Virus record (IMG/VR): IMGVR_UViG_3300023184_000094
Span: 8,637 to 72,636 of that record
Reading direction: 5' to 3' (one strand)
DNA length: 64,000 bases
Source: a virus
Below the pieces are notes generated by a model that was given only the letters and a program-made list of their open reading frames with translations, had not been told where the DNA came from and did no database searches. Position 1 is the stretch's first letter, and each line of letters starts with the position of its first letter. Of this stretch, positions 1-64,000 are shown piece by piece. The position numbers were made by a program, and so were the translations under genes.

Positions 1-48
1 ATTACCCATTGCGGAAACGTAGTGTTGGTTTTAAAGGAGGTCCAGATA

Positions 49-282
49 ATGGATATCTTAGCAACAATTAAGAAGTGGGCAAGTGCCCTTGCAGATACAA
101 CAGTGAGTGTTTTGGCATTGTTGATCGTGTTAGAAGTATTATTCAAGGGAGCAGCTATCCCATTTCTACCAACAGTAGATGTCATTGGTTCAGTAACAGG
201 TATCATTAAATCAGTGGGATCAGAAGGTGTTGTTGGTCTAGTGGCAGTATGGGTACTGTATTCAATCTGGAAGAACAAATAA
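49..282 (+). CDS. Small membrane protein of unknown function (2-3 hydrophobic segments)
   Basis: ORF track gives 22..282, but AAGGAGG (34-40) precedes ATG at 49 (MDILATIKKW...). Hydrophobic stretches VSVLALLIVLEVLF and GVVGLVAVWVLYSIW. Confidence 0.75.
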   Translation: MDILATIKKWASALADTTVSVLALLIVLEVLFKGAAIPFLPTVDVIGSVTGIIKSVGSEGVVGLVAVWVLYSIWKNK

Positions 283-308
283 GTCTTTAGTTCTTTTTGG
301 TTTAAAGC

Positions 309-342
309 AAGCGTGAGTATTCATTTATATTCACGCTTTTTT
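309..342 (+). terminator. Rho-independent terminator
   Basis: AAGCGTGA...TCACGCTT inverted repeat followed by a T run, just after the 49..282 stop codon. Confidence 0.7.
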
Positions 343-356
343 ATTGACTCCGTTTT

Positions 357-795
357 AAGATGTCTGCGACATCTGCATTTCGCTTGCGCTCATGCTTTTC
401 TTTCTATTCTAATTAACTTTGACTCTTACTATGATTAATGTAAGCTCTTAATGCTTTATCTAGATCCTTCAGTCACAATTTACCTACTACAGGCAAATTG
501 CAACGATGAACTTTATCTGAGTCCTGTTCGCACACTAACTAGAAGAGATTGCATTCACTTGCACGGAGGCGGTCAGCCGGTACCCCCTACTCTAGATTTA
601 TCTGGCGGTAGCTCACATAGCCGTAGTTAGCCAACTATGTTTTTGCTCTCAGGTTGGTTTGTTTCAGAGCCTGAATCTTTTGGTTTTTACACCTAATTGA
701 TTGCCGTGTCGTCCTGTGTGTAGTCTTCTCTACACGTTCCAAGTAGGCATAACCTACCATCTCCTCAGGACACAGAAATACATCTGCATCATTGA
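357..795 (-). ncRNA. Putative structured non-coding RNA or cis element (alternatively a replication origin)
   Basis: ORF-free region with several stems whose mismatches read as G-U wobbles on the minus strand (GTAGGT/GCCTAC, ACATAGTT/GGCTATGT, CAATTTGCCT/AGGTAAATTG), a multibranch junction closed by GTCCTG/CAGGAC, and a possible pseudoknot CTAACTA/TAGTTAG. Confidence 0.5.
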
Positions 796-798
796 CTG

Positions 799-1233
799 TT
801 ATTTGTTAATTTTTAAATCTTTAACGGAATTCTTACCTAGTCTGATCTGGATGATGCCATTGTAGTTGTTTTCACGCAACAATACATCTTCCTTGAACTG
901 GTAATAGGCTTCCAAGTAGTTAGTTTCGCCACGTGACTCACATAGATGTATGATTTCACGAGTGAACTTGTCCTTGCCTAGTCGGTCTATGTCTGCTTGG
1001 AGTCTGGGACTTGAGCCCCAGTATTCTTTCCAATCAGTTTCGACAGTTTCCCTGCGCTTGTTTTTCTTGCCTTTTAGAGGTGGTCTCTTTTTGATGGTTT
1101 TGAAGTATTTCCTGCCAACATAATCATAGCCGTTGACAGTGTTAGTTATTCTGTAGATAAAGCCATAATATTCATTGATATCCTCAGACTCAAAGGGTTT
1201 ACCACGATAAGTCCAAGGATAATCATAGGTCAT
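799..1233 (-). CDS. GIY-YIG family (Seg-like) endonuclease
   Basis: GFIYRITN...YVGRK equals the GIY-YIG motif; YWGSS, conserved E in YLEAYYQ and YN near the C-terminus. Nuclease domain only. Confidence 0.8.
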   Translation of the reverse strand: MTYDYPWTYRGKPFESEDINEYYGFIYRITNTVNGYDYVGRKYFKTIKKRPPLKGKKNKRRETVETDWKEYWGSSPRLQADIDRLGKDKFTREIIHLCESRGETNYLEAYYQFKEDVLLRENNYNGIIQIRLGKNSVKDLKINK

Positions 1234-1234
1234 A

Positions 1235-1420
1235 TTACTTGCCTGTCATTGCATTTTTCTTATCTTGGATTTCTGCACGTCTAGCTTTGGCTAGTTTAGC
1301 TAGATCACCTAGTGCGCCACGAGCACGTGCCGCTGAAGCTTTAACGCCTTTGCCTTCAAATTTTTCTGATTCTGCTTTGTATAACTCAACTGCTGCTAAA
1401 ATATCGTCATGAATTGCCAT
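1235..1420 (-). CDS. Histone H1-like (Hc1-type) small basic DNA-binding protein
   Basis: KGVKASAARARGALGDLAKLAKARRAEIQ resembles the GNKAAGTRARK motif of short Hc1-family proteins; AAGGA RBS upstream. Confidence 0.6.
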   Translation of the reverse strand: MAIHDDILAAVELYKAESEKFEGKGVKASAARARGALGDLAKLAKARRAEIQDKKNAMTGK

Positions 1421-1442
1421 GTTTACTTTTCCTTTTTAAAAA

Positions 1443-1640
1443 TTATACTACCGATCTTGCCTGTTTCCTAGCGATTTCTTTACTAATCTTTGCCTTGTCT
1501 TTTTTGCGTTGTGTTTTATCTATTAATGCTGTTAATTGTGTTAGGTTTAACGGTCTTAATCTAGGTTTGCCACTTTTATATTGTAGTGGATGATTGTGTC
1601 TTTTACTTGGATGAACTCTTGCTGTTGCTCCGCCTGCCAT
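1443..1640 (-). CDS. Small Lys/Arg-rich hypothetical protein
   Basis: AAGGAG RBS directly upstream; very basic sequence; in operon context. Confidence 0.65.
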   Translation of the reverse strand: MAGGATARVHPSKRHNHPLQYKSGKPRLRPLNLTQLTALIDKTQRKKDKAKISKEIARKQARSVV

Positions 1641-1649
1641 ATTACTCCT

Positions 1650-2663
1650 TTACCATTCGGTTGCGTATTGTTGATTTACCACTGATATATTACATTTAGT
1701 CTTACATTCGGTCCAGGAAAAATTTTCAAATTTCTCGTCCCAGAACGCATCTTTCAACACAAGATCTAGTGGTTTTTTGTTTAAATTAAAACTCCGACCT
1801 AGGTCTAACCATTCATTATTATGTGAATAACGATTAGCTACCCAACAACAAGGAAAGAAATCCCCTTGGCTGTTGATGAATAAACCTTTGGAGCCAATAC
1901 CACACAAGGCTTTAACACCATTTATTTCTTTAGCTGATTGGTATAATCTTAGATTAGTCGCATGCCCTACGGTGGATTCCGTTCGTCCAGAAAGATTTAT
2001 AATTTCTCGTTGGAATCTATAATTACTACTGATTAATTCATCACGGGGCTGTAACTGGTCATTTTCGGGATATGCTGAATAAATCTTATGAAATTTAGTG
2101 CTACGGGTAATTTGAAACTGATCAAATCTCAATTTCCTTGCCAACTGCTCCATGTCTTTTAATCGATCTTGGTTAAAACTAAAAGCAATAGCGTCCCAGG
2201 TCATGTATGTATCACTGACAAATCTAAATGCAATAATGCCTGCTGTAATACTACTCCAATCACTGTTGATTCTGTATTGCTCATTACTAGTTTGATCCCA
2301 GCCATCTAAACTAAAATGTATGTGATCATTATGATCTAATACAACGCCTAGCTGTTGCCACCACTCAATACTTTTATAGCTTCCATTGGTAATAATAACA
2401 AACTTAATTGGTTTAACGCTCTTAAAGTATTTGATTACATCTATTAGATCATGTGCGTAGATAGGATCTCCGTCATCACCACAGAATGTAATCTTTTCTA
2501 CATTATTCTGGATAAACTCTGGAGTAAAATTTCTTTTAAAGAAATCTAGTTTAAGTTCGGTGTTGACTAGGGTATCAGGAACTTCTGTGCGAGCACAACG
2601 TGGACACTTCAAGGTACACTTACTTGATATTTCTATGTGCCAATGCCACGTTGCTAGTTTCAT
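1650..2663 (-). CDS. Radical SAM protein with C-terminal twitch/SPASM-like domain
   Basis: CTLKCPRC (CxxxCxxC), GDDGDP, ITNG, and C-terminal C...GDFFPCC...CKTKC. Confidence 0.85.
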   Translation of the reverse strand: MKLATWHWHIEISSKCTLKCPRCARTEVPDTLVNTELKLDFFKRNFTPEFIQNNVEKITFCGDDGDPIYAHDLIDVIKYFKSVKPIKFVIITNGSYKSIEWWQQLGVVLDHNDHIHFSLDGWDQTSNEQYRINSDWSSITAGIIAFRFVSDTYMTWDAIAFSFNQDRLKDMEQLARKLRFDQFQITRSTKFHKIYSAYPENDQLQPRDELISSNYRFQREIINLSGRTESTVGHATNLRLYQSAKEINGVKALCGIGSKGLFINSQGDFFPCCWVANRYSHNNEWLDLGRSFNLNKKPLDLVLKDAFWDEKFENFSWTECKTKCNISVVNQQYATEW

Positions 2664-4432
2664 GTAATATCGATATCCGTATTATAGCTGGTAAATCCGT
2701 TTTCTTTTACAACGGTAAGAACATTATTCACACGACCACCTAGTTCATCTCTATGTGATACTAGCCAAATTGATTTATGTGCATCACGCGACATCTTCTT
2801 AAGGATAGCCATGGCATTCTCTACACCCGACGCATCCATGCCCGAATCAATCAATTCATCGATGAATAACAAGTTGATAGGTTGATATAAACTTTCCCAC
2901 ACATCACGGAAGCTCCACGATAAGGAAAGTATAAGTCTATTACGTTCACCACGGCTTAGATTGTCAAAGTCTAGCTCACGTCCTAGTTCAGTGATGTTGA
3001 CGCTTAGGTCATTCATAAACACCACGGTATGGGGTAAGCCAATACGGTCAAGATATTGGCTCAGTCTGGCGTTCAAGTAGCTCAGATTTTGATCGATGAT
3101 TCTCTTACGGATATAAGAATCTTTATTAGTTAATAGCTTGTATAGGAATTCCTGATGATCTTTGACACGGCTAAGTTCATTCATCTTAGTATAATCAATT
3201 TCAGCAAGTGCAGTGGCCTTCATATCTGCGATCTGTTCAGTGTAAGGATCATCCTCTGCTGTCTTGCTGGTGATCTGTTCTTGTATGCTAGCGATACTAC
3301 TACGATGTTGGATAGCATCACCTTCATTATCATAGAATGTGTTGGGCATAGATCCTAGCTCACCCAATTCTTGTTTTGCTAGGATCAATGCTTCTAAATC
3401 TCCAGCGTGAATACCTTGCTGTATTTCTGCATCACGAAGTTTGCTTTCTTTGATGGCTAATAGTTCAATATGTTTTTCATCATGTAAATCTTGTTTACAA
3501 GTATTACACTTATGTTCACGTAGAGTAGCAATATCACCTGTTAAGTTGGCGATACCTTTGACTTCACGAGATAGGTCCTGCTCACTACGTGCTATGGCTT
3601 TGTCTAAATCTGTAATGTCTTTACGTTTTTGATTATAAGTTGATAATTCTTTATGTGCGGCTATCTCCGCGTCAATATCTAATTTAAGTAATTCATCTAA
3701 TGCTGTCTGTAATTTAGCGACATCATCTTTACGTTTAGTTAACCACAACATCTGACGACGCTGTGTGGCTTCAATCTGTTCTTCAATACGCTTATTGGCA
3801 TCAGTCACTGCCTTGATGTTGGCTTCTTCCTGTTGTATGGCGTCCTTTGTAGCCTTACTCTGCTCTTTGAGTGCTTCTGCCTTCTCACTCAATAAAGTAA
3901 TACCCAACAGTTGCTCGATTATAGCACGTTGATCGTTTGGCTTTAATGCTAGGAATGGTTCTGTGTATGTATTCAGAGCCACCACGTGCTTGAACATCTC
4001 ATGACTCATGCCCAATAAACGTTCAATCTCTTGTTGCGTTTCTCTGCTGTCGCCTTGACTGTTGTCGTCTTTGGCTTCTTGTTCCTGTTCACCGATATAG
4101 AATTTCAATACATTAGGCTTACGACCACGTTCAATCTTATAGTCGATACCATTGACCTCAAATTCGATAGTGACCAACATGGCCTTGGTATTGGTTTTGT
4201 TTACAAGATTATCTTTACGTATGTTAGTAAGTGCTGTTCCATATAAGGCATAGCTAAGAGCATTGATGATCGTAGTTTTACCTGTGCCATTTCTGGCACC
4301 AGTATCGTCACCACCCAGGTCGATATTTTCACCCAAGACTAATGTAAGGTCTTTACGGTCAAAGTTAACAGCCTGGGTGCTATTACCCACGCTCATAAAG
4401 TTTTTAACTGTGAGATATTTTATCTTGAACAA
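2660..4432 (-). CDS. gp46: Recombination endonuclease ATPase subunit (T4 gp46 / Rad50 / SbcC-like)
   Basis: Walker A NGTGKTT, coiled coil with CNTC zinc hook, signature LSRGE, Walker B LLFIDE, H-loop VSH. Confidence 0.93.
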   Translation of the reverse strand: MFKIKYLTVKNFMSVGNSTQAVNFDRKDLTLVLGENIDLGGDDTGARNGTGKTTIINALSYALYGTALTNIRKDNLVNKTNTKAMLVTIEFEVNGIDYKIERGRKPNVLKFYIGEQEQEAKDDNSQGDSRETQQEIERLLGMSHEMFKHVVALNTYTEPFLALKPNDQRAIIEQLLGITLLSEKAEALKEQSKATKDAIQQEEANIKAVTDANKRIEEQIEATQRRQMLWLTKRKDDVAKLQTALDELLKLDIDAEIAAHKELSTYNQKRKDITDLDKAIARSEQDLSREVKGIANLTGDIATLREHKCNTCKQDLHDEKHIELLAIKESKLRDAEIQQGIHAGDLEALILAKQELGELGSMPNTFYDNEGDAIQHRSSIASIQEQITSKTAEDDPYTEQIADMKATALAEIDYTKMNELSRVKDHQEFLYKLLTNKDSYIRKRIIDQNLSYLNARLSQYLDRIGLPHTVVFMNDLSVNITELGRELDFDNLSRGERNRLILSLSWSFRDVWESLYQPINLLFIDELIDSGMDASGVENAMAILKKMSRDAHKSIWLVSHRDELGGRVNNVLTVVKENGFTSYNTDIDIT

Positions 4433-4433
4433 A

Positions 4434-5450
4434 TTATAGGTGCCTATAGATATCTAATAATAAATTAGGATCGTAATGATCACTGGCGATATTAGTTAGT
4501 TGACTGGTCACGATACTGTCGATACTTTCAAATTTAATATTACCTAGCATGATGTCTGTACCAATGTCTGCATTCTTAACTGGTAATAATGTTAGTTCAC
4601 GTAGTTGGTAAGTGCCAACAAATGTTTCTTTAATGAACGTTGCTTCTTCATAACTGATATCAATGTCTAGGTTAACACGACAGTGCATGTTTGGTAATAG
4701 TAATGCTTCTGGGGTTCTAAGAACATCACTGAGATTCAACACACGATATCTAGGTTGTCCTGGCCAAGTATGGAACACAGGCTCTTGCCCCCACTCTAAG
4801 ATCATCATGCCACGAGCATCATCACCAGCGTCGGCATAGTTATGTGGAAAACAATTACCCATATAGGTAATATTCCCACGTGTCTGACGTTTGTGAAAGT
4901 GTCCAGTGAATACCTTCTCTACACCATTGAATGCACCTTCTTTGATCTCTCCGGTGTCGGGCATAGCTACCATGGCATTCATATAGAAGTGTGGTAGTTC
5001 TAGATGTCCAAACATATATTTGGCTGAAATCTTACCCAGCTTCTTATGATCATCACCAACTAGCCAAGGAACGATACTGACATCACCTTCACTATAGAAG
5101 TCGTTGATGATCTCAATGTTGGGAATATGACGTGCCCATTCGGCACTTTGAATATCACGCTTGTCACGATAGTATAAGTCATGATTGCCCGGAATAAAGA
5201 ACACACGATCAAAGGCCTTGCCCAATAATTCTAAGGCGGTAAGACTATAATTCAGGGTGACTATGTTGATAGCGGCACGATTGTTATGCCAATCACCTGT
5301 CATGAAACAGGTATCACAGCCCTCAGCTTTGGCGGTTTCTATAAACCATTTGACAAAGTTAAGACAATCGTCGTTGTGTGTGGCGCTGTTAGACTTTAAT
5401 CCAAAATGAATGTCAGTCAGAACAGCCGCTTTCTTGAATAGATTAGCCAT
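4434..5450 (-). CDS. gp47: Recombination endonuclease nuclease subunit (T4 gp47 / Mre11 / SbcD-like)
   Basis: Metallophosphoesterase motifs DIHFG, GDWH, GNHD, GHFH; adjacent to gp46. Confidence 0.93.
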   Translation of the reverse strand: MANLFKKAAVLTDIHFGLKSNSATHNDDCLNFVKWFIETAKAEGCDTCFMTGDWHNNRAAINIVTLNYSLTALELLGKAFDRVFFIPGNHDLYYRDKRDIQSAEWARHIPNIEIINDFYSEGDVSIVPWLVGDDHKKLGKISAKYMFGHLELPHFYMNAMVAMPDTGEIKEGAFNGVEKVFTGHFHKRQTRGNITYMGNCFPHNYADAGDDARGMMILEWGQEPVFHTWPGQPRYRVLNLSDVLRTPEALLLPNMHCRVNLDIDISYEEATFIKETFVGTYQLRELTLLPVKNADIGTDIMLGNIKFESIDSIVTSQLTNIASDHYDPNLLLDIYRHL

Positions 5451-5456
5451 AGTTAT

Positions 5457-5485
5457 AGTATACGTGAGTTAAGAGTAAAGTGCAA
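5457..5485 (-). promoter_or_regulatory. Sigma70-type promoter for gp47, probably giving a leaderless mRNA
   Basis: Minus strand TTGCAC-N17-TATACT; ATG begins 7 nt after the -10 box and there is no SD sequence. Confidence 0.65.
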
Positions 5486-5500
5486 ATCTTATATTGCCGA

Positions 5501-6382
5501 TTATTCTTCGTAGTGTCCACCACCAGCACCCCAGTCGCCTTGACGTGTGTAGCTTGGTGAATAATTGTTCATCTCTAAAATATCATCACGGATATTTTGA
5601 TTTCGTTTTTCTATGTTTAATACACGAGTGAAACTATTTGTGATAGCCGCTGTGTAATAAGCAAATGGATTTTGACTTTTTGCTTCGTCAAACTGTAGAC
5701 CAATTTGGCTTAATTGTAGCAATGCTTGACTGCGCATTTCGTCGTTGTAAGTATACCCACGCCAGTTTGATCTAGTAGCATATCGTTCACATAGTTTAAT
5801 AAACATATGAGCCAGTTTAGCAGTCATAGTGCCGTGATCTTTACTAAACTTGCCTTTTTCAACCCCATCTTTCCAGTGGCTTTTACCTACACAGATAGGA
5901 GTTAATTCTTCTGTAACTTGATAATGTTGAAACGGTGGAAAGTTAACCTTGGTATATTTGGTTGCACCCTTGACCACAACTGGTTCGTCATATTCAGTTT
6001 CAAAATTTTCTTCATCAGCATCATACTCTTCTTGTGCTTTAAGATCAGCTTTTTTCTGTTTAACGTCGTCGATCGGTATATGTTCCCAGGTCATGACGCG
6101 GAATACTACATCAGTTATGGGAATATCTTTAGTGGGGGTCAAGAATTCATCTAATTTACGTTTATTGCCTAACAGTAGTTCTGCTTCTTGTGCTTCTTTG
6201 GCCAGACGTTCTGCACGCATCTTGCGAGCTTCCTGCACTGCTTTTTTAGTAATCTTGTCAACGCCAAGGACAATCATGTCATAACTTTTTACTTCATCGC
6301 TGATAAAACTACAATATGTCAGTTTACTCTTGTGTATTTCCTTAAGAATATCTTTATTGTTTAGATAATTTACCTTTCTCAT
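5501..6382 (-). CDS. gp55: Late-transcription sigma factor (T4 gp55-like)
   Basis: N-terminal NYLNNKDILKEI and C-terminal NWRGYTYNDEM...FDEAKSQNPFAYYT typical of gp55; canonical position next to gp47/gp46. Confidence 0.85.
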   Translation of the reverse strand: MRKVNYLNNKDILKEIHKSKLTYCSFISDEVKSYDMIVLGVDKITKKAVQEARKMRAERLAKEAQEAELLLGNKRKLDEFLTPTKDIPITDVVFRVMTWEHIPIDDVKQKKADLKAQEEYDADEENFETEYDEPVVVKGATKYTKVNFPPFQHYQVTEELTPICVGKSHWKDGVEKGKFSKDHGTMTAKLAHMFIKLCERYATRSNWRGYTYNDEMRSQALLQLSQIGLQFDEAKSQNPFAYYTAAITNSFTRVLNIEKRNQNIRDDILEMNNYSPSYTRQGDWGAGGGHYEE

Positions 6383-6410
6383 GGGTTACGGGTTCCTTTT
6401 AACTACTACT

Positions 6411-6439
6411 ATTATAATACCTATAAATACTAAGAACAA
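6411..6439 (-). promoter_or_regulatory. Sigma70-type promoter for gp55
   Basis: Minus strand TTGTTC-N17-TATAAT, upstream of an AAGGAA RBS and the gp55 ATG. Confidence 0.55.
6422..6429 (+). promoter_or_regulatory. T4-type late promoter TATAAATA
   Basis: Exact T4 gp55 consensus about 25 nt upstream of the first structural gene. Confidence 0.75.
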
Positions 6440-6453
6440 GAGGTATTTTAAAA

Positions 6454-7485
6454 ATGGCACTAAATTTAGGCGGCATCTTTAGTCAATCTAACAGTCTAGC
6501 TCCCGGAGAATCCGGTGGAATCCCAGGTAGTAATACTGTGTTTGATCTGCTGAATCCTAGTAAAGCTCGCAGTGCTATCAGCGGACTTCTACCAGGTGGT
6601 ACTAGCAGTTTGGCTAAAGCCGTGCCTAATATTGGATTTCAAAATGCTTCAGGATCTGGCGGAGCCACTGCTGCTGCCGAAGACGATTGGCGTGTGCGTG
6701 TAAGTCTAGCCGCTGGTGCGGGTATATTCTATCAAGATCCTACACTGTTACCAAATGCTTTGATGTATCCTTTATTAGAAACCAATGGTGTTATTTGGCC
6801 ATATGTTCCACAGATCAGTGTAACACATCAAGCCAACTATACTTCAGCTGCCCTTACACATAGTAATTATCCCGCACACTTTTATAACAATTCAGAAGTG
6901 GCAGACATACAGGTATCGGGAGAATTTACCGTTCAAAGTCCTGCAGACGGACAATATCTAATGGCGGCTATATACTTTTTCCGTGCATCAACCAAAATGT
7001 TTTTTGGACAAGGTGCAAACGTAGGTAATCCACCACCAATAGTATTCTTAGATGGTTACGGTAGCCACTATTTCCCGCACGTGCCTTGTGTGATCACATC
7101 ATTCCAACACACCATGCCAGCAGAAGTAGATTACCTACAAGTGCCGATCAGCAAAACTACATTAACTGAATCAGCCGCGTCAGCACCAGCTGGACCAAAC
7201 AGTGCAGTTGATCTAGCAACTAATAGTATCACAGGCGCCAACTATGAAACATATACCCCGGCTTTACTAGATTCTAGCAAAGAAGGAACCAAGGCAACCA
7301 CGGCACCCACATTAGCATATAACACAATAACAACAACTACTCGTGTACCAGCAGTCAGCACTATAGCAGTGACCTTGCGTCCAATTTACAGTCGTAAAAA
7401 TCTACACGAACGCTTTGATCTTAACAAGTTTGCCAATGGTGACTTATTAGCAGACAACGACAAAGGATTTGGAGGATTTATCTAA
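6454..7485 (+). CDS. Baseplate/tail-tube-associated structural protein (tube initiator/cap-like)
   Basis: First gene of the late baseplate operon; PPPIVFLDGYG...PCVITSF pattern resembles tube-fold baseplate proteins. Confidence 0.5.
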   Translation: MALNLGGIFSQSNSLAPGESGGIPGSNTVFDLLNPSKARSAISGLLPGGTSSLAKAVPNIGFQNASGSGGATAAAEDDWRVRVSLAAGAGIFYQDPTLLPNALMYPLLETNGVIWPYVPQISVTHQANYTSAALTHSNYPAHFYNNSEVADIQVSGEFTVQSPADGQYLMAAIYFFRASTKMFFGQGANVGNPPPIVFLDGYGSHYFPHVPCVITSFQHTMPAEVDYLQVPISKTTLTESAASAPAGPNSAVDLATNSITGANYETYTPALLDSSKEGTKATTAPTLAYNTITTTTRVPAVSTIAVTLRPIYSRKNLHERFDLNKFANGDLLADNDKGFGGFI

Positions 7486-7787
7486 TGGCAGTTACATATT
7501 CAAGGACCAGTCCTTACGCTAACACCGACATCTATGGTTTCTTTTTAGATGTGGCTAATATTCCCGCTATACCGATTGACCCAAAAGATGTGGAATATCA
7601 GATTGACGCTATCTATCAAAGTCGCCCTGATCTACTAGCATTTGACTTATATGGTGACCCATCATTATGGTGGGTATTTGCTATACGTAATCCAAATGTC
7701 CTACAAGACCCTATATTTGATTTCCAACCTGGCGTCACTATCTATGTGCCGCAGAAACAGAATTTAACCTCAGCATTGGGACTATAG
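7485..7787 (+). CDS. gp53: Baseplate wedge subunit, gp53/LysM-like
   Basis: RPDLLAFDLYGDPSLWWVFAIRN is the typical gp53-like motif; TAATG coupling to the upstream gene. Confidence 0.75.
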   Translation: MAVTYSRTSPYANTDIYGFFLDVANIPAIPIDPKDVEYQIDAIYQSRPDLLAFDLYGDPSLWWVFAIRNPNVLQDPIFDFQPGVTIYVPQKQNLTSALGL

Positions 7788-7791
7788 GTAG

Positions 7792-10638
7792 ATGGCCACT
7801 AGTCAAGCAGCTCAAACCGCATTAAGTTACTTCCAAGGCAAGGGATGGTCTCCAGCACAGGCCGCTGGTATCGTCGGTAATTTACAACAAGAATCTGGAT
7901 TAAATCCCCAGGCATTCAATGGCGCAGGTGGTGGTAATGGCGCTGCAGGTATTGCACAATGGCGAGGTTCTAGACAGACCGATTTCCAATCATTTGCTGG
8001 TGTTCCGTTAAGTCAATCTACTTATCAACAACAGTTGGATTTTGTTAACTATGAACTAACACAAGGCACAATGAAGTCGGCGGGCACTAAACTCAAAGCA
8101 ACAACTACTGCTGCTGATGCCGCTACCGCAGTTGACAAATATTACGAAATCAGTGACGGTACTGATCTACAAAAACGTATCAACAATGCCAATTCACTAA
8201 CAGGCAGTGGACCAAATGTACCAACTACCCAGGCTCCCTCCGAAGTTGCTCCAGAAGAAGTAACAGCTGCCCCCGATGCACCCTTGGCATTATTACCTAT
8301 TCCTAATAGACTACATCAATATCCTAGCTATATCTATGGATTAAGCCTACATTTGCTAACTGATGAAGAATATAATCAAGTAGTAGAAAAAGAAACTTAT
8401 ACTCCTAAACGAGTGTTGATTGCCGGTGCTGGTCGTTGGAGCCCGGATAATTTTCCACGCAGTGAATTTTTTAGTGAAGATTTTTATTTCGAAGATCTTA
8501 ACATGACTACAATAATCAGCCCAAATGATTTTAGTAGAAATACCAATGCAATCGAGACATCATTTACTATCATTGAACCATATGGCTTTACCTTAATGGA
8601 ACGATTACTAAAAGCCGCCGATGCTATCAAGAGTGCAAATTATTTAGATATGCCCTATCTATTACAGATAGATTTCTTTACTATAGACGACTCTGGAAAA
8701 ATTGTAGGATCAGTAGATGCGCTACGTAAACGTATACCAATTAAACTAGTTAAAATGGACATGCGAGTCAGCGGTAAAGGATCACAATATAGTATCAGTG
8801 CTGTACCATTTAACCATTCAGCTTATGATACAACTACAGTAACAACTCCGGCTAACTTTGAAATCACAGCCAGCACAGTGTTTGATTTTTTTCAATCAAC
8901 AGAAGGCACACCGGCCGATCCTGCATTTGCTGGTAATCAAGTGCCAGGTGAACGTGCTGTAACCCAACAATACAATCAAGGGCCAAACTTTAGTGGCACT
9001 GCTAGTAATACTGTATATACTAAAGCTAAAAGCTACGGTACTGCTATAAATGATTATTTTAAGAATCTCGAAGAAGATCGTAAATTAGGTAATAAAGATG
9101 TTTATCGATTTGAGTTTGATGAAGAAATTGGTAAATCCACGTTTGTGCATTCTGAATTAAATACTCCCAAACGAACTCCCTTTAAAGATAATACTGGCAA
9201 AGATATAATCAGTATGAAGCGTGCGGATCTAGGTGGTGAGCAGGGTATTTACGATTCTACTAAAGTTATTTTCCAAGTTAATTTTGGTACTACTATAGAA
9301 AAATTATTAGAATATGTAATACGAAATAGTGATTATATTCAAGATCAATTAGTCGTTCCTGAAGATGCTGATTACGAATCAAAAAAGAAAGCCTTGGAAA
9401 AAGAACCATTGAAATGGTTTAAAATAGTACCAAGGGTCAGGCTGCTAGGTTTTGATCAAGTCCGAAAGATATGGGCGAGAGAAATCACCTATCAAATAAA
9501 ATCTTATAAGATGTATAATATTCGTAGTTCGTTAGGTCCCCAAGGCGTGCAATTACATCCAGTGAAAAATTACAGCTATATCTACACTGGACAAAATGAT
9601 GACGTCTTTGATTTTGATATAACATTCAATGCTCTTTATTATACACAAGTTACCAGCTATAGAGATAATTTAACAGAAGTCACTCCAACAGCGGCTAGTG
9701 CTACTACCGACAATCAATATCAAAATGCCCCAAATTGGTCAGGTGATGAAAATTCTAAAACAACTGATTACAATGCGGTTACCCCATCGATATTAAAATC
9801 GGTGGTACAGAATAGTCAAGCAACAGCCACTGGCGGCGCAACTACAGCAAGACAAGTAGCATCCGTCGACCTTGCTGATAGTTTGATGACAAATAGCCAA
9901 GCAGATATGTTAAATGTAAAATTAAAAATCTTAGGGGATCCTGACTATATTAAACAAGACGATATATTCTATAGACCGGTGCCAACAGGCACCGCCGCTG
10001 TGGAGGTAAAACCTAGTAGTGATCCAAGGTTACTACCTAATGATAGTAGTTTAGCCATGGATGACGGTGCACTTTATGTGCAAGTTTTATTTAGAACACC
10101 AATAGACATAGATGAATCTACAGGATTGATGAAATTTGATGATAGATATCAACATAGTCTTTTCAGCGGGCTATATCAAGTTATACAAGTAACTAGCAAC
10201 TTCCACGGTGGACAATTTACACAAGATTTAGATTTAGTTCGTATGCCAAGACAAAGTGCGTTTGATTATGTTAACGGACAAAATAATAAATCTGATCAAA
10301 GATCAGAAACTACAAAAGCATTCCCTGGACAATTAGGAGTCACAGAGTCGCCACCGATCATTCCTAGCCTATTACAAAGTGGCGGAGCACAAAAGTCTAC
10401 TGCTGATGCCAGTGACACTGCAATTGATCAAACTCCTGGGCAGGATCAACAGGCAGCACAAGAAGCCAATAACGTACCGCCATTGCTAACACAGAATGCA
10501 CAGGATCTGCGTGTAGTAAATGAAACTGCACCAGAAGAAACCATAACTGCTCAAACAGAACCGCAGGCCATAGCACCTAACTTTACTCCAATATCTAGTA
10601 GAGGTAATAGAGTGCCTGGCGCAACAGCAATAGTATAA
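7792..10638 (+). CDS. Baseplate hub protein with N-terminal phage-tail lysozyme domain
   Basis: AAGIVGNLQQESGLNP...GIAQW...QQLDFVNYEL is the phage tail lysozyme pattern; C-terminal ILGDP...FSGLYQVIQVTSNFHGGQFTQDLDLVR is hub (gp27/VgrG-like). Confidence 0.7.
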   Translation: MATSQAAQTALSYFQGKGWSPAQAAGIVGNLQQESGLNPQAFNGAGGGNGAAGIAQWRGSRQTDFQSFAGVPLSQSTYQQQLDFVNYELTQGTMKSAGTKLKATTTAADAATAVDKYYEISDGTDLQKRINNANSLTGSGPNVPTTQAPSEVAPEEVTAAPDAPLALLPIPNRLHQYPSYIYGLSLHLLTDEEYNQVVEKETYTPKRVLIAGAGRWSPDNFPRSEFFSEDFYFEDLNMTTIISPNDFSRNTNAIETSFTIIEPYGFTLMERLLKAADAIKSANYLDMPYLLQIDFFTIDDSGKIVGSVDALRKRIPIKLVKMDMRVSGKGSQYSISAVPFNHSAYDTTTVTTPANFEITASTVFDFFQSTEGTPADPAFAGNQVPGERAVTQQYNQGPNFSGTASNTVYTKAKSYGTAINDYFKNLEEDRKLGNKDVYRFEFDEEIGKSTFVHSELNTPKRTPFKDNTGKDIISMKRADLGGEQGIYDSTKVIFQVNFGTTIEKLLEYVIRNSDYIQDQLVVPEDADYESKKKALEKEPLKWFKIVPRVRLLGFDQVRKIWAREITYQIKSYKMYNIRSSLGPQGVQLHPVKNYSYIYTGQNDDVFDFDITFNALYYTQVTSYRDNLTEVTPTAASATTDNQYQNAPNWSGDENSKTTDYNAVTPSILKSVVQNSQATATGGATTARQVASVDLADSLMTNSQADMLNVKLKILGDPDYIKQDDIFYRPVPTGTAAVEVKPSSDPRLLPNDSSLAMDDGALYVQVLFRTPIDIDESTGLMKFDDRYQHSLFSGLYQVIQVTSNFHGGQFTQDLDLVRMPRQSAFDYVNGQNNKSDQRSETTKAFPGQLGVTESPPIIPSLLQSGGAQKSTADASDTAIDQTPGQDQQAAQEANNVPPLLTQNAQDLRVVNETAPEETITAQTEPQAIAPNFTPISSRGNRVPGATAIV

Positions 10639-10653
10639 TCAAAGGAAAGATAA

Positions 10654-12735
10654 ATGGCAATCGATCATCGCATAGGTAGTAAAGTAATTAAAGCGGCACG
10701 CAGAGAACAGGCCACTGGTACTCGTGTCGACCCATATCCATATGTAGGTATAGTTAAAAATAATTTAGATCCTACACGAAGTGGTCGATTACAGGTTTAT
10801 ATTCCGGATCTAGGTGGACCACCAGACGATCCAAATAACTGGCGCACAGTTGGTTATGCTAGCCCATTTATGGGTTACACCAATCAAATTCAAAAACAAT
10901 CTGACACGCCCAATAAATCTAATACCTTTGAAAATGTTGCGCATAGTTATGGCATGTGGATGGTTCCGCCAGACATTGGTGTTGAAGTTATTGTTATGTT
11001 TATTGCAGGAGATCCACTACGCGGTTATTTTATCGCCTGTGTTAATAGTAGTCTCAGTCATTATATGATCCCTGCACTAGCCGGCACTCAAAACGTAGAT
11101 ATCAACAGCCTTAGCGCCAACGATAGAAAATCGTATGAAAAAGGTGATATAGTTCCTGTAGTAGAATTTAACGAATATACTAAAGATTTTACCAACACAG
11201 CATTTTATCTCAATAATAAACCCATACACGAGATACAATATAATATATTAAAAACCCAAGGATTAGATCAAGATCCGGTGCGCGGAGCAATATCTAGTTC
11301 TAGCCAACGTGAGAGCCCAAGCCAAGTATTTGGTATTAGTACACCAGGAAGACCGTATCCAAACGACCCAGCAGATGATCCACAATATCTTGAAAAATTA
11401 AATTCGGGAGCACTACCACCTGATTACTTTAAGATTAAATCGCGCAAAGGCGGACATGTGTTTGTTATGGATGATGGTGCTACACTAGGTGAAGACCAAT
11501 TGGTAAGATTGCGCACTGCTAGCGGACATCAATTGTTAATGCATGATACTAATAATACTATCTATATCGGTCATGCTGATGGCGGTAGTTGGATCGAATT
11601 AGGATCAGATGGTAGTATTAGTGCCTACGCATCTGGAACATTTAATGTTCGTAGCGAAAATAATATTAATCTACACAGTGATTTAGATATTAATATACAG
11701 GCATTTGGCAGTATTAATATGAAATCCGGCACACAAATTAAATTAGAAACTGTTAAAACAGAATTATTAACAGGACAGTTACGTGTTGAATCTACAGGGC
11801 AAACTGAATTTAAAGCAGGTGCAGCCTTTAACGTCGAAACAGAGTCGTCGATGTCATTACGAGCTACGGGAACATTTGCTACCGAAGGATCGGGCATATA
11901 TCAAAATAGTGGTAAGACTGTACCAGTAAAAGGGGTTGATACTTTACAAATAAATTCCTTACCAAACACAGCATTAAATTCCAACGGTGCCTGGCGCATA
12001 GTTCCCAATGCCCTAAGCACTATAGTAACAGTGGCTCCGACACACGAACCATTTCAACGAGGAAATACTGGCGTATTTTTTAAACCAACCAGCCCTGGCA
12101 TCCAACCTGCTGCCGCTTATCAAGGTGCGGTAGATGCTACTAAAACCGCTGGAGATTCAGGAGTGCAGAATCCAGCAGGAGAAAAAGATTTACGAAACCA
12201 GCCACCGTGCGGTTGCACCATTGGTAATTTAGCCGGTGACCAGTTAACTGCTTATTTTGCACAGATAGGTAAAAGTGAAAGTGGTGGGAACTATCAAGCA
12301 GTAAATAGTATCGGTTATGTAGGCAAATATCAATTTGGCTACACAGCATTAATTGACGCAGGATATGTAAAAAGTAGTTGTAGGAGTAATGCTCAATTAC
12401 GTAATCCTAATAGTTGGACTGGTAAAAACGGAATTGATAGTTTAGATACTTGGTTAGCTAACCCAAATGAACAAGAATCGGCTATGTGTAGTTATACGCA
12501 ACGCAATTATACCACCATGTGTAAGATTGGTGCTGTAGATGCTGGCCAATCTCCAGAAGATGTAGCTGGTATGTTGGCAGTTAGTCACTTATTAGGACCA
12601 GGTGGGGCTAAACAATATCGTAGCGGACAAAACTCAGCTGATGCATACGGAACCACTGGGGCAACATATTTTAACAAAGGTAAGTATGCAGTGGCGGTTC
12701 TAGCACCTAAAGTCCAGGCTGTTAACCAAGGATAA
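10654..12735 (+). CDS. gp5: Baseplate central spike (gp5/VgrG-like) with C-terminal lysozyme-like domain
   Basis: OB-fold DPTRSGRLQVYIP...PPDIGVEVIVMF, beta-helix repeats (RTASGHQLLMHD), then ESGGNYQAVNSIGYVGKYQFG. Confidence 0.8.
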   Translation: MAIDHRIGSKVIKAARREQATGTRVDPYPYVGIVKNNLDPTRSGRLQVYIPDLGGPPDDPNNWRTVGYASPFMGYTNQIQKQSDTPNKSNTFENVAHSYGMWMVPPDIGVEVIVMFIAGDPLRGYFIACVNSSLSHYMIPALAGTQNVDINSLSANDRKSYEKGDIVPVVEFNEYTKDFTNTAFYLNNKPIHEIQYNILKTQGLDQDPVRGAISSSSQRESPSQVFGISTPGRPYPNDPADDPQYLEKLNSGALPPDYFKIKSRKGGHVFVMDDGATLGEDQLVRLRTASGHQLLMHDTNNTIYIGHADGGSWIELGSDGSISAYASGTFNVRSENNINLHSDLDINIQAFGSINMKSGTQIKLETVKTELLTGQLRVESTGQTEFKAGAAFNVETESSMSLRATGTFATEGSGIYQNSGKTVPVKGVDTLQINSLPNTALNSNGAWRIVPNALSTIVTVAPTHEPFQRGNTGVFFKPTSPGIQPAAAYQGAVDATKTAGDSGVQNPAGEKDLRNQPPCGCTIGNLAGDQLTAYFAQIGKSESGGNYQAVNSIGYVGKYQFGYTALIDAGYVKSSCRSNAQLRNPNSWTGKNGIDSLDTWLANPNEQESAMCSYTQRNYTTMCKIGAVDAGQSPEDVAGMLAVSHLLGPGGAKQYRSGQNSADAYGTTGATYFNKGKYAVAVLAPKVQAVNQG

Positions 12736-12738
12736 ATA
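12731..12738 (+). promoter_or_regulatory. Late promoter-like GATAAATA
   Basis: Variant of TATAAATA ending 5 nt before the gp25 ATG. Confidence 0.5.
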
Positions 12739-12743
12739 TTTAC

Positions 12744-13121
12744 ATGGCCACTACATATAAAGGATTTAGCACCCTAGGAACTAGCAAGAATTTCCGCCTC
12801 ACGGATTTTGATTTGATCAAGCAGGACATTTTTAATCATTTCAATATACGCAAAGGTGAAAAGCTCATGCGTCCAAATTTTGGCACTATCATTTGGAATG
12901 TTTTATTTGAGCCATTTACAGAAGACTTAAAAAGCGTGATCACACAGGATATCCGTGCTATCGCTGGCTATGACCCACGTGTGAGCTTTGATAATATCAT
13001 AGTTACAGAATATGATCAAGGTATACAAATAGAACTACAACTACGCTACGTTTTAACTAATCAATCCAGAGTCATGTTAATGAATTTTAACGGCACTACA
13101 AACACACTTTCTGTACAGTAA
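12744..13121 (+). CDS. gp25: Baseplate wedge subunit gp25
   Basis: RKGEKLMRPNFGTIIWNVLFEP...YDPRV gp25 signature. Confidence 0.88.
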   Translation: MATTYKGFSTLGTSKNFRLTDFDLIKQDIFNHFNIRKGEKLMRPNFGTIIWNVLFEPFTEDLKSVITQDIRAIAGYDPRVSFDNIIVTEYDQGIQIELQLRYVLTNQSRVMLMNFNGTTNTLSVQ

Positions 13122-13144
13122 TTAACTACATAGTTTATTTTCCT

Positions 13145-13152
13145 GATAAATA
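13145..13152 (+). promoter_or_regulatory. Late promoter-like GATAAATA
   Basis: Intergenic, 20 nt upstream of the gp6 ATG. Confidence 0.6.
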
Positions 13153-13172
13153 CTAGATAATAGGGAAATAGC

Positions 13173-16100
13173 ATGGCAACCACCACACGACAAACCAGTT
13201 TATTAGTCTCACAAGATTGGACTAAGCTATATCAAGCGTTCCGTAACGCAGACTTCCAAAGCTATGACTTCGAAACTCTACGTGCTAGTATGGTCAGCTA
13301 CTTACAGCTTTACTATCCTGAAGATTTTAATGACTTCATTGAATCTAGTGAATTCATTGCCCTTATAGATATGATCGCGTTCCTAGGTCAAAGCCTAGCG
13401 TTCCGCGCAGATCTGAATGCCCGTGAAAACTTTATCGATACAGCACAACGTCGTGACAGTATTCTTAAACTAGCACGTCTGGTCAGCTATAATCCTAAAC
13501 GTAATATTCCTGCCGTTGGCTTGTTAAAATTCAACAGCGTATCAACTACTGAAAATGTATTTGACAGCAACGGACTTAATCTAAGTGGCCTAGTGATTAA
13601 TTGGGCAGATGCAGGCAATAGCAATTGGTTAGAACAAATGACCCTGATACTTAATGCGTCATTAGTCAACAATCAAGCTATTGGAAAACCTAGTTATAGT
13701 CAGATCATTAATGGCATTACTAACGAAGAATATCAAATCAACTTGGTATCCAATATATTAGCTACTTACAGTTTTAAATCAACAGTGGCCGGAACACAGA
13801 TGTCGTTTGAGATGGTAAGTCCTACCAGTGCAAATGCAACTTATATCTACGAAGCTGATCCTAAACTAAATGCTCCATTTAACTTTTTATATAGAAATGA
13901 CAATCTAGGCAACGGCAGCAACAACACAGGTTATTTCTTATATTTCAAACAAGGTGAACTAAAGAGCTTAGATTTCAATCTTGCTGAAAGTATTCCTAAT
14001 CGTGTCTACAGTATCAACACCAACAACATCAATAACACAGATGTTTGGTTATACAGCCTAGACAGTAATGGTAACTTGGATACGCTATGGGAAAAAGTTC
14101 CAGCAGTGGCCAACACTAATGTTATCTACAACGCAACATTAAACAAAAACATCTATCAGATCAACAGCCGCGCAGGTGATCAAATTGATTTGGTCTTTGG
14201 TGATGGATCATTTGCTAACATTCCACAAGGTAACTTCCGTATCTACTATCGCGTCAGCAATGGCCTACAATATAAGATCACTCCTGATGAAATGCAAGGA
14301 TTAGTAATACCGATCAACTACGTCAGTGCCGCCGGTCGTGTTGAAACTATCACAATCACAGCCAGCTTACAATATACAGTAGCCAATGCCACTGCACGTG
14401 AAAGTCTTGACAGCGTTAAACAAAAAGCGCCACAACAATTCTACACACAGAATCGTATGATCACCGGTGAAGATTATAATATCTTACCTTATACATTATT
14501 CAATGATATTTTAAAGATCAAAGCAGTTAATAGAACATCAAGTGGTATCAGCCGTTATTTAGATGTTATCGATGTAACTGGGAAATATTCATCTACTAAT
14601 ATCTTTGCACAAGATGGCATGTTATACCGTGACAACACGGTCAATACATTCAGCTTTGACTACAATACCACCAATGACATTTATAAAGTTATCTACGATC
14701 GTATAGCACCGATCGCACAAGCACCAGAAACACTACAGTTTTTCTATGCACACTATCCCTTATTAGATCTAACTGACATCTATTGGCATACATCAACGAT
14801 TATCGCCAATGGTTGCACGGGCTATTTTGTTGACAGCACAGGTAAGATCCTACAGATTGGCGCAGCAGTGACCAGCACCAACAAATATATCGTGCAGAGT
14901 TCTATAGTTAAACTATCAGCAGGTGATGGTAATTACTTTGATGCACAGAATCGTATACAAACAGGTACACCACGTAACCCAGGCGACAAGTATTATGTCT
15001 ATGCTGCGATTGAACTAGTGGTAGGAGATGGCACTAACGGTGGTCAAGGTAATTTGTCAAATGGTGAAGGTCCGGTGACTATCAATCAGATCATACCCGT
15101 AGATGAACTACCGGTAGCTGATCGAGTATTTGCTGTGTTTAATGTAGCGTTTTCAAATGCTCTAGTATCGACTATGGTTGGTTATATACAGGCTTTTGCT
15201 AATTTTGGTCTACGCTATGATATAGCATCAGCTAGCTGGAAGATCATCACACCACAAGATTTAAATACCGTTGATGCATTTACTTTAACCAATGCTGGCG
15301 ACACTAGTGGACAGGCCTTAGACAGCAGTTGGCTCATAGCATTCCAGACTGTAGGGCAAACATACACGGTCAGCTATCGTGGATTAAATTATGTATTTGA
15401 AAGCGTGCAAGAAACTAATTTCTACTATGACGGAACCACAAAAATATTTGATGCTACTACTGGATTAACAGTTAAAGATCAGATCAAAGTATTAAAAGTC
15501 AATACACAACCCGATAACAGTAATGCATTGGCACTTGACTATATCTGGAACATCTACGAGAGCATCACTGAAGTTGATGGATACACTGATATCAACAGGA
15601 TCTATGTAACATTCTCTGATGTTGACAATGATGGTATTCCAGACAACCCTGAACTATTTGAATTATTAGTTAATCCTAATGTTGATACTACAAACAAATA
15701 TGTCTACTTCCAATCAACCACAGGCTATGACAATTTTGTAACTGAAACACCGGTTGATAACAACACCGTGGTATCACAATATGCTAGCCTACGTGATGCA
15801 CAGGTAGCAGCTACATTATATCAAAATGGCCAACTATTTTATATTGTACCAAGTGATACGTTTTATCAATTAGAGATCACCGGAGCAGTCTATACACTAA
15901 ATCTTGTTACTGGATATTCAGCTAAACTAGGTCGCCAAGACATCTACTTCCAATACCGTCATAATAGTCCAAACAATCGACGCATTGATCCAAGTCCAAA
16001 TAACATCATTGACTTGTATATCCTAACACAACAATACAGCATCGATTACCAGGCCTGGGCACAGGACATCACAGGAACTATCACAGAACCTAGTTTACCA

Positions 16101-16574
16101 ACCAGTGAACAGTTAGAACTTAGCTACAGCAGTTTAGATAATTACAAAGCTGTCAGTGACACAATCATCTATAATCCTGCACAGTTCAAACCATTGTTTG
16201 GAGCCAAGGCAGATCCTAAACTACAGGCACAGTTTAAAGTAGTTAAAAATTCTAATATTGTCATCAGTGACAACGAAATACAAACATCAGTGATCGCTGC
16301 TATCAACAGCTACTTTGATGTGGCCAATTGGGACTTTGGTGAAACATTCTATTTCAGTGAACTTGCGGCATACTTACACATGCAACTAGTTCCAAAAATT
16401 AGCAGTATCGTTATTGTTCCTGCCAACGAGGCCAGCGTGTTTGGTAGCTTGATGCAGGTCAATGCAAACATTAATGAAATCATTACCAGTTGCGCGACTG
16501 TCAATGATGTTAAGATTATCACTGCCATCACAGCGGCACAACTTAATCAAACTGGCGCACTAATAACTGCTTAG
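13173..16574 (+). CDS. gp6: Baseplate wedge subunit gp6-like
   Basis: DFETLR...DFIESS...ENFIDTAQRRDSILKLARLVSYNP, FGDG, and ESLDSVKQKAP...QNRMITGEDY are gp6/baseplate-J motifs. Confidence 0.85.
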   Translation: MATTTRQTSLLVSQDWTKLYQAFRNADFQSYDFETLRASMVSYLQLYYPEDFNDFIESSEFIALIDMIAFLGQSLAFRADLNARENFIDTAQRRDSILKLARLVSYNPKRNIPAVGLLKFNSVSTTENVFDSNGLNLSGLVINWADAGNSNWLEQMTLILNASLVNNQAIGKPSYSQIINGITNEEYQINLVSNILATYSFKSTVAGTQMSFEMVSPTSANATYIYEADPKLNAPFNFLYRNDNLGNGSNNTGYFLYFKQGELKSLDFNLAESIPNRVYSINTNNINNTDVWLYSLDSNGNLDTLWEKVPAVANTNVIYNATLNKNIYQINSRAGDQIDLVFGDGSFANIPQGNFRIYYRVSNGLQYKITPDEMQGLVIPINYVSAAGRVETITITASLQYTVANATARESLDSVKQKAPQQFYTQNRMITGEDYNILPYTLFNDILKIKAVNRTSSGISRYLDVIDVTGKYSSTNIFAQDGMLYRDNTVNTFSFDYNTTNDIYKVIYDRIAPIAQAPETLQFFYAHYPLLDLTDIYWHTSTIIANGCTGYFVDSTGKILQIGAAVTSTNKYIVQSSIVKLSAGDGNYFDAQNRIQTGTPRNPGDKYYVYAAIELVVGDGTNGGQGNLSNGEGPVTINQIIPVDELPVADRVFAVFNVAFSNALVSTMVGYIQAFANFGLRYDIASASWKIITPQDLNTVDAFTLTNAGDTSGQALDSSWLIAFQTVGQTYTVSYRGLNYVFESVQETNFYYDGTTKIFDATTGLTVKDQIKVLKVNTQPDNSNALALDYIWNIYESITEVDGYTDINRIYVTFSDVDNDGIPDNPELFELLVNPNVDTTNKYVYFQSTTGYDNFVTETPVDNNTVVSQYASLRDAQVAATLYQNGQLFYIVPSDTFYQLEITGAVYTLNLVTGYSAKLGRQDIYFQYRHNSPNNRRIDPSPNNIIDLYILTQQYSIDYQAWAQDITGTITEPSLPTSEQLELSYSSLDNYKAVSDTIIYNPAQFKPLFGAKADPKLQAQFKVVKNSNIVISDNEIQTSVIAAINSYFDVANWDFGETFYFSELAAYLHMQLVPKISSIVIVPANEASVFGSLMQVNANINEIITSCATVNDVKIITAITAAQLNQTGALITA

Positions 16575-16581
16575 GACTATA

Positions 16582-19500
16582 ATGGCTGAAAGAAAAACCT
16601 ATAACTTTTTACCCACTACCTTTAGATCTGACACGAACCAAAAGTTCTTGGCGGCTACCATGGATCAGTTGGTATCAGAACCAAATTTTACCACCTTGTA
16701 TGGTTATATTGGTCGTAGATTTGCTCCCACTTATAAAAGCACAGACAGCTATGTCCTTGAAGACACTGCGGTCAGACAAGACTATCAACTTGAACCTAGT
16801 GTAGTCATACGTGATCAACAAAATAATATCACATTCTTTGCGACCTATGTTGATCTACTTGAAAAGATCAGCTACTATGGTGGTATCACCACTGATCAAA
16901 ATAGATTGTTTGAACAAGAATATTATACCTTTGACCCACGCATCAGCTATGACAAGTTTGTTAACTTCAGCCAATACTATTGGCTACCTGATGGTCCTGA
17001 CTTTGTAGAAGTTAATACCACAGGTCTTGATCTCAGCATAGATTATGTAGTTACTAGAGATGCAGCCAATGGTCGGTATATATTCAAGAGCAATGGTGTA
17101 GTAGACAACAGTATTATTTTAGCACGTGGAGGTAGTTATACCTTTACTGTCGATCAACCAGGCGTTCCATTCTGGTTACAAACTGAGCTAGGCGTAGATG
17201 GAGTAATCTCAGCGACACCTACACTAAGTTCAAGAGATATCCTAGGCATCCAGAATAATGGTATCGATGTTGGAACTATAACATTCGATGTTCCGCAGAC
17301 TTCAGCACAGGATAGATTCATAGCTCAACAACTAGTATACACGGTTGACTACGCGACCCCATTTAATACTTTACCATTCAGCAGATTCCACAATCAATTA
17401 GTATCAACATTTTTAGCCAACTATCCACAGTATGGTGGAATCACAGGCCAACTCAACGGCAAGCATCTAGTGTTTGTTAATGTCCAACTAGCGACCAATG
17501 TGGGCGAAGAAGTATGGACCTATCCTGAAGTAGTAGTTGATACATTACCAGCAACAGCTGGGGCATCAGGCACCAATGTTATTACCTTGTCATCGACAGA
17601 TAAATTAATCGCTAATCTTGCAGTATCTGGCACAGGTGTTCCAAGTGGAACTACTATCGTCAGCGTTGATTCAGCTAATGCTAATGTTACACTTAGCGCA
17701 AATCTTACTACCACAGCCAGTGGTGCATATACATTTACTGCCCCTAACTTTGACGCTGGCTATGTAGTGCCGGATGATCAACGTTACGGTGTATTCCGTG
17801 TAGTCTATGTTGATGCTGGTATTAAAAATGCAGATGGATCTACTGACTATGTGACAAGACTGGTATTTGAACAAGCAGTTAATGTAGATGAAAAAGTCTA
17901 TGTAAGATTTGGTGTTGCTAACGCTAATAAAGAATACTACAAAGACTACGATGGCTTTATGAAACAGGTTCCAATAATTACCTGTCAATTAAACAATCTA
18001 TGGATTCAAGATGGTACTAGAGCAGACATTTATAAAAATGTGCAGCTAGTAAATTACAATGGGTGGACTATTGATGTTGATACTGATATCATTGGCCAAT
18101 TGGCCTACACCAGTCCTAACGGTGTAAACTTTACTAGTGGATTAAAAATACAATTTGCAGAAGATGTAACACCTACCAGCTATCAAAATCGTCAATTCTA
18201 TGTAGAACAAGTTGGCGATACTAGCCAATACAACGGTGGTATAAGACTAGTTCCAGTTGACGAATTAATTACTCCAGAAGCATATAATGCTGAACTGGCA
18301 CTAAATTATCCAAACGAAATATTCCCTGATTATATCACTATCAATCGTGCCAGTGTTGATCGCAACGCCTGGTCACGTAATAACCGTTGGTTCCATATTG
18401 ATGTAGTTTTACTCACTGCTGAATATAACGGAACACAACCAACCATTGATCAAGCTAGCCGAGCCCAACGTCCTATCGTGCAGTTTGACTGCGATCTACA
18501 ATTGATCAATGAAGGTCGTATTGGACTTGATCATATTGATATCTTAGATACCAGCACTAAAAATGCCTTTACAGAATTACAAGGACAGACTTATGCGATA
18601 GCATTTGGTGTTACCTTGTTTGATGGTCTGCGTGTGATCTTTGCCGCCGATGAAGATCCATTAGTCCGTAATAAAATTTATGTTGTTAGTCTAGTCCAAT
18701 ATGAAGTTGATGATCAACAGCTACCTACAGGTCCGTACCACATTGAATTGTCATTAGCTGACGACGGAGATGTAGCGACATACTCTACCGTAGTAGTTGC
18801 TATTGGCCAATACAAAGGTAGTCAATGGTGGTATGACGGTGTCACTTGGAATGCTAGTCAGACTAAATCAGCACTGCAACAACCTCCATTGTTTGACATA
18901 TTAGATGCCAGTGGCAAGAGCTTTTCAACTTATACGAGAAGCACATTTACAGGTACAGAAATTTTTGGTTATGTGCGTGCTACCTCAGGAACAACAGACC
19001 CAATCTTGTCAAAAGGTATCATTCCTACGATCTATGATAGTAACAATAATCCTGTAACTAATTTCTATCTTAGCTACAAGACATTCACCACACAAGGCGA
19101 CATCAAGTTCCAAAACTATTTCAATACTGATACATTTAGCTATGTCAATGCCAATGATATTATAACCACACAGCTGATTAATACTGGTTACATACAAAAA
19201 ATCTTAGCTGCTGAAACTCTACAACCTAAAAACACTTGGGATACAGTTCCTGAACCTAGCCATCAATACCAACAGATTAGTTATATCTTTGATGGCACTA
19301 ATAATCCATTTGTCGTAGACATCGTTCCCGAAGTAGAAGCATCGATACCTTATACTAAAGTATTCCAAAATTTCCAATACCTACAACCAACAGATTGGAC
19401 CTTAGCCAACAGTGCTGTTCGATTATCTACATCATTGACAGTGGGTGATCAAGTTGACATCTTGATCTATAGCCAACAGATCAGTAAATTAGGTTTCTAT

Positions 19501-22500
19501 CAAGTTCCACAAAACTTAGATCTAAATGCACAAAATATCGACATAGATACACTAACACTTGGTCAGATACGTAACCATTTAGTAGCATTGGCACAGAACA
19601 GCACCATCGTTGAAGGTAATATCCTAGGACAAAGTAATCTTAGAGACATTGATATTAAACAACAAGGTGGCACGATCCTACAACATAGTAGTCCAACACC
19701 TTATGCAAGTTTGTTCTTGATTGACAAAACAGCTAATTATGTAAATGCATTGCGTTATGCACAACAAGAATATACTAAATTTAAGAATAAGTTTTTAGAA
19801 CTCAGCACCTCCTTGCCTGGCATACAACCAACAGATCCAGCGACCAGTGTTGATCTTATATTAGCTAAAATTAATCAAGTTAAGAATAAATCATTCCCTT
19901 GGTTCTACAGTGATATGGTGCCATATGGCACTTTAATTAATATCGTCAGCCAACAACCGGGTGTAGATGGGTTCTTAGTATTTGACCCATTGAAAACCAA
20001 CTATGAAATCACCAACATATTCAATAGTCAAGAACTTAGTAATAAGGCAGTATTAGTCTATCGCAATGGTGTGCAGTTACTTAACAATGTTGACTATGCA
20101 TTTAATACCACAACCCCATCGATTGACTTCTTGATTGGTCTGGAAATAGATGATGTCATCAAGATCGTAGAATACAGTAATACCGACGGTAACTATATTC
20201 CAGAGACTCCTACTAAACTAGGCTTATGGCCAATTTTCCGTCCAGAGATATTCTTAGATGATACCTATAGAACACCAACTACTGTTATTAGGGGTCACGA
20301 TGGTAGTATTACACCAGCATTCGATGACTTCCGTGATGACTTTTTATTAGAGTTAGAAAAACGTATCTACAACAATATCAAGTTACCATTGAGCGGCACA
20401 TTTGGTGATATATTCCGAGTCATACCGGGCAGGTTTAGAACTAGCGAATATACCCTGGCTGAAATTGACCAATTAGCATCTATCTATTTCTTAAACTGGA
20501 TTGGAAACAATAAACTAGATTTCAGCACCAATGATACATTTGAACCCAATGATCCATTTACTTGGAACTATGCAGGCAGCACTGATGTTATCGATGGTGC
20601 AAACTTACCGGGTAGTTGGCGTGCTTGTTATCAATACTACTATGATACTATCCGACCACACATCACACCTTGGGAAATGTTGGGATTCTCATCTGAACCA
20701 GATTGGTGGCAATCATACTATGGTCCTGGACCATACACCGGTGGTAACAAACTCTTATGGGATAATCTAGAAGCAGGTCTTATCGTTGCTGGATTCCGCC
20801 AAGGTGTAGACCTAAACTATAAACGTCCAGGACTGAGCCAGATCATTCCGGTAGACGTAAATGGTAATCTATTAAGTCCACAACAGATATTAACACGCTC
20901 GCTGAATACTAAACGAGCGGCAGCAGCCTGGCAGGTAGGTCAATATGGTCCTGTAGAATTTGCCTGGCGCTCAAGCAGTGAATTCCCTTATGCTGTCCAG
21001 CAAGCTCTGGCATTGGCTAAACCAGCCAAGTATTTTGGATCATTGATAGATACCTACAATTATTCATACATCAATCCATTATTTACTATACAAGATTCAG
21101 CATCTGGGGTAACCACAGGATCTGAACAGTATCTGACTTTAACTACAAATCATCATATTACACAGAACGTTATCCAGTTCAATGGTGATACGAGTTCAGG
21201 CACATTATATAGAGGTGCAGGCTATTTAAACTGGATCGCTGATTATCTTATCAGCCAAGGTATTAATCCTTCTTCGTATATCTCACCATTGCTAAAAAAT
21301 TTCCAAGTTAACCTAGCCTACAAGGTTGCAGGATTCACTGATCAAAAATATCTAGAAGTATTAGCTGAACAGGTCAGCCCTACTAGCACCAATGCCAGCG
21401 TATTAATACCAAACGAAAACTACGGTGTTTATCTAAATGAAAATCCCGTGCCCATTGACAAGTTGATCTATAGTGCAGTTATCGTTGAAAAGACTGATCT
21501 TGGTTGGACTGTCAGAGGTTACGATTTATTCAACAGTTTCTTTACTATCATTCCAAGCATAGTCAATAGTAATGCCTATAGAATAACTGTGTTGAACAGC
21601 AGTGCTACGATATTCAACAACTACCAAAACTTAAAATTAAATGTGCCATATGGTCATGAATTTACCACAGCACAACAGGTAGCAGACTTCTTGATAGGCT
21701 ATGAACGTTATCTGATAGCACAAGGCTTTACATTCACTGATTCAGATCCGATGCTAAATGAAATGCGTGATTGGAAACTATCAGTTAAAGAATTCTTGTA
21801 TTGGATACAACAAGGTTGGCGAGCAGGCAGTATTATCGTATTATCACCAGTGGCTGATAGTATCAGTGCTGTAACGATTGGGGCCATCACTGATGGAATC
21901 GAAGACAGCCAATATGCCAGCAAGGTATTAGATCAGAACTTTAATTTGGTTAGAAATAACAATTACAATGTCATGCGATCAGCTACAGAGTTTAAACTTA
22001 ATTTTACTGATCCTGCAACAGTCATAGGATATATTGAAGTTGATCTAGTGCAGTATGAACATGCCTTGGTGTTTGATAATGTCACAGTGTTCAATGATGT
22101 CATCTATCAACCAGAAAGCGGTAATAGACAGTTTAGATTAAAACTGGTAGGGCAAAAAACAGCAGCGTGGAATGGTAGTTTATCGGCTCCTGGATTCATC
22201 TACAATTCCGGAGTAGTCGCAAATTGGAATCAAGGTAAAGATTATCTGCAAGGTGATCTGGTCCAATACAAAAGCCAATATTATACTGCTTTGGTAGATG
22301 TAGTGGCCAGCACATCATTTGAATTCCAATACTGGCAACAGATTGATCAAACAAAAATACAAAAAGGTCTGTTACCTAATTTCTCAACACTAGCAGTGCA
22401 ATCAAAATCATTCTATAACTCATATGCCGAGATCAAAGATCAAGATCAGATGAGTTACAGCCATGCATTAATTGGCTTTAAACCGAGACAATATCTATCA

Positions 22501-25500
22501 GACCTTGGTGTAACAGAAACTACACAGATAGAATTCTACAAAGGATTTATCGCACAGAAAGGTACTGCTAATGCTGTTAATCAGATGCTTAAAGCTACAT
22601 TTAATAACCTAAGTAGCGATATTAATTTCTACGAAGAATGGGCCATGCGTGTTGGTGAATATGGTGCATTGGATACTAACCCGTTTGTAGAGATCCCATT
22701 GAATGAAAGCGCATTTGGTGTTAATCCAAGTGTGGCAAGATTTGTTGGTGAAGCTGATAATAATCTAGCTGACGGCACTACAGTATTCAATCAATCACAG
22801 CTTTATAAATCTTACGGAACATATACCGGTAATATAGCACTTAATAGGACTGCGCACAGCGACTATGACAATGATATTCCAACAGCAGGATATGTCAACG
22901 TTGATGATGTTGATACGCAGATATTTGATCTAGCTAACTATCAAGATCTAGATGGTCAGATAGCCAACATGGGCAGTGGGTATACTATATGGTGTGCTAA
23001 AGACTTTAGCCAACAGTGGAATGTCTATCGTGTAACAGAAACTAATAATTTTGTAACACAGGTCGCTAATGCTCTCAATGGATATATAACATTTACCACA
23101 CAAGATCCTCACAAATTTATCGCAGGTAGTGTATTCCTAGTCAAAGACTTTGATCCAGCATTTGATGGATTCTATCAAGTATATAAGGTAATGACAGCAT
23201 CTAGTGTCATGGTAACCTATGCAGGCAGCACAGCTAATCTAACTACCCAAGATGGTCTAGGTGTATTATTCCGTATGGACAGTATGCGATTTACCTATAT
23301 GGAAGACAGTCGTGTTTATGGCTTATTAAATCCACCCAATGGATGGAAAGTTGGTGATAAGATTTGGATCGATGACGACGCTGCTACAAATGCAGTGCAA
23401 GGTCAACCATATGGATCACAACCAAGTGGCACCTGGAAAGTCTATGAGAAACAACATCCGTGGGCAATAGAACAACAATTAACTAAACAATCAGGTGAAT
23501 ACAGCGCCGGAGATGGATTTGGATCAAGCGTGAAAATGTCTGGTGACGGATTGATAGTGGTCACCGGAGCACCAAACTCTAACAGCAATGTTGGTGTAGT
23601 TAATACATTCTTAAAAGATTTTGAAGGAGTGTTCCAAGAAAGTTTCAGTATCAGTCCACTGAGCGCAAATACTCGAGCATTTGGTCACGCTGTTGATCTT
23701 GGCACTGATCCATCCTCTAATACAGTATTAGCAGTTGGTGCTCCAAAGAGCTATGGCAATGTGGGTTATGTCTACGTCTATTACAAATCAGAATTTGCCA
23801 CTGCGTTTGATCGTAGTCAGATCATCGTAGGTAATGTGTTGTCTCAAGGACAGTTTGGCCACAGCCTAGCATTTAGTCAAACAGGTGATTGGTTGTATGT
23901 GGGTGCACCTGGTGATACTGCAATATCTAGCGGTAATGTCCATGTCTATGGTCTCAACAGATACATTCCAGTTGCAGAACAGATAACTTCAGTTAGTAGT
24001 TTATATACATTGACATTAAGTTCAGCTCTAGGTACTACAGCCAATGTCGGTGATATAATCACACAGGCTGCCACTGGTGCACAAGCTACTATTACCTATG
24101 TTGAAAGTGCCAGCTCTTATCAAGTAGATAATGTAATTAACTTTGTTTATGATGCAAACGTAGCTGTTGGAAATGCTAACATATCAGCTAAACTTAGTAT
24201 CACCACCGGCGGGTTCTTGTCTAATGTAGATGCATATCCGTTAACTTCAAATACCTATGCTGTGACTAGTAACATATTCTTAACAGCATTTACTCCAGCC
24301 GTCACTAATGATCCAAGTTCACTATTGATTACCAATGCGACCAAGACATTTATTCCAAATCTTGATTATTATCTAAATGGAACAACGATCAACTTTGTCA
24401 ACAATGGTAATGTCGCAAACCCACAAAAACTTGATACTGGTACTATAAGCATTAAACAGAAACCGTATTATCAATTATTAACGACATTGACATTACCAAC
24501 CAGCAACACTGGGGCACAATTTGGCTTTGCATTGTCAAGCAGTTTCGATGGCGCACAACTAGCAGTTGGCACACCTAACGATAATATCGTTGGTACCGGA
24601 GGTGATCTTAAGATTGGTGCAGGTAGTGTTTATGTATATGATCGTGTGATCGAAGCATTTAACACAGTTATAGATGCTGATCCGAGCACTGGTGGTCAAG
24701 ACTACACTACAGAGAATCCAATCGCATCAGTCCACAAAGTGACTATAGATAACGTTGAAGTTACTAACTATACTGTCGTTGGTACTAACAAGATCAGATT
24801 TATTACTCCGCCACCAATCGGTCGCGTCCTATACGTTGAAGTTAATCAGTTTAATCTATTAGAAAGATTGATCGGAGTAGACAGCTTAGAAGGTGGCCTT
24901 GCTGCGATCCAAAGTAATGCGGCATTCGGAACTAGCTTAACGATCTGTTCAAACAACTGTGCGATCTATGTAGGTGCGCCTAACTATGATAATGGCACAG
25001 AATATAATAGTGGTGCTGTCTGGAAATTCCATAACAGAGGTCGACTATATGGTACCAACACTGGTTATACTGTAAACCCAGTGTTTATGCCTGGTGATAA
25101 GATTCGTCTAGACAACTTTGAGATCACTGTCAGTGGTCGTTGGATGCCTGCTACTATTGGTAATATTCTAACATTGAGCAGTAATGTCCGTGCTAATGTT
25201 GGCGATTATATCACGCAGACTGTATCTGCTACAGGTGTGGCTAATGTAACAGTATTGGTTGATACTCCTGCAACCGGAAGTAAATTTATCACAGTTGGTG
25301 ATTATAATAATGCTAATGTCTTCAGTTGGTCATCAGGCAATGTTGTTAGTGTTGTCTATGGTGCTGCAGTCACAACAACCACAGCGCAGTTAAGAGCCAG
25401 CTTAGATAGTTTAGTCAAAGACATCAATGACGCGAATCTATTAGGTATTTCAGCAGTTAATCAAGCAGGTAGATTAAGATTAAATTCTGACAGCACCAAA

Positions 25501-28500
25501 GCTAAAAACCTACTACGTATCCTATCAGGTAGTAACCAACCTAACAGCCCAGGTGTGTATGCCGATGCTGATTTGATCATATTTGCATTCATGCAGATCA
25601 TCGTCAATCCGTATGGCGCACCAGGCGAATACTTTGGTAACAAAGTCAAGCTGGCAGCAAATGCGTATATGTTGGTCATTGGCAGTGCCCGTGGAACCAC
25701 AAAAGAATTTACTACGTTTGATGTGTCTACTACCCCACTTGGCACTACCATGGATCAAAGCACTACGAGATTGTATGACAGCATATACGGTAGTGGCAGT
25801 GTGTATGTTTATGAATTGTATGATGATCCACGTAATGCTGTAGAAGATCCAGGTCGTTATAGTTTTGCACAACAGATAGATCCAGGTAGTTTGACCGCTG
25901 GTGCACAATTTGGTTATAGTCTAGACATTGAAGGAACATTTATCACAGTATCTGCTCCAGGTACCACCCTAAGTAGCAAACCTGCACAGTCTGGAACTGT
26001 TTATATATTTGCTAACCCAATAATGACACGTGGTTGGGAACTTATCCGTTACCAACAACCTAAAGTAGACCTTGATAGTATCAGTCGTGGTTATCTATAC
26101 GATAACACAACCAGCTTGATCAAATATAATCTACAGTTTATTGATCCTGCTAAAGGCCGCATCCTAGGACAAGCCGAACAAGAAATTTCATTCAAAACAG
26201 AATATGACCCTGCTATCTATAACAGAGGAACTAATCCTAAAGCAGATATCAATCAGAACGTCTATTGGGGCAACAACCAAGTTGGCCAAGTATGGTGGAA
26301 TCTTGCTAAACTCAGATACATCGACTACGAACAAGATACATTAACCTATCGTAGTTTATACTGGGGGCAACTATTCCCAGGATCAACAGTTGAAGTCCTT
26401 GAATGGGTGAGAAGCAATTATCTACCAAGCCAATATGCGGCTAATGGCGGTGATGGCATACCTGAATATGCAGATGACAGTGCCTACGTAGAAGAAATCT
26501 TTGTAGATCCGGTGACTAGCATCATCGTCACCCGTTACTACTATTGGGTTAAGAATAAAACCAGCGTTGATCCAAATAACCCAAGTAGGAAGTTACCAGT
26601 TAGTGCTATCACAGACTATATACTAAATCCTAAAAATCAAAACATTGCCTTTGCTGCGGTGATACGCAATGATGCTTTAGCATTCTATAATGTCAGTAAT
26701 TATCTGTCAGCTGATAATACTATCATGCATCTTGATCATCAATTGATGATTAATACTGATATCATACACAGTGAATATGAGCTAGTGCAACAAGGCAATC
26801 CAAAGAATCTCATACCTACCAAGATAGTTAATAAATTAATTGACAGTCTAAGTGGTATAGATCAATCAGGTGCGACAGTGCCGGATCCAAGACTAAGTCA
26901 AGCTGACAGATATGGTATCAGCTTTAGACCAAGACAAAATATGTTTGTTGATAGACTACAAGCTGTCAACGAGATGGTAAGTTTTGTCAATGATATATTT
27001 GCTGTTAACCCTATAACTGAACAATTTGATCTAACAGGATTAAATGCACAAGAATCTACACCTAGCTACAAGAAAGGTGAATACGATCAAGGAGTGACAA
27101 CTGAAATAGAATTGTCTTATATCAATACAGATGAACTCACTCCCGGATATCGAGTATTAGTAAACAACGATACAGCCCAGAATGGTCTTTGGGTATTATA
27201 CCAATTATCAGAATCTAAGACTTGGGAAATCATCAAAGTCCAAAGTTATAAGACCAGTTTGTATTGGAACTATGTTGATTGGTATGCTGACGGATATACC
27301 TCAGCGACTAAACCGGACTTCAGTGTTACCACTACTAATGATGCATTAAAATTACGTGCTGTTGGTGGAGAGATTATTTACATCAGTAATGCTACGGGTG
27401 CAGGTACTTGGCAATTGGTTGTAGTCCAAGATGATGGAACATTGCAGGTAGTAGGTATACAAAATGGCACTATACAGCTCAATACATCATTGGGTGATTT
27501 TGCAGGCAATGGGTTAGGCTTTAGTAATCAAGACTTTGACAGCAACAGATTTGACCAGAACCCCAACAATGAAATCCGTGCTATCGTAGAGTCATTGAAT
27601 AACGAACTGTTTACCAACACCTTAGAAGGTGAGTTTAACAACATGTTCTTTATTCTAGTTAACTATCTATTGACAGAACAAAATTATGTTGACTGGTTAT
27701 TTAAATCTAGCTTTATCAGTGTCACACATAAATTAAGATCATTAGCACAGTTCCCAAGCTATGTGGTTGACAATCAGACCTACTATCAAGACTATATTGA
27801 TGAAGTTAAACCTTATAGAACTAAGATACGTGAATATTTAATTGACTATACTGGTGACGACACATATGAAGGCAGCGTCACAGACTTTGACTTACCAGCT
27901 TACTATGACACATCAACTGGTTACGGTATATTCCGTAGTCCAAGCGGTGAAGTTCCTTATGTTGAAGAGGATGAAGCGACCTGGCAGACATTCCCATACA
28001 ATCAATGGTATGCTAATAGAAATCTAGTAGTATCAAGTATACAATTAGAAAGCGGTGGAGCCAATTATGCTACTCCGCCTACAGTGACTATCTCTAGCCT
28101 AGATGGCAATGGTAGTGGCGCCGCTGCTACAGCAGTCATAGATGGTAACACTGGCGCTATACTATCAATCACCTTAACTAGCGCAGGCTTTGGATATACC
28201 ACAACACCAAGAGTGACGATCAATGGTAGTTCTACCACACAGGCTAATGCCTATGCAGTGATGAAGAGTCCATTTGCTCGTAGCTTTGATACCAAGATGA
28301 AGTTTGACCGTATCAGTTATGACAGCACAGTTCAACGTTGGGCAGCTAATACAACCTATACAGCAGGACAGATCGTCAGCTATGCATTCCAAGATGGCAA
28401 CGTGATGATACGTAAGGCCTATAGTGTAAACTCAAACATTACCACAGCTTCTACATTTATTCCAAGTGACTATACTGAGTATTCAGCAAACGCATTTAGT

Positions 28501-30087
28501 AATGCCAACGATCGTATAGTCGGGTTCTATGAGCCAACTGATATGATGCCAGCTATTGATGTTATATCTGTGCCGGTAACATTAGCTAACACTGCCGCTG
28601 ATACTGATACAATCTATGTATTCAATTCTCCAGCACTACTACCGGGTATGTATATTACCAGCAACGATGTTGAAGCAGGATACATAGCCAACATAGTATC
28701 TAATGTTGTATTGATGGTCAACAGTCGTGGCACTATCACTGCTGATGTTGCTAATAACAGCACAGCTATTTCGGGCATAACCGGCAATATCCATCCATCA
28801 TTTGAAACTTCTCCACAAGTGGGCGAATACGTCAGTGGCGTCGGTATACCGTTTGAAACTACTATCGTAAATAATAGTTGGTTCGCTAATAGTTTGAATT
28901 TAAGTAATCCTGCTACGATCACAGCCAATGCTGAACCGATCAGTTACGGTGGTATACCGATCAAAGTTACACAGATCAAACTTACAGTAAATGTTACGCT
29001 TAACACAGATGATACTATAACAGCAAACTATGATAATCTAAGTCCGTTGATAACCGGCATTGATTACCCACAGTTACCTGTGCAAGGTGCTGACTTTAGT
29101 CTAAGCCCATTATATGGACGTAGATATGACGTTGCATCATATGATGCTGTCCAATACAGCAGTGACGGTCTAGCACTATTATCTACTAGAAACTTAGATG
29201 TGGCTATGTATAGCCTATACAGTCAACTCAGTCTAGGAACAGCTCCAGAAGATATCATCACCGATGGCGGTGCCTATGTTGATACCAATCACAGCCATGC
29301 TCCAGAAGAACTAGTTCCAGGTAGGACCTATGATACCTTAGACATGCGAGTCTATACTAAGATCAATGCCAACGCTAATATCATAGCCTATCGCGTGTTT
29401 GATAACATGATGGATGAAACCAACTATCTACGTATATCGAGCGCGGCTACTACTACCTTAGAGCTACCTTTACAGTTAACAGACAGCGAAATTTTCGTAG
29501 TTGATGCAACAGTATTACCAACACCTAGCACATTATATGCACGTCCTGGGGTGGTATTCATCAACGGTGAACGCATAACTTATTATACTAAAACCGTATA
29601 TAGTCCAGTTGCTTGGACTACTAATACCAGCTACCCGATTGGTACAGCTATCAGCAACAGTGGAATTAACTATAGGACCACAGGTAATGTTAATGCTCCT
29701 GATAATTTTGGCAATGCCCATGTCCAAGCGAACATTTCTGTATTACCAGGATTAAATGTTCTAGGACAGCTACGTAGGGGAACACAGGGAACAGGTGCTT
29801 ATCTAGAACATGGTGCAGGTGCACAGGTCGTCGATGCTAGTTCAGCACAGACTATACCAGGTACGTTTGCTGGAAATCTAATGGTATTTGCTAATGTATT
29901 ATACAACAGCGGATCAGGAACTGCTATAGATGGAACGGGGTTAACTGGATCAACTACACCTGGTGCATTGTTCCTAAAAGCCAACATAGCACCGATAGTT
30001 GAAACATCTCAAGGCCTGAGCTCAGAAGATGCGATAAATACATTAACCACTGAAAGTAATGTAGAAATTTACACCGAGGATATATAA
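16582..30087 (+). CDS. Giant (4501 aa) multidomain baseplate/virion protein (gp7-like position)
   Basis: Uninterrupted ORF after gp6; FVNFSQYYWLP N-terminal motif, FG-GAP-like repeats, CBM-like W-rich modules and YIDEVKPYRTKIR. Confidence 0.75.
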   Translation: MAERKTYNFLPTTFRSDTNQKFLAATMDQLVSEPNFTTLYGYIGRRFAPTYKSTDSYVLEDTAVRQDYQLEPSVVIRDQQNNITFFATYVDLLEKISYYGGITTDQNRLFEQEYYTFDPRISYDKFVNFSQYYWLPDGPDFVEVNTTGLDLSIDYVVTRDAANGRYIFKSNGVVDNSIILARGGSYTFTVDQPGVPFWLQTELGVDGVISATPTLSSRDILGIQNNGIDVGTITFDVPQTSAQDRFIAQQLVYTVDYATPFNTLPFSRFHNQLVSTFLANYPQYGGITGQLNGKHLVFVNVQLATNVGEEVWTYPEVVVDTLPATAGASGTNVITLSSTDKLIANLAVSGTGVPSGTTIVSVDSANANVTLSANLTTTASGAYTFTAPNFDAGYVVPDDQRYGVFRVVYVDAGIKNADGSTDYVTRLVFEQAVNVDEKVYVRFGVANANKEYYKDYDGFMKQVPIITCQLNNLWIQDGTRADIYKNVQLVNYNGWTIDVDTDIIGQLAYTSPNGVNFTSGLKIQFAEDVTPTSYQNRQFYVEQVGDTSQYNGGIRLVPVDELITPEAYNAELALNYPNEIFPDYITINRASVDRNAWSRNNRWFHIDVVLLTAEYNGTQPTIDQASRAQRPIVQFDCDLQLINEGRIGLDHIDILDTSTKNAFTELQGQTYAIAFGVTLFDGLRVIFAADEDPLVRNKIYVVSLVQYEVDDQQLPTGPYHIELSLADDGDVATYSTVVVAIGQYKGSQWWYDGVTWNASQTKSALQQPPLFDILDASGKSFSTYTRSTFTGTEIFGYVRATSGTTDPILSKGIIPTIYDSNNNPVTNFYLSYKTFTTQGDIKFQNYFNTDTFSYVNANDIITTQLINTGYIQKILAAETLQPKNTWDTVPEPSHQYQQISYIFDGTNNPFVVDIVPEVEASIPYTKVFQNFQYLQPTDWTLANSAVRLSTSLTVGDQVDILIYSQQISKLGFYQVPQNLDLNAQNIDIDTLTLGQIRNHLVALAQNSTIVEGNILGQSNLRDIDIKQQGGTILQHSSPTPYASLFLIDKTANYVNALRYAQQEYTKFKNKFLELSTSLPGIQPTDPATSVDLILAKINQVKNKSFPWFYSDMVPYGTLINIVSQQPGVDGFLVFDPLKTNYEITNIFNSQELSNKAVLVYRNGVQLLNNVDYAFNTTTPSIDFLIGLEIDDVIKIVEYSNTDGNYIPETPTKLGLWPIFRPEIFLDDTYRTPTTVIRGHDGSITPAFDDFRDDFLLELEKRIYNNIKLPLSGTFGDIFRVIPGRFRTSEYTLAEIDQLASIYFLNWIGNNKLDFSTNDTFEPNDPFTWNYAGSTDVIDGANLPGSWRACYQYYYDTIRPHITPWEMLGFSSEPDWWQSYYGPGPYTGGNKLLWDNLEAGLIVAGFRQGVDLNYKRPGLSQIIPVDVNGNLLSPQQILTRSLNTKRAAAAWQVGQYGPVEFAWRSSSEFPYAVQQALALAKPAKYFGSLIDTYNYSYINPLFTIQDSASGVTTGSEQYLTLTTNHHITQNVIQFNGDTSSGTLYRGAGYLNWIADYLISQGINPSSYISPLLKNFQVNLAYKVAGFTDQKYLEVLAEQVSPTSTNASVLIPNENYGVYLNENPVPIDKLIYSAVIVEKTDLGWTVRGYDLFNSFFTIIPSIVNSNAYRITVLNSSATIFNNYQNLKLNVPYGHEFTTAQQVADFLIGYERYLIAQGFTFTDSDPMLNEMRDWKLSVKEFLYWIQQGWRAGSIIVLSPVADSISAVTIGAITDGIEDSQYASKVLDQNFNLVRNNNYNVMRSATEFKLNFTDPATVIGYIEVDLVQYEHALVFDNVTVFNDVIYQPESGNRQFRLKLVGQKTAAWNGSLSAPGFIYNSGVVANWNQGKDYLQGDLVQYKSQYYTALVDVVASTSFEFQYWQQIDQTKIQKGLLPNFSTLAVQSKSFYNSYAEIKDQDQMSYSHALIGFKPRQYLSDLGVTETTQIEFYKGFIAQKGTANAVNQMLKATFNNLSSDINFYEEWAMRVGEYGALDTNPFVEIPLNESAFGVNPSVARFVGEADNNLADGTTVFNQSQLYKSYGTYTGNIALNRTAHSDYDNDIPTAGYVNVDDVDTQIFDLANYQDLDGQIANMGSGYTIWCAKDFSQQWNVYRVTETNNFVTQVANALNGYITFTTQDPHKFIAGSVFLVKDFDPAFDGFYQVYKVMTASSVMVTYAGSTANLTTQDGLGVLFRMDSMRFTYMEDSRVYGLLNPPNGWKVGDKIWIDDDAATNAVQGQPYGSQPSGTWKVYEKQHPWAIEQQLTKQSGEYSAGDGFGSSVKMSGDGLIVVTGAPNSNSNVGVVNTFLKDFEGVFQESFSISPLSANTRAFGHAVDLGTDPSSNTVLAVGAPKSYGNVGYVYVYYKSEFATAFDRSQIIVGNVLSQGQFGHSLAFSQTGDWLYVGAPGDTAISSGNVHVYGLNRYIPVAEQITSVSSLYTLTLSSALGTTANVGDIITQAATGAQATITYVESASSYQVDNVINFVYDANVAVGNANISAKLSITTGGFLSNVDAYPLTSNTYAVTSNIFLTAFTPAVTNDPSSLLITNATKTFIPNLDYYLNGTTINFVNNGNVANPQKLDTGTISIKQKPYYQLLTTLTLPTSNTGAQFGFALSSSFDGAQLAVGTPNDNIVGTGGDLKIGAGSVYVYDRVIEAFNTVIDADPSTGGQDYTTENPIASVHKVTIDNVEVTNYTVVGTNKIRFITPPPIGRVLYVEVNQFNLLERLIGVDSLEGGLAAIQSNAAFGTSLTICSNNCAIYVGAPNYDNGTEYNSGAVWKFHNRGRLYGTNTGYTVNPVFMPGDKIRLDNFEITVSGRWMPATIGNILTLSSNVRANVGDYITQTVSATGVANVTVLVDTPATGSKFITVGDYNNANVFSWSSGNVVSVVYGAAVTTTTAQLRASLDSLVKDINDANLLGISAVNQAGRLRLNSDSTKAKNLLRILSGSNQPNSPGVYADADLIIFAFMQIIVNPYGAPGEYFGNKVKLAANAYMLVIGSARGTTKEFTTFDVSTTPLGTTMDQSTTRLYDSIYGSGSVYVYELYDDPRNAVEDPGRYSFAQQIDPGSLTAGAQFGYSLDIEGTFITVSAPGTTLSSKPAQSGTVYIFANPIMTRGWELIRYQQPKVDLDSISRGYLYDNTTSLIKYNLQFIDPAKGRILGQAEQEISFKTEYDPAIYNRGTNPKADINQNVYWGNNQVGQVWWNLAKLRYIDYEQDTLTYRSLYWGQLFPGSTVEVLEWVRSNYLPSQYAANGGDGIPEYADDSAYVEEIFVDPVTSIIVTRYYYWVKNKTSVDPNNPSRKLPVSAITDYILNPKNQNIAFAAVIRNDALAFYNVSNYLSADNTIMHLDHQLMINTDIIHSEYELVQQGNPKNLIPTKIVNKLIDSLSGIDQSGATVPDPRLSQADRYGISFRPRQNMFVDRLQAVNEMVSFVNDIFAVNPITEQFDLTGLNAQESTPSYKKGEYDQGVTTEIELSYINTDELTPGYRVLVNNDTAQNGLWVLYQLSESKTWEIIKVQSYKTSLYWNYVDWYADGYTSATKPDFSVTTTNDALKLRAVGGEIIYISNATGAGTWQLVVVQDDGTLQVVGIQNGTIQLNTSLGDFAGNGLGFSNQDFDSNRFDQNPNNEIRAIVESLNNELFTNTLEGEFNNMFFILVNYLLTEQNYVDWLFKSSFISVTHKLRSLAQFPSYVVDNQTYYQDYIDEVKPYRTKIREYLIDYTGDDTYEGSVTDFDLPAYYDTSTGYGIFRSPSGEVPYVEEDEATWQTFPYNQWYANRNLVVSSIQLESGGANYATPPTVTISSLDGNGSGAAATAVIDGNTGAILSITLTSAGFGYTTTPRVTINGSSTTQANAYAVMKSPFARSFDTKMKFDRISYDSTVQRWAANTTYTAGQIVSYAFQDGNVMIRKAYSVNSNITTASTFIPSDYTEYSANAFSNANDRIVGFYEPTDMMPAIDVISVPVTLANTAADTDTIYVFNSPALLPGMYITSNDVEAGYIANIVSNVVLMVNSRGTITADVANNSTAISGITGNIHPSFETSPQVGEYVSGVGIPFETTIVNNSWFANSLNLSNPATITANAEPISYGGIPIKVTQIKLTVNVTLNTDDTITANYDNLSPLITGIDYPQLPVQGADFSLSPLYGRRYDVASYDAVQYSSDGLALLSTRNLDVAMYSLYSQLSLGTAPEDIITDGGAYVDTNHSHAPEELVPGRTYDTLDMRVYTKINANANIIAYRVFDNMMDETNYLRISSAATTTLELPLQLTDSEIFVVDATVLPTPSTLYARPGVVFINGERITYYTKTVYSPVAWTTNTSYPIGTAISNSGINYRTTGNVNAPDNFGNAHVQANISVLPGLNVLGQLRRGTQGTGAYLEHGAGAQVVDASSAQTIPGTFAGNLMVFANVLYNSGSGTAIDGTGLTGSTTPGALFLKANIAPIVETSQGLSSEDAINTLTTESNVEIYTEDI
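30033..30040 (+). promoter_or_regulatory. Late promoter-like GATAAATA
   Basis: Lies inside the 3' end of the giant gene, about 46 nt before the next ATG. Confidence 0.4.
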
Positions 30088-32309
30088 TGACAATTAAGAT
30101 TAGCCAACTTGGAAATGTAGCTGCCATACAGGGCAATGTCCTGTTACCAATAGTCAGCAACATTACGGGCACTCAAACAACCGTAAAAGCCAATGTGGAT
30201 CAACTACAAAATTACATTTTAAGTAATGCCGGCAATATAACACCATTGGCCAGTAATACTTATAGCCTTGGTAACTCTACTACATGGTGGAAAGATCTTT
30301 GGATCAGCAATACAACGATTTATATTGGTGGCGTTGCTTTAGCCACAGCAGGTGGTAAATTAACCTTGGGCGGTGCCAATGTAGGCACAACTGGCTTAGA
30401 TACCTATACTGGTAATGTTAGTGGTGGAGCAGTTAGCCTAAGTGGAGCGGTAGGACCAATCCTTAGTGCGTCAGTAGTCGACGGTGGTCAAGGCTTTAGT
30501 GCAGGCCTAACATGGTTGACAGGGATTAGCCAAGTAAATGGAGCTTATTGCACTGTTAGTGCCCCAACTGTTACTGCCCCTCCAAACAGATCAATCATAA
30601 GTGTAGTAATAGTTAACCCAGGTAATGCATTCCACGTAGGTGATCTTATAACAGTGGTCAATGATAATACTCCTGATCCAGGTAACGGATATCCTGTGAG
30701 TAACGCTACTATCAGAGTTACTGAACTCATAGGCGCCCCTAAGCCAGCGATCTATGTTGGTAACACTGCTTGGAGTTTTGGTGCTGAAGGTGAGTTAACT
30801 ACTCCGGGTAATATCTTATTACCTGACAGCACAGCGATCTACAACGAAGATGAAAATACAGCAGTCTTTACCAGCAATATTCTCAGCGATACCACAGGGG
30901 TGTCAATAACAGATGGTGGCAATGCCAGTGTATATGTTGGTGGAAACACGTGGACATTTGATCCATCTGGAACTACAACATTCCCTGGTAATACAACCAT
31001 TGACATCAATGGTGATATATCAGCTGGCAATATTGATGTTTACGATGTTACGACTGACACTGTTAGTTTAGGTTCTACAGAATTATACGGTAGCAGCGGC
31101 AGTGTTATATTCAGTGAAGCGACAATAACCACCACAGTCGGAAGCCAATATTGGGGATTCAACCCAGCCGGAATTACATGGTTCTATGTAGCCGATACCG
31201 CCGGAGTTGAAGTGGGTATGCAGATCTATTGGGGAGCGTATCCAATAGGCTCGGTCACAAGTGTGACATCTGGTAACGTTTCTTGCACTCCATTACAATA
31301 TGTAACTCCAAACTTCGTTGCTAACACATTGGTATCATTTGGTAATCTTGCTTCTTTATCAACAGATACTATTTCGAGTCCAACTGGCAATGTTTCAATT
31401 GAGGGCAATGTTTCAACTGGTAATGTATCAGTGACAGGTAATATCACGGTATTGCAATGGCTCAATGCCTCACCAACAGGTAATATCAATATTGGCAGTC
31501 CAGTCAGACACAATAGTAATGTTACAGTCTTACAATGGCTGAACGGTCCCCCATCTGCTAACTTAAATATCAGTTCAGGTAGCGGACAACCTATACGATT
31601 ATTAGCAAACGCAGGTGCAAAAGCCTGGACATTTAACAGCAATGGCAGCGTAACGTTCCCAGATAATACTCTACAAACTTCTGGTTACCCTGGACAACTT
31701 TATGGTAATGCACAAGTCAGCACATATCTACCAACCTACGGTGGTAATGTTGGGCCAATTGCTGTCAGTGGTAATTTATCAGTCTTTGGCGTAGTTAATG
31801 CTGGCTTCCCAAGCGCAATATCTTATCCTGGCGTAGTAGTAAATGCTGTAAATGATGCTAACAGTTATGTGCAATTAAACATACAAAATATTAATACTGT
31901 GGGCAATTTGGTTAGCACAGATGTTATAGCTACAGCACCCAATGGCACAGATTCTAGTCGTTACATTGACATGGGCATCAACGGTAATAACTATAGTTCG
32001 AGCTCATGGACAATTAGTGGCGCAAATGACGGCTATGTTTACATTAATTCAGGTAATTTGACCCTAGGAACAGACACCCCAAATACCACGGTCAAAGTCC
32101 ACGTAGGTGGGACCTTAGCTGGTAATGTGGTCGCAACATTTAGTAATTCTAATGTGACCATTGGTGGTAATTTGATCGTAAGTAACACTTATGTTCCGAC
32201 AGCTAATAACTCAGTGGGCTCTAAAGGACAAATTAGCTACGACAGCAGTTACGTTTATGTATGTATTGCGGCCAATACTTGGCGACGTGCTAACTTGGCG
32301 ATATGGTAA
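30087..32309 (+). CDS. Tail fibre-like structural protein
   Basis: N-terminal IKISQL, G/N/T/S-rich beta repeats, C-terminal GSKGQISYDSSYVYVCIAANTWRR typical of phage fibres. Confidence 0.7.
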   Translation: MTIKISQLGNVAAIQGNVLLPIVSNITGTQTTVKANVDQLQNYILSNAGNITPLASNTYSLGNSTTWWKDLWISNTTIYIGGVALATAGGKLTLGGANVGTTGLDTYTGNVSGGAVSLSGAVGPILSASVVDGGQGFSAGLTWLTGISQVNGAYCTVSAPTVTAPPNRSIISVVIVNPGNAFHVGDLITVVNDNTPDPGNGYPVSNATIRVTELIGAPKPAIYVGNTAWSFGAEGELTTPGNILLPDSTAIYNEDENTAVFTSNILSDTTGVSITDGGNASVYVGGNTWTFDPSGTTTFPGNTTIDINGDISAGNIDVYDVTTDTVSLGSTELYGSSGSVIFSEATITTTVGSQYWGFNPAGITWFYVADTAGVEVGMQIYWGAYPIGSVTSVTSGNVSCTPLQYVTPNFVANTLVSFGNLASLSTDTISSPTGNVSIEGNVSTGNVSVTGNITVLQWLNASPTGNINIGSPVRHNSNVTVLQWLNGPPSANLNISSGSGQPIRLLANAGAKAWTFNSNGSVTFPDNTLQTSGYPGQLYGNAQVSTYLPTYGGNVGPIAVSGNLSVFGVVNAGFPSAISYPGVVVNAVNDANSYVQLNIQNINTVGNLVSTDVIATAPNGTDSSRYIDMGINGNNYSSSSWTISGANDGYVYINSGNLTLGTDTPNTTVKVHVGGTLAGNVVATFSNSNVTIGGNLIVSNTYVPTANNSVGSKGQISYDSSYVYVCIAANTWRRANLAIW

Positions 32310-32332
32310 GAAAAATCTATGGATAATATAGC

Positions 32333-32340
32333 GATAAATA
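32333..32340 (+). promoter_or_regulatory. Late promoter-like GATAAATA
   Basis: Ends 5 nt before the in-frame ATG at 32346. Confidence 0.55.
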
Positions 32341-32345
32341 AGAAT

Positions 32346-32999
32346 ATGACTACTACAACACAAGATATTCAATCAAAAAAACAACCTGATGAAAAGGGCG
32401 GTATACACCTACAGGGCCATATCAAGATATTTGATCCTGTGACCAAGGAAGTATTTGTTAATAAACGCAATGCTATCCACTATGAAAACTTCTCAGTGGC
32501 ACTGGCAGAAAATGTTGCTAATAAAGGCACCAAGTTTATCACAGAAATGCACTTTGGTAATGGTGGCACCACAGTTGACCCTACAGGCGTTATTACATAC
32601 TTGCCCACGAATACCAATGTGGCCAATGCTGATTTGTATAATCCTACTTACTTTAAAATCGTAGATGATACAAATGCAGCCAATACAGATCCAGTGAACA
32701 ACAAGATGATCGTGAATCATACTCCTGGACTAAAATATACAGATATAGTAGTAAGTTGTTTACTTGACTACGGTGAGCCAAGTGGACAAGCAGTGTTTGA
32801 CAACAGCCAGACCCTAAACGGTGATTTTGTATTCGACGAATTGGGATTATTTGGTTACTTGAATGGTGCGTCAGGATTAGGTGCAGGATTACCATTATTG
32901 ACACACGTGATTTTCAGCCCAGTGCAGAAGGCACTGAATAGGCTTATTCAAATTGAATATACCGTGAGAGTTCAAACATTAACAAACTTGACAGCATAA
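32346..32999 (+). CDS. Baseplate/tail structural protein
   Basis: ORF track gives 32319; ATG 32346 is preferred because it follows the promoter motif. FDELGL...LLTHVIFSPVQK...IEYTVRV resembles fibre-attachment/collar-type domains. Confidence 0.6.
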   Translation: MTTTTQDIQSKKQPDEKGGIHLQGHIKIFDPVTKEVFVNKRNAIHYENFSVALAENVANKGTKFITEMHFGNGGTTVDPTGVITYLPTNTNVANADLYNPTYFKIVDDTNAANTDPVNNKMIVNHTPGLKYTDIVVSCLLDYGEPSGQAVFDNSQTLNGDFVFDELGLFGYLNGASGLGAGLPLLTHVIFSPVQKALNRLIQIEYTVRVQTLTNLTA

Positions 33000-33014
33000 C
33001 TAGGATAACGAAAA

Positions 33015-34406
33015 ATGTCGTATGTAATTAACTTACCCAATGGCGGAACACTTTGCACTATACTTGATGGTACAGTGAACAATACTGCTTCCAGCTTGAC
33101 TTTAGTAGGACGTAACTATGCAGGTTACGGGGAAATCATCGCTGAGGACCTTGTAGCATTATTAGTAAACTTCTCTAACAGTGTGAGTCCAACTGCTCCT
33201 AACGTTGGACAATTATGGTATGATACCAGTAATAAGACATTAAAAGTCTGGACAGCCACTTCTGTCTGGAAAAACGTAGGTAGTTGCACAAGTCAATCAT
33301 CACCTCCAAGCACAACAGTCGCAGGCGACCTATGGTGGGATGATACCAATAAACAGTTATACTGCTATGATGGTACTACTCCTTATGCAGCCGCAGGCTG
33401 GATCTTAGTAGGCCCTGGTTACAGTGTAGTCTACGGTAAGAGTGGCGCACTTTGGGAACAGATCAGCAATGGTACAACTACATTTGATGTTGTTTCTATG
33501 TATCTCGATGGCACACGCACAGCGATAATCAGCTCATCAGCATTTACTCCAGCAACACCAATCACAGGATTTAGCAGTATTAAAGTTGGCTATAATATGA
33601 GCACAACCAGCACTGCTGGTACAATTTGGGGAACAGCTAATAATGCTAGCTATCTAGGTGACCAACCAGCGGCTAATTATTTCCGCAACAACATTAACAA
33701 CAGCGGTACAGGCACACTGACGATTTTAAACAACAGTGGGTTGACACTTGGTAACTATCAAGTTGCTACACTATCTACAGCCAGCAACACATTAACAATC
33801 ACTAATAATATCAACGGTGGTAATATCAGTGTTAAAGCTACTACAGCAGGCATCGCTACACAATACCTAAGCATCAACGGTGTTAGTGGCGCGGTTGAAG
33901 TTGCTGCCGACCCAACAACAGTGTTGGGTGTTACGACTAAACAATATGTTGATAATAGATTTATTAATGCTAACCTATGGGGCATTTCAACAGCAATAAC
34001 AGCACCAGCAGGCACAAGTAACACGATGATAGCTACCACAGAATTCGTAGCATCAGGTTTATCTGGATTATTTCCATATAAGATCTATCAAAACAATAGT
34101 TGGATGTGGATCAATGACAGCGGCACAGGATCAGCAAACTTGGTGATCGATGGATCAACAGTAATGCTAGCCACATCAACAGGTGTAAACTTGTCTAGTG
34201 GTGCTACCGTTGACGTTGCTACCGCAGGTCGCGGTGATTCAGGTGATGCTAAAGTAGCATCAACAGGTTATGTAAGAACAGCAGGACAATGGTGGGGCAA
34301 TGCGGCACATCGCAGTGCTAAGATCGTCAGCACTAGTGAACCTAATCCAGGCGTCAATGATGTAGGTTCTGCGGATGGTGACTTCTGGTTCCAAATAGAA
34401 AGTTAA
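33015..34406 (+). CDS. Tail fibre/baseplate appendage protein, paralog 1
   Basis: Shared N-terminal LVGRNYAGYGE...NFS...GQLWYD and GDLWWD repeats. Confidence 0.7.
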   Translation: MSYVINLPNGGTLCTILDGTVNNTASSLTLVGRNYAGYGEIIAEDLVALLVNFSNSVSPTAPNVGQLWYDTSNKTLKVWTATSVWKNVGSCTSQSSPPSTTVAGDLWWDDTNKQLYCYDGTTPYAAAGWILVGPGYSVVYGKSGALWEQISNGTTTFDVVSMYLDGTRTAIISSSAFTPATPITGFSSIKVGYNMSTTSTAGTIWGTANNASYLGDQPAANYFRNNINNSGTGTLTILNNSGLTLGNYQVATLSTASNTLTITNNINGGNISVKATTAGIATQYLSINGVSGAVEVAADPTTVLGVTTKQYVDNRFINANLWGISTAITAPAGTSNTMIATTEFVASGLSGLFPYKIYQNNSWMWINDSGTGSANLVIDGSTVMLATSTGVNLSSGATVDVATAGRGDSGDAKVASTGYVRTAGQWWGNAAHRSAKIVSTSEPNPGVNDVGSADGDFWFQIES

Positions 34407-34419
34407 TTAAGGCGAAAGA

Positions 34420-35694
34420 ATGGCATATTCAATAACAACAACATCTGGTAGCTTTGTAGCTACCGTTCAAGATGCGACAATCAATACATCTGCTACTCCA
34501 CTGACTTTAATTGGTAGAGATTACGCAGGCTATGGTGCTTTCTTAAATGAAAACTTTGTGCACCTCTTAGAAAATTTTGCGGCTAATACTGCCCCTGCGC
34601 AAGCAAAAAGACTCACAGGCATGCTTTGGTATGATACTCAAGTAAACACTTTGAAGGTGTGGAATATTGGCGCAAACGTTTGGAAACCTGTTGGTAGTAG
34701 TATTTCACAAGCAGGAGCACCCTTGACTGGGACCGCAGGTGATCTGTGGTTTGACACTACCAATAATCAACTATATGCTTGGAGTGAGATCAGCCTTACC
34801 TGGGTATTAATTGGACCTCCTAGCACACTACAAGGATCTGGTGCCGTTGTTACTACTATCAATGATTCTAGTTCCAATCCGCATGTAGTTATACAACTTA
34901 AAGTTGAAGACAGCATCGTAGGTATAATTAGCTATGACGCTGCATTTACCCCACAAATCACCTTATCCGGGTTCCCTACAATCAAACCAGGGTTTAATCT
35001 AAACAGTACCAGCTCAGTTGGCGCACAGTTTACAGGTGATGCCAGTAACGCACTTTATCTAAATGGTGTAGCTTCTAATCAATTCTTGCGTAGTGATCAA
35101 AATACCAGCACACCTTATAGCCTAGGCGTGGGTAATTTAATAGTTGGAACAGATTTAACAATCGCATCTCAAGCTAGCGAAGTCAGCGTTCGCGGCACTA
35201 CTAACTATAAAGACATTACTTTCTATGCAAATATTGGTGGTAATACCACAACTAAATCAATAGCTATCAGTGGCAGCACTGGCAGTGTAAGTTTTGACAA
35301 GTCAGTCAGCATCAGCGAAAATTTATCTGCAGCAGGTACACTATCAGTTACCGGAGTCAGCACATTAGTAGGTGCGGTATCTGTGCAAAATGGATTATTA
35401 CCAACCAGTGATAATACTATCGATATTGGTCTCAGCAATAAAAAATTCAACAAAATATATTCTAGTTCATTCGTTGGTAACTTAATCAACGGAAATGTAA
35501 CTGCAACCACAGCAACAATATCAGGCAATCTAACAGTAGCCGGTAATATCTTTATTAATAGCAACGTGGTTGCCACACAAAGTTATGTAACTTCAACTAT
35601 AGCTACCGCTGGTAAAAACAGCCAAGGCAACAAATACGTATCTGCATCTCCCCCAAGTGGTGGCAGTAACGGGGATATTTGGTATCAAATATAA
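34420..35694 (+). CDS. Tail fibre/baseplate appendage protein, paralog 2
   Basis: LIGRDYAGYGAFLNENFVHLLENFA, GMLWYD, GDLWFD; ends GDIWYQI. Confidence 0.7.
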   Translation: MAYSITTTSGSFVATVQDATINTSATPLTLIGRDYAGYGAFLNENFVHLLENFAANTAPAQAKRLTGMLWYDTQVNTLKVWNIGANVWKPVGSSISQAGAPLTGTAGDLWFDTTNNQLYAWSEISLTWVLIGPPSTLQGSGAVVTTINDSSSNPHVVIQLKVEDSIVGIISYDAAFTPQITLSGFPTIKPGFNLNSTSSVGAQFTGDASNALYLNGVASNQFLRSDQNTSTPYSLGVGNLIVGTDLTIASQASEVSVRGTTNYKDITFYANIGGNTTTKSIAISGSTGSVSFDKSVSISENLSAAGTLSVTGVSTLVGAVSVQNGLLPTSDNTIDIGLSNKKFNKIYSSSFVGNLINGNVTATTATISGNLTVAGNIFINSNVVATQSYVTSTIATAGKNSQGNKYVSASPPSGGSNGDIWYQI

Positions 35695-36536
35695 TGTCAA
35701 AATTATATGTATGGGACAGCAACACTCGTTCACAGGTCAAAGAACTCTATGTCAAAAATGGTGGTACTTGGGCTAATGTAAGATACGGTTATACTAACGT
35801 TAACGGTGTATGGCAACAGTTTTATCCTGACAGCATTACCACAACAACTTATAGCACTCCAGGAACTTATACCTATACTATTCCAGCTGGCGTGCATTCT
35901 GCTAACTTAACCGTTGCAGGAGCAGGTGGAGGATCAGGTGGTGGCGATGGTGGTAATCCAGCTACTGTTGGATTTGCTGGTAATGTTGTAACAGCTACTA
36001 TACAAGTAACTCCAGGAGACGTGTTTACATTTATAGTTGGTGGTGGAGGTGCCGCTGGAGCCACGACTCGTGGAACTGGGGGCGGAACTGGAGGCGTAGA
36101 TCCAGGTGGAACATATAATGGTGGCCGCGGTGGTAACGCAGGCGGGTCTGGATCATCAGGTGCTGGTGGTGGTGGCGGAGCTGCAACCACAGTAAGACTA
36201 GGTGCTACTCAAATCATCGTAGCCGCTGGTGGCGGTGGAGCTGGAGGTGCGGGATTATATAGTGGCGGATTAGGGCAAGGTGCCACAGCTTATAATGCTA
36301 CATCAACTGGAGCCCAAGGTGTAGACAAATCTGGTGACGGTGGTGGCGGCGGTGGTGGTGGTGCTGGATATCCATTAGGTGGTGGCGGAGGTGCAACACC
36401 GGGTGGTGACAGTGGTGCTTATTCTGGTATAAATGGTCAGAATTTAACACCTCTAGGTGTTACTCCTACGATTGGAACCAATGGTGGACCTGCTTCGAAT
36501 CCAGGTGGAGATGGTTACGTAACCATTGCCCCGTAA
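35694..36536 (+). CDS. Glycine-rich fibre tip / receptor-binding-like protein
   Basis: ATG overlaps the upstream TAA (TAATG), preferred over the 35679 start; long GGG-rich domain. Confidence 0.65.
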   Translation: MSKLYVWDSNTRSQVKELYVKNGGTWANVRYGYTNVNGVWQQFYPDSITTTTYSTPGTYTYTIPAGVHSANLTVAGAGGGSGGGDGGNPATVGFAGNVVTATIQVTPGDVFTFIVGGGGAAGATTRGTGGGTGGVDPGGTYNGGRGGNAGGSGSSGAGGGGGAATTVRLGATQIIVAAGGGGAGGAGLYSGGLGQGATAYNATSTGAQGVDKSGDGGGGGGGGAGYPLGGGGGATPGGDSGAYSGINGQNLTPLGVTPTIGTNGGPASNPGGDGYVTIAP

Positions 36537-36540
36537 CAGT

Positions 36541-36562
36541 GATAAATAATATAATATAAATA
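36541..36562 (+). promoter_or_regulatory. Tandem late promoter motifs GATAAATA and TATAAATA
   Basis: GATAAATA at 36541-36548 and TATAAATA at 36555-36562, before ATG 36573. Confidence 0.65.
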
Positions 36563-36572
36563 GGTTAGAAAA

Positions 36573-38009
36573 ATGACATATACAGTTACTACAACAGCGG
36601 GTGCGGTTATAGCCGATGTTCAAGACGGTACCGTAAATACCACAGCAACTAGTATTACTTTAATTGGTAAAAACTATGCTGGTTATGGTATTTTCCTTAA
36701 TGAAAACTATGTGCAACACCTAGAGAACTTCTCTAACAGCACACCACCAAATGCACCTTTAACAGGCCAACTTTGGTATGACAATGTTAACGACGTGCTA
36801 AAAGTATATAACAGTGTTAATAATATTTGGAAACCAATTTCAAGCTCAATTTCACAGTCAACAGCACCATCAAATGCTATCTCAGTCACTGGTGATATTT
36901 GGTGGGATACTACTAATGCGCAATTAAAAGTATATTCAGGCAGTGCTTGGATCACAATCGGACCATCATATACTTCAACAGCAGGTACTTCAGGTGCTGT
37001 AGTTGAAACTATATTAGATACCAGCTCAGGTAGTCATGTTGTGGTTAAATTCTATATCAGCAACAGTGCTATTGCTATCCTAAGCAAAGATTCTACATTT
37101 ACACCACAAACAGCGATTCCTGGATTTAGCACACTTATCCCAGGACTTAACTTGATCAGCCAAGCAACACTGACTGGTGCACAATTTACAGGTGCTACTA
37201 CAGGTGCTAGCACATTAGGTGGATATTCAGCTAGCCAATTCTTGCTTAAAGATACTCCACAAACTACCACAGGTGCATTAACTTTAGGTGGCGGTGCAAC
37301 TATTGGTAGCGATCTGATATTAGATGCCAGTGGAGCCTCAGTAGCAGTGGTCCAAGAAACTACAAATAACAAGAACATACGGTTTGATGTAAACTCAAAC
37401 GGTGTGCAGACAGCACTATTAACACTGGCTGCTTCGAGCAAACTATCAACATTCAGTGGTGCACTAACAGCTACGGGTAATTTAACAGCATCAAGCTACA
37501 GTATATTTAATAATGCTTTAGTCCCATCAAGCAGTGGTGCGATTAATATTGGGTCAAGCGCACTTAAATTTGCCAATGTGTATGCTAACTACCTAGTAGG
37601 TACCTCAGTCACAGCACAATACGCTGACTTGGCAGAAAGATTTGAATCAGACGTATCATACCCGGCTGGTACAGTGGTAGCACTTGGTGGTGCTAAAGAA
37701 ATTACTGCGGCCGCTGAAGATCTAACAGAAGACGTATTTGGTGTTATCAGCACTCGCGCAGCATTCTTGATGAATGGCGATGCTGGATCAAATGTAACAC
37801 ATCCAGCCGTAGCAGTCCAAGGACGTGTTCCTGTGCGTGTTACAGGACAAGTTAAGAAAGGTGATCGACTAGTTTCAGCAGGTGCTGGACTAGCCCGAGC
37901 AGCTAATCGTAGTGAAATTACAGCATTTAACGTTATCGGACGTAGCTTACAAGATAAAACGTCAGCAGGCGAAGGCACCGTAGAAGCCATTGTCAAGCTA
38001 AATAGTTAA
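36573..38009 (+). CDS. Tail fibre protein, paralog 3, with C-terminal intramolecular-chaperone-like domain
   Basis: Shared N-terminal domain (LIGKNYAGYG...ENFS); C-terminal AQYADLAERF...GVIST...GRVPVRV...KGDRLVS. Confidence 0.72.
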   Translation: MTYTVTTTAGAVIADVQDGTVNTTATSITLIGKNYAGYGIFLNENYVQHLENFSNSTPPNAPLTGQLWYDNVNDVLKVYNSVNNIWKPISSSISQSTAPSNAISVTGDIWWDTTNAQLKVYSGSAWITIGPSYTSTAGTSGAVVETILDTSSGSHVVVKFYISNSAIAILSKDSTFTPQTAIPGFSTLIPGLNLISQATLTGAQFTGATTGASTLGGYSASQFLLKDTPQTTTGALTLGGGATIGSDLILDASGASVAVVQETTNNKNIRFDVNSNGVQTALLTLAASSKLSTFSGALTATGNLTASSYSIFNNALVPSSSGAINIGSSALKFANVYANYLVGTSVTAQYADLAERFESDVSYPAGTVVALGGAKEITAAAEDLTEDVFGVISTRAAFLMNGDAGSNVTHPAVAVQGRVPVRVTGQVKKGDRLVSAGAGLARAANRSEITAFNVIGRSLQDKTSAGEGTVEAIVKLNS

Positions 38010-38026
38010 TAAAGGGTTAAAGTAAC

Positions 38027-39025
38027 ATGGCATATTCAACAGGCGGAACGATACAAGCGATTGATTTTAACTATCTGGCAGCAGGTGGTAATACTCAAGT
38101 CGCTACAGCTGCGATTAACAACGTATTTTATGTTCTAGGAACATCAAAAGGTGCATTTGGTTACGGCCAAGATTGCTCAAGTATCACCCCAGTCAGTGTT
38201 ACCCCAGCAACAACAACGATCACAGCAGCACAATGGGCAGGTCTTGTTTACCTAGTAAATCGTGGCCTAGGACATCAAAGCGGTGCCGGTGCACAGCTAG
38301 CTTCAGGTAGTAATATCGGTGTTACGCCAGGCGCTACTATATCAGCTTTTGCCAACGTCAGCACAGCGGTTACTACCATCAATACCAATGCTAATGTATT
38401 CACAGCACAAGGAACTACAACAGCTGGTAGTGTGTTAAATACCGCAGTCGTGTTTGTAGGATCCACATCAACAGCGGCTAACACATTATCATTTACTAGA
38501 ACTATAACTTTTGGCAGTGGTGATGCTGCACGTTATTTCTTCAATGCAGGCGGACAGATTAACTTTACTCTTACTGCTACAAACAACAATGCTACCCTAC
38601 GCAGTGCTGACTTGGTAACAAACTGGCAAAGCGGTCAAGGTGGTGGCAGTATCAAAGGTATCACAGCAGGTGCTAGGACTGGTTCAGGACAGACATTAAC
38701 CTCAGAAGATCTAACATTAGGTTATTGGAAATGCACAGGCGCCAATCAAAGCATGCGTAAAATTACCAGTAACAACTATCGTTACGAGTATAATACAGAC
38801 TTTACAGAAATACTTGTAAGAACAAACGGAGTCCAAGGCAGTAATAACGACAACGGAACGATAATCACATTTACCTTTAGTATTTCAATGGCTGGTGCTA
38901 TCAATGCTGCAATGACTGGCCCATATAATGACAATGTCGACGTGACATTAGGTGTAAAATTTGACATCGTTGAACCAGAAACCACATTCTTAACCAAAAC
39001 TTGGACTAATCCAACAATAGCGTAG
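38027..39025 (+). CDS. Virion structural (tail-associated) protein
   Basis: T/A/G/N-rich, with ARYFFNAGGQI motif; last gene before the terminator. Confidence 0.6.
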   Translation: MAYSTGGTIQAIDFNYLAAGGNTQVATAAINNVFYVLGTSKGAFGYGQDCSSITPVSVTPATTTITAAQWAGLVYLVNRGLGHQSGAGAQLASGSNIGVTPGATISAFANVSTAVTTINTNANVFTAQGTTTAGSVLNTAVVFVGSTSTAANTLSFTRTITFGSGDAARYFFNAGGQINFTLTATNNNATLRSADLVTNWQSGQGGGSIKGITAGARTGSGQTLTSEDLTLGYWKCTGANQSMRKITSNNYRYEYNTDFTEILVRTNGVQGSNNDNGTIITFTFSISMAGAINAAMTGPYNDNVDVTLGVKFDIVEPETTFLTKTWTNPTIA

Positions 39026-39042
39026 TAATTATACAAATATAT

Positions 39043-39074
39043 AAAAAGCACTCTTACACGAGTGCTTTTTTTTT
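39043..39074 (+). terminator. Rho-independent terminator (possibly bidirectional)
   Basis: AAAAAGCACTC-TTACAC-GAGTGCTTTTTTTTT. Confidence 0.85.
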
Positions 39075-39092
39075 GGCGGCAATATCACCACC

Positions 39093-39100
39093 GATAAATA
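39093..39100 (+). promoter_or_regulatory. Late promoter-like GATAAATA heading the modification operon
   Basis: Right after the terminator and 5 nt before ATG 39106; same motif and spacing as at 12731 and 32333. Confidence 0.6.
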
Positions 39101-39105
39101 GCTGC

Positions 39106-39420
39106 ATGAGCGATTTAGAAAAACTTACCCAAGAAATACGATTAGCTACTAACTACCAAGTTAATAAAAGGATCCTACGTGAAAAGATCCAAACAGATCT
39201 ACATGTGCCTTACAATGGTGGATTATTCAAAGCATCACCAGAGTTGATAGCATTCCTTAGTGCATGGGACACAGATGAATTATTCTTAGAAGATACATAC
39301 CAAAATCCTGTCAAGATCAATCGTAAAGAATTACTCAATAAATGCCGTGAACATTATCAGATAACGATGAACACGTGGCACGGTCAACATGAAGACATCA
39401 AGCGTGCAAGAAAAGTCTAG
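39106..39420 (+). CDS. Hypothetical protein, first gene of the modification cluster
   Basis: ATG at 39106 (MSDLEKL...) preferred over the TTG at 39073, which lies in the terminator. Confidence 0.65.
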   Translation: MSDLEKLTQEIRLATNYQVNKRILREKIQTDLHVPYNGGLFKASPELIAFLSAWDTDELFLEDTYQNPVKINRKELLNKCREHYQITMNTWHGQHEDIKRARKV

Positions 39421-40195
39421 AGGCATATTACTATTTGCTTTCAATACCAGCGAAATTGACTATGTTGAAATAGCTCGTCGTTCTGCACGATTAGTTACCC
39501 ATACATTAAATTTACCCGTTACATTAGTCACTGAGCAAGGTACCTCCGCTGACGGATTTGATCAGGTCATATACATCGACAATACCTTGCAAAATTACAA
39601 AATAGGTGAACGTGGCGCCTGGCGCAACGGTGATCGTTGGCAGGCTTATAATCTCAGCCCTTACGATGAAACTATATTAATAGACAGCGATTATCTTGTA
39701 TTAGATCAAAATCTACTTAAATTATTTGAACAAGATTTTGATTATCGTATAATGACGCACAATGATAAACCTGCAGGTGCTTGGGCCTTGAATATGGGAT
39801 TATTTGGTCTACAATATCTCTGGGCCACGGTTATCTTATTCCGTAAAACTTCACGTGCTGGTATGCTGTTTGATCTAGTAGGCCGTATACAACGCAATTA
39901 TCATTACTATTCTAGATTGTATCATATGCGAGATCGTAATTTCCGCAATGACTATGCATTTACTATCGCTGATAATATCTTAAATGGATATCAGCCCGGA
40001 GAACAAGGCATTCCTTGGAGTATGTTAACGTTTGCTGATGTAGTGACCAGCATCACTGAAAAAGACGATTTACTCACAATAAAAGAAACCGAAAAAGGTT
40101 ATGTGATCCCCCGTCAAAATATACATGTCATGGACAAAGGCTATCTACTCAGTGATAACTTTGCTAACTTTGTGGAAGCAATATGCGTAAACTAG
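39389..40195 (+). CDS. Putative GT-A fold glycosyltransferase (GT8-like)
   Basis: SPYDETILIDSDYL (DxD), WATVILF, FRNDYAF. Confidence 0.6.
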   Translation: MKTSSVQEKSRGILLFAFNTSEIDYVEIARRSARLVTHTLNLPVTLVTEQGTSADGFDQVIYIDNTLQNYKIGERGAWRNGDRWQAYNLSPYDETILIDSDYLVLDQNLLKLFEQDFDYRIMTHNDKPAGAWALNMGLFGLQYLWATVILFRKTSRAGMLFDLVGRIQRNYHYYSRLYHMRDRNFRNDYAFTIADNILNGYQPGEQGIPWSMLTFADVVTSITEKDDLLTIKETEKGYVIPRQNIHVMDKGYLLSDNFANFVEAICVN

Positions 40196-41046
40196 CACAT
40201 CAAGAACAGCAAGGGTTCATGTCCATAGCACAGAATAGTGATGTAGATTATCTACAGCTAGCCTACGTGCAGGCAATGAGTGTTAAATTAACCATGCCTG
40301 GCAGCAAGTATGCTGTAGCAGTCGACAGCAAAACATTAGAATCAGTCACAGATGCACATCGTAAGGTATTTGATTACGTTATTACCATAGAAGATGATCA
40401 GGCTGAAAATGATACATGGAAGATGCGCAACGAATGGCAGGCATTTTATCTAACACCATTTAAAGAAACAATTAAGTTAGAAAGTGATCTGGTTATCACT
40501 CGTGATATTAGCCATTGGTGGCCTGCTTTTAGATTACGTAATATTGTATTAAGCACAGGATGCCGCGATTATCTTGGCCAGCTGAGTGATATCAGAGCTT
40601 ATAGGAAATTGTTTGATGATAACTCTTTACCAGATGTCTACAATGGATTGATGTATTTCCGTTACACTCCAGAAGCCGCAGAGTTTTTTTGGTGGGCTAG
40701 AGAAATATTTGAAAACTGGGAGTATGTTAGAGATAATCTATTAAAAAATTGTCGAGATGATGAGCCTACAACAGATGTAGTCTATGCTTTAGCCGCTCAG
40801 ATCTTAGGAGAGGAACTCTGCACATTACCAGCAATGGATTACATAAACTTTACACATATGAAACCAATGGTAAACAAATTTAGCCAGACATTGCCCTGGA
40901 ATGAATTAGTGGTGCATGAAACAGAATTGCCGATGATACGCATCAATAATGTCAATCAATATCATCCACTGCACTATCAAGAAAAATCCTGGGTAACTGA
41001 TGAACTAGTCGAGGAATATGAAGATGAGTTGGGAAGAAGAGTTTAA
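40183..41046 (+). CDS. Putative GT-A fold glycosyltransferase, paralog of 39389
   Basis: TPFKETIKLESDL, YNGLMYF, TTDVVYA align with the upstream paralog's motifs. Confidence 0.55.
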   Translation: MRKLAHQEQQGFMSIAQNSDVDYLQLAYVQAMSVKLTMPGSKYAVAVDSKTLESVTDAHRKVFDYVITIEDDQAENDTWKMRNEWQAFYLTPFKETIKLESDLVITRDISHWWPAFRLRNIVLSTGCRDYLGQLSDIRAYRKLFDDNSLPDVYNGLMYFRYTPEAAEFFWWAREIFENWEYVRDNLLKNCRDDEPTTDVVYALAAQILGEELCTLPAMDYINFTHMKPMVNKFSQTLPWNELVVHETELPMIRINNVNQYHPLHYQEKSWVTDELVEEYEDELGRRV

Positions 41047-41383
41047 CGCGGCCATGGCCGCCTTGGGCGGCACTATAGTCCCAGAATCGATCGAGTATCG
41101 TTTGCACTATGATGATTCTGGAAAGATCATCTCGTGTAGCCAACAGAACCATCCAGAAGATACACAATATTTGGTTGTTGATCAGGAAACCTACGCTAAC
41201 TACATGAAATATAGTGTAGATGTTAAAAAGAAACAACTCAAAAAGGTTGTAATTGACCCCGGAGTGAGTGTACAATTAAAGCGTAGTAGCCAAGGTTATG
41301 CGGTTGTTCGTCAACACGCAGGATTAATTTTGGAAGAAGGTGAGACTTGGACGGAAGTGGAATATTATGAACCAAATAGTTGA
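41024..41383 (+). CDS. Hypothetical protein
   Basis: Overlaps both neighbours in the operon; start at 41018 or 41024. Confidence 0.6.
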   Translation: MSWEEEFNAAMAALGGTIVPESIEYRLHYDDSGKIISCSQQNHPEDTQYLVVDQETYANYMKYSVDVKKKQLKKVVIDPGVSVQLKRSSQGYAVVRQHAGLILEEGETWTEVEYYEPNS

Positions 41384-42263
41384 TATAGCAGATCTAGACT
41401 GCGTCTATCTTAGTTACGATGAGCCTCGTAAGGAAGAGACTTGGATCAAAATACAGAATATGGTTCCATGGGCCCAGCGTGTAGACGGAGTTAAAGGCAG
41501 TGATGCAGCACATAAAGCCGCTGCCGATGCTAGCACTACAGATCGCTTTGTGTTGATAGATGGTGATAATATACCAGACGCTGAGTTCTTTAACTTACAA
41601 TTAACACTTGATGACACTAATAAAGACTGTGTATTCCGTTGGAAGGCACGTAATACGATAAATGGCTTGATGTATGGCAACGGTGGGTTAAGTTGCTGGA
41701 CTAAAGAATTTGTCTATGCTATGAAGACACATGAGAATACAGATGGCACAGAAGCTAATGATGTAGAGTTTTGTTTTTATCCTAACTATTGGGCCATGCA
41801 TGATTGCTATTCAACTACGTATCCTAACGCAACACCATTCCAAGCCTGGCGAGCAGGTTTCCGTGAAGGAGTAAAGATGTGCTTAAACAGAGGCAAACGT
41901 CCTACATTACAAGAGTTTGAAAATAAAGTCGTTAGTCGTAACTATGATCATTTGTGTATTTGGCAAACTGTAGGCGCAGATGTTGACAATGGCTTTTGGT
42001 CAATATATGGTGCACGCTTGGGCACATGGATGACCATGCTGAACAAAGAATGGGATTATCGACAAGTGCAGGATTTTGATGCCCTGGCAGAGCTATGGAA
42101 AGAGTTTGAGAATGATACACCAGATCATTGCACTAGCATTGGAAATCAATTAAGACAAAAATTAAGTCTACCTATCGTAGACATGGACCCAGAAGAAAGT
42201 AAATTTTTTAAACATCACTATAAGAGTGTATTTAGAAATAAAGGAGTAATGGAACGTGAGTAA
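41367..42263 (+). CDS. Putative glycosyltransferase (GT-A-like)
   Basis: YLSYDEP, RVDGVKGSDAAHKAAA, FVLIDGDN (DxD), AWRAGFREGVKM; ATG 41367 preferred over 41340. Confidence 0.55.
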   Translation: MNQIVDIADLDCVYLSYDEPRKEETWIKIQNMVPWAQRVDGVKGSDAAHKAAADASTTDRFVLIDGDNIPDAEFFNLQLTLDDTNKDCVFRWKARNTINGLMYGNGGLSCWTKEFVYAMKTHENTDGTEANDVEFCFYPNYWAMHDCYSTTYPNATPFQAWRAGFREGVKMCLNRGKRPTLQEFENKVVSRNYDHLCIWQTVGADVDNGFWSIYGARLGTWMTMLNKEWDYRQVQDFDALAELWKEFENDTPDHCTSIGNQLRQKLSLPIVDMDPEESKFFKHHYKSVFRNKGVMERE

Positions 42264-43644
42264 AAGTGAATTTATGAATGCGGCAGAAGAGATGAAAGAC
42301 AAACTAGGGCATAGCCTTTGTCTAGCTAAATGGCAACAGGTAAGCCTACACTTGCCTACTGGACTTAATAATAGTTGCTACCATCCGCCATTGCATGAGA
42401 TCGATGCGCAACCATTGGAGTTCCATCCTAGTGCTTTACACAATACAGCATATAAGAAAGAACAACGTAAAAAGATGCTCAATGGTGAGCGTCCTAAAGA
42501 ATGTAACTACTGTTGGACCATGGAAGATGCTGGGCATCTTAGTGATCGTCATTATCGTAGTGGTGAGCCCTGGGCGGCAGAACACTACAATAACATAGTC
42601 GATCAACCATGGGACGCAGATGTTACTCCTAGTTATGTAGAAGTAAATTTCAGCCACGGTTGTAATCTTGCTTGTAGTTATTGTAGCCCACAGTTCTCAA
42701 CTGAATGGGGCAAAGATATTGATCGTTGGGGAGCATATCCTACAAAGAGTCCACACAATGATCCTATGCATTTTAAAGGACGTCGTCAACCTATTCCTGT
42801 GCGTGAAAATAATCCCTATGTGGAAGCATTTTGGCGTTGGTGGCCTGATCTATACGGTAGCTTAAAACACTTCCGCATGACAGGTGGCGAACCTCTGATG
42901 GATAAGAACACGCATCGCGTGTTTGATTACATACTTGCTATGCCCAAGAAAGATCTACATGTAGATGTTACTAGTAACTTTAGTGTAGAACCAGAACTAT
43001 TTAACAAATATCTAGACAAAGTAAAACAACTATGCCAGGGTGAGCGTATTGAACATTTCATGCAGTATGTAAGTTTAGACACAGGCAATCCTGATCACGC
43101 GGCTTATATTCGTCATGGACTAAGTCCAAGTCGCCTACACAGTTATGTTCACAAATATCTAACTGAAGTTCCGCATCGCAACAGCTTGACGTATATCATC
43201 ACAATGAATAACCTTAGTATCTTAGGCCTTCAACAGTTACTAGAACATATACTTGAACTACGTAAGCTGTATAGCACTGAATACCAACGTGTTTGGTTTG
43301 ATACTCCTGTGTTGAGAACGCCAAGTTGGCAAAGCCTGCAGATACTGCCTGAAAGTTATACACGTATATTAGAAAATGTCATCAAGTGGATGAAGTTAAA
43401 TCGATTAGATGAAACCAGTGATCGTTATGATGGATTTAAAGATTATGAGATACAACGCTTAGAGCGTGATCTAGACTGGATGAAGAAAGGTAAGAAGCTA
43501 AACGAAAAGTATCTACATGATACACGTGCTGACTTTTATCGCTTCTTTAACGAGTATGACAAACGCCGCCAAACAGATTTCCTAGCAACATTTCCACAGA
43601 TGAAAGATTTTTGGCAGGAGTGTAAATGGCATGCCGAAAACTAA
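42256..43644 (+). CDS. Radical SAM protein with N-terminal twitch-like domain
   Basis: CNLACSYC, TGGEP; N-terminal CLAKW...SCYH...CNYCW. Confidence 0.88.
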   Translation: MSKSEFMNAAEEMKDKLGHSLCLAKWQQVSLHLPTGLNNSCYHPPLHEIDAQPLEFHPSALHNTAYKKEQRKKMLNGERPKECNYCWTMEDAGHLSDRHYRSGEPWAAEHYNNIVDQPWDADVTPSYVEVNFSHGCNLACSYCSPQFSTEWGKDIDRWGAYPTKSPHNDPMHFKGRRQPIPVRENNPYVEAFWRWWPDLYGSLKHFRMTGGEPLMDKNTHRVFDYILAMPKKDLHVDVTSNFSVEPELFNKYLDKVKQLCQGERIEHFMQYVSLDTGNPDHAAYIRHGLSPSRLHSYVHKYLTEVPHRNSLTYIITMNNLSILGLQQLLEHILELRKLYSTEYQRVWFDTPVLRTPSWQSLQILPESYTRILENVIKWMKLNRLDETSDRYDGFKDYEIQRLERDLDWMKKGKKLNEKYLHDTRADFYRFFNEYDKRRQTDFLATFPQMKDFWQECKWHAEN

Positions 43645-44716
43645 ATTAAAATCGTTTGACTGCCAGGATATAAATTATTTTGGATCAACATATCAAAATA
43701 TTGAACTTAAAATTTGTAAAGAACTAGAAGAATTTTTTACTTTTGATGATTATATTCCAATTATTACAAGATTGTTCTTTAGTTTAATGAAAGAAAATAA
43801 TACAATATCAGATAAATCTGTAAATGCTTTAAAAGTATATTTAGATAGTAATCATAATACAAAAGTAATAATCCTTGATATATTCGAAGGAACTAATATA
43901 ATTGATTTTATTGACACAGTTGGATTAACAAAATATTGTGAGTTAAATCAAATTTATTTTATAACCAGCGGGGAATTGCCACAAAATTGGAAATTCGTTA
44001 ATATCCATGTTTTTGCTGATCACACGTTTACAACTCATAATCAATATATGACATATACACATCATGATGATATATTTTTAAAAACAGTGAAACCATATAC
44101 GTTTTTATTTTTAAATAAGGTAGCAAGAGATCATAGACAAGCGTTAATAAATCAATTATCAGATAAAAATCTATTAGATAAAGCATTATGGTCAGATCTG
44201 AGCCAAGGAATTAAAATATCTGATGAATATAAAGATATGTTTAATAATAATAACTATAGCGGTTTAAAAATTAATAATATTGTATTTCCTTTAAATTGGC
44301 CAGACGGCAAAATTTGCCCTGAATTATTTATTGATACATATTTTTCAGTAGTTACCGAAACTAATTATAATAATCCATATCAATATTATACAGAAAAAAT
44401 ATATAAAACAATCTTGATCGGACATCCATTTATTGCTGTCTCATCTAAGGGATTTTATAAAGGTCTAAAAAATCAAGGTTATAAAACATTTGAAAATCTA
44501 ATAGATGAAACATTTGATCAAATTGATGATAACGATCTTCGTTTGCGTAAAATTGTTAATTCAATCGAATACTTATGTAAACAAGATCTAATAAAATTTT
44601 TAAAAGAAGCTGAACATATTTGTAAACATAATAGACTAACATTCTTTGAAAATTTAGGAAAAAATCAATTTAATAATCATTATAATTTAAAAAATTTTTT
44701 AGAACAACTAAACTAA
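43631..44716 (+). CDS. Putative glycosyltransferase-like protein (GT10/GT-B-like C-terminus)
   Basis: FSVVTET...YTEKIYKTILIGHPFI...GYKTF resembles the YxTEK motif of GT10-type folds; very AT-rich gene. Confidence 0.45.
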   Translation: MPKTKLKSFDCQDINYFGSTYQNIELKICKELEEFFTFDDYIPIITRLFFSLMKENNTISDKSVNALKVYLDSNHNTKVIILDIFEGTNIIDFIDTVGLTKYCELNQIYFITSGELPQNWKFVNIHVFADHTFTTHNQYMTYTHHDDIFLKTVKPYTFLFLNKVARDHRQALINQLSDKNLLDKALWSDLSQGIKISDEYKDMFNNNNYSGLKINNIVFPLNWPDGKICPELFIDTYFSVVTETNYNNPYQYYTEKIYKTILIGHPFIAVSSKGFYKGLKNQGYKTFENLIDETFDQIDDNDLRLRKIVNSIEYLCKQDLIKFLKEAEHICKHNRLTFFENLGKNQFNNHYNLKNFLEQLN

Positions 44717-44718
44717 TA

Positions 44719-46080
44719 ATGCCAAAAATTAATAACGAAACTGATCTACAATATAAACGCAGAGTTATTGACATTAAGTCAGCGAGCTTCTGTGGTGCTA
44801 AATGGTACAATGCTACTATATGGTTAGGCAGCGGTCAAACCACTAGTTGTCATCATCCCTTACCGCATCAGGTAAGTATAGAACAAGTTGCGGCTAACCC
44901 TAAAGCATTGCATAATACACCGCAAAAGAAAGAGCAACGTCGACAGATGCAGGCGGGTGAAAGACCCAGTGGATGTGAATACTGCTGGAAGATTGAAGAC
45001 ATGGCCAATCGAGAAGATGCATCAGATGAAATTATCAGTGACCGTGTTTATAAAACAGTAATTTATGAGGATAAAGATTTAGATGAAGCTTTCAATACTC
45101 CACCAGAACAAGACGTTAACCTACAAACCTTGGAAATTGCTTTCGATCGCACTTGTCAGCTCGCTTGCAGCTATTGCAATCCTGCTTTCAGCACTACTTG
45201 GGTTCGTGACATTCATCGTAATGGACCATATACCAACTTGGTTTCCGACGGTCGCAACCATTTTACTCACACTCATGATAGTAGCCAACTTTATACTATC
45301 ACTGACGTTAATCCATACGTTGAAGCCTTCTTCAAATGGTGGGAATCAGACCTACACAAGACGCTCAAAGAACTACGAATCACGGGAGGAGAGCCACTCA
45401 TGTCAGGATACACATGGCGACTCATCGAATGGTTCAAAGATCACCGAGGTCAGAGCAAAACACGGCTTGCCATAAACAGCAATCTAGGATTTGAACAAGA
45501 TAAATTAGAAAGGTTATTAGATGCCACAGAAGGTATTGAACTGGATCTGTATACAAGCAACGAAAGCACTAGTAGACACGCAGTATATATTCGTGATGGC
45601 CTGGATTGGGATCAATGGTGTGATAATGTTACTTACTTATTGGATAGTAAAAGACTGCGTGGCCTACATGTCATGTGCACCATCAATGCCCTATGCTTAC
45701 TAAGTCTTAATGAGTTCCTATGGAATATCGTTAATCTTAAAAGGAAATATGGCAGAGATAGTATTAACTTTAGTCTAAACATCTTACGCTTTCCTAGTTT
45801 CCAAAGTGTTCTAGTATTGCCACTGAGCATACGAGAACAATATGCCAATGATCTAGCTATTAGTTATGAAATCCTGGCAGATGAGGTAGACTGTCATGAG
45901 TTTGAATTTAATCAGCTGGGCAGATTAGTTGAATATCTACGCACTCCAGAACAAGATGCGCAGGCGTTACAGGTATTGCAACGTGACTTTAAGAACTTTT
46001 ATGAACAGTATGATCAACGTCGAAGCAAGAACTTTAGGGAAACATTTCCACAATTAACAGAATGGTATGACACGCTATGA
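44719..46080 (+). CDS. Radical SAM protein with N-terminal twitch-like domain
   Basis: CQLACSYC, TGGEP; N-terminal FCGAKW...SCHH...CEYCW; close paralog of 42256. Confidence 0.88.
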   Translation: MPKINNETDLQYKRRVIDIKSASFCGAKWYNATIWLGSGQTTSCHHPLPHQVSIEQVAANPKALHNTPQKKEQRRQMQAGERPSGCEYCWKIEDMANREDASDEIISDRVYKTVIYEDKDLDEAFNTPPEQDVNLQTLEIAFDRTCQLACSYCNPAFSTTWVRDIHRNGPYTNLVSDGRNHFTHTHDSSQLYTITDVNPYVEAFFKWWESDLHKTLKELRITGGEPLMSGYTWRLIEWFKDHRGQSKTRLAINSNLGFEQDKLERLLDATEGIELDLYTSNESTSRHAVYIRDGLDWDQWCDNVTYLLDSKRLRGLHVMCTINALCLLSLNEFLWNIVNLKRKYGRDSINFSLNILRFPSFQSVLVLPLSIREQYANDLAISYEILADEVDCHEFEFNQLGRLVEYLRTPEQDAQALQVLQRDFKNFYEQYDQRRSKNFRETFPQLTEWYDTL

Positions 46081-46742
46081 CAATATTAGCATTTGGATGT
46101 AGTGTAACACATGGTGCCGATCTTATATATCCTAACCAGCATGAAGCAAATATAGAATTTAGTTATCCTAATCTTGTTGCTCGAACATTAGGAGTAGAAT
46201 GTAAAAATTATGCTGTATGCGGTATTAGTAATGAGGGTATATTCCACAAAACGATCAACACCTTGGTGAGATATAAAAGTGGTGAGATCACCGCAGTGAT
46301 CGTAGGATGGACTAGCACCATGAGAGAATATTGGCGCACAGATAATAGAGAATGGTTTGTTATACCTAGTTGGTGTGCTACTGCTGAGGATAATTCTCAG
46401 CTTAATTATTTTAAAGATTATACTGATAAAGATGTTAATACATATCCTAGAATCTGTGCTGATAAAGAAGAATATATGGATCCATTGTCTGACATTTATA
46501 ATATCATTACCAAATATAAATTTGATATCGAAGAATACGAAAATAAAAAAAATAATTATATTGACATGACGAGACTGTTATGTCAAGACAAGGGTGTGCG
46601 TTTGATTGAAACCTGTTGTATGGGAACAATCGGTAGCATAGAAATTAATATAGATAATTTTGGATCTTGGAGACAAGGAAGGAATCATCCTACAAAAAAA
46701 GATCATGACCAAGTTGCACAGCATATATTATTGACATTATGA
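46077..46742 (+). CDS. SGNH/GDSL-like protein
   Basis: FGCSVTHG block I, G.SN block II, C-terminal NHP. Confidence 0.55.
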   Translation: MTILAFGCSVTHGADLIYPNQHEANIEFSYPNLVARTLGVECKNYAVCGISNEGIFHKTINTLVRYKSGEITAVIVGWTSTMREYWRTDNREWFVIPSWCATAEDNSQLNYFKDYTDKDVNTYPRICADKEEYMDPLSDIYNIITKYKFDIEEYENKKNNYIDMTRLLCQDKGVRLIETCCMGTIGSIEINIDNFGSWRQGRNHPTKKDHDQVAQHILLTL

Positions 46743-48028
46743 ACAAACATCATTATCATACACGTAAACCTGTTTATATTAGCGAAGACCAACTACGTGA
46801 AGATCAATTAGCACGCTTAGTTGATAGTAAGGTATTCTGTATGATTCCTTGGATACACATGCATGCCTTTCCAGACGGACGAGCATATCCTTGCTGTTTA
46901 GGTGACATGGATCACCCCATTGGTAATTTTAAACAAGATACCATGGAACAGGTATGGAATCAAGATGCATATAAAACCATGCGTAAGAATATGTTAGAAG
47001 AAACGCCCTGTAAAGAATGTAGTAAGTGCTATGAGCAAGAAGATAGTGGGTTCATGAGTATGCGTAACAGCACAAACAAAAACTTTGGACAACATATCGG
47101 TCTGATAGATCAAACTAAAAACGATGGTGTATTTGAAGATTTTAAACTGCGCTATTATGACATACGTTTTAGTAATTTATGTAATTTTACCTGTAGAACG
47201 TGTGGTAGTGTTTTTAGTAGTGCATGGAATACTGAGGAAACAAAATTATTTAATATAAAAAATAAAGATTCTATAATGTATGCTGGACGCAATGAAGCTG
47301 ACATGTGGGAACAAATGCAAGAACATATTCCATATTTAGAGCAGATATATTTTGCCGGTGGTGAACCACTGATCATGGAAGAACATTACCGCATACTTAA
47401 AGAACTAGTCAAGCGTGAGAGGTTTGATGTTAGATTACAATACAATACTAATTTTAGTAGATTGAATCTTAAAAATGAAGATGTGTTGGACTATTGGGGA
47501 TTATTTAAGAACGTTGGTATTGGTGCTAGTTTAGATGCCATGGGTCCTCGAGCTGAATATATACGTAAAGGAACCAAGTGGGATGATATAGTTCGCAATC
47601 GTGAACGTATGATCGAGAAATGCCCTAATACAGATTTTTATGTTAGTAGCACAGTTAGCATTTATAACGCTCTACACGTTATGGATTTTCATCGTGAATG
47701 GGTCGACCGTGGTCTTATCAAAGCACAGGATTGGAATATTAATATTCTCCAAGGTCCAGATCGTGATCGCATCGATGTATTGCCACAGTATTATAAGCAA
47801 CAAATAATTGAAAAGGTCACTGAACATATTGACTGGCTAGAACCGCAAGATCCATTACAGCGTGCTACTAGTGGTTACCGTGGTATTTTAAATTTTATTA
47901 AAGATGATCGTCGTCATTTGTTAAAAGAGTTTTTTCGTATAAATGATATACTAGATTCATATAGAGAAGAAAAATTTGAAAATATATTTTTAGAATATTC
48001 TGAGTTGAGGAATTATGTCACTACCTGA
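46739..48028 (+). CDS. Radical SAM protein with N-terminal twitch/SPASM domain
   Basis: FCMIPW...DGRAYPCC...CSKCYEQE, then CNFTCRTC, AGGEP, YNTN. Confidence 0.9.
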   Translation: MNKHHYHTRKPVYISEDQLREDQLARLVDSKVFCMIPWIHMHAFPDGRAYPCCLGDMDHPIGNFKQDTMEQVWNQDAYKTMRKNMLEETPCKECSKCYEQEDSGFMSMRNSTNKNFGQHIGLIDQTKNDGVFEDFKLRYYDIRFSNLCNFTCRTCGSVFSSAWNTEETKLFNIKNKDSIMYAGRNEADMWEQMQEHIPYLEQIYFAGGEPLIMEEHYRILKELVKRERFDVRLQYNTNFSRLNLKNEDVLDYWGLFKNVGIGASLDAMGPRAEYIRKGTKWDDIVRNRERMIEKCPNTDFYVSSTVSIYNALHVMDFHREWVDRGLIKAQDWNINILQGPDRDRIDVLPQYYKQQIIEKVTEHIDWLEPQDPLQRATSGYRGILNFIKDDRRHLLKEFFRINDILDSYREEKFENIFLEYSELRNYVTT

Positions 48029-49229
48029 AAAAATTTGTATATTACCTTGGGTTAGCATTGAAGCCAGTGCTATCGGAACAGCACGCCCTTGTTGTCTTGC
48101 CCAAGATGAAATTACCTATCGTGATGAACATGGGATTGAACAAAAATATAATCTTAAAAAACACACTTTAGAAGAGATATATCATAGCCCATATATGCAG
48201 CTTTTACGCAGAGATTTTTTATATGGACATAAACCAGCAACATGTAAACGTTGTTGGAATGAAGAGGCAGCAGGCCGTATAAGTAAACGCATGAACAGCA
48301 GAATTAAATTAAAAGAATATTACGACAGTGTTGAATGGCACAATTTAGATCCTAATCAACTTTGGTTCATTGATCTTAAACTAGGTAATATTTGTAATTT
48401 AAAATGTCGCATCTGCGGATCTTGGTCTAGTAGTAAATGGGCTAAAGAAGAAATGGATTATGTTCCTGGCGATAATAGAAAAGAACATTCAGCATATCTT
48501 TGGCTTAAAGAAGGTGCCTGGCCTAGAGAGTCGGAAGTGTTCTGGGATAATCTAAAGAACTTATTACCTAACGTCAAATACTTTGAATTCACTGGTGGCG
48601 AGCCATTCCTCATTGAACAACACTTTGAATTATTGCGCTATGCTGTAGAACAGGGTTATAGCAAAAATATAGATATACATTACAATACCAATGGAACAGT
48701 ATTTCCAGAAGCAGCAGATTTATGGAGTAATTTTAAACACGTTGAAGTAGCATTTAGTATTGACAATGTAGGTGATCGCTTTGAATATGAACGCTACGGT
48801 GCAGACTGGGAAGAAGTGCAGGAAAATATTGCCAAGTTTACTGCTATGCGTAGTAGTAAAATATCAACACAATTATGCACCACAATGAATATACAAAATG
48901 TCTACTATCTACCTGAGCTGTGCGATTGGATATCAACCCAAACGTTTGATCATGTTTACTTTAATATGTTACATGACCCGTGGCACATGTGTATCAGTAA
49001 GATGACTCCGCAAGCACAGGAACTGGTAATTGATAGATTAACTAAACACACATTTGATCCTAAATATCGTGCAGAGATTTTGCGTATAGTGCAATTTATA
49101 CGTAATGGTGAAGGGTCAGATGGCCAAGAATTTTTGCGTAAAATGCAAACCACTGACAAATATAGAGAACAGAGTTTGCGTGATACGCATAAAGAAATAG
49201 CTGAGGCGATGGGATATGAATTCAAATAA
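48015..49229 (+). CDS. Radical SAM protein with N-terminal twitch/SPASM domain
   Basis: ICILPW...RPCC...CKRCWNEE, CNLKCRIC, TGGEP. Confidence 0.9.
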   Translation: MSLPEKICILPWVSIEASAIGTARPCCLAQDEITYRDEHGIEQKYNLKKHTLEEIYHSPYMQLLRRDFLYGHKPATCKRCWNEEAAGRISKRMNSRIKLKEYYDSVEWHNLDPNQLWFIDLKLGNICNLKCRICGSWSSSKWAKEEMDYVPGDNRKEHSAYLWLKEGAWPRESEVFWDNLKNLLPNVKYFEFTGGEPFLIEQHFELLRYAVEQGYSKNIDIHYNTNGTVFPEAADLWSNFKHVEVAFSIDNVGDRFEYERYGADWEEVQENIAKFTAMRSSKISTQLCTTMNIQNVYYLPELCDWISTQTFDHVYFNMLHDPWHMCISKMTPQAQELVIDRLTKHTFDPKYRAEILRIVQFIRNGEGSDGQEFLRKMQTTDKYREQSLRDTHKEIAEAMGYEFK

Positions 49230-50442
49230 TAATTTAGAAAATATCTACAAAGAATTAGGAAAAGATGTTTGTTTGTTTCCGTTCTTTGGAGGGTTTTATC
49301 AGACCCACGGGGTATCTCACATTCAATCGGTGAACAACACTATCAGACCGTGTAGTTTAATCAAAGGTACCGATAAATGGAAAGTCATTGATTCCTCCCT
49401 ATTACAAACAAGAAATACCGAAAGTTGGAAAAATCTCAGGAAAAATTTCATCGAAAAATCATGTCATGACAATGCTGACTGTTTAACTTGCAGCCAAGCT
49501 GAAAGGTCAGGAGGCAATAGTCCACGGATACTAAATAATCAGTTTTATGTTGAACATTTATCAATTGATATCGTTAAAGAAATTAAACACATTATTAAAA
49601 ATGATTATCAGAGTAATAATCTTGTAAGTTTAGATTTTTTTCCGTCAAGTTATTGTAATTATGAATGTATTATGTGTAGCGGCATCGCTTCTAGTAAACG
49701 ATGGATATTTGAACGAAAGTTAAATAGTAGACTCCACGATCTAGAAATTATCGAAAATAAATCAGACAAAGATTTTTATGACATATTAAACACTGTTGAA
49801 GTTATTAATTTTACCGGCGGCGAAACGATAATGCAGAAACAAGCGCATGAATTAATGGACTATCTGATAAAAAAAGATCTTGCTAAAAATATAATCATAA
49901 CTTTATTAACAAACGCTAGTGCTTATCCTAACACACTAATAGAAAAATTTAAATTATTTAAAAATGTGTTTTATACAATTAGCATTGATGGGATTGGCGA
50001 TACGATCGAATATCAACGACGTGGATCTAAATGGAAAACTGTTGAGAAAAATGCATTAAAATTATTGGAATCAATGGGATGTACGATTAATTATGTATTA
50101 ACTGCTGTAAATGTTTTTAGCATATTAGATTTTATTTCTTGGTTAAACGAACATAAGATCAATGATAGAATTTTTATTAGTTTAGTTTTTAATACAGAAT
50201 ACCTTTCGATAGCTGTTATTCCCCCTGAGCTCAGAGAGTCTTTATTGAATAGATTACAACTTGCAAGATCTGTATATACTACAAATCAAGATATCATTGA
50301 TAGAGTATTAGAAATATTTAATCAAATTGAATATCAACCTTCGCTACTACCTGAATTTATAAAACATATTAAAATAGAAGATAATGCTAGTAAAAAGACA
50401 CTAGCAGAAGTTGTTCCTGAATGGGCGCCATATTTTAAATGA
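49216..50442 (+). CDS. Radical SAM protein, divergent paralog
   Basis: VCLFPF...RPCS...CLTC, CNYECIMC, TGGET; AT-rich. Confidence 0.85.
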   Translation: MNSNNNLENIYKELGKDVCLFPFFGGFYQTHGVSHIQSVNNTIRPCSLIKGTDKWKVIDSSLLQTRNTESWKNLRKNFIEKSCHDNADCLTCSQAERSGGNSPRILNNQFYVEHLSIDIVKEIKHIIKNDYQSNNLVSLDFFPSSYCNYECIMCSGIASSKRWIFERKLNSRLHDLEIIENKSDKDFYDILNTVEVINFTGGETIMQKQAHELMDYLIKKDLAKNIIITLLTNASAYPNTLIEKFKLFKNVFYTISIDGIGDTIEYQRRGSKWKTVEKNALKLLESMGCTINYVLTAVNVFSILDFISWLNEHKINDRIFISLVFNTEYLSIAVIPPELRESLLNRLQLARSVYTTNQDIIDRVLEIFNQIEYQPSLLPEFIKHIKIEDNASKKTLAEVVPEWAPYFK

Positions 50443-51488
50443 TAAATTTAATTAGAATAGGGTGGACTGATATTAACAAGGATTATCTAGAATGGACCTT
50501 GCAAACGCAATTTAATTTAAAAGTCTATGTAGAAAATACAAATTATAATAATTCTGAAGATATATTCGTTATTAGTCGACCTGAATTTTATAATAAAGAA
50601 ATATTAATTAGATTGTTAGATCAAGGATTTAGGCTATTAATTGTTAATTTATGGGAAGCTCGTCCATATGTATTAGCTAAAGATTTCCAACCTTATTTAG
50701 ATAATATTTTAGTAGTATTAGGATGTAAAGACCCATTTAATTACGGTTGGAAAAATGTTTTGTCAGTACCAAGATGGTTTTGGTATAACGAAAGTTTGTG
50801 GTATACCTGTGATAAAAACTTCCAATATCAGAATTATATTCCGCAAAGAAAAAATACTAAATTATTCTTTATGCCTATTAAACGTAGTAAACCTTTTAGA
50901 ACACAGACCGTAGAGAGATTAACAGAGTTTTTAGACGATGCTGTATGGAGTTATGTAGAACGTTGGAATGATGGCCTACATTTACCTACCAGAGAAGAAA
51001 ATCCAGTTGCACGTATTGGATGGGATCGACAGTTTGAAGCCAATTGGTATGATGATACTTATTTTACTCTGGCAGTAGAAACTTATATAGGGCAAACACC
51101 GATTGAAAACGAAATAAAAGGAATAGTTTCTGATCAAGCAGGCCCATGTGAACTTTTTGTAACGGAAAAAACATTTAAGCCTATTGCACATCAACATCCA
51201 TTTATGGTCTGTGGTATGAAGGGAACATTGGCTTTCCTTAAAGAAAATGGATTTGAAACATATGATCATATATTTGATGAGAGTTACGATACCTTAGATT
51301 TCTTTGATGTGAGAGTAGATGCACTATACGATAATATTAAAAATTTTAATAAAGAAAAATATTCTGACCCGTTGACAGAGAAAAAGATCAAACATAATTA
51401 CGATCGTTTCTATGATAGATCAGCAGTGCTAGCAGGTTTAAATAATGATCTAATAGAACCTATGCTGGAGTGGATTAATGCAACCTAA
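50439..51488 (+). CDS. Putative glycosyltransferase-like protein, paralog of 43631
   Basis: FTLAVET...FVTEKTFKPIAHQHPF...GFETY...FDESYD. Confidence 0.45.
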   Translation: MINLIRIGWTDINKDYLEWTLQTQFNLKVYVENTNYNNSEDIFVISRPEFYNKEILIRLLDQGFRLLIVNLWEARPYVLAKDFQPYLDNILVVLGCKDPFNYGWKNVLSVPRWFWYNESLWYTCDKNFQYQNYIPQRKNTKLFFMPIKRSKPFRTQTVERLTEFLDDAVWSYVERWNDGLHLPTREENPVARIGWDRQFEANWYDDTYFTLAVETYIGQTPIENEIKGIVSDQAGPCELFVTEKTFKPIAHQHPFMVCGMKGTLAFLKENGFETYDHIFDESYDTLDFFDVRVDALYDNIKNFNKEKYSDPLTEKKIKHNYDRFYDRSAVLAGLNNDLIEPMLEWINAT

Positions 51489-52794
51489 ACCGCAGACTCT
51501 CTGCCTTGCACCTTGGACGCACACCTATCTAAGTCCTCAAACTGAACGCAGAATGTGCTGTGCAAGCCGTGAACCTGCGCAGAACTTTGAACAGTATATC
51601 GATACTAGTTCAGGCACGGGAAAGTATATTCCTATTACCTTAGAAGAACATTGGAATAGCGAACATATGAAGTCAGTGCGCCGGCGTATGATGGCAGGCG
51701 AAACCTTGTCTGAATGTGAAGTATGCAATGACAAGTTACTCAACACAGATGTTTACAGGAGTTATTTTAATCGACTATTTGGTCATAAGTATGATAGTAT
51801 ATGGGACACTACAGACGAGCATGGTTATACAACTATGAAGCCTGTAAGTTGGGATTATCGCTTTAGTAATCTCTGTAACTTTAAGTGTCGCATGTGTGGT
51901 GATATGTTGTCTAGTAGTTGGGAAACTGAGCAAAGACAGCATGACATGATCAATTGGGATAATCCAAAAAATAATTGGATGCGCCCTGAAGTCAAAAAAC
52001 AAATTGAACAGTTCCAAGATACACAGATAGAACGTGAGTTCGCAGATGCAGTCGAGAACCATCAAGTAGAAGAAGTATATTGGGTAGGCGGAGAGCCTCT
52101 AATGTATGAACAACATTGGCGTTATATGAATCGCATTGTTGAATTAGGAGATGGTAAAAATGTCTATGCTCGTTACAACACAAACCTCAGCCGTGTCACT
52201 TACCGTGGGACCAATCTGTATACTGATATTCTTAGCAGGCTTCGTGATTGGCAGATATGTGCAAGTCTTGATGGTACGGAAGAAATTGGAGAATATATCC
52301 GAACAGGTCTCAGCTATCCGCAGTGGCTTGAAAACTTTAAGGAAGGTCTTAGAGTCGCTACGCACCGTAGACAAATGAGGATTGATTTCACGCTTACCTT
52401 ACCGGGTATATTTGAACTCCGTAACATTGAGAAGTTAGCTACAGAATTGGGCGTAGACATACTTGCTAAAGTAGTCTTTAGTTTTAGTCCTGATATTATC
52501 ATGTCGCCCTTGGCCCTACCCAAAGAGATTTTACATCCTTGGATAGACGAACTACTGGTTAGCCAAGACCCTGCAGGATGCCTGCAAAATAGCTCGCTAA
52601 GGGACATACTAATACAGCTTAAAACTCGCCCAACCTTTGTTGAACAGTGGCCAGATACTTACCAAACTGCGGTTGCAAAAGGCAAAGCTCGTGTGCTACA
52701 ATTAGAGAGGATCCGCCAAGACAAATTAACTTTGGCTGATATTTTATTAGAAAGGAAAGATGCTTTTGAGTGGTATCAATCAATCAACTGTTAA
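51478..52794 (+). CDS. Radical SAM protein with N-terminal twitch/SPASM domain
   Basis: LCLAPW...RMCC...CEVC, CNFKCRMC, VGGEP, YNTN. Confidence 0.9.
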   Translation: MQPKPQTLCLAPWTHTYLSPQTERRMCCASREPAQNFEQYIDTSSGTGKYIPITLEEHWNSEHMKSVRRRMMAGETLSECEVCNDKLLNTDVYRSYFNRLFGHKYDSIWDTTDEHGYTTMKPVSWDYRFSNLCNFKCRMCGDMLSSSWETEQRQHDMINWDNPKNNWMRPEVKKQIEQFQDTQIEREFADAVENHQVEEVYWVGGEPLMYEQHWRYMNRIVELGDGKNVYARYNTNLSRVTYRGTNLYTDILSRLRDWQICASLDGTEEIGEYIRTGLSYPQWLENFKEGLRVATHRRQMRIDFTLTLPGIFELRNIEKLATELGVDILAKVVFSFSPDIIMSPLALPKEILHPWIDELLVSQDPAGCLQNSSLRDILIQLKTRPTFVEQWPDTYQTAVAKGKARVLQLERIRQDKLTLADILLERKDAFEWYQSINC

Positions 52795-53944
52795 AGTAAC
52801 CCTACGTAATCCATTGGATAAAACGGATCTATTAGACTATTATATTTGTGTTTATGATAATCAATTGGCAAAAGATTGGATTATAGCACTTAAAAAATTG
52901 TTAACTGATAAAAACCATTTAGAAAAAAATTATTGTTTTTTGGGTTTTCCTAATTCTTCAAGAACTTTAGAATATCTTTGTGATGAATTAAATAAAGCGG
53001 TATTTCAAATAAATCTTTTTAATGCAACTGAAATCTGGCAGAAAAACGGCCTAGATAGTTATCTCATCGAAGATTATTATATACCTGATACTGTAAGATA
53101 CGGCGATGAATATCCTTATATTAAACAACATGTAGCACTTGAGCCTGCACTGTTCTTTGAAAAAACTTTGGGGTATAGAGTCAAACACGAAGTAATGAAT
53201 AGATTACATAATTATTTTGAAATTTTACAAGGAATAGTCGGAGCCCAGAGTAATTATTATAAACTAGCAGATTACGATACCAAGTATGCTATTAGACAAT
53301 TAAACATTATATGTCACGAAATAGAAAGTTTGGTTTTAAGTCAGCATAAACTTAAAACAATGCCTGAATGGGTTCGCCCAAGCCAAATCACCACGTTCTT
53401 ACATGCTACTCGCTACCATCTTAGTAGAGAACATAAGCACCTTGCTGTAAAAAATAGTTATGATAGAAGATTTGGTGAAGTGTATATGCATTGGACGCAA
53501 ATTGGTAAAACTTTATTCGAGGTATTTCGTGATGAAAATGCACCTCAACTTGATTCAACGACCTGTGATGCAATCACCCATTTACAATATTACAGTGGTG
53601 AATTTGATATCGAATGGGGCAATGATGTTGTTTTTGGAAATCATGTTTTTCACGACGACCAAATAAACAGATTTCATCAGTGGATAAAAGAACAACATCT
53701 AGATAAGACTGATCCTGATTTATGCCTTGGATATTTGCCAATGGGGAGTGTCGATTTAATTCGTAGTTTTGGAACCACTGACCCAGATAAAATAAGAACA
53801 TTATTGGGGGGGTATCTTGACATTTATCAAATTGAAATAGACGATATAAAAGATACATTTAATTACTGTTGGACTGACTTAGATTACAAACAACAACAAA
53901 TAGCAATGATGAAGCCAGGATATGATTACAGTAGCCGGGGGTGA
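52760..53944 (+). CDS. Hypothetical protein
   Basis: 394-aa ORF overlapping both neighbours; NRLHNYFE and ICHEIE His/Glu motifs hint at metal binding, but no family is recognised. Confidence 0.7.
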   Translation: MLLSGINQSTVKVTLRNPLDKTDLLDYYICVYDNQLAKDWIIALKKLLTDKNHLEKNYCFLGFPNSSRTLEYLCDELNKAVFQINLFNATEIWQKNGLDSYLIEDYYIPDTVRYGDEYPYIKQHVALEPALFFEKTLGYRVKHEVMNRLHNYFEILQGIVGAQSNYYKLADYDTKYAIRQLNIICHEIESLVLSQHKLKTMPEWVRPSQITTFLHATRYHLSREHKHLAVKNSYDRRFGEVYMHWTQIGKTLFEVFRDENAPQLDSTTCDAITHLQYYSGEFDIEWGNDVVFGNHVFHDDQINRFHQWIKEQHLDKTDPDLCLGYLPMGSVDLIRSFGTTDPDKIRTLLGGYLDIYQIEIDDIKDTFNYCWTDLDYKQQQIAMMKPGYDYSSRG

Positions 53945-54473
53945 TAGTATCATATGGGGTAGTGAGCTAGCAGATAGTCCACACGGCGCCCCCAATGGAT
54001 ACAGTCGTAATACATTTGCTGCACTATTAGCTGGTGATGAATATCATTGCTCAGCATATCCTGGTATAGGTAACAGGCAGATCTATTCTAGGATACGTGG
54101 TGATCTAACTCAGATGCCACACTGCGGGGTCATTGTGTGTTGGACCTGGCCTAGTCGTGACAACGAACTTGACAGCGATAAATGGATCATAGGATTACAA
54201 AAATATCTGAAATTTCATGATTATCCTTACTTGTTTACCTGTGTAGATAATTGTGTAATTACTGATAATCCAGAGATTGATTGGGACCGTTGGTTTATGT
54301 TTCCCCCAGGAACAGAAGCCAATGAAACAATAACACCAAGAGGATTTTATCAATGGGCAGTGGAAAATAAGTATAATATAGGAGTTGATGGGCATCCTTT
54401 AGAACAAGCACATCGTGATGCAGTAACATTGATTAGGGAGAAGTTCAATGAGTTGGTTAAGAAATCTATATAA
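53922..54473 (+). CDS. SGNH/GDSL-like protein
   Basis: GGDSIIWG, PGIGN, C-terminal DGHPLEQAH. Confidence 0.55.
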   Translation: MITVAGGDSIIWGSELADSPHGAPNGYSRNTFAALLAGDEYHCSAYPGIGNRQIYSRIRGDLTQMPHCGVIVCWTWPSRDNELDSDKWIIGLQKYLKFHDYPYLFTCVDNCVITDNPEIDWDRWFMFPPGTEANETITPRGFYQWAVENKYNIGVDGHPLEQAHRDAVTLIREKFNELVKKSI

Positions 54474-54549
54474 TCGAATCAAACTAGAAATAGCATATCG
54501 CAAAAAATTAAAAGCGTTGCGTAAAAGAGATCCTTTTATCTACAAATAA
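54448..54549 (+). CDS. 33-aa basic micro-protein (absent from the ORF track)
   Basis: Hand translation MSWLRNLYNRIKLEIAYRKKLKALRKRDPFIYK*; AGGGAG RBS upstream; TAA overlaps the next ATG (TAATG) and fills the gap in the operon. Confidence 0.7.
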   Translation: MSWLRNLYNRIKLEIAYRKKLKALRKRDPFIYK

Positions 54550-55193
54550 TGCGTTTACTAACAGTTGGTGATAGTTTTACTTGGGGTCAAGAGCTAGATG
54601 ATAACACATCTGCTTGGCCGTATCTATTATCTGCCCGATTAGAGTATACGTTAGACAATCAGGCCAAGCCTGGCAGTGGTAACTTACGTATGGTTAGATA
54701 TGCTATAGAACATATTGATAACTATGATATGATTATTATAGCCTGGACACATTTTGCCCGTAATGAGTTTGCTGATGATTGTGGATTTTTTGATATATGG
54801 CCCGGATTTAATTCCAAATATTTTAAAGATATTATCCCGCATAGAGTAGAATTAATTGAATATTTTAATAAACATCATAATGATGATTACATGTATAGAC
54901 AGTATTTGATCAATATTATTTTACTACAAAAATATTTAATGCTTAATAATAAACGCTATCTGATGCTAGACGCATTTGGCAATCATCAATATAGTGGGAG
55001 AAATTCAGAAAAGAATAAAGATTTATTAGAACAAATTGATTCTACTTATTTTGTCGGCTGGCCAGATAAATCGATGATGGAGTGGACCTGGGGAACAGAA
55101 ATGGGTGTAGGCGGACATTTCTTAGAAGAGGGGCATGTTAAAGTAGCAGAAAAATTATTTTATCAAATGGAAAATCTTTCATGGGTAAATTAA
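54549..55193 (+). CDS. SGNH/GDSL-like protein
   Basis: VGDSFTWG, PGSGN, C-terminal GGHFLEEGH. Confidence 0.6.
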   Translation: MRLLTVGDSFTWGQELDDNTSAWPYLLSARLEYTLDNQAKPGSGNLRMVRYAIEHIDNYDMIIIAWTHFARNEFADDCGFFDIWPGFNSKYFKDIIPHRVELIEYFNKHHNDDYMYRQYLINIILLQKYLMLNNKRYLMLDAFGNHQYSGRNSEKNKDLLEQIDSTYFVGWPDKSMMEWTWGTEMGVGGHFLEEGHVKVAEKLFYQMENLSWVN

Positions 55194-55930
55194 TCGCAGG
55201 TGGAGATAGTTTTATCTATGGTAGCGAATTAAAAGATGGATATTATTCCCCTAGCCAATCAACTTACCCTGCATTAATAGCAAAAGAACTTGGATGGGAT
55301 TATGTCTGCACTGCTAGTCCTGGATTTGCTAACAGTAGTATTCGTCGGACAATTATCGATGCATGTGAATCTACAGTAGATATCAAATTAGTTATAGTGC
55401 AATGGACATTTTCTGGACGATATGAATTTTATTTCGATCATGGATGGGATCAAATCAGCGCATGGTCAATCGTAGATGACATCAATGAAATTAAAAAAAA
55501 TTTTAGAATAGACAATCCTATAGTATTGCAACACCATATAGATAGTTTAGAAAAATCTAAACAACTAGGAACAGCTAGTTTTGCTAAAGAATTTTATAGT
55601 CGAGTAGGTAGTAATTTTTATTGGGAACAGTATCACACATTGAGTGAGATTATTATGTTGCAACAGTATTTGGAATTAAAAAATATTCCTTATATGTTTA
55701 CAGCCGCTGATGAAGGACTAATTCGTGACATAAATGAACCAAGTGTATCAGCATTAAAACAACAAATGAATAAAAAATATTGGGTATGGTTCCCAAAAGA
55801 TCGTGGATTTTATACATGGGCACAACATGAACAATTTCCGTTTGGAACCACACACCCATTAGAAGAAGCACACATAGAGGCAGCACATTTAATATATGAA
55901 TATCTTAGGTATATCGGCCGGCTTCCATGA
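55181..55930 (+). CDS. SGNH/GDSL-like protein
   Basis: GGDSFIYG, PGFAN, C-terminal THPLEEAH. Confidence 0.6.
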   Translation: MGKLIAGGDSFIYGSELKDGYYSPSQSTYPALIAKELGWDYVCTASPGFANSSIRRTIIDACESTVDIKLVIVQWTFSGRYEFYFDHGWDQISAWSIVDDINEIKKNFRIDNPIVLQHHIDSLEKSKQLGTASFAKEFYSRVGSNFYWEQYHTLSEIIMLQQYLELKNIPYMFTAADEGLIRDINEPSVSALKQQMNKKYWVWFPKDRGFYTWAQHEQFPFGTTHPLEEAHIEAAHLIYEYLRYIGRLP

Positions 55931-57359
55931 TGCAGGCGTAAGTCTCATCTGCGATGGTGAGATCTTATTCGCTGGACATGCTGAACGTTACAGCAAGATT
56001 AAACACGACCATAAGTTAAACACTAAAATTCTTACAGAATGTATTCGCTATGGATATCCTGATGAGATAGCCTATTACGAACGTCCTTGGGTAAAACGCA
56101 CACGTCAGTTATATGCTGGACAATACCAAGATGCCTTTGATTTCCGTTCAATATTTAAAGATATTGGGTCTTGGAATAATCTAAATAAGTTACCTATCAA
56201 ATATCATAGCCATCATTTATCACACGCAGCTGCAGGATTTCAAACAAGTCCATATGATGATGCTACAGTGGTTGTTATTGATGCTATAGGTGAGTGGGAC
56301 ACTGCTAGTATATGGCATGCAGAGTATGTCGATGGTCAAGCCAAATACAAGAAACTATGGAGTCAAAAGTATCCACATAGTCTAGGTCTGTTTTATTCGG
56401 CCATGACTCAGCGTGCTGGACTTAAACCCTTAGATGAAGAATACATTCTAATGGGCATGGCAGCTTATTCTATGTATGATGCTAATATGTATGGTGACTT
56501 CTTGGCTGATGCACACGACTTAAAGTTTAAACAAAACTTACATGTTGGCTGTGACGAATATCATCCAGGCATGACAGACTTTGAAATTGCCGCCAGTGCG
56601 CAATACACATTAGAGCAGTGCCTACATCATATCATGCTACGTGCTGAAGAATTAGATACGACCGGTAATTTAGTTTATATGGGTGGAGTTGCGCTTAACT
56701 GCAAGGCCAACGATTTAATAGGTGCATACTTTAAAAATATTTGGATCATGCCTAATCCTGGTGATTGTGGTAGCAGTCTGGGTGCCGCGGCATTGAGTTA
56801 TGGTGGTAAGTTAAATTGGACAAATGCGTATCTAGGCACAAACATAGCCGGTCCTTACCCTGTTAAAGAATTACTAAGTGAGCTAGTAACAAATAAGATA
56901 GTAGGGGTTGCTAGTGGGCGAGCAGAGTTTGGCCCTAGAGCATTGGGTAATCGAAGTTTATTAGCAGACCCACGTGGTGCTGATATCAAGGAGAAAGTAA
57001 ATGCGATCAAACAACGTCAACAATTCAGGCCATTTGCACCCGTTATTTTGGAAGAGGTATGTAAGGAATATTTTGATATGCCTACTGGCTGGCCTAATAG
57101 CAGGTATATGCAAACAGTCGCTTATTGTCGGCAGCCTGATCTTTATCCTGCCATCATTCATGCTGACCGTACATCTCGTGTGCAAACTGTGCCCGCTGAT
57201 GGGTCGGGAATAAGACAACTATTAGAAGCATGGTTTGAGTGGACTGGTTGTCCTATGCTGTTAAACACCAGTCTCAATATCCGTGGTGAGCCGATGGTAA
57301 ATGATCGTGCAGATGCTGATCGCTTTGAAAAATTATATGGTGTTAAGGTGCTGTCATGA
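55896..57359 (+). CDS. O-carbamoyltransferase (NodU/CmcH/TobZ family)
   Basis: FHDAG, ERYSKIKHD, HHLSHAA, DAIGE, GGVALNC, EFGPRALGNRSLLADP, FRPFAP, LLNTSLN. Confidence 0.92.
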   Translation: MNILGISAGFHDAGVSLICDGEILFAGHAERYSKIKHDHKLNTKILTECIRYGYPDEIAYYERPWVKRTRQLYAGQYQDAFDFRSIFKDIGSWNNLNKLPIKYHSHHLSHAAAGFQTSPYDDATVVVIDAIGEWDTASIWHAEYVDGQAKYKKLWSQKYPHSLGLFYSAMTQRAGLKPLDEEYILMGMAAYSMYDANMYGDFLADAHDLKFKQNLHVGCDEYHPGMTDFEIAASAQYTLEQCLHHIMLRAEELDTTGNLVYMGGVALNCKANDLIGAYFKNIWIMPNPGDCGSSLGAAALSYGGKLNWTNAYLGTNIAGPYPVKELLSELVTNKIVGVASGRAEFGPRALGNRSLLADPRGADIKEKVNAIKQRQQFRPFAPVILEEVCKEYFDMPTGWPNSRYMQTVAYCRQPDLYPAIIHADRTSRVQTVPADGSGIRQLLEAWFEWTGCPMLLNTSLNIRGEPMVNDRADADRFEKLYGVKVLS

Positions 57360-58159
57360 AGAACTATTGGGAATTAGGTAACACATTAGATCTAGGAACA
57401 TATCCTCGCAATCAAGAAATACAATTTAGTCTTAGTGATCTCGACAGTGAACAAAACTTTAAAAATATCCAAGGCACTCGACATCAAGGCCACCCTATGT
57501 GGCACGCTGATAGTTTTACCTACAAATATAACTCAAATGGATTCCGCAGTCGTGAGTTTGATCTTAAAGAAACTAAACCTAAAATTTTAACTTTAGGATG
57601 TAGTCATACAGTGGGTGTAGGAATTCCTCAAAATAATATTTGGGCTGAACAATTTGGTATTAAATATTTTCCTGACTATATAGTATGGAATGCGGGACTT
57701 GGTGGAGCCAGTGCTGATACTATAGCAAGATTAGCAGTTAATATGATCCCCATCGTTAAACCTGACATAGTAGCAATCTTGTGGCCGAGTTTATTTCGAT
57801 TTGAAACATACGAAAATGGTGCGGTATTCAATGGAGCCTGGACCATGGAACGAGATAATCTACAATATGAAGATAATACCGCGTATAATAATCAAACAAA
57901 AAATAAAACTATATTAGATCTATTACAGAAAGTTTATGGGTTTAAACTATTAAGTATAGACTGGGATGATACCGTAGGAAAAATATATGACAAAGTCACT
58001 TGGACCAAAGCCCGTGATGGAGCACATTTTGGAATTGAATGGCATCAACAGATAGCCTACGATTTCTATTTACAATACACTAATCCCGAAGATTTTTTGT
58101 TAAAATATACTGATATCAAAACATATTGGGAAAAATATAAAGATAAGGACGTCAAATGA
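57356..58159 (+). CDS. SGNH-like protein
   Basis: YKYNSNGFRS, LGCSHTVG, NAGLGGAS, C-terminal ARDGAHFG (DxxH). Confidence 0.55.
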   Translation: MKNYWELGNTLDLGTYPRNQEIQFSLSDLDSEQNFKNIQGTRHQGHPMWHADSFTYKYNSNGFRSREFDLKETKPKILTLGCSHTVGVGIPQNNIWAEQFGIKYFPDYIVWNAGLGGASADTIARLAVNMIPIVKPDIVAILWPSLFRFETYENGAVFNGAWTMERDNLQYEDNTAYNNQTKNKTILDLLQKVYGFKLLSIDWDDTVGKIYDKVTWTKARDGAHFGIEWHQQIAYDFYLQYTNPEDFLLKYTDIKTYWEKYKDKDVK

Positions 58160-58590
58160 AAATATTAATTATGGGATTACCTGGTAGTGGTAAAACTACC
58201 TTAGCTGAAAAATTATTCAATGAGCTATTAAAGAATCATCATATTGAATGGGTTAATGCTGATGATCTACGTAAAGAAACCAATGATTGGGATTTCAGTG
58301 AAGAAGGTCGACTGCGTCAAGCATTACGAATGCGCACTATCGCTGATCGTGGGATTGCAGCTGGATTTATAATGATCTGTGATTTTGTTTGTCCTACACG
58401 TGAATTGCGTGAAGCATTTGATGCTGATTTTGTTGTTTGGATGGACACGGTTAGGAGAAGCGAATATAAAGATACTAATAAGATATTCCAAAAGCCCACT
58501 GAAGAAGAATATGATATAAGGATAGATGAATTTGCCAGTGACAAGTGGTCAGAGACTCTAGCAGATTTAATCCATATGTTGCTACCATAA
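58156..58590 (+). CDS. Adenylyl-sulfate (APS) kinase-like P-loop kinase
   Basis: GLPGSGKTT, NADDLR, DWDFSEEGRLRQA, DFVCP; short CysC-like protein. Confidence 0.7.
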   Translation: MKILIMGLPGSGKTTLAEKLFNELLKNHHIEWVNADDLRKETNDWDFSEEGRLRQALRMRTIADRGIAAGFIMICDFVCPTRELREAFDADFVVWMDTVRRSEYKDTNKIFQKPTEEEYDIRIDEFASDKWSETLADLIHMLLP

Positions 58591-59891
58591 TGTTTGATAT
58601 ATTCATCATGGACATGGGTGGGCATGATGCTAATGTTCAAACATTAGCTGAACGATTCCCACACGCTAAGATAGTCCGATATTACGATAATCATCTAGAT
58701 ACTATTAAACGTTGTATATCCAAAGCCCGCACACCTTGGATTTGGGTCATTGCCAGTTGCTGTGATTATACTGACTTTGATTTTGAATACCGTAGCGTGC
58801 CATGGGAAGCCTATCAACTACATTGTTGGCACAGCGGCTATGAAAAGTTTGGTGATACATTCTTAATCAACGTAGATGAGTTTAAGAAGCAATGGGATAT
58901 AGCTTTACTAGAATGGTATAAAGAAGTCAATTGGCACTATCCGGGTGTGCCTAGATTACCATGGCCGATATTGGAAACTATTACAGAAAATGTTACCACA
59001 GAACTTAAACAATACAAGTTTGATGCACCTTATGTTTGGATTAATCAAAGTATAGATTTCCATCCTCCGTTGTGGTCCAAGCGTGCCTTTTATAGTTTCA
59101 ATGATGCAGGTAGTATCAGTATAGCCCCACGTGACGTTCAGGCACATTTAGTGTCACAAATCTACGATTATCCCTATATTATCAAGCAAAAACAAGAGTA
59201 TTTGACACCTACGTTGCTGGATATTATCTATATCAGCAACGGCGAACCTGAGGCAGAACGTTGGTATGAACATTTGGTCAACACCTGCGGACGAGAAGTT
59301 AAACGAGTGATGAATGTCGATGGTCGTGCATTGGCATATAAAGCGGCTGCTGAGTTGAGTAGCACACCTTGGTTCTTTACAGTGTTTGCTAAATTAGAAG
59401 TGGTTCCGGAATTTGATTGGCGTTGGCAACCGGATTGGCTACAAGAACCCAAGCATTATATATTCAATAGCCGCAATCCTGTGAATGGGTTAGAGTATGG
59501 ACACATGGGTGTGATTGCTTATAATAAAGGATTGGTATTAGACACTGATGATTGGGGATTAGATTTTACTCTAAGTCGTGCTCATGCTGTGATTCCACGT
59601 GTTAGTGCCGTTGCCCATTACAATACCACACCAGAACTAACTTGGCGCACTGCTTTCCGTGAAGTAATCAAACTTAAAGATGATAGTATTAAAACAGGTA
59701 GTGTAGAAAGTTCGTATCGTTTAGACACTTGGCTGTCTATTGGTGATGGCGACTACGCTGAATTTAGTTTGTTAGGTGCCGCTGATGCTGTTGATTATTA
59801 TAACAAGGTCAACGGTGATTACACGGAGCTAATGCGGAGCTTTGAATGGGCTTGGTTACGAGAATACTACTCTAGTAAATACTCTGTTTGA
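58590..59891 (+). CDS. Two-domain glycosyltransferase-like protein (C-terminal half paralogous to 41367)
   Basis: YISNGEP, RVMNVDGRALAYKAAA, NPVNGLEYG, TWRTAFREVIKL mirror 41367; ATG 58590 is coupled to the upstream TAA. Confidence 0.55.
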   Translation: MFDIFIMDMGGHDANVQTLAERFPHAKIVRYYDNHLDTIKRCISKARTPWIWVIASCCDYTDFDFEYRSVPWEAYQLHCWHSGYEKFGDTFLINVDEFKKQWDIALLEWYKEVNWHYPGVPRLPWPILETITENVTTELKQYKFDAPYVWINQSIDFHPPLWSKRAFYSFNDAGSISIAPRDVQAHLVSQIYDYPYIIKQKQEYLTPTLLDIIYISNGEPEAERWYEHLVNTCGREVKRVMNVDGRALAYKAAAELSSTPWFFTVFAKLEVVPEFDWRWQPDWLQEPKHYIFNSRNPVNGLEYGHMGVIAYNKGLVLDTDDWGLDFTLSRAHAVIPRVSAVAHYNTTPELTWRTAFREVIKLKDDSIKTGSVESSYRLDTWLSIGDGDYAEFSLLGAADAVDYYNKVNGDYTELMRSFEWAWLREYYSSKYSV

Positions 59892-60981
59892 TAGCATCAA
59901 CGATATATTCAACTTCGTAATCTTCTAATTCTGGATAGATAGGTAAACTTAAACAAGTGCGACTAAACTGTTCAGCCCCTTCTAGTATTCCAACATCATT
60001 ATTGACATACGATACAGGATTTAAATGTAAAGGTATGGGATAATGTATTTTGGTTTCAACACCCTTATCGGCCAGATCAATATTTAATATATTGCGACTA
60101 TGATGATGAACAACAAACTTACTCCAAGCATGTTCTACGTTTGGGTCTATGGGAATTAATTCAACGTAGCCGTCTAATTCAGTGGTGTAGTATTCTGCTA
60201 TTTCAGTACGGCGTGCTTGCCAACTATCAAAGTATTTTAATTTAACCAACATCTGAGCACAATCTGCTTCTGACATTTTACTGTTAGTGCCTGTGATATT
60301 ATGAGCGTAGGCTTTACCATTATCGCGTAGACCGCGACACATCTCAGCATGGTCTGCGTTGTCAGTAAGTATCATACCTCCCGATCCGTAGTTGTTTAGA
60401 TTCTTAGTAGGATCAAAACTTAAAATACTGATGTCACCTAGTTTACCACTAGGCACCCCTCGATAGTAACCGCCAAAACTTTGTGCAGCATCTTCAATCA
60501 CAGGGATCTTGCCACGAGCAAATATTTCCTGATAGGTGATTAACCGTTCTTGATCAAGTATGTTACCAAACAGATTAACATACATCATAGCACTGATGTT
60601 AGACGAATGTAAAGGGATAGTATTAAGATCCATGATTCCACTGATAGGATCCACATCGCAGAACACTGGATCATATCCAGCTTCTAATACTGAGTTGACT
60701 GTAGCGACGTAACTCTGACTAGGAATTAATACATTGTCTAGTTTGATATTATCATCTAAAGCACGTAGAGCAAATATAAGAGCCTGTGTTCCACTGTTGA
60801 CTGCTACCGCATACTTGCGTTCAGTCATCTTGGCGATAGTCTGTTCAAAGAGTTTAGTCCTAGGACCGTCGAGCACCTGGCCAGAGGCATAGACTAGATC
60901 TGTCGCGTCTAAGATCTCTTCTCTGAGATTAGCGTATTGTCTATCTACGCCAAAGAATGGGATTTTGGGAGTACCACTCAT
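59872..60981 (-). CDS. DegT/DnrJ/EryC1/StrS PLP-dependent sugar aminotransferase
   Basis: NSGTQAL, IEDAAQSFG, SFDPTKNL (PLP lysine), GSGGMILT, LSLPIYP. Confidence 0.92.
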   Translation of the reverse strand: MSGTPKIPFFGVDRQYANLREEILDATDLVYASGQVLDGPRTKLFEQTIAKMTERKYAVAVNSGTQALIFALRALDDNIKLDNVLIPSQSYVATVNSVLEAGYDPVFCDVDPISGIMDLNTIPLHSSNISAMMYVNLFGNILDQERLITYQEIFARGKIPVIEDAAQSFGGYYRGVPSGKLGDISILSFDPTKNLNNYGSGGMILTDNADHAEMCRGLRDNGKAYAHNITGTNSKMSEADCAQMLVKLKYFDSWQARRTEIAEYYTTELDGYVELIPIDPNVEHAWSKFVVHHHSRNILNIDLADKGVETKIHYPIPLHLNPVSYVNNDVGILEGAEQFSRTCLSLPIYPELEDYEVEYIVDAIKQSIY

Positions 60982-61906
60982 AATACCTTTGGAAACCTTG
61001 TTCTACATCAACTTGGGGAGCATAGCCTAGATCACGCTGTGCCTTCATAATACTAAGTCTACCACGTTTAGGAAAACTTAAATCACGATCTGCTAACTCC
61101 AAACTACCTTTGCCCGCAATCTTGATAGCAAGTTCTGCAGCATCTTTAAGAGTGTATTGCTTTTCGTCACTGCGTGTGATATTATAAACGTTACTATTGG
61201 CACGATCATTGGTTGCGGCAAGCACGATACCTTGAGCAGTGTCTTCTACATAGGTAAAGTCAAGCACTTCATCTGCACCTTTGACTTTGAGTGTTTCACC
61301 ACGCATGGCCATGGTCATGAACTTGCTGACTACACGATCCTCTACGTCCCACTCACCATATACAGCACTTGGGCGGATGATAGTATAGTCAAACGCACCT
61401 AGGCGATGATAGTCTTCTACTAGTTTTTCACCCATGAGTTTCATGATACCGTATTGGCCTTGTGGCCGACATGGATGCGCTTCTAATACATCTGTGTTAA
61501 AGTCTCCGTAGACCATACTGCTGGAAATATATACAAACTTCTTAATGTTATACTTCTTACTTTTTTCTAATAGATTGACTAGACCATTGGACATGACATC
61601 ACTAGCCAATACAGGATTCTGTTCAACTACTTTTTGTCTAGGAAAGCTGGCCATGTGTATGACCATATCCGGCTCATAGGTTTTAAATATAGTATCTACA
61701 AACGTACCTTCACGGATATCAATCTTTCTTATCCTAGCTTCGATACGTTTAAGACGATTGTCTATTAGATATGTTAATTCTTCTTTAGGAATGAATCCGT
61801 AGTCAGTGCAGGTATCAATGACTATACACTCATGACCTTGTTGTTCAAGGAGGCGAACAACATTGTGCCCAATAAATCCAGCACCACCTGTGACTAAAAA
61901 TTTCAC
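60941..61906 (-). CDS. NAD-dependent NDP-sugar epimerase/dehydratase (extended SDR)
   Basis: TGGAGFIG, SSSMVYG, YGIMK (YxxxK), DFTYVED. Confidence 0.92.
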   Translation of the reverse strand: MKFLVTGGAGFIGHNVVRLLEQQGHECIVIDTCTDYGFIPKEELTYLIDNRLKRIEARIRKIDIREGTFVDTIFKTYEPDMVIHMASFPRQKVVEQNPVLASDVMSNGLVNLLEKSKKYNIKKFVYISSSMVYGDFNTDVLEAHPCRPQGQYGIMKLMGEKLVEDYHRLGAFDYTIIRPSAVYGEWDVEDRVVSKFMTMAMRGETLKVKGADEVLDFTYVEDTAQGIVLAATNDRANSNVYNITRSDEKQYTLKDAAELAIKIAGKGSLELADRDLSFPKRGRLSIMKAQRDLGYAPQVDVEQGFQRYYEWYSQNPILWRR

Positions 61907-62061
61907 TACCTTCCCCTTCCAGCTGATTTCTTAGCAGGCTTGTTTGAATTGACCTGTGAATGTACACCCGGACCTTTAGTATCTACTTTACTACCTTTCT
62001 TAACTGGCGCATTAGCTTGTTTCTTTTTTTCTAATGCGGCTTTTAGTATATCATAACTCAT
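61906..62061 (-). CDS. 51-aa Lys-rich micro-protein (absent from the ORF track)
   Basis: Hand translation MSYDILKAALEKKKQANAPVKKGSKVDTKGPGVHSQVNSNKPAKKSAGRGR*; TAG overlaps the GTG start of the epimerase. Confidence 0.65.
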   Translation of the reverse strand: MSYDILKAALEKKKQANAPVKKGSKVDTKGPGVHSQVNSNKPAKKSAGRGR

Positions 62062-62305
62062 CTTCTGCTTCTCCCCATTTTAAACTATAGTAAGTTAAAT
62101 CTTGCTCGTTTAAATAACTCCAAATTAATATCTTCCAACCATAGGTACGTTCATTTGGACGTATAGTAAACTCTAATTGTTTGTAGCTATTAGCCATTAA
62201 CCAACGACCTTTTTCACTCTCTTCAAAATTAATAATAGGACCTGCGGCATAGATCTCAGGATCTTCTACATCACCCATTTCAATAGTATGGACGATATAT
62301 TTCAT
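62051..62305 (-). CDS. Hypothetical phage protein
   Basis: MGDVEDPEIYAAGPI; ATGA-coupled to the upstream gene. Confidence 0.65.
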   Translation of the reverse strand: MKYIVHTIEMGDVEDPEIYAAGPIINFEESEKGRWLMANSYKQLEFTIRPNERTYGWKILIWSYLNEQDLTYYSLKWGEAEDEL

Positions 62306-62484
62306 TCTTCAAATATCTTTTTCATCGCGATAAAATGCTTGCGTTGTGCCTTTATGTTCTTTTTAACAAGATCAAATTTAGCATTGCCTTTCATACCAGA
62401 CATGATACCTAGTAGCTCGTCATGCGCGGCAATATGATAATCACATGATTCGACTATTAAGCGTTCAGCTTCTGCGACTTCCAT
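62302..62484 (-). CDS. Hypothetical protein
   Basis: Likely start MEVAEAER at 62484, just after the upstream stop at 62486. Confidence 0.55.
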   Translation of the reverse strand: MEVAEAERLIVESCDYHIAAHDELLGIMSGMKGNAKFDLVKKNIKAQRKHFIAMKKIFEE

Positions 62485-62485
62485 G

Positions 62486-63145
62486 CTAGTCCCACAACGC
62501 TCTGAAGTATTTGCCAAACAAGCGTGTACCGTTGTCAATACGAGCACTGTATTTCATGTAACCTTTCTTATCCCACTTGCGTGTGTCTTTAGGACCACTT
62601 TTCATTTCATAGGTTAGGGGTTTACCTTTAGCATCGAGTTCTTTGCTAGGCACCCATACGATATCACTAGTACCTGTATGGAACTGTGCCTCCCACTCAT
62701 CATTAGCCAGCTGTTCAAACGCCCAGATCATTTCGTCTAAGATCCAATCCCAACGACGGAAGTGATTACCATCAGTGTCCCATGATTCTTTTTTAGCCCG
62801 TTGTGCGGCAGGAGTGGTGCTACGTAAGCGTTCTGGTACATCTTCATCTTCTGTGAATGGTGCACCGTGTTTGGTTTCTTTAAGTTGCTTCAACATTGGT
62901 AAGATGATAGGAGTAAGGGTTGAGTCCATGCTCCATGTGTCGTAATTGTCAATCTTAACATAGTTGATGGGTGGATGGATGAAATTTAAAAAACTTTGCC
63001 AGATTTCACAGAAAGGAGCAAGAATCTTAACGCTGAATTTGACCCAGGGTTCATCATAGTCAATCTCACGCCACCAACAGATCCGTTCGCAGATCGTATA
63101 TGGACTTAGCCAATGATCTCTATATTTGCTTATATAAACTTTCAT
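62486..63145 (-). CDS. Hypothetical phage protein (Trp-rich)
   Basis: Start at 63145 (ATGA overlap); DTWSMDSTL...RWDWILDEMIWAFE...LFGKYFRALWD. Confidence 0.7.
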   Translation of the reverse strand: MKVYISKYRDHWLSPYTICERICWWREIDYDEPWVKFSVKILAPFCEIWQSFLNFIHPPINYVKIDNYDTWSMDSTLTPIILPMLKQLKETKHGAPFTEDEDVPERLRSTTPAAQRAKKESWDTDGNHFRRWDWILDEMIWAFEQLANDEWEAQFHTGTSDIVWVPSKELDAKGKPLTYEMKSGPKDTRKWDKKGYMKYSARIDNGTRLFGKYFRALWD

Positions 63146-63405
63146 ACCATGGTCCTCGTTTTGCATTCATAATAAAGGTGTTGCGATTTAATCACCATAT
63201 CAAATGTTCTTTTTAATAGGGAGAAACTCTCTTTCATTTGTGCTACTGATAATTTCTTTTGTTCAAATAATCTTTTACTAGCTTCATGTAGTTCTTTTGT
63301 TTTAACATGTAAGCTAACACTATTAGCATATAGGGTTTCTTCACGCTCACAGAGTGCTATAGCCGTTAAAGGGAATACTAGTAATGCTATTAGAAGTAAT
63401 CTCAT
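63142..63405 (-). CDS. Hypothetical protein with signal-peptide-like N-terminus
   Basis: [17 protein letters not shown]; ATGA overlap with the upstream stop. Confidence 0.55.
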   Translation of the reverse strand: MRLLLIALLVFPLTAIALCEREETLYANSVSLHVKTKELHEASKRLFEQKKLSVAQMKESFSLLKRTFDMVIKSQHLYYECKTRTMV

Positions 63406-63722
63406 TTCCATTCCTCCCCGTGCTTGAAAAATCTAAGTGCGTAATCTACATATTCCGATTCACTTAGATCTGCGTAGAACAACACTGTTTTATGCCAGCT
63501 GGTAATTTGATCGTCGAAGAAGTAATCTATCTCGATAGCATTTTCTTCAACCCAACGATACTCGTCAGTGGCGCTAAAGTGTCCTGCACACTGTAAATAG
63601 ATCTGCCTGGTAGTCAACTCGCTGGCATTCTTAAAATGTATAGCGTGACTGAATAACCTCACACGATGAGGACGTTCATACCGCCATTGGCGCTTTGATG
63701 CTGTCATGACTTGTGTATCCAT
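63402..63722 (-). CDS. Hypothetical protein
   Basis: ORF fills the gap between thyA and the next gene; start uncertain. Confidence 0.55.
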
Positions 63723-64000
63723 CTAGTCTAAAGTCCTCCATGGTAAAGGTTAAGATGTCTTTGACATCAGGATTAATCCACAATGTGGGGAGCGGTAGGG
63801 GTTCACGTACCAATTGTTCTTTTACCTGCTCCACGTGGTTCAGATATATGTGTGCGTCGCCGAGCACGTGAACAAACTCACCTGCCTCAAGCCCACATAC
63901 CTGCGCGATCATATGTGTGAGCAAGGAATAGGATGCTATGTTAAAGGGCACGCCCAAGAACATATCGCAGGAACGCTGGTACATCTGACAACTTAGTTTC
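63676..64000 (-). CDS. thyA: Thymidylate synthase ThyA, C-terminal part (runs off the window)
   Basis: [29 protein letters not shown]-terminal IKAPMAV. Confidence 0.95.

Follow-up and report, generated by a model that had tools for sequence, protein, structure and literature searches.

A probable diverged, full-length member of the Polynucleobacter-1 RNA class downstream of a minimal GIY-YIG nuclease gene in jumbo T4-like phages

Introduction

What occupies the long interval without open reading frames (ORFs) that follows a small GIY-YIG nuclease gene in a 64-kb stretch of viral DNA? The stretch analysed here, referred to as the window, comprises 64,000 nt (IMG/VR record IMGVR_UViG_3300023184_000094, positions 8,637 to 72,636). 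An earlier note, made from the letters alone, had proposed a structured non-coding element that might serve as the RNA partner of the nuclease. A 2023 catalogue counts 10,006 viral candidate RNAs (PMC10690425), and Polynucleobacter-1 (RF01718) is a candidate motif described in 2010 with its function unassigned, the table of Weinberg et al. carrying the entry “cis-reg: y” (PMC2864571).

We consider that the best explanation of the interval, with a probability of about 85%, is a ~430-nt structured non-coding RNA gene at window positions 358-788 on the minus strand, one that belongs, in diverged but full-length form, to the Polynucleobacter-1 class. With this, a 15-year-old orphan motif becomes a defined object, the full RNA being ~430-500 nt long with two pseudoknots and having its fixed place in the recombination operon of jumbo T4-like phages that abound in fresh water. 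The Rfam model covers the 5' third only and misses a whole diverged branch. New here are the full length, including a 3' extension that is absent from the 2010 alignment, the jumbo T4-like carriers, the place after a minimal GIY-YIG gene and a pair of 12-nt direct repeats whose variable bases match each other.

Results

Place, strand and extent of the RNA

After chaining of the ORFs, positions 283-798 proved to be the longest stretch of the window without a credible ORF, as the earlier note had claimed. The stretch is interrupted by a single 59-aa ORF on the plus strand (451-630), the remaining ORF gaps in the 64-kb window measure 293 and 180 nt, and in the RNA region neither strand holds an ORF that reaches 60 aa. 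The span first proposed, 357-1233, takes in the nuclease gene as well; the RNA itself occupies about 358-788. When the sequence was read directly, all five hairpins and the loop-loop pseudoknot that had been described were found where they had been placed.

The minus-strand fold was better than that of shuffled sequences (z -3.06, with 0 of 100 shuffles equally good), whereas the plus-strand fold was not better than chance (z -1.17, 14 of 100 equally good). On the opposite strand, several pairs that are G-U in 52-56 of the 56 sequences would read A-C. Since these pairs exist only in the sense of the nuclease gene and the z-scores favour the same strand, the RNA is assigned to the minus strand, in agreement with the original proposal. 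The features are as follows.

799-1233, minus strand: gene for the 144-aa minimal GIY-YIG nuclease, the next gene upstream of the RNA; a neighbour
771-788, minus strand: H0, small 5' hairpin, starting ~10 nt past the nuclease stop codon
711-771, minus strand: 5' three-way junction, H1 enclosing H2 and H3, with the conserved joiners GAGGAGAU and UGGAAC
766-771 with 711-716, minus strand: H1, GTCCTG pairing with CAGGAC
742-758, minus strand: H2, GGTAGGT-TAT-GCCTACT
718-735, minus strand: H3, GTGTAG-AGAAGA-CTACAC
682-693, minus strand: H4, small hairpin, GC/GC/UA with CG variants
675-681, minus strand: conserved joiner AAA(A/U)GAU, after H4
648-675, minus strand: H5, hairpin with a 2-bp inner helix
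616-639, minus strand: H6, hairpin with stem CATAGTTG/CGGCTATG
624-630, minus strand: 5' strand of pseudoknot 1 (PK1), the H6 loop CUAACUA
535-541, minus strand: 3' strand of PK1, UAGUUAG, pairing with the H6 loop
565-606, minus strand: core double helix, pseudoknot 2 (S1 and S2), containing the invariant CUAGAGUAGGGRGUAC
601-606 with 572-577, minus strand: S1
582-587 with 565-570, minus strand: S2
544-593, minus strand: P-a, AGAG (590-593) with CUCU (544-547), closing the junction around S2 and hairpin Hi
550-563, minus strand: hairpin Hi
504-530, minus strand: H7, hairpin carrying repeat A
511-522, minus strand: repeat A (RepA), ACUCAGAUAAAG
473-503, minus strand: H8, 13-bp hairpin between RepA and RepB, stem TTGCAATTTGCCT/AGGTAAATTGTGA
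454-465, minus strand: repeat B (RepB), AUCUAGAUAAAG, direct repeat of RepA 57 nt downstream
396-453, minus strand: variable A-rich linker, poorly conserved in length and sequence
442-456, minus strand: H9, small variable hairpin in the linker
394-406, minus strand: purine run UAGAAAGAAAAGC in the linker
375-395, minus strand: H10, with tandem G-A mismatches and a GNRA-type tetraloop
358-374, minus strand: H11, terminal 7-bp hairpin
304-342, no strand: hairpin 3' of the RNA, shared with the convergent plus-strand gene that ends at 282

The 304-342 hairpin contains a plus-strand terminator-like site at 309-338 and is the terminator of the convergent gene, possibly acting in both directions. It also accounts for the sole weak Rfam hit in the window, a terminator-shaped match to the L20 leader. 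H11 is the probable 3' end of the conserved RNA; diverged members keep its shape with different stem sequences.

Covariation

The ~430-nt structured element is real, its pairs being kept by compensatory changes in relatives. In a MAFFT alignment of 56 sequences less than 93% identical, 38 of 63 core pairs show changes on both sides. Of the cells, 82.8% are paired, compared with 72.0% in shuffles that ignore phylogeny (none of 500 reached the observed share) and 39-46% once the partners are slid. RNAalifold likewise found compensatory changes in 31 of 69 pairs among 47 sequences.

The pseudoknot between the H6 loop and TAGTTAG, until then suggested by complementarity with CTAACTA, is borne out by changes on both sides of all seven pairs, with 84% of cells paired in the 56 sequences. 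The H6 stem itself changes on both sides in 8/8 pairs (79% paired). Four S1 positions are standard-paired in 107/107 sequences with 1 to 5 pair types each, three of the four varying, and S2 is 100% paired with a single G-C/A-U exchange (43/13). P-a is neither backed nor opposed by covariation because it is invariant (56/56). Both-sides changes also occur in hairpin Hi (3/4 pairs), in H5 and its inner helix (4/6 and 1/2 pairs, with 91% and 98% of cells paired), in H8 (6/13 pairs, 88% paired), in H11 (3/7 pairs, in 2, 2 and 1 of 47 sequences) and, by RNAalifold, in the pairs of H1, H2 and H3 (1-25 of the 47 sequences each). The closing pairs of H10 covary (AU 27, UA 14, GC 6) above the loop variants GCAA, GAAA, GAUA, GUAA and GCGA. 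The closing pair of H0 alternates between C-G, U-A and U-G in two alignments, this helix having been read by eye. H7 is weakly defined, its stem varying and its register shifting from one subgroup to another (in the MAFFT alignment 41-66% of its cells are paired), and H4 too is poorly defined in this alignment.

Taken as a whole, the core with its two pseudoknots surrounds about 60 invariant bases, and beyond it two similar modules, each ending in a 12-nt repeat, flank H8, RepA lying in a hairpin loop and RepB being single-stranded.

Relation to Polynucleobacter-1

The earlier note recognised no known RNA family, and on this point it has to be revised, the RNA being a diverged member of the Polynucleobacter-1 class. 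The proposed Rfam check does return nothing for the window itself, which neither reaches the RF01718 gathering score (37 bits) nor gives any match to the model at E up to 10, but the family link emerges through a profile of relatives. The RF01718 model is 141 nt long and covers the 5' part only. A single one of 32 scanned loci with the window type of core scores on it (L113, which has the same core as the window, at 39.2 bits), whereas all 20 canonical-core loci tested score 55.6-121.1 bits. An nhmmer profile built from 100 canonical-core loci gave a single hit in the 64-kb window, at 353-584 on the minus strand (E 3.5e-21). Over all Rfam families at E up to 10, the window and the 32 loci gave only the L20-leader hit and that of L113.

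The two forms share the core GGUACCGG...ACCGCCUC, H5, H6, the H6-loop pseudoknot and a UGGAA joiner between two 5' hairpins. The 2010 seed alignment, about 280 nt long, already holds the core, H5, H6, the pseudoknot (as SS_cons_1) and GGUACCGGCUGACCGCCUC, and the AAA(A/U)GAU joiner is also visible in it (PMC2864571). The motif as published there ends at the pseudoknot, without the 3' 170 nt or the S1 pseudoknot, and its alignment and table row give neither phage carriers nor a position after a nuclease gene (PMC2864571). Canonical members from IMG/VR, like the window, have H8, both repeats, H10 and H11, and they follow the same GIY-YIG gene in 56/66 loci. The window differs in its remodelled 5' domain. 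The canonical domain consists of three hairpins with a GGGA-UGGAA joiner followed by a stem enclosing two small hairpins, whereas in the window UGGAAC lies inside the three-way junction and the remaining helices differ by eye; S2 is GGGGGU/GCCUCC in the window as against the shorter GAGG/CCUC stem of the canonical alignment. Intermediate forms of the 5' domain can be seen by eye in diverged loci. Since this domain is remodelled in the window, it is the core and the 3' part that place the RNA in the family.

Carriers and genomic neighbourhood

The RNA is conserved in many uncultured lake phages, the window-type core being present in at least 119 IMG/VR contigs and the canonical core in at least 120. 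The phages that carry it are jumbo T4-like ones, uncultured and akin to PA5oct and Atu_ph07. Conservation was also seen when loci were collected through the nuclease, as the earlier note had suggested: 76 of 80 carry the RNA on the same strand, and the other four contigs end within 74 nt of the gene. The RNA was phage-specific in the searches made: among 185,579 bacterial and archaeal genomes there were 48 core-pattern hits, none of them a clear family member by profile search, with one marginal (E 7.5e-4) and confined to the motif. No relevant blastn match to the whole element or to the 61-nt core was found in 50,697 GenBank phage records.

The RNA closes the gp47-gp46 recombination-nuclease operon on its 3' side. 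Among 110 loci derived from the motif, the GIY-YIG gene is directly upstream in 86 (30/44 window-type, 56/66 canonical), and in 7 + 1 further loci a PD-(D/E)XK gene (PDDEXK_15, phrog_244) takes its place. Other genes or homing-endonuclease genes lie between nuclease and RNA in 3 + 4 of 44 loci. Conservation extends to the upstream position but not to the downstream gene: the 17 diverged loci that were inspected all have a convergent ORF after the RNA, as has the window, and by eye a co-directional gene begins 30-60 nt past H11 in 6 of 14 canonical sequences. The core remains identical where the nuclease is only 36-47% identical, so that, of the two neighbours, the RNA has the better conserved sequence.

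The adjacent nuclease

The nuclease, in which the earlier note saw no obvious DNA-specificity domain, has a single domain match, SegE_GIY-YIG (PF19835; residues 7-124 on profile positions 1-119 of 123, E 1.7e-38, 132 bits against a cut-off of 25). Residues 2-138 also match positions 5-142 of the 148 in phrog_447 (E 4.8e-41). As judged from this match, the nuclease is a complete minimal protein and not a truncated homing endonuclease, because the phrog_447 profile is itself only 148 positions long.

The direct repeats

At their four variable positions RepA and RepB carry equal bases in 104-106 of 107 sequences (97-99%), and the identity is likewise present in canonical Polynucleobacter-1-type loci. 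No column among the 107 sequences is a Watson-Crick partner for these positions. Variation between phages is mostly R/W at the four positions, far under guide-like diversity, and the spacing of the repeats is 52-57 nt with no fixed multiple of three (partly by eye). Repeats that are identical base for base and yet vary between phages are an unusual evolutionary signal, one that ordinary base pairing does not explain, and they provide a sharp, testable handle on the working of the RNA.

Several candidate explanations of this signal were tried and rejected. As guides against the phage's own genome the repeats fail, the motif being unenriched in the window (9 occurrences where 5.25 were expected, and 5 where 2.66 were). 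Pairing with the nuclease mRNA fared no better, complementarity to the upstream 1 kb occurring in 24 of 82 loci compared with a shuffled mean of 30.7. When nuclease residues that might track the repeat state were sought, the best alignment column explained 36% of the state entropy. A reverse transcriptase that jumps template from one repeat to the other, as in telomerase- or DRT-like systems, was dropped because PF00078 is absent from all five RNA-bearing records, one of them a complete 329-kb genome, and because the repeat spacing follows no fixed multiple of three. As an alternative to the mechanism proposed below, repeat identity could reflect templated conversion between close direct repeats during replication. 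A 9-nt match between the window repeat and the GIY-motif codons was also observed, without covariation across loci.

Discussion

The RNA is most probably made as the tail of the gp47-gp46 operon transcript, since H0 begins only ~10 nt after the nuclease stop codon and there is no sigma-70-type promoter-like site between them. In four metatranscriptome runs, contigs from relatives (85-99% alike) span, at low depth, the RNA together with the genes on either side; such contigs show neither ends nor strand, and DNA carry-over is possible. Some of these RNA-library contigs bridge the nuclease stop and the RNA start.

We tentatively propose, at somewhat less than even odds, that the product is a stable trans-acting scaffold RNA. 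In this mechanism the pseudoknotted core and the two repeats would form a single compact binding platform. The repeats may touch each other through symmetric same-base pairs between parallel strands, or they may be two equivalent sites for one two-fold partner, which would not be the adjacent nuclease. The RNA would be neither a guide RNA nor the leader of the next gene. The mechanism stands without experimental or structural precedent to test it against.

The place of the RNA, always at the 3' end of a co-directional gene, facing a convergent gene in the window and many relatives, could also suggest a cis-acting 3' untranslated structure that shields the operon mRNA from 3' exonucleases or insulates the convergent units and has no function in trans. 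The gap without a promoter-like site and, weakly, the bridging contigs fit such a structure. However, a 430-nt RNA with two pseudoknots and ~60 invariant bases, unpaired or in the core, far exceeds what mRNA protection needs, the RNA is more conserved than the adjacent protein, and it is retained where the upstream gene has been replaced, so that we regard a purely cis-acting role as unlikely. The earlier note raised instead the possibility of a ribonucleoprotein in which the RNA, as guide or scaffold subunit, gives the 144-aa protein its missing target recognition. This idea has been weakened. It does gain from the frequent adjacency in loci found through the RNA alone, from the unrelated small nuclease at the same place in others, from a nuclease that consists of the catalytic domain only, and from repeats that differ between phages as short recognition elements might. 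Yet the nuclease family occurs in 465 GenBank phage records, none with the RNA core, and in the isolated phages Melnitz-3, S-SSM7 and phiN3 the next gene starts 148, -8 and 28 nt after the nuclease, leaving no room for the RNA. Conversely, three of five RNA-bearing records have no PF19835 match, including one of 250 kb that is 71% complete, and the intervening genes at some loci separate nuclease and RNA. The nuclease columns explain at most 36% of the repeat state as against the 97-99% match between the repeats, complementarity to the upstream 1 kb is not above chance, and the repeats vary far less than guides would. Furthermore, both nucleases fit the recombination operon on their own account, phrog_244 being named Holliday-junction resolvase. 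It is therefore improbable, in our estimate, that the RNA supplies target recognition to its neighbour, and equally so that it is the recognition or scaffold subunit for a swappable upstream nuclease, mostly GIY-YIG and PD-(D/E)XK elsewhere, with the repeats as paired elements for a two-fold target. If the RNA did work with adjacent minimal nucleases, this would be a new kind of RNA-dependent nuclease outside the RuvC/HNH world.

The size, the double-pseudoknot core and the many invariant joining bases are reminiscent of catalytic RNAs, and small ribozymes often sit beside nuclease or homing-endonuclease genes, as this RNA does. A self-processing ribozyme that cleaves, ligates or branches might mature the end of the operon transcript or free itself from it. 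Against this, at E up to 10 neither the window nor 32 relatives matched any Rfam model of a ribozyme, a group I or group II intron, tmRNA or RNase P, the RNA has no exons on either side, a conserved site at which it might be cleaved did not come to light, and the contigs cannot reveal RNA ends; we think a ribozyme quite improbable. The 2010 table row “cis-reg: y” (PMC2864571) would imply a 5' leader of the next gene, and the co-directional genes seen by eye after H11 in 6 of 14 canonical sequences would agree with it. Gene orientation contradicts it, what follows the RNA being convergent in the window and in each of the 17 diverged loci examined, as does a downstream gene that is not conserved beside an upstream position that is, and a leader is thus scarcely credible for the window. 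That the interval works as DNA, whether as an origin of replication, a packaging site or a set of iterons made up of the direct repeats, or that it is a decayed gene, is just as hard to credit. Direct repeats next to an AT-rich variable stretch look superficially origin-like, and slipped-strand or template-switch processes need identical repeats, but compensatory changes preserve the pairs, some of them G-U pairs that turn into A-C in the opposite sense, neither strand has an ORF reaching 60 aa, the repeat motif is unenriched in the genome, and copying by a reverse transcriptase is unlikely where PF00078 is absent from 5/5 RNA-bearing records.

The scaffold RNA that we favour can be set beside several known RNAs. 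Like the HEARO or omega-RNAs of IscB and TnpB, it is a structured RNA of a few hundred nucleotides beside a compact nuclease gene. The likeness drawn in the earlier note does not extend further: there is no Rfam HEARO match, the nucleases there are RuvC/HNH whereas here they are GIY-YIG (PF19835 in the window) or PD-(D/E)XK, the RNA has no variable guide at its end, and the nuclease family is widespread without it. Group I introns of T4-like phages that carry GIY-YIG homing-endonuclease genes show the same adjacency and a pseudoknotted architecture. A group I intron was rejected here, with no Intron_gpI match at E up to 10, no flanking exons, an upstream gene that ends with its own stop codon and a downstream gene that is convergent; the helix order also does not fit P3-P7-P3'-P8-P7', which we take to be that of group I. 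Also rejected were tmRNA, tRNA and RNase P RNA (ARAGORN, 0 genes in 64 kb; no Rfam match). Likenesses noticed by eye to RNase P regions, group I R/S, the sarcin-ricin loop, box C/D, CsrA sites and the 16S 530 region were dropped because each lies inside a covarying local hairpin or is lost in half of the family. GOLLD and ROOL differ from this RNA in giving no sequence or model match and in exceeding its about 430 nt, but they resemble it in being large, pseudoknot-rich RNAs of phages and fresh water with no single protein partner, and both are described as multimerising (10.1101/2024.12.08.627333).

Assignment to the Polynucleobacter-1 class

The earlier note recognised no known RNA family in the minus-strand RNA at 358-788, and the window itself has no Rfam match, either at the gathering threshold or with the cut-off relaxed to E 10. 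That reading did not survive comparison with relatives. A profile built from 100 canonical loci alone (carriers of the core of the Polynucleobacter-1 motif, RF01718) hits the window once, at 353-584 on the minus strand, with E 3.5e-21. Among 32 scanned loci of the window-type core set (relatives with the window's core), RF01718 matches a single one, L113, the core of which can be aligned with the family; this match is full-length, lies directly 5' of the core and scores 39.2 bits, the gathering score being 37 bits. Most of the 16 sequences in the 2010 Stockholm alignment reach well past the 141-nt Rfam model (Weinberg et al. 2010, PMC2864571). This alignment includes the AAAGAU joiner, H5 and H6 (hairpins of the RNA, numbered 5' to 3') and GGUACCGG...ACCGCCUC (supplementary file 5, PMC2864571), together with a pseudoknot line connecting the H6 loop with the 3' end (PMC2864571). 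The table row for the motif reads yes for RNA and yes for cis-regulatory, and places it in Burkholderiales and in fresh water/estuary (PMC2864571). Taken together, the L113 match, the features of the 2010 alignment and the canonical-profile hit indicate by sequence comparison that the window RNA belongs to this class as a diverged member, with a remodelled 5' domain and with a core and 3' part homologous to those of the canonical class. We put the probability that it is a diverged, longer member and not a new family at about 0.85.

The motif drawn from the 2010 alignment matches at least 120 IMG/VR contigs, and 20 of 20 canonical-motif loci tested score 55.6-121.1 bits on RF01718. Of an RNA of ~450-500 nt, the Rfam model spans just the 5' 141 nt (20/20 loci tested, L266-L292, on phage contigs up to 345 kb). 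Since canonical loci also hold a 3' part absent from the 2010 alignment, comprising H8, both direct repeats, a GNRA hairpin and a terminal hairpin, the full RNA is ~430-500 nt in both branches. By eye, five canonical loci (L270, L271, L273, L274 and L278) have TATAAATA-like or ATAAATA motifs ~20-60 nt past the terminal hairpin, with a co-directional ATG 3' of them. They resemble T4-type late promoters and may be the reason for the initial reading of Polynucleobacter-1 as a 5' leader.

Conservation and structure

The element was found on the same strand in 76 of 80 IMG/VR loci retrieved through the nuclease protein; the remaining four contigs stop no more than 74 nt from the nuclease gene. A 17-base degenerate core motif matches at least 119 IMG/VR contigs. 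It has 48 matches across 185,579 bacterial and archaeal genomes; in a profile search one of these was marginal (E 7.5e-4, limited to the motif itself) and none clearly belonged to the family. No GenBank phage record has the RNA core.

All hairpins named in the earlier note, and the loop-loop complementarity, are present where it had placed them. Compared with shuffled sequence, the minus strand folds better (z -3.06), which is not so for the plus strand (z -1.17). RNAalifold on 47 sequences predicted 69 pairs, with compensatory changes in 31. A second alignment, of 56 sequences sharing less than 93% identity across the core, was given a supplied structure with two pseudoknots. Here 82.8% of cells were paired vs 72.0% in shuffles, which ignore relatedness (0/500 as high), and the value fell to 39-46% when partners were slid by 1-3 columns. 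Both sides had changed in 38 of 63 pairs, and in all seven of the pseudoknot that had been predicted between the H6 loop (624-630) and 535-541. At several pairs, 52-56 of the 56 sequences have G-U, as had been anticipated for the nuclease's sense, and the fold therefore belongs to that strand. The other pseudoknot was counted without an alignment:

601-606 with 572-577, minus strand: second pseudoknot, interleaved with the stem 582-587/565-570

Four of its six positions make standard pairs in 107/107 distinct sequences, using one to five pair types each, with variation at three of the four. The 56-sequence alignment defines H4 and H7 poorly, and the four-pair AGAG/CUCU stem never varies, so covariation is uninformative there. 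The slid control and the pair-type counts are stronger evidence for structure than the shuffle control, and the element is very probably a real, large, pseudoknotted phage RNA.

Genomic setting and the adjacent nuclease

In the gene layout, 283-798 is a convergent intergenic region, with a minus-strand operon extending down to 799:

Ends at 282, plus strand: 86-aa protein gene, converging on the RNA
309-338, plus side: terminator-like hairpin 3' of the 86-aa protein gene
4437-5450, minus strand: Metallophos (gp47/SbcD-like) gene, first in the listed operon order
2660-4432, minus strand: SMC-type ATPase (gp46/SbcC-like) gene, second
1650-2663, minus operon: radical-SAM/SPASM gene, third, adjoining the RNA operon
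Within 1235-1640, minus operon: 65-aa basic protein gene, fourth, Arg/Lys-rich, no family
Within 1235-1640, minus operon: 61-aa Hc1-like protein gene, fifth, Hc1-type histone-like (Pfam E 2.4e-08)
799-1233, minus strand: 144-aa SegE-type GIY-YIG nuclease gene, sixth and last before the RNA

With ORFs chained, the region is the longest stretch without a credible ORF in 64 kb; the remaining gaps of 293 nt (41047-41339) and 180 nt (62306-62485) hold no ORF of at least 50 aa and no Rfam match. The 61-aa and 65-aa proteins are possible nucleic-acid binders. On the minus strand, no sigma-70-type promoter-like site was found in the gap that separates the element from the nuclease stop. In four metatranscriptome runs, contigs of relatives (85-99% alike) span the RNA together with the nuclease gene and the genes on either side, all at low depth, and three short ones bridge nuclease stop and RNA start. 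Such coverage is compatible with co-transcription but is no proof of transcription, ends or strand.

Genes directly upstream of the RNA on the same strand, assigned by Pfam and PHROG, in loci retrieved through the RNA alone (window-type; canonical)
Minimal GIY-YIG: 30/44; 56/66
PDDEXK_15 nuclease (phrog_244, named Holliday-junction resolvase): 7/44; 1/66
Inserted I-TevI-like homing endonuclease: 3/44; 0/66
Other gene, or no ORF of at least 80 aa: 4/44; 9/66

The RNA is strongly linked to the GIY-YIG gene, yet conserved gene order at the end of the gp46/47 operon confounds this linkage. Several results speak against a functional pairing of RNA and nuclease, which the earlier note had put forward as a possibility. 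The nuclease family (phrog_447) is present in 465 GenBank phage records that lack the RNA, and in three isolates (Melnitz-3, S-SSM7 and phiN3) the next gene starts 148, -8 and 28 nt after the nuclease. Conversely, PF19835, the Pfam family of this nuclease, has no match in three of five records with the RNA, among them one of 250 kb that is 71% complete, and the best nuclease column explains at most 36% of repeat state (111 distinct protein-repeat pairs). We thus consider a functional partnership improbable. In eight loci (L100, L113, L131, L135, L136, L138, L146 and L165) gp46 is followed by a PDDEXK_15/RusA-like resolvase gene and then the RNA, with no GIY-YIG gene, so the position next to the RNA is taken by an unrelated nuclease. 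In some relatives (L147:245-946, L159:95-802) the minimal nuclease gene and the RNA are separated precisely by an inserted I-TevI-like homing endonuclease gene that has NUMOD3 repeats, and in further relatives by a 270-aa or radical-SAM gene; this junction looks like a hot spot for insertions.

Paired repeats and a working model

The RNA carries two 12-nt direct repeats, spaced 57 nt apart in the window, which end two modules similar over ~25-33 nt:

511-522, minus strand: RepA, in the H7 loop
454-465, minus strand: RepB, single-stranded, after H8

Their bases at variable positions differ from phage to phage, and at the four variable positions RepA equals RepB in 106, 106, 104 and 105 of 107 sequences. 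Rare alleles (AUGGGAA, ACAGAAA, GACGAA, GUCGAAA, GCAUAAU, AGUUGAA) are likewise identical in both. Ordinary pairing was rejected as the cause, since no Watson-Crick partner column covaries with the repeat positions anywhere in the RNA. A repeat target in the upstream kilobase, genome enrichment of the repeat motif and reverse transcription also fail to explain the identity, and a 9-nt complementarity of the repeat to the GIY-motif codons (1152-1162) is a coincidence, not kept in relatives. Three explanations remain: the repeats touch each other directly in a tertiary contact made of same-base pairs between parallel strands, a single external partner has two equivalent sites, or there is mutational homogenisation by template switching between the close repeats. 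As a tentative model, the RNA could be a trans-acting scaffold in which core and paired repeats would form one binding platform.

Other features of the window

The source is a 72.6-kb IMG/VR record of estimated completeness 21%. By the gp46-like protein its nearest isolates are PA5oct-like Pseudomonas jumbo phages (49.7% identity), followed by Sinorhizobium phage Phosso and Agrobacterium phage Atu_ph07. The plus strand at 42256-52791 carries a run of at least six radical-SAM genes, two also with SPASM domains, with unannotated genes interspersed; counting the seventh at 1650-2663, such a density is unusual in a phage. A single open reading frame of ~4,500 aa occupies 16582-30084, amid baseplate/tail genes (gp25-, gp53- and tail-lysozyme-like).
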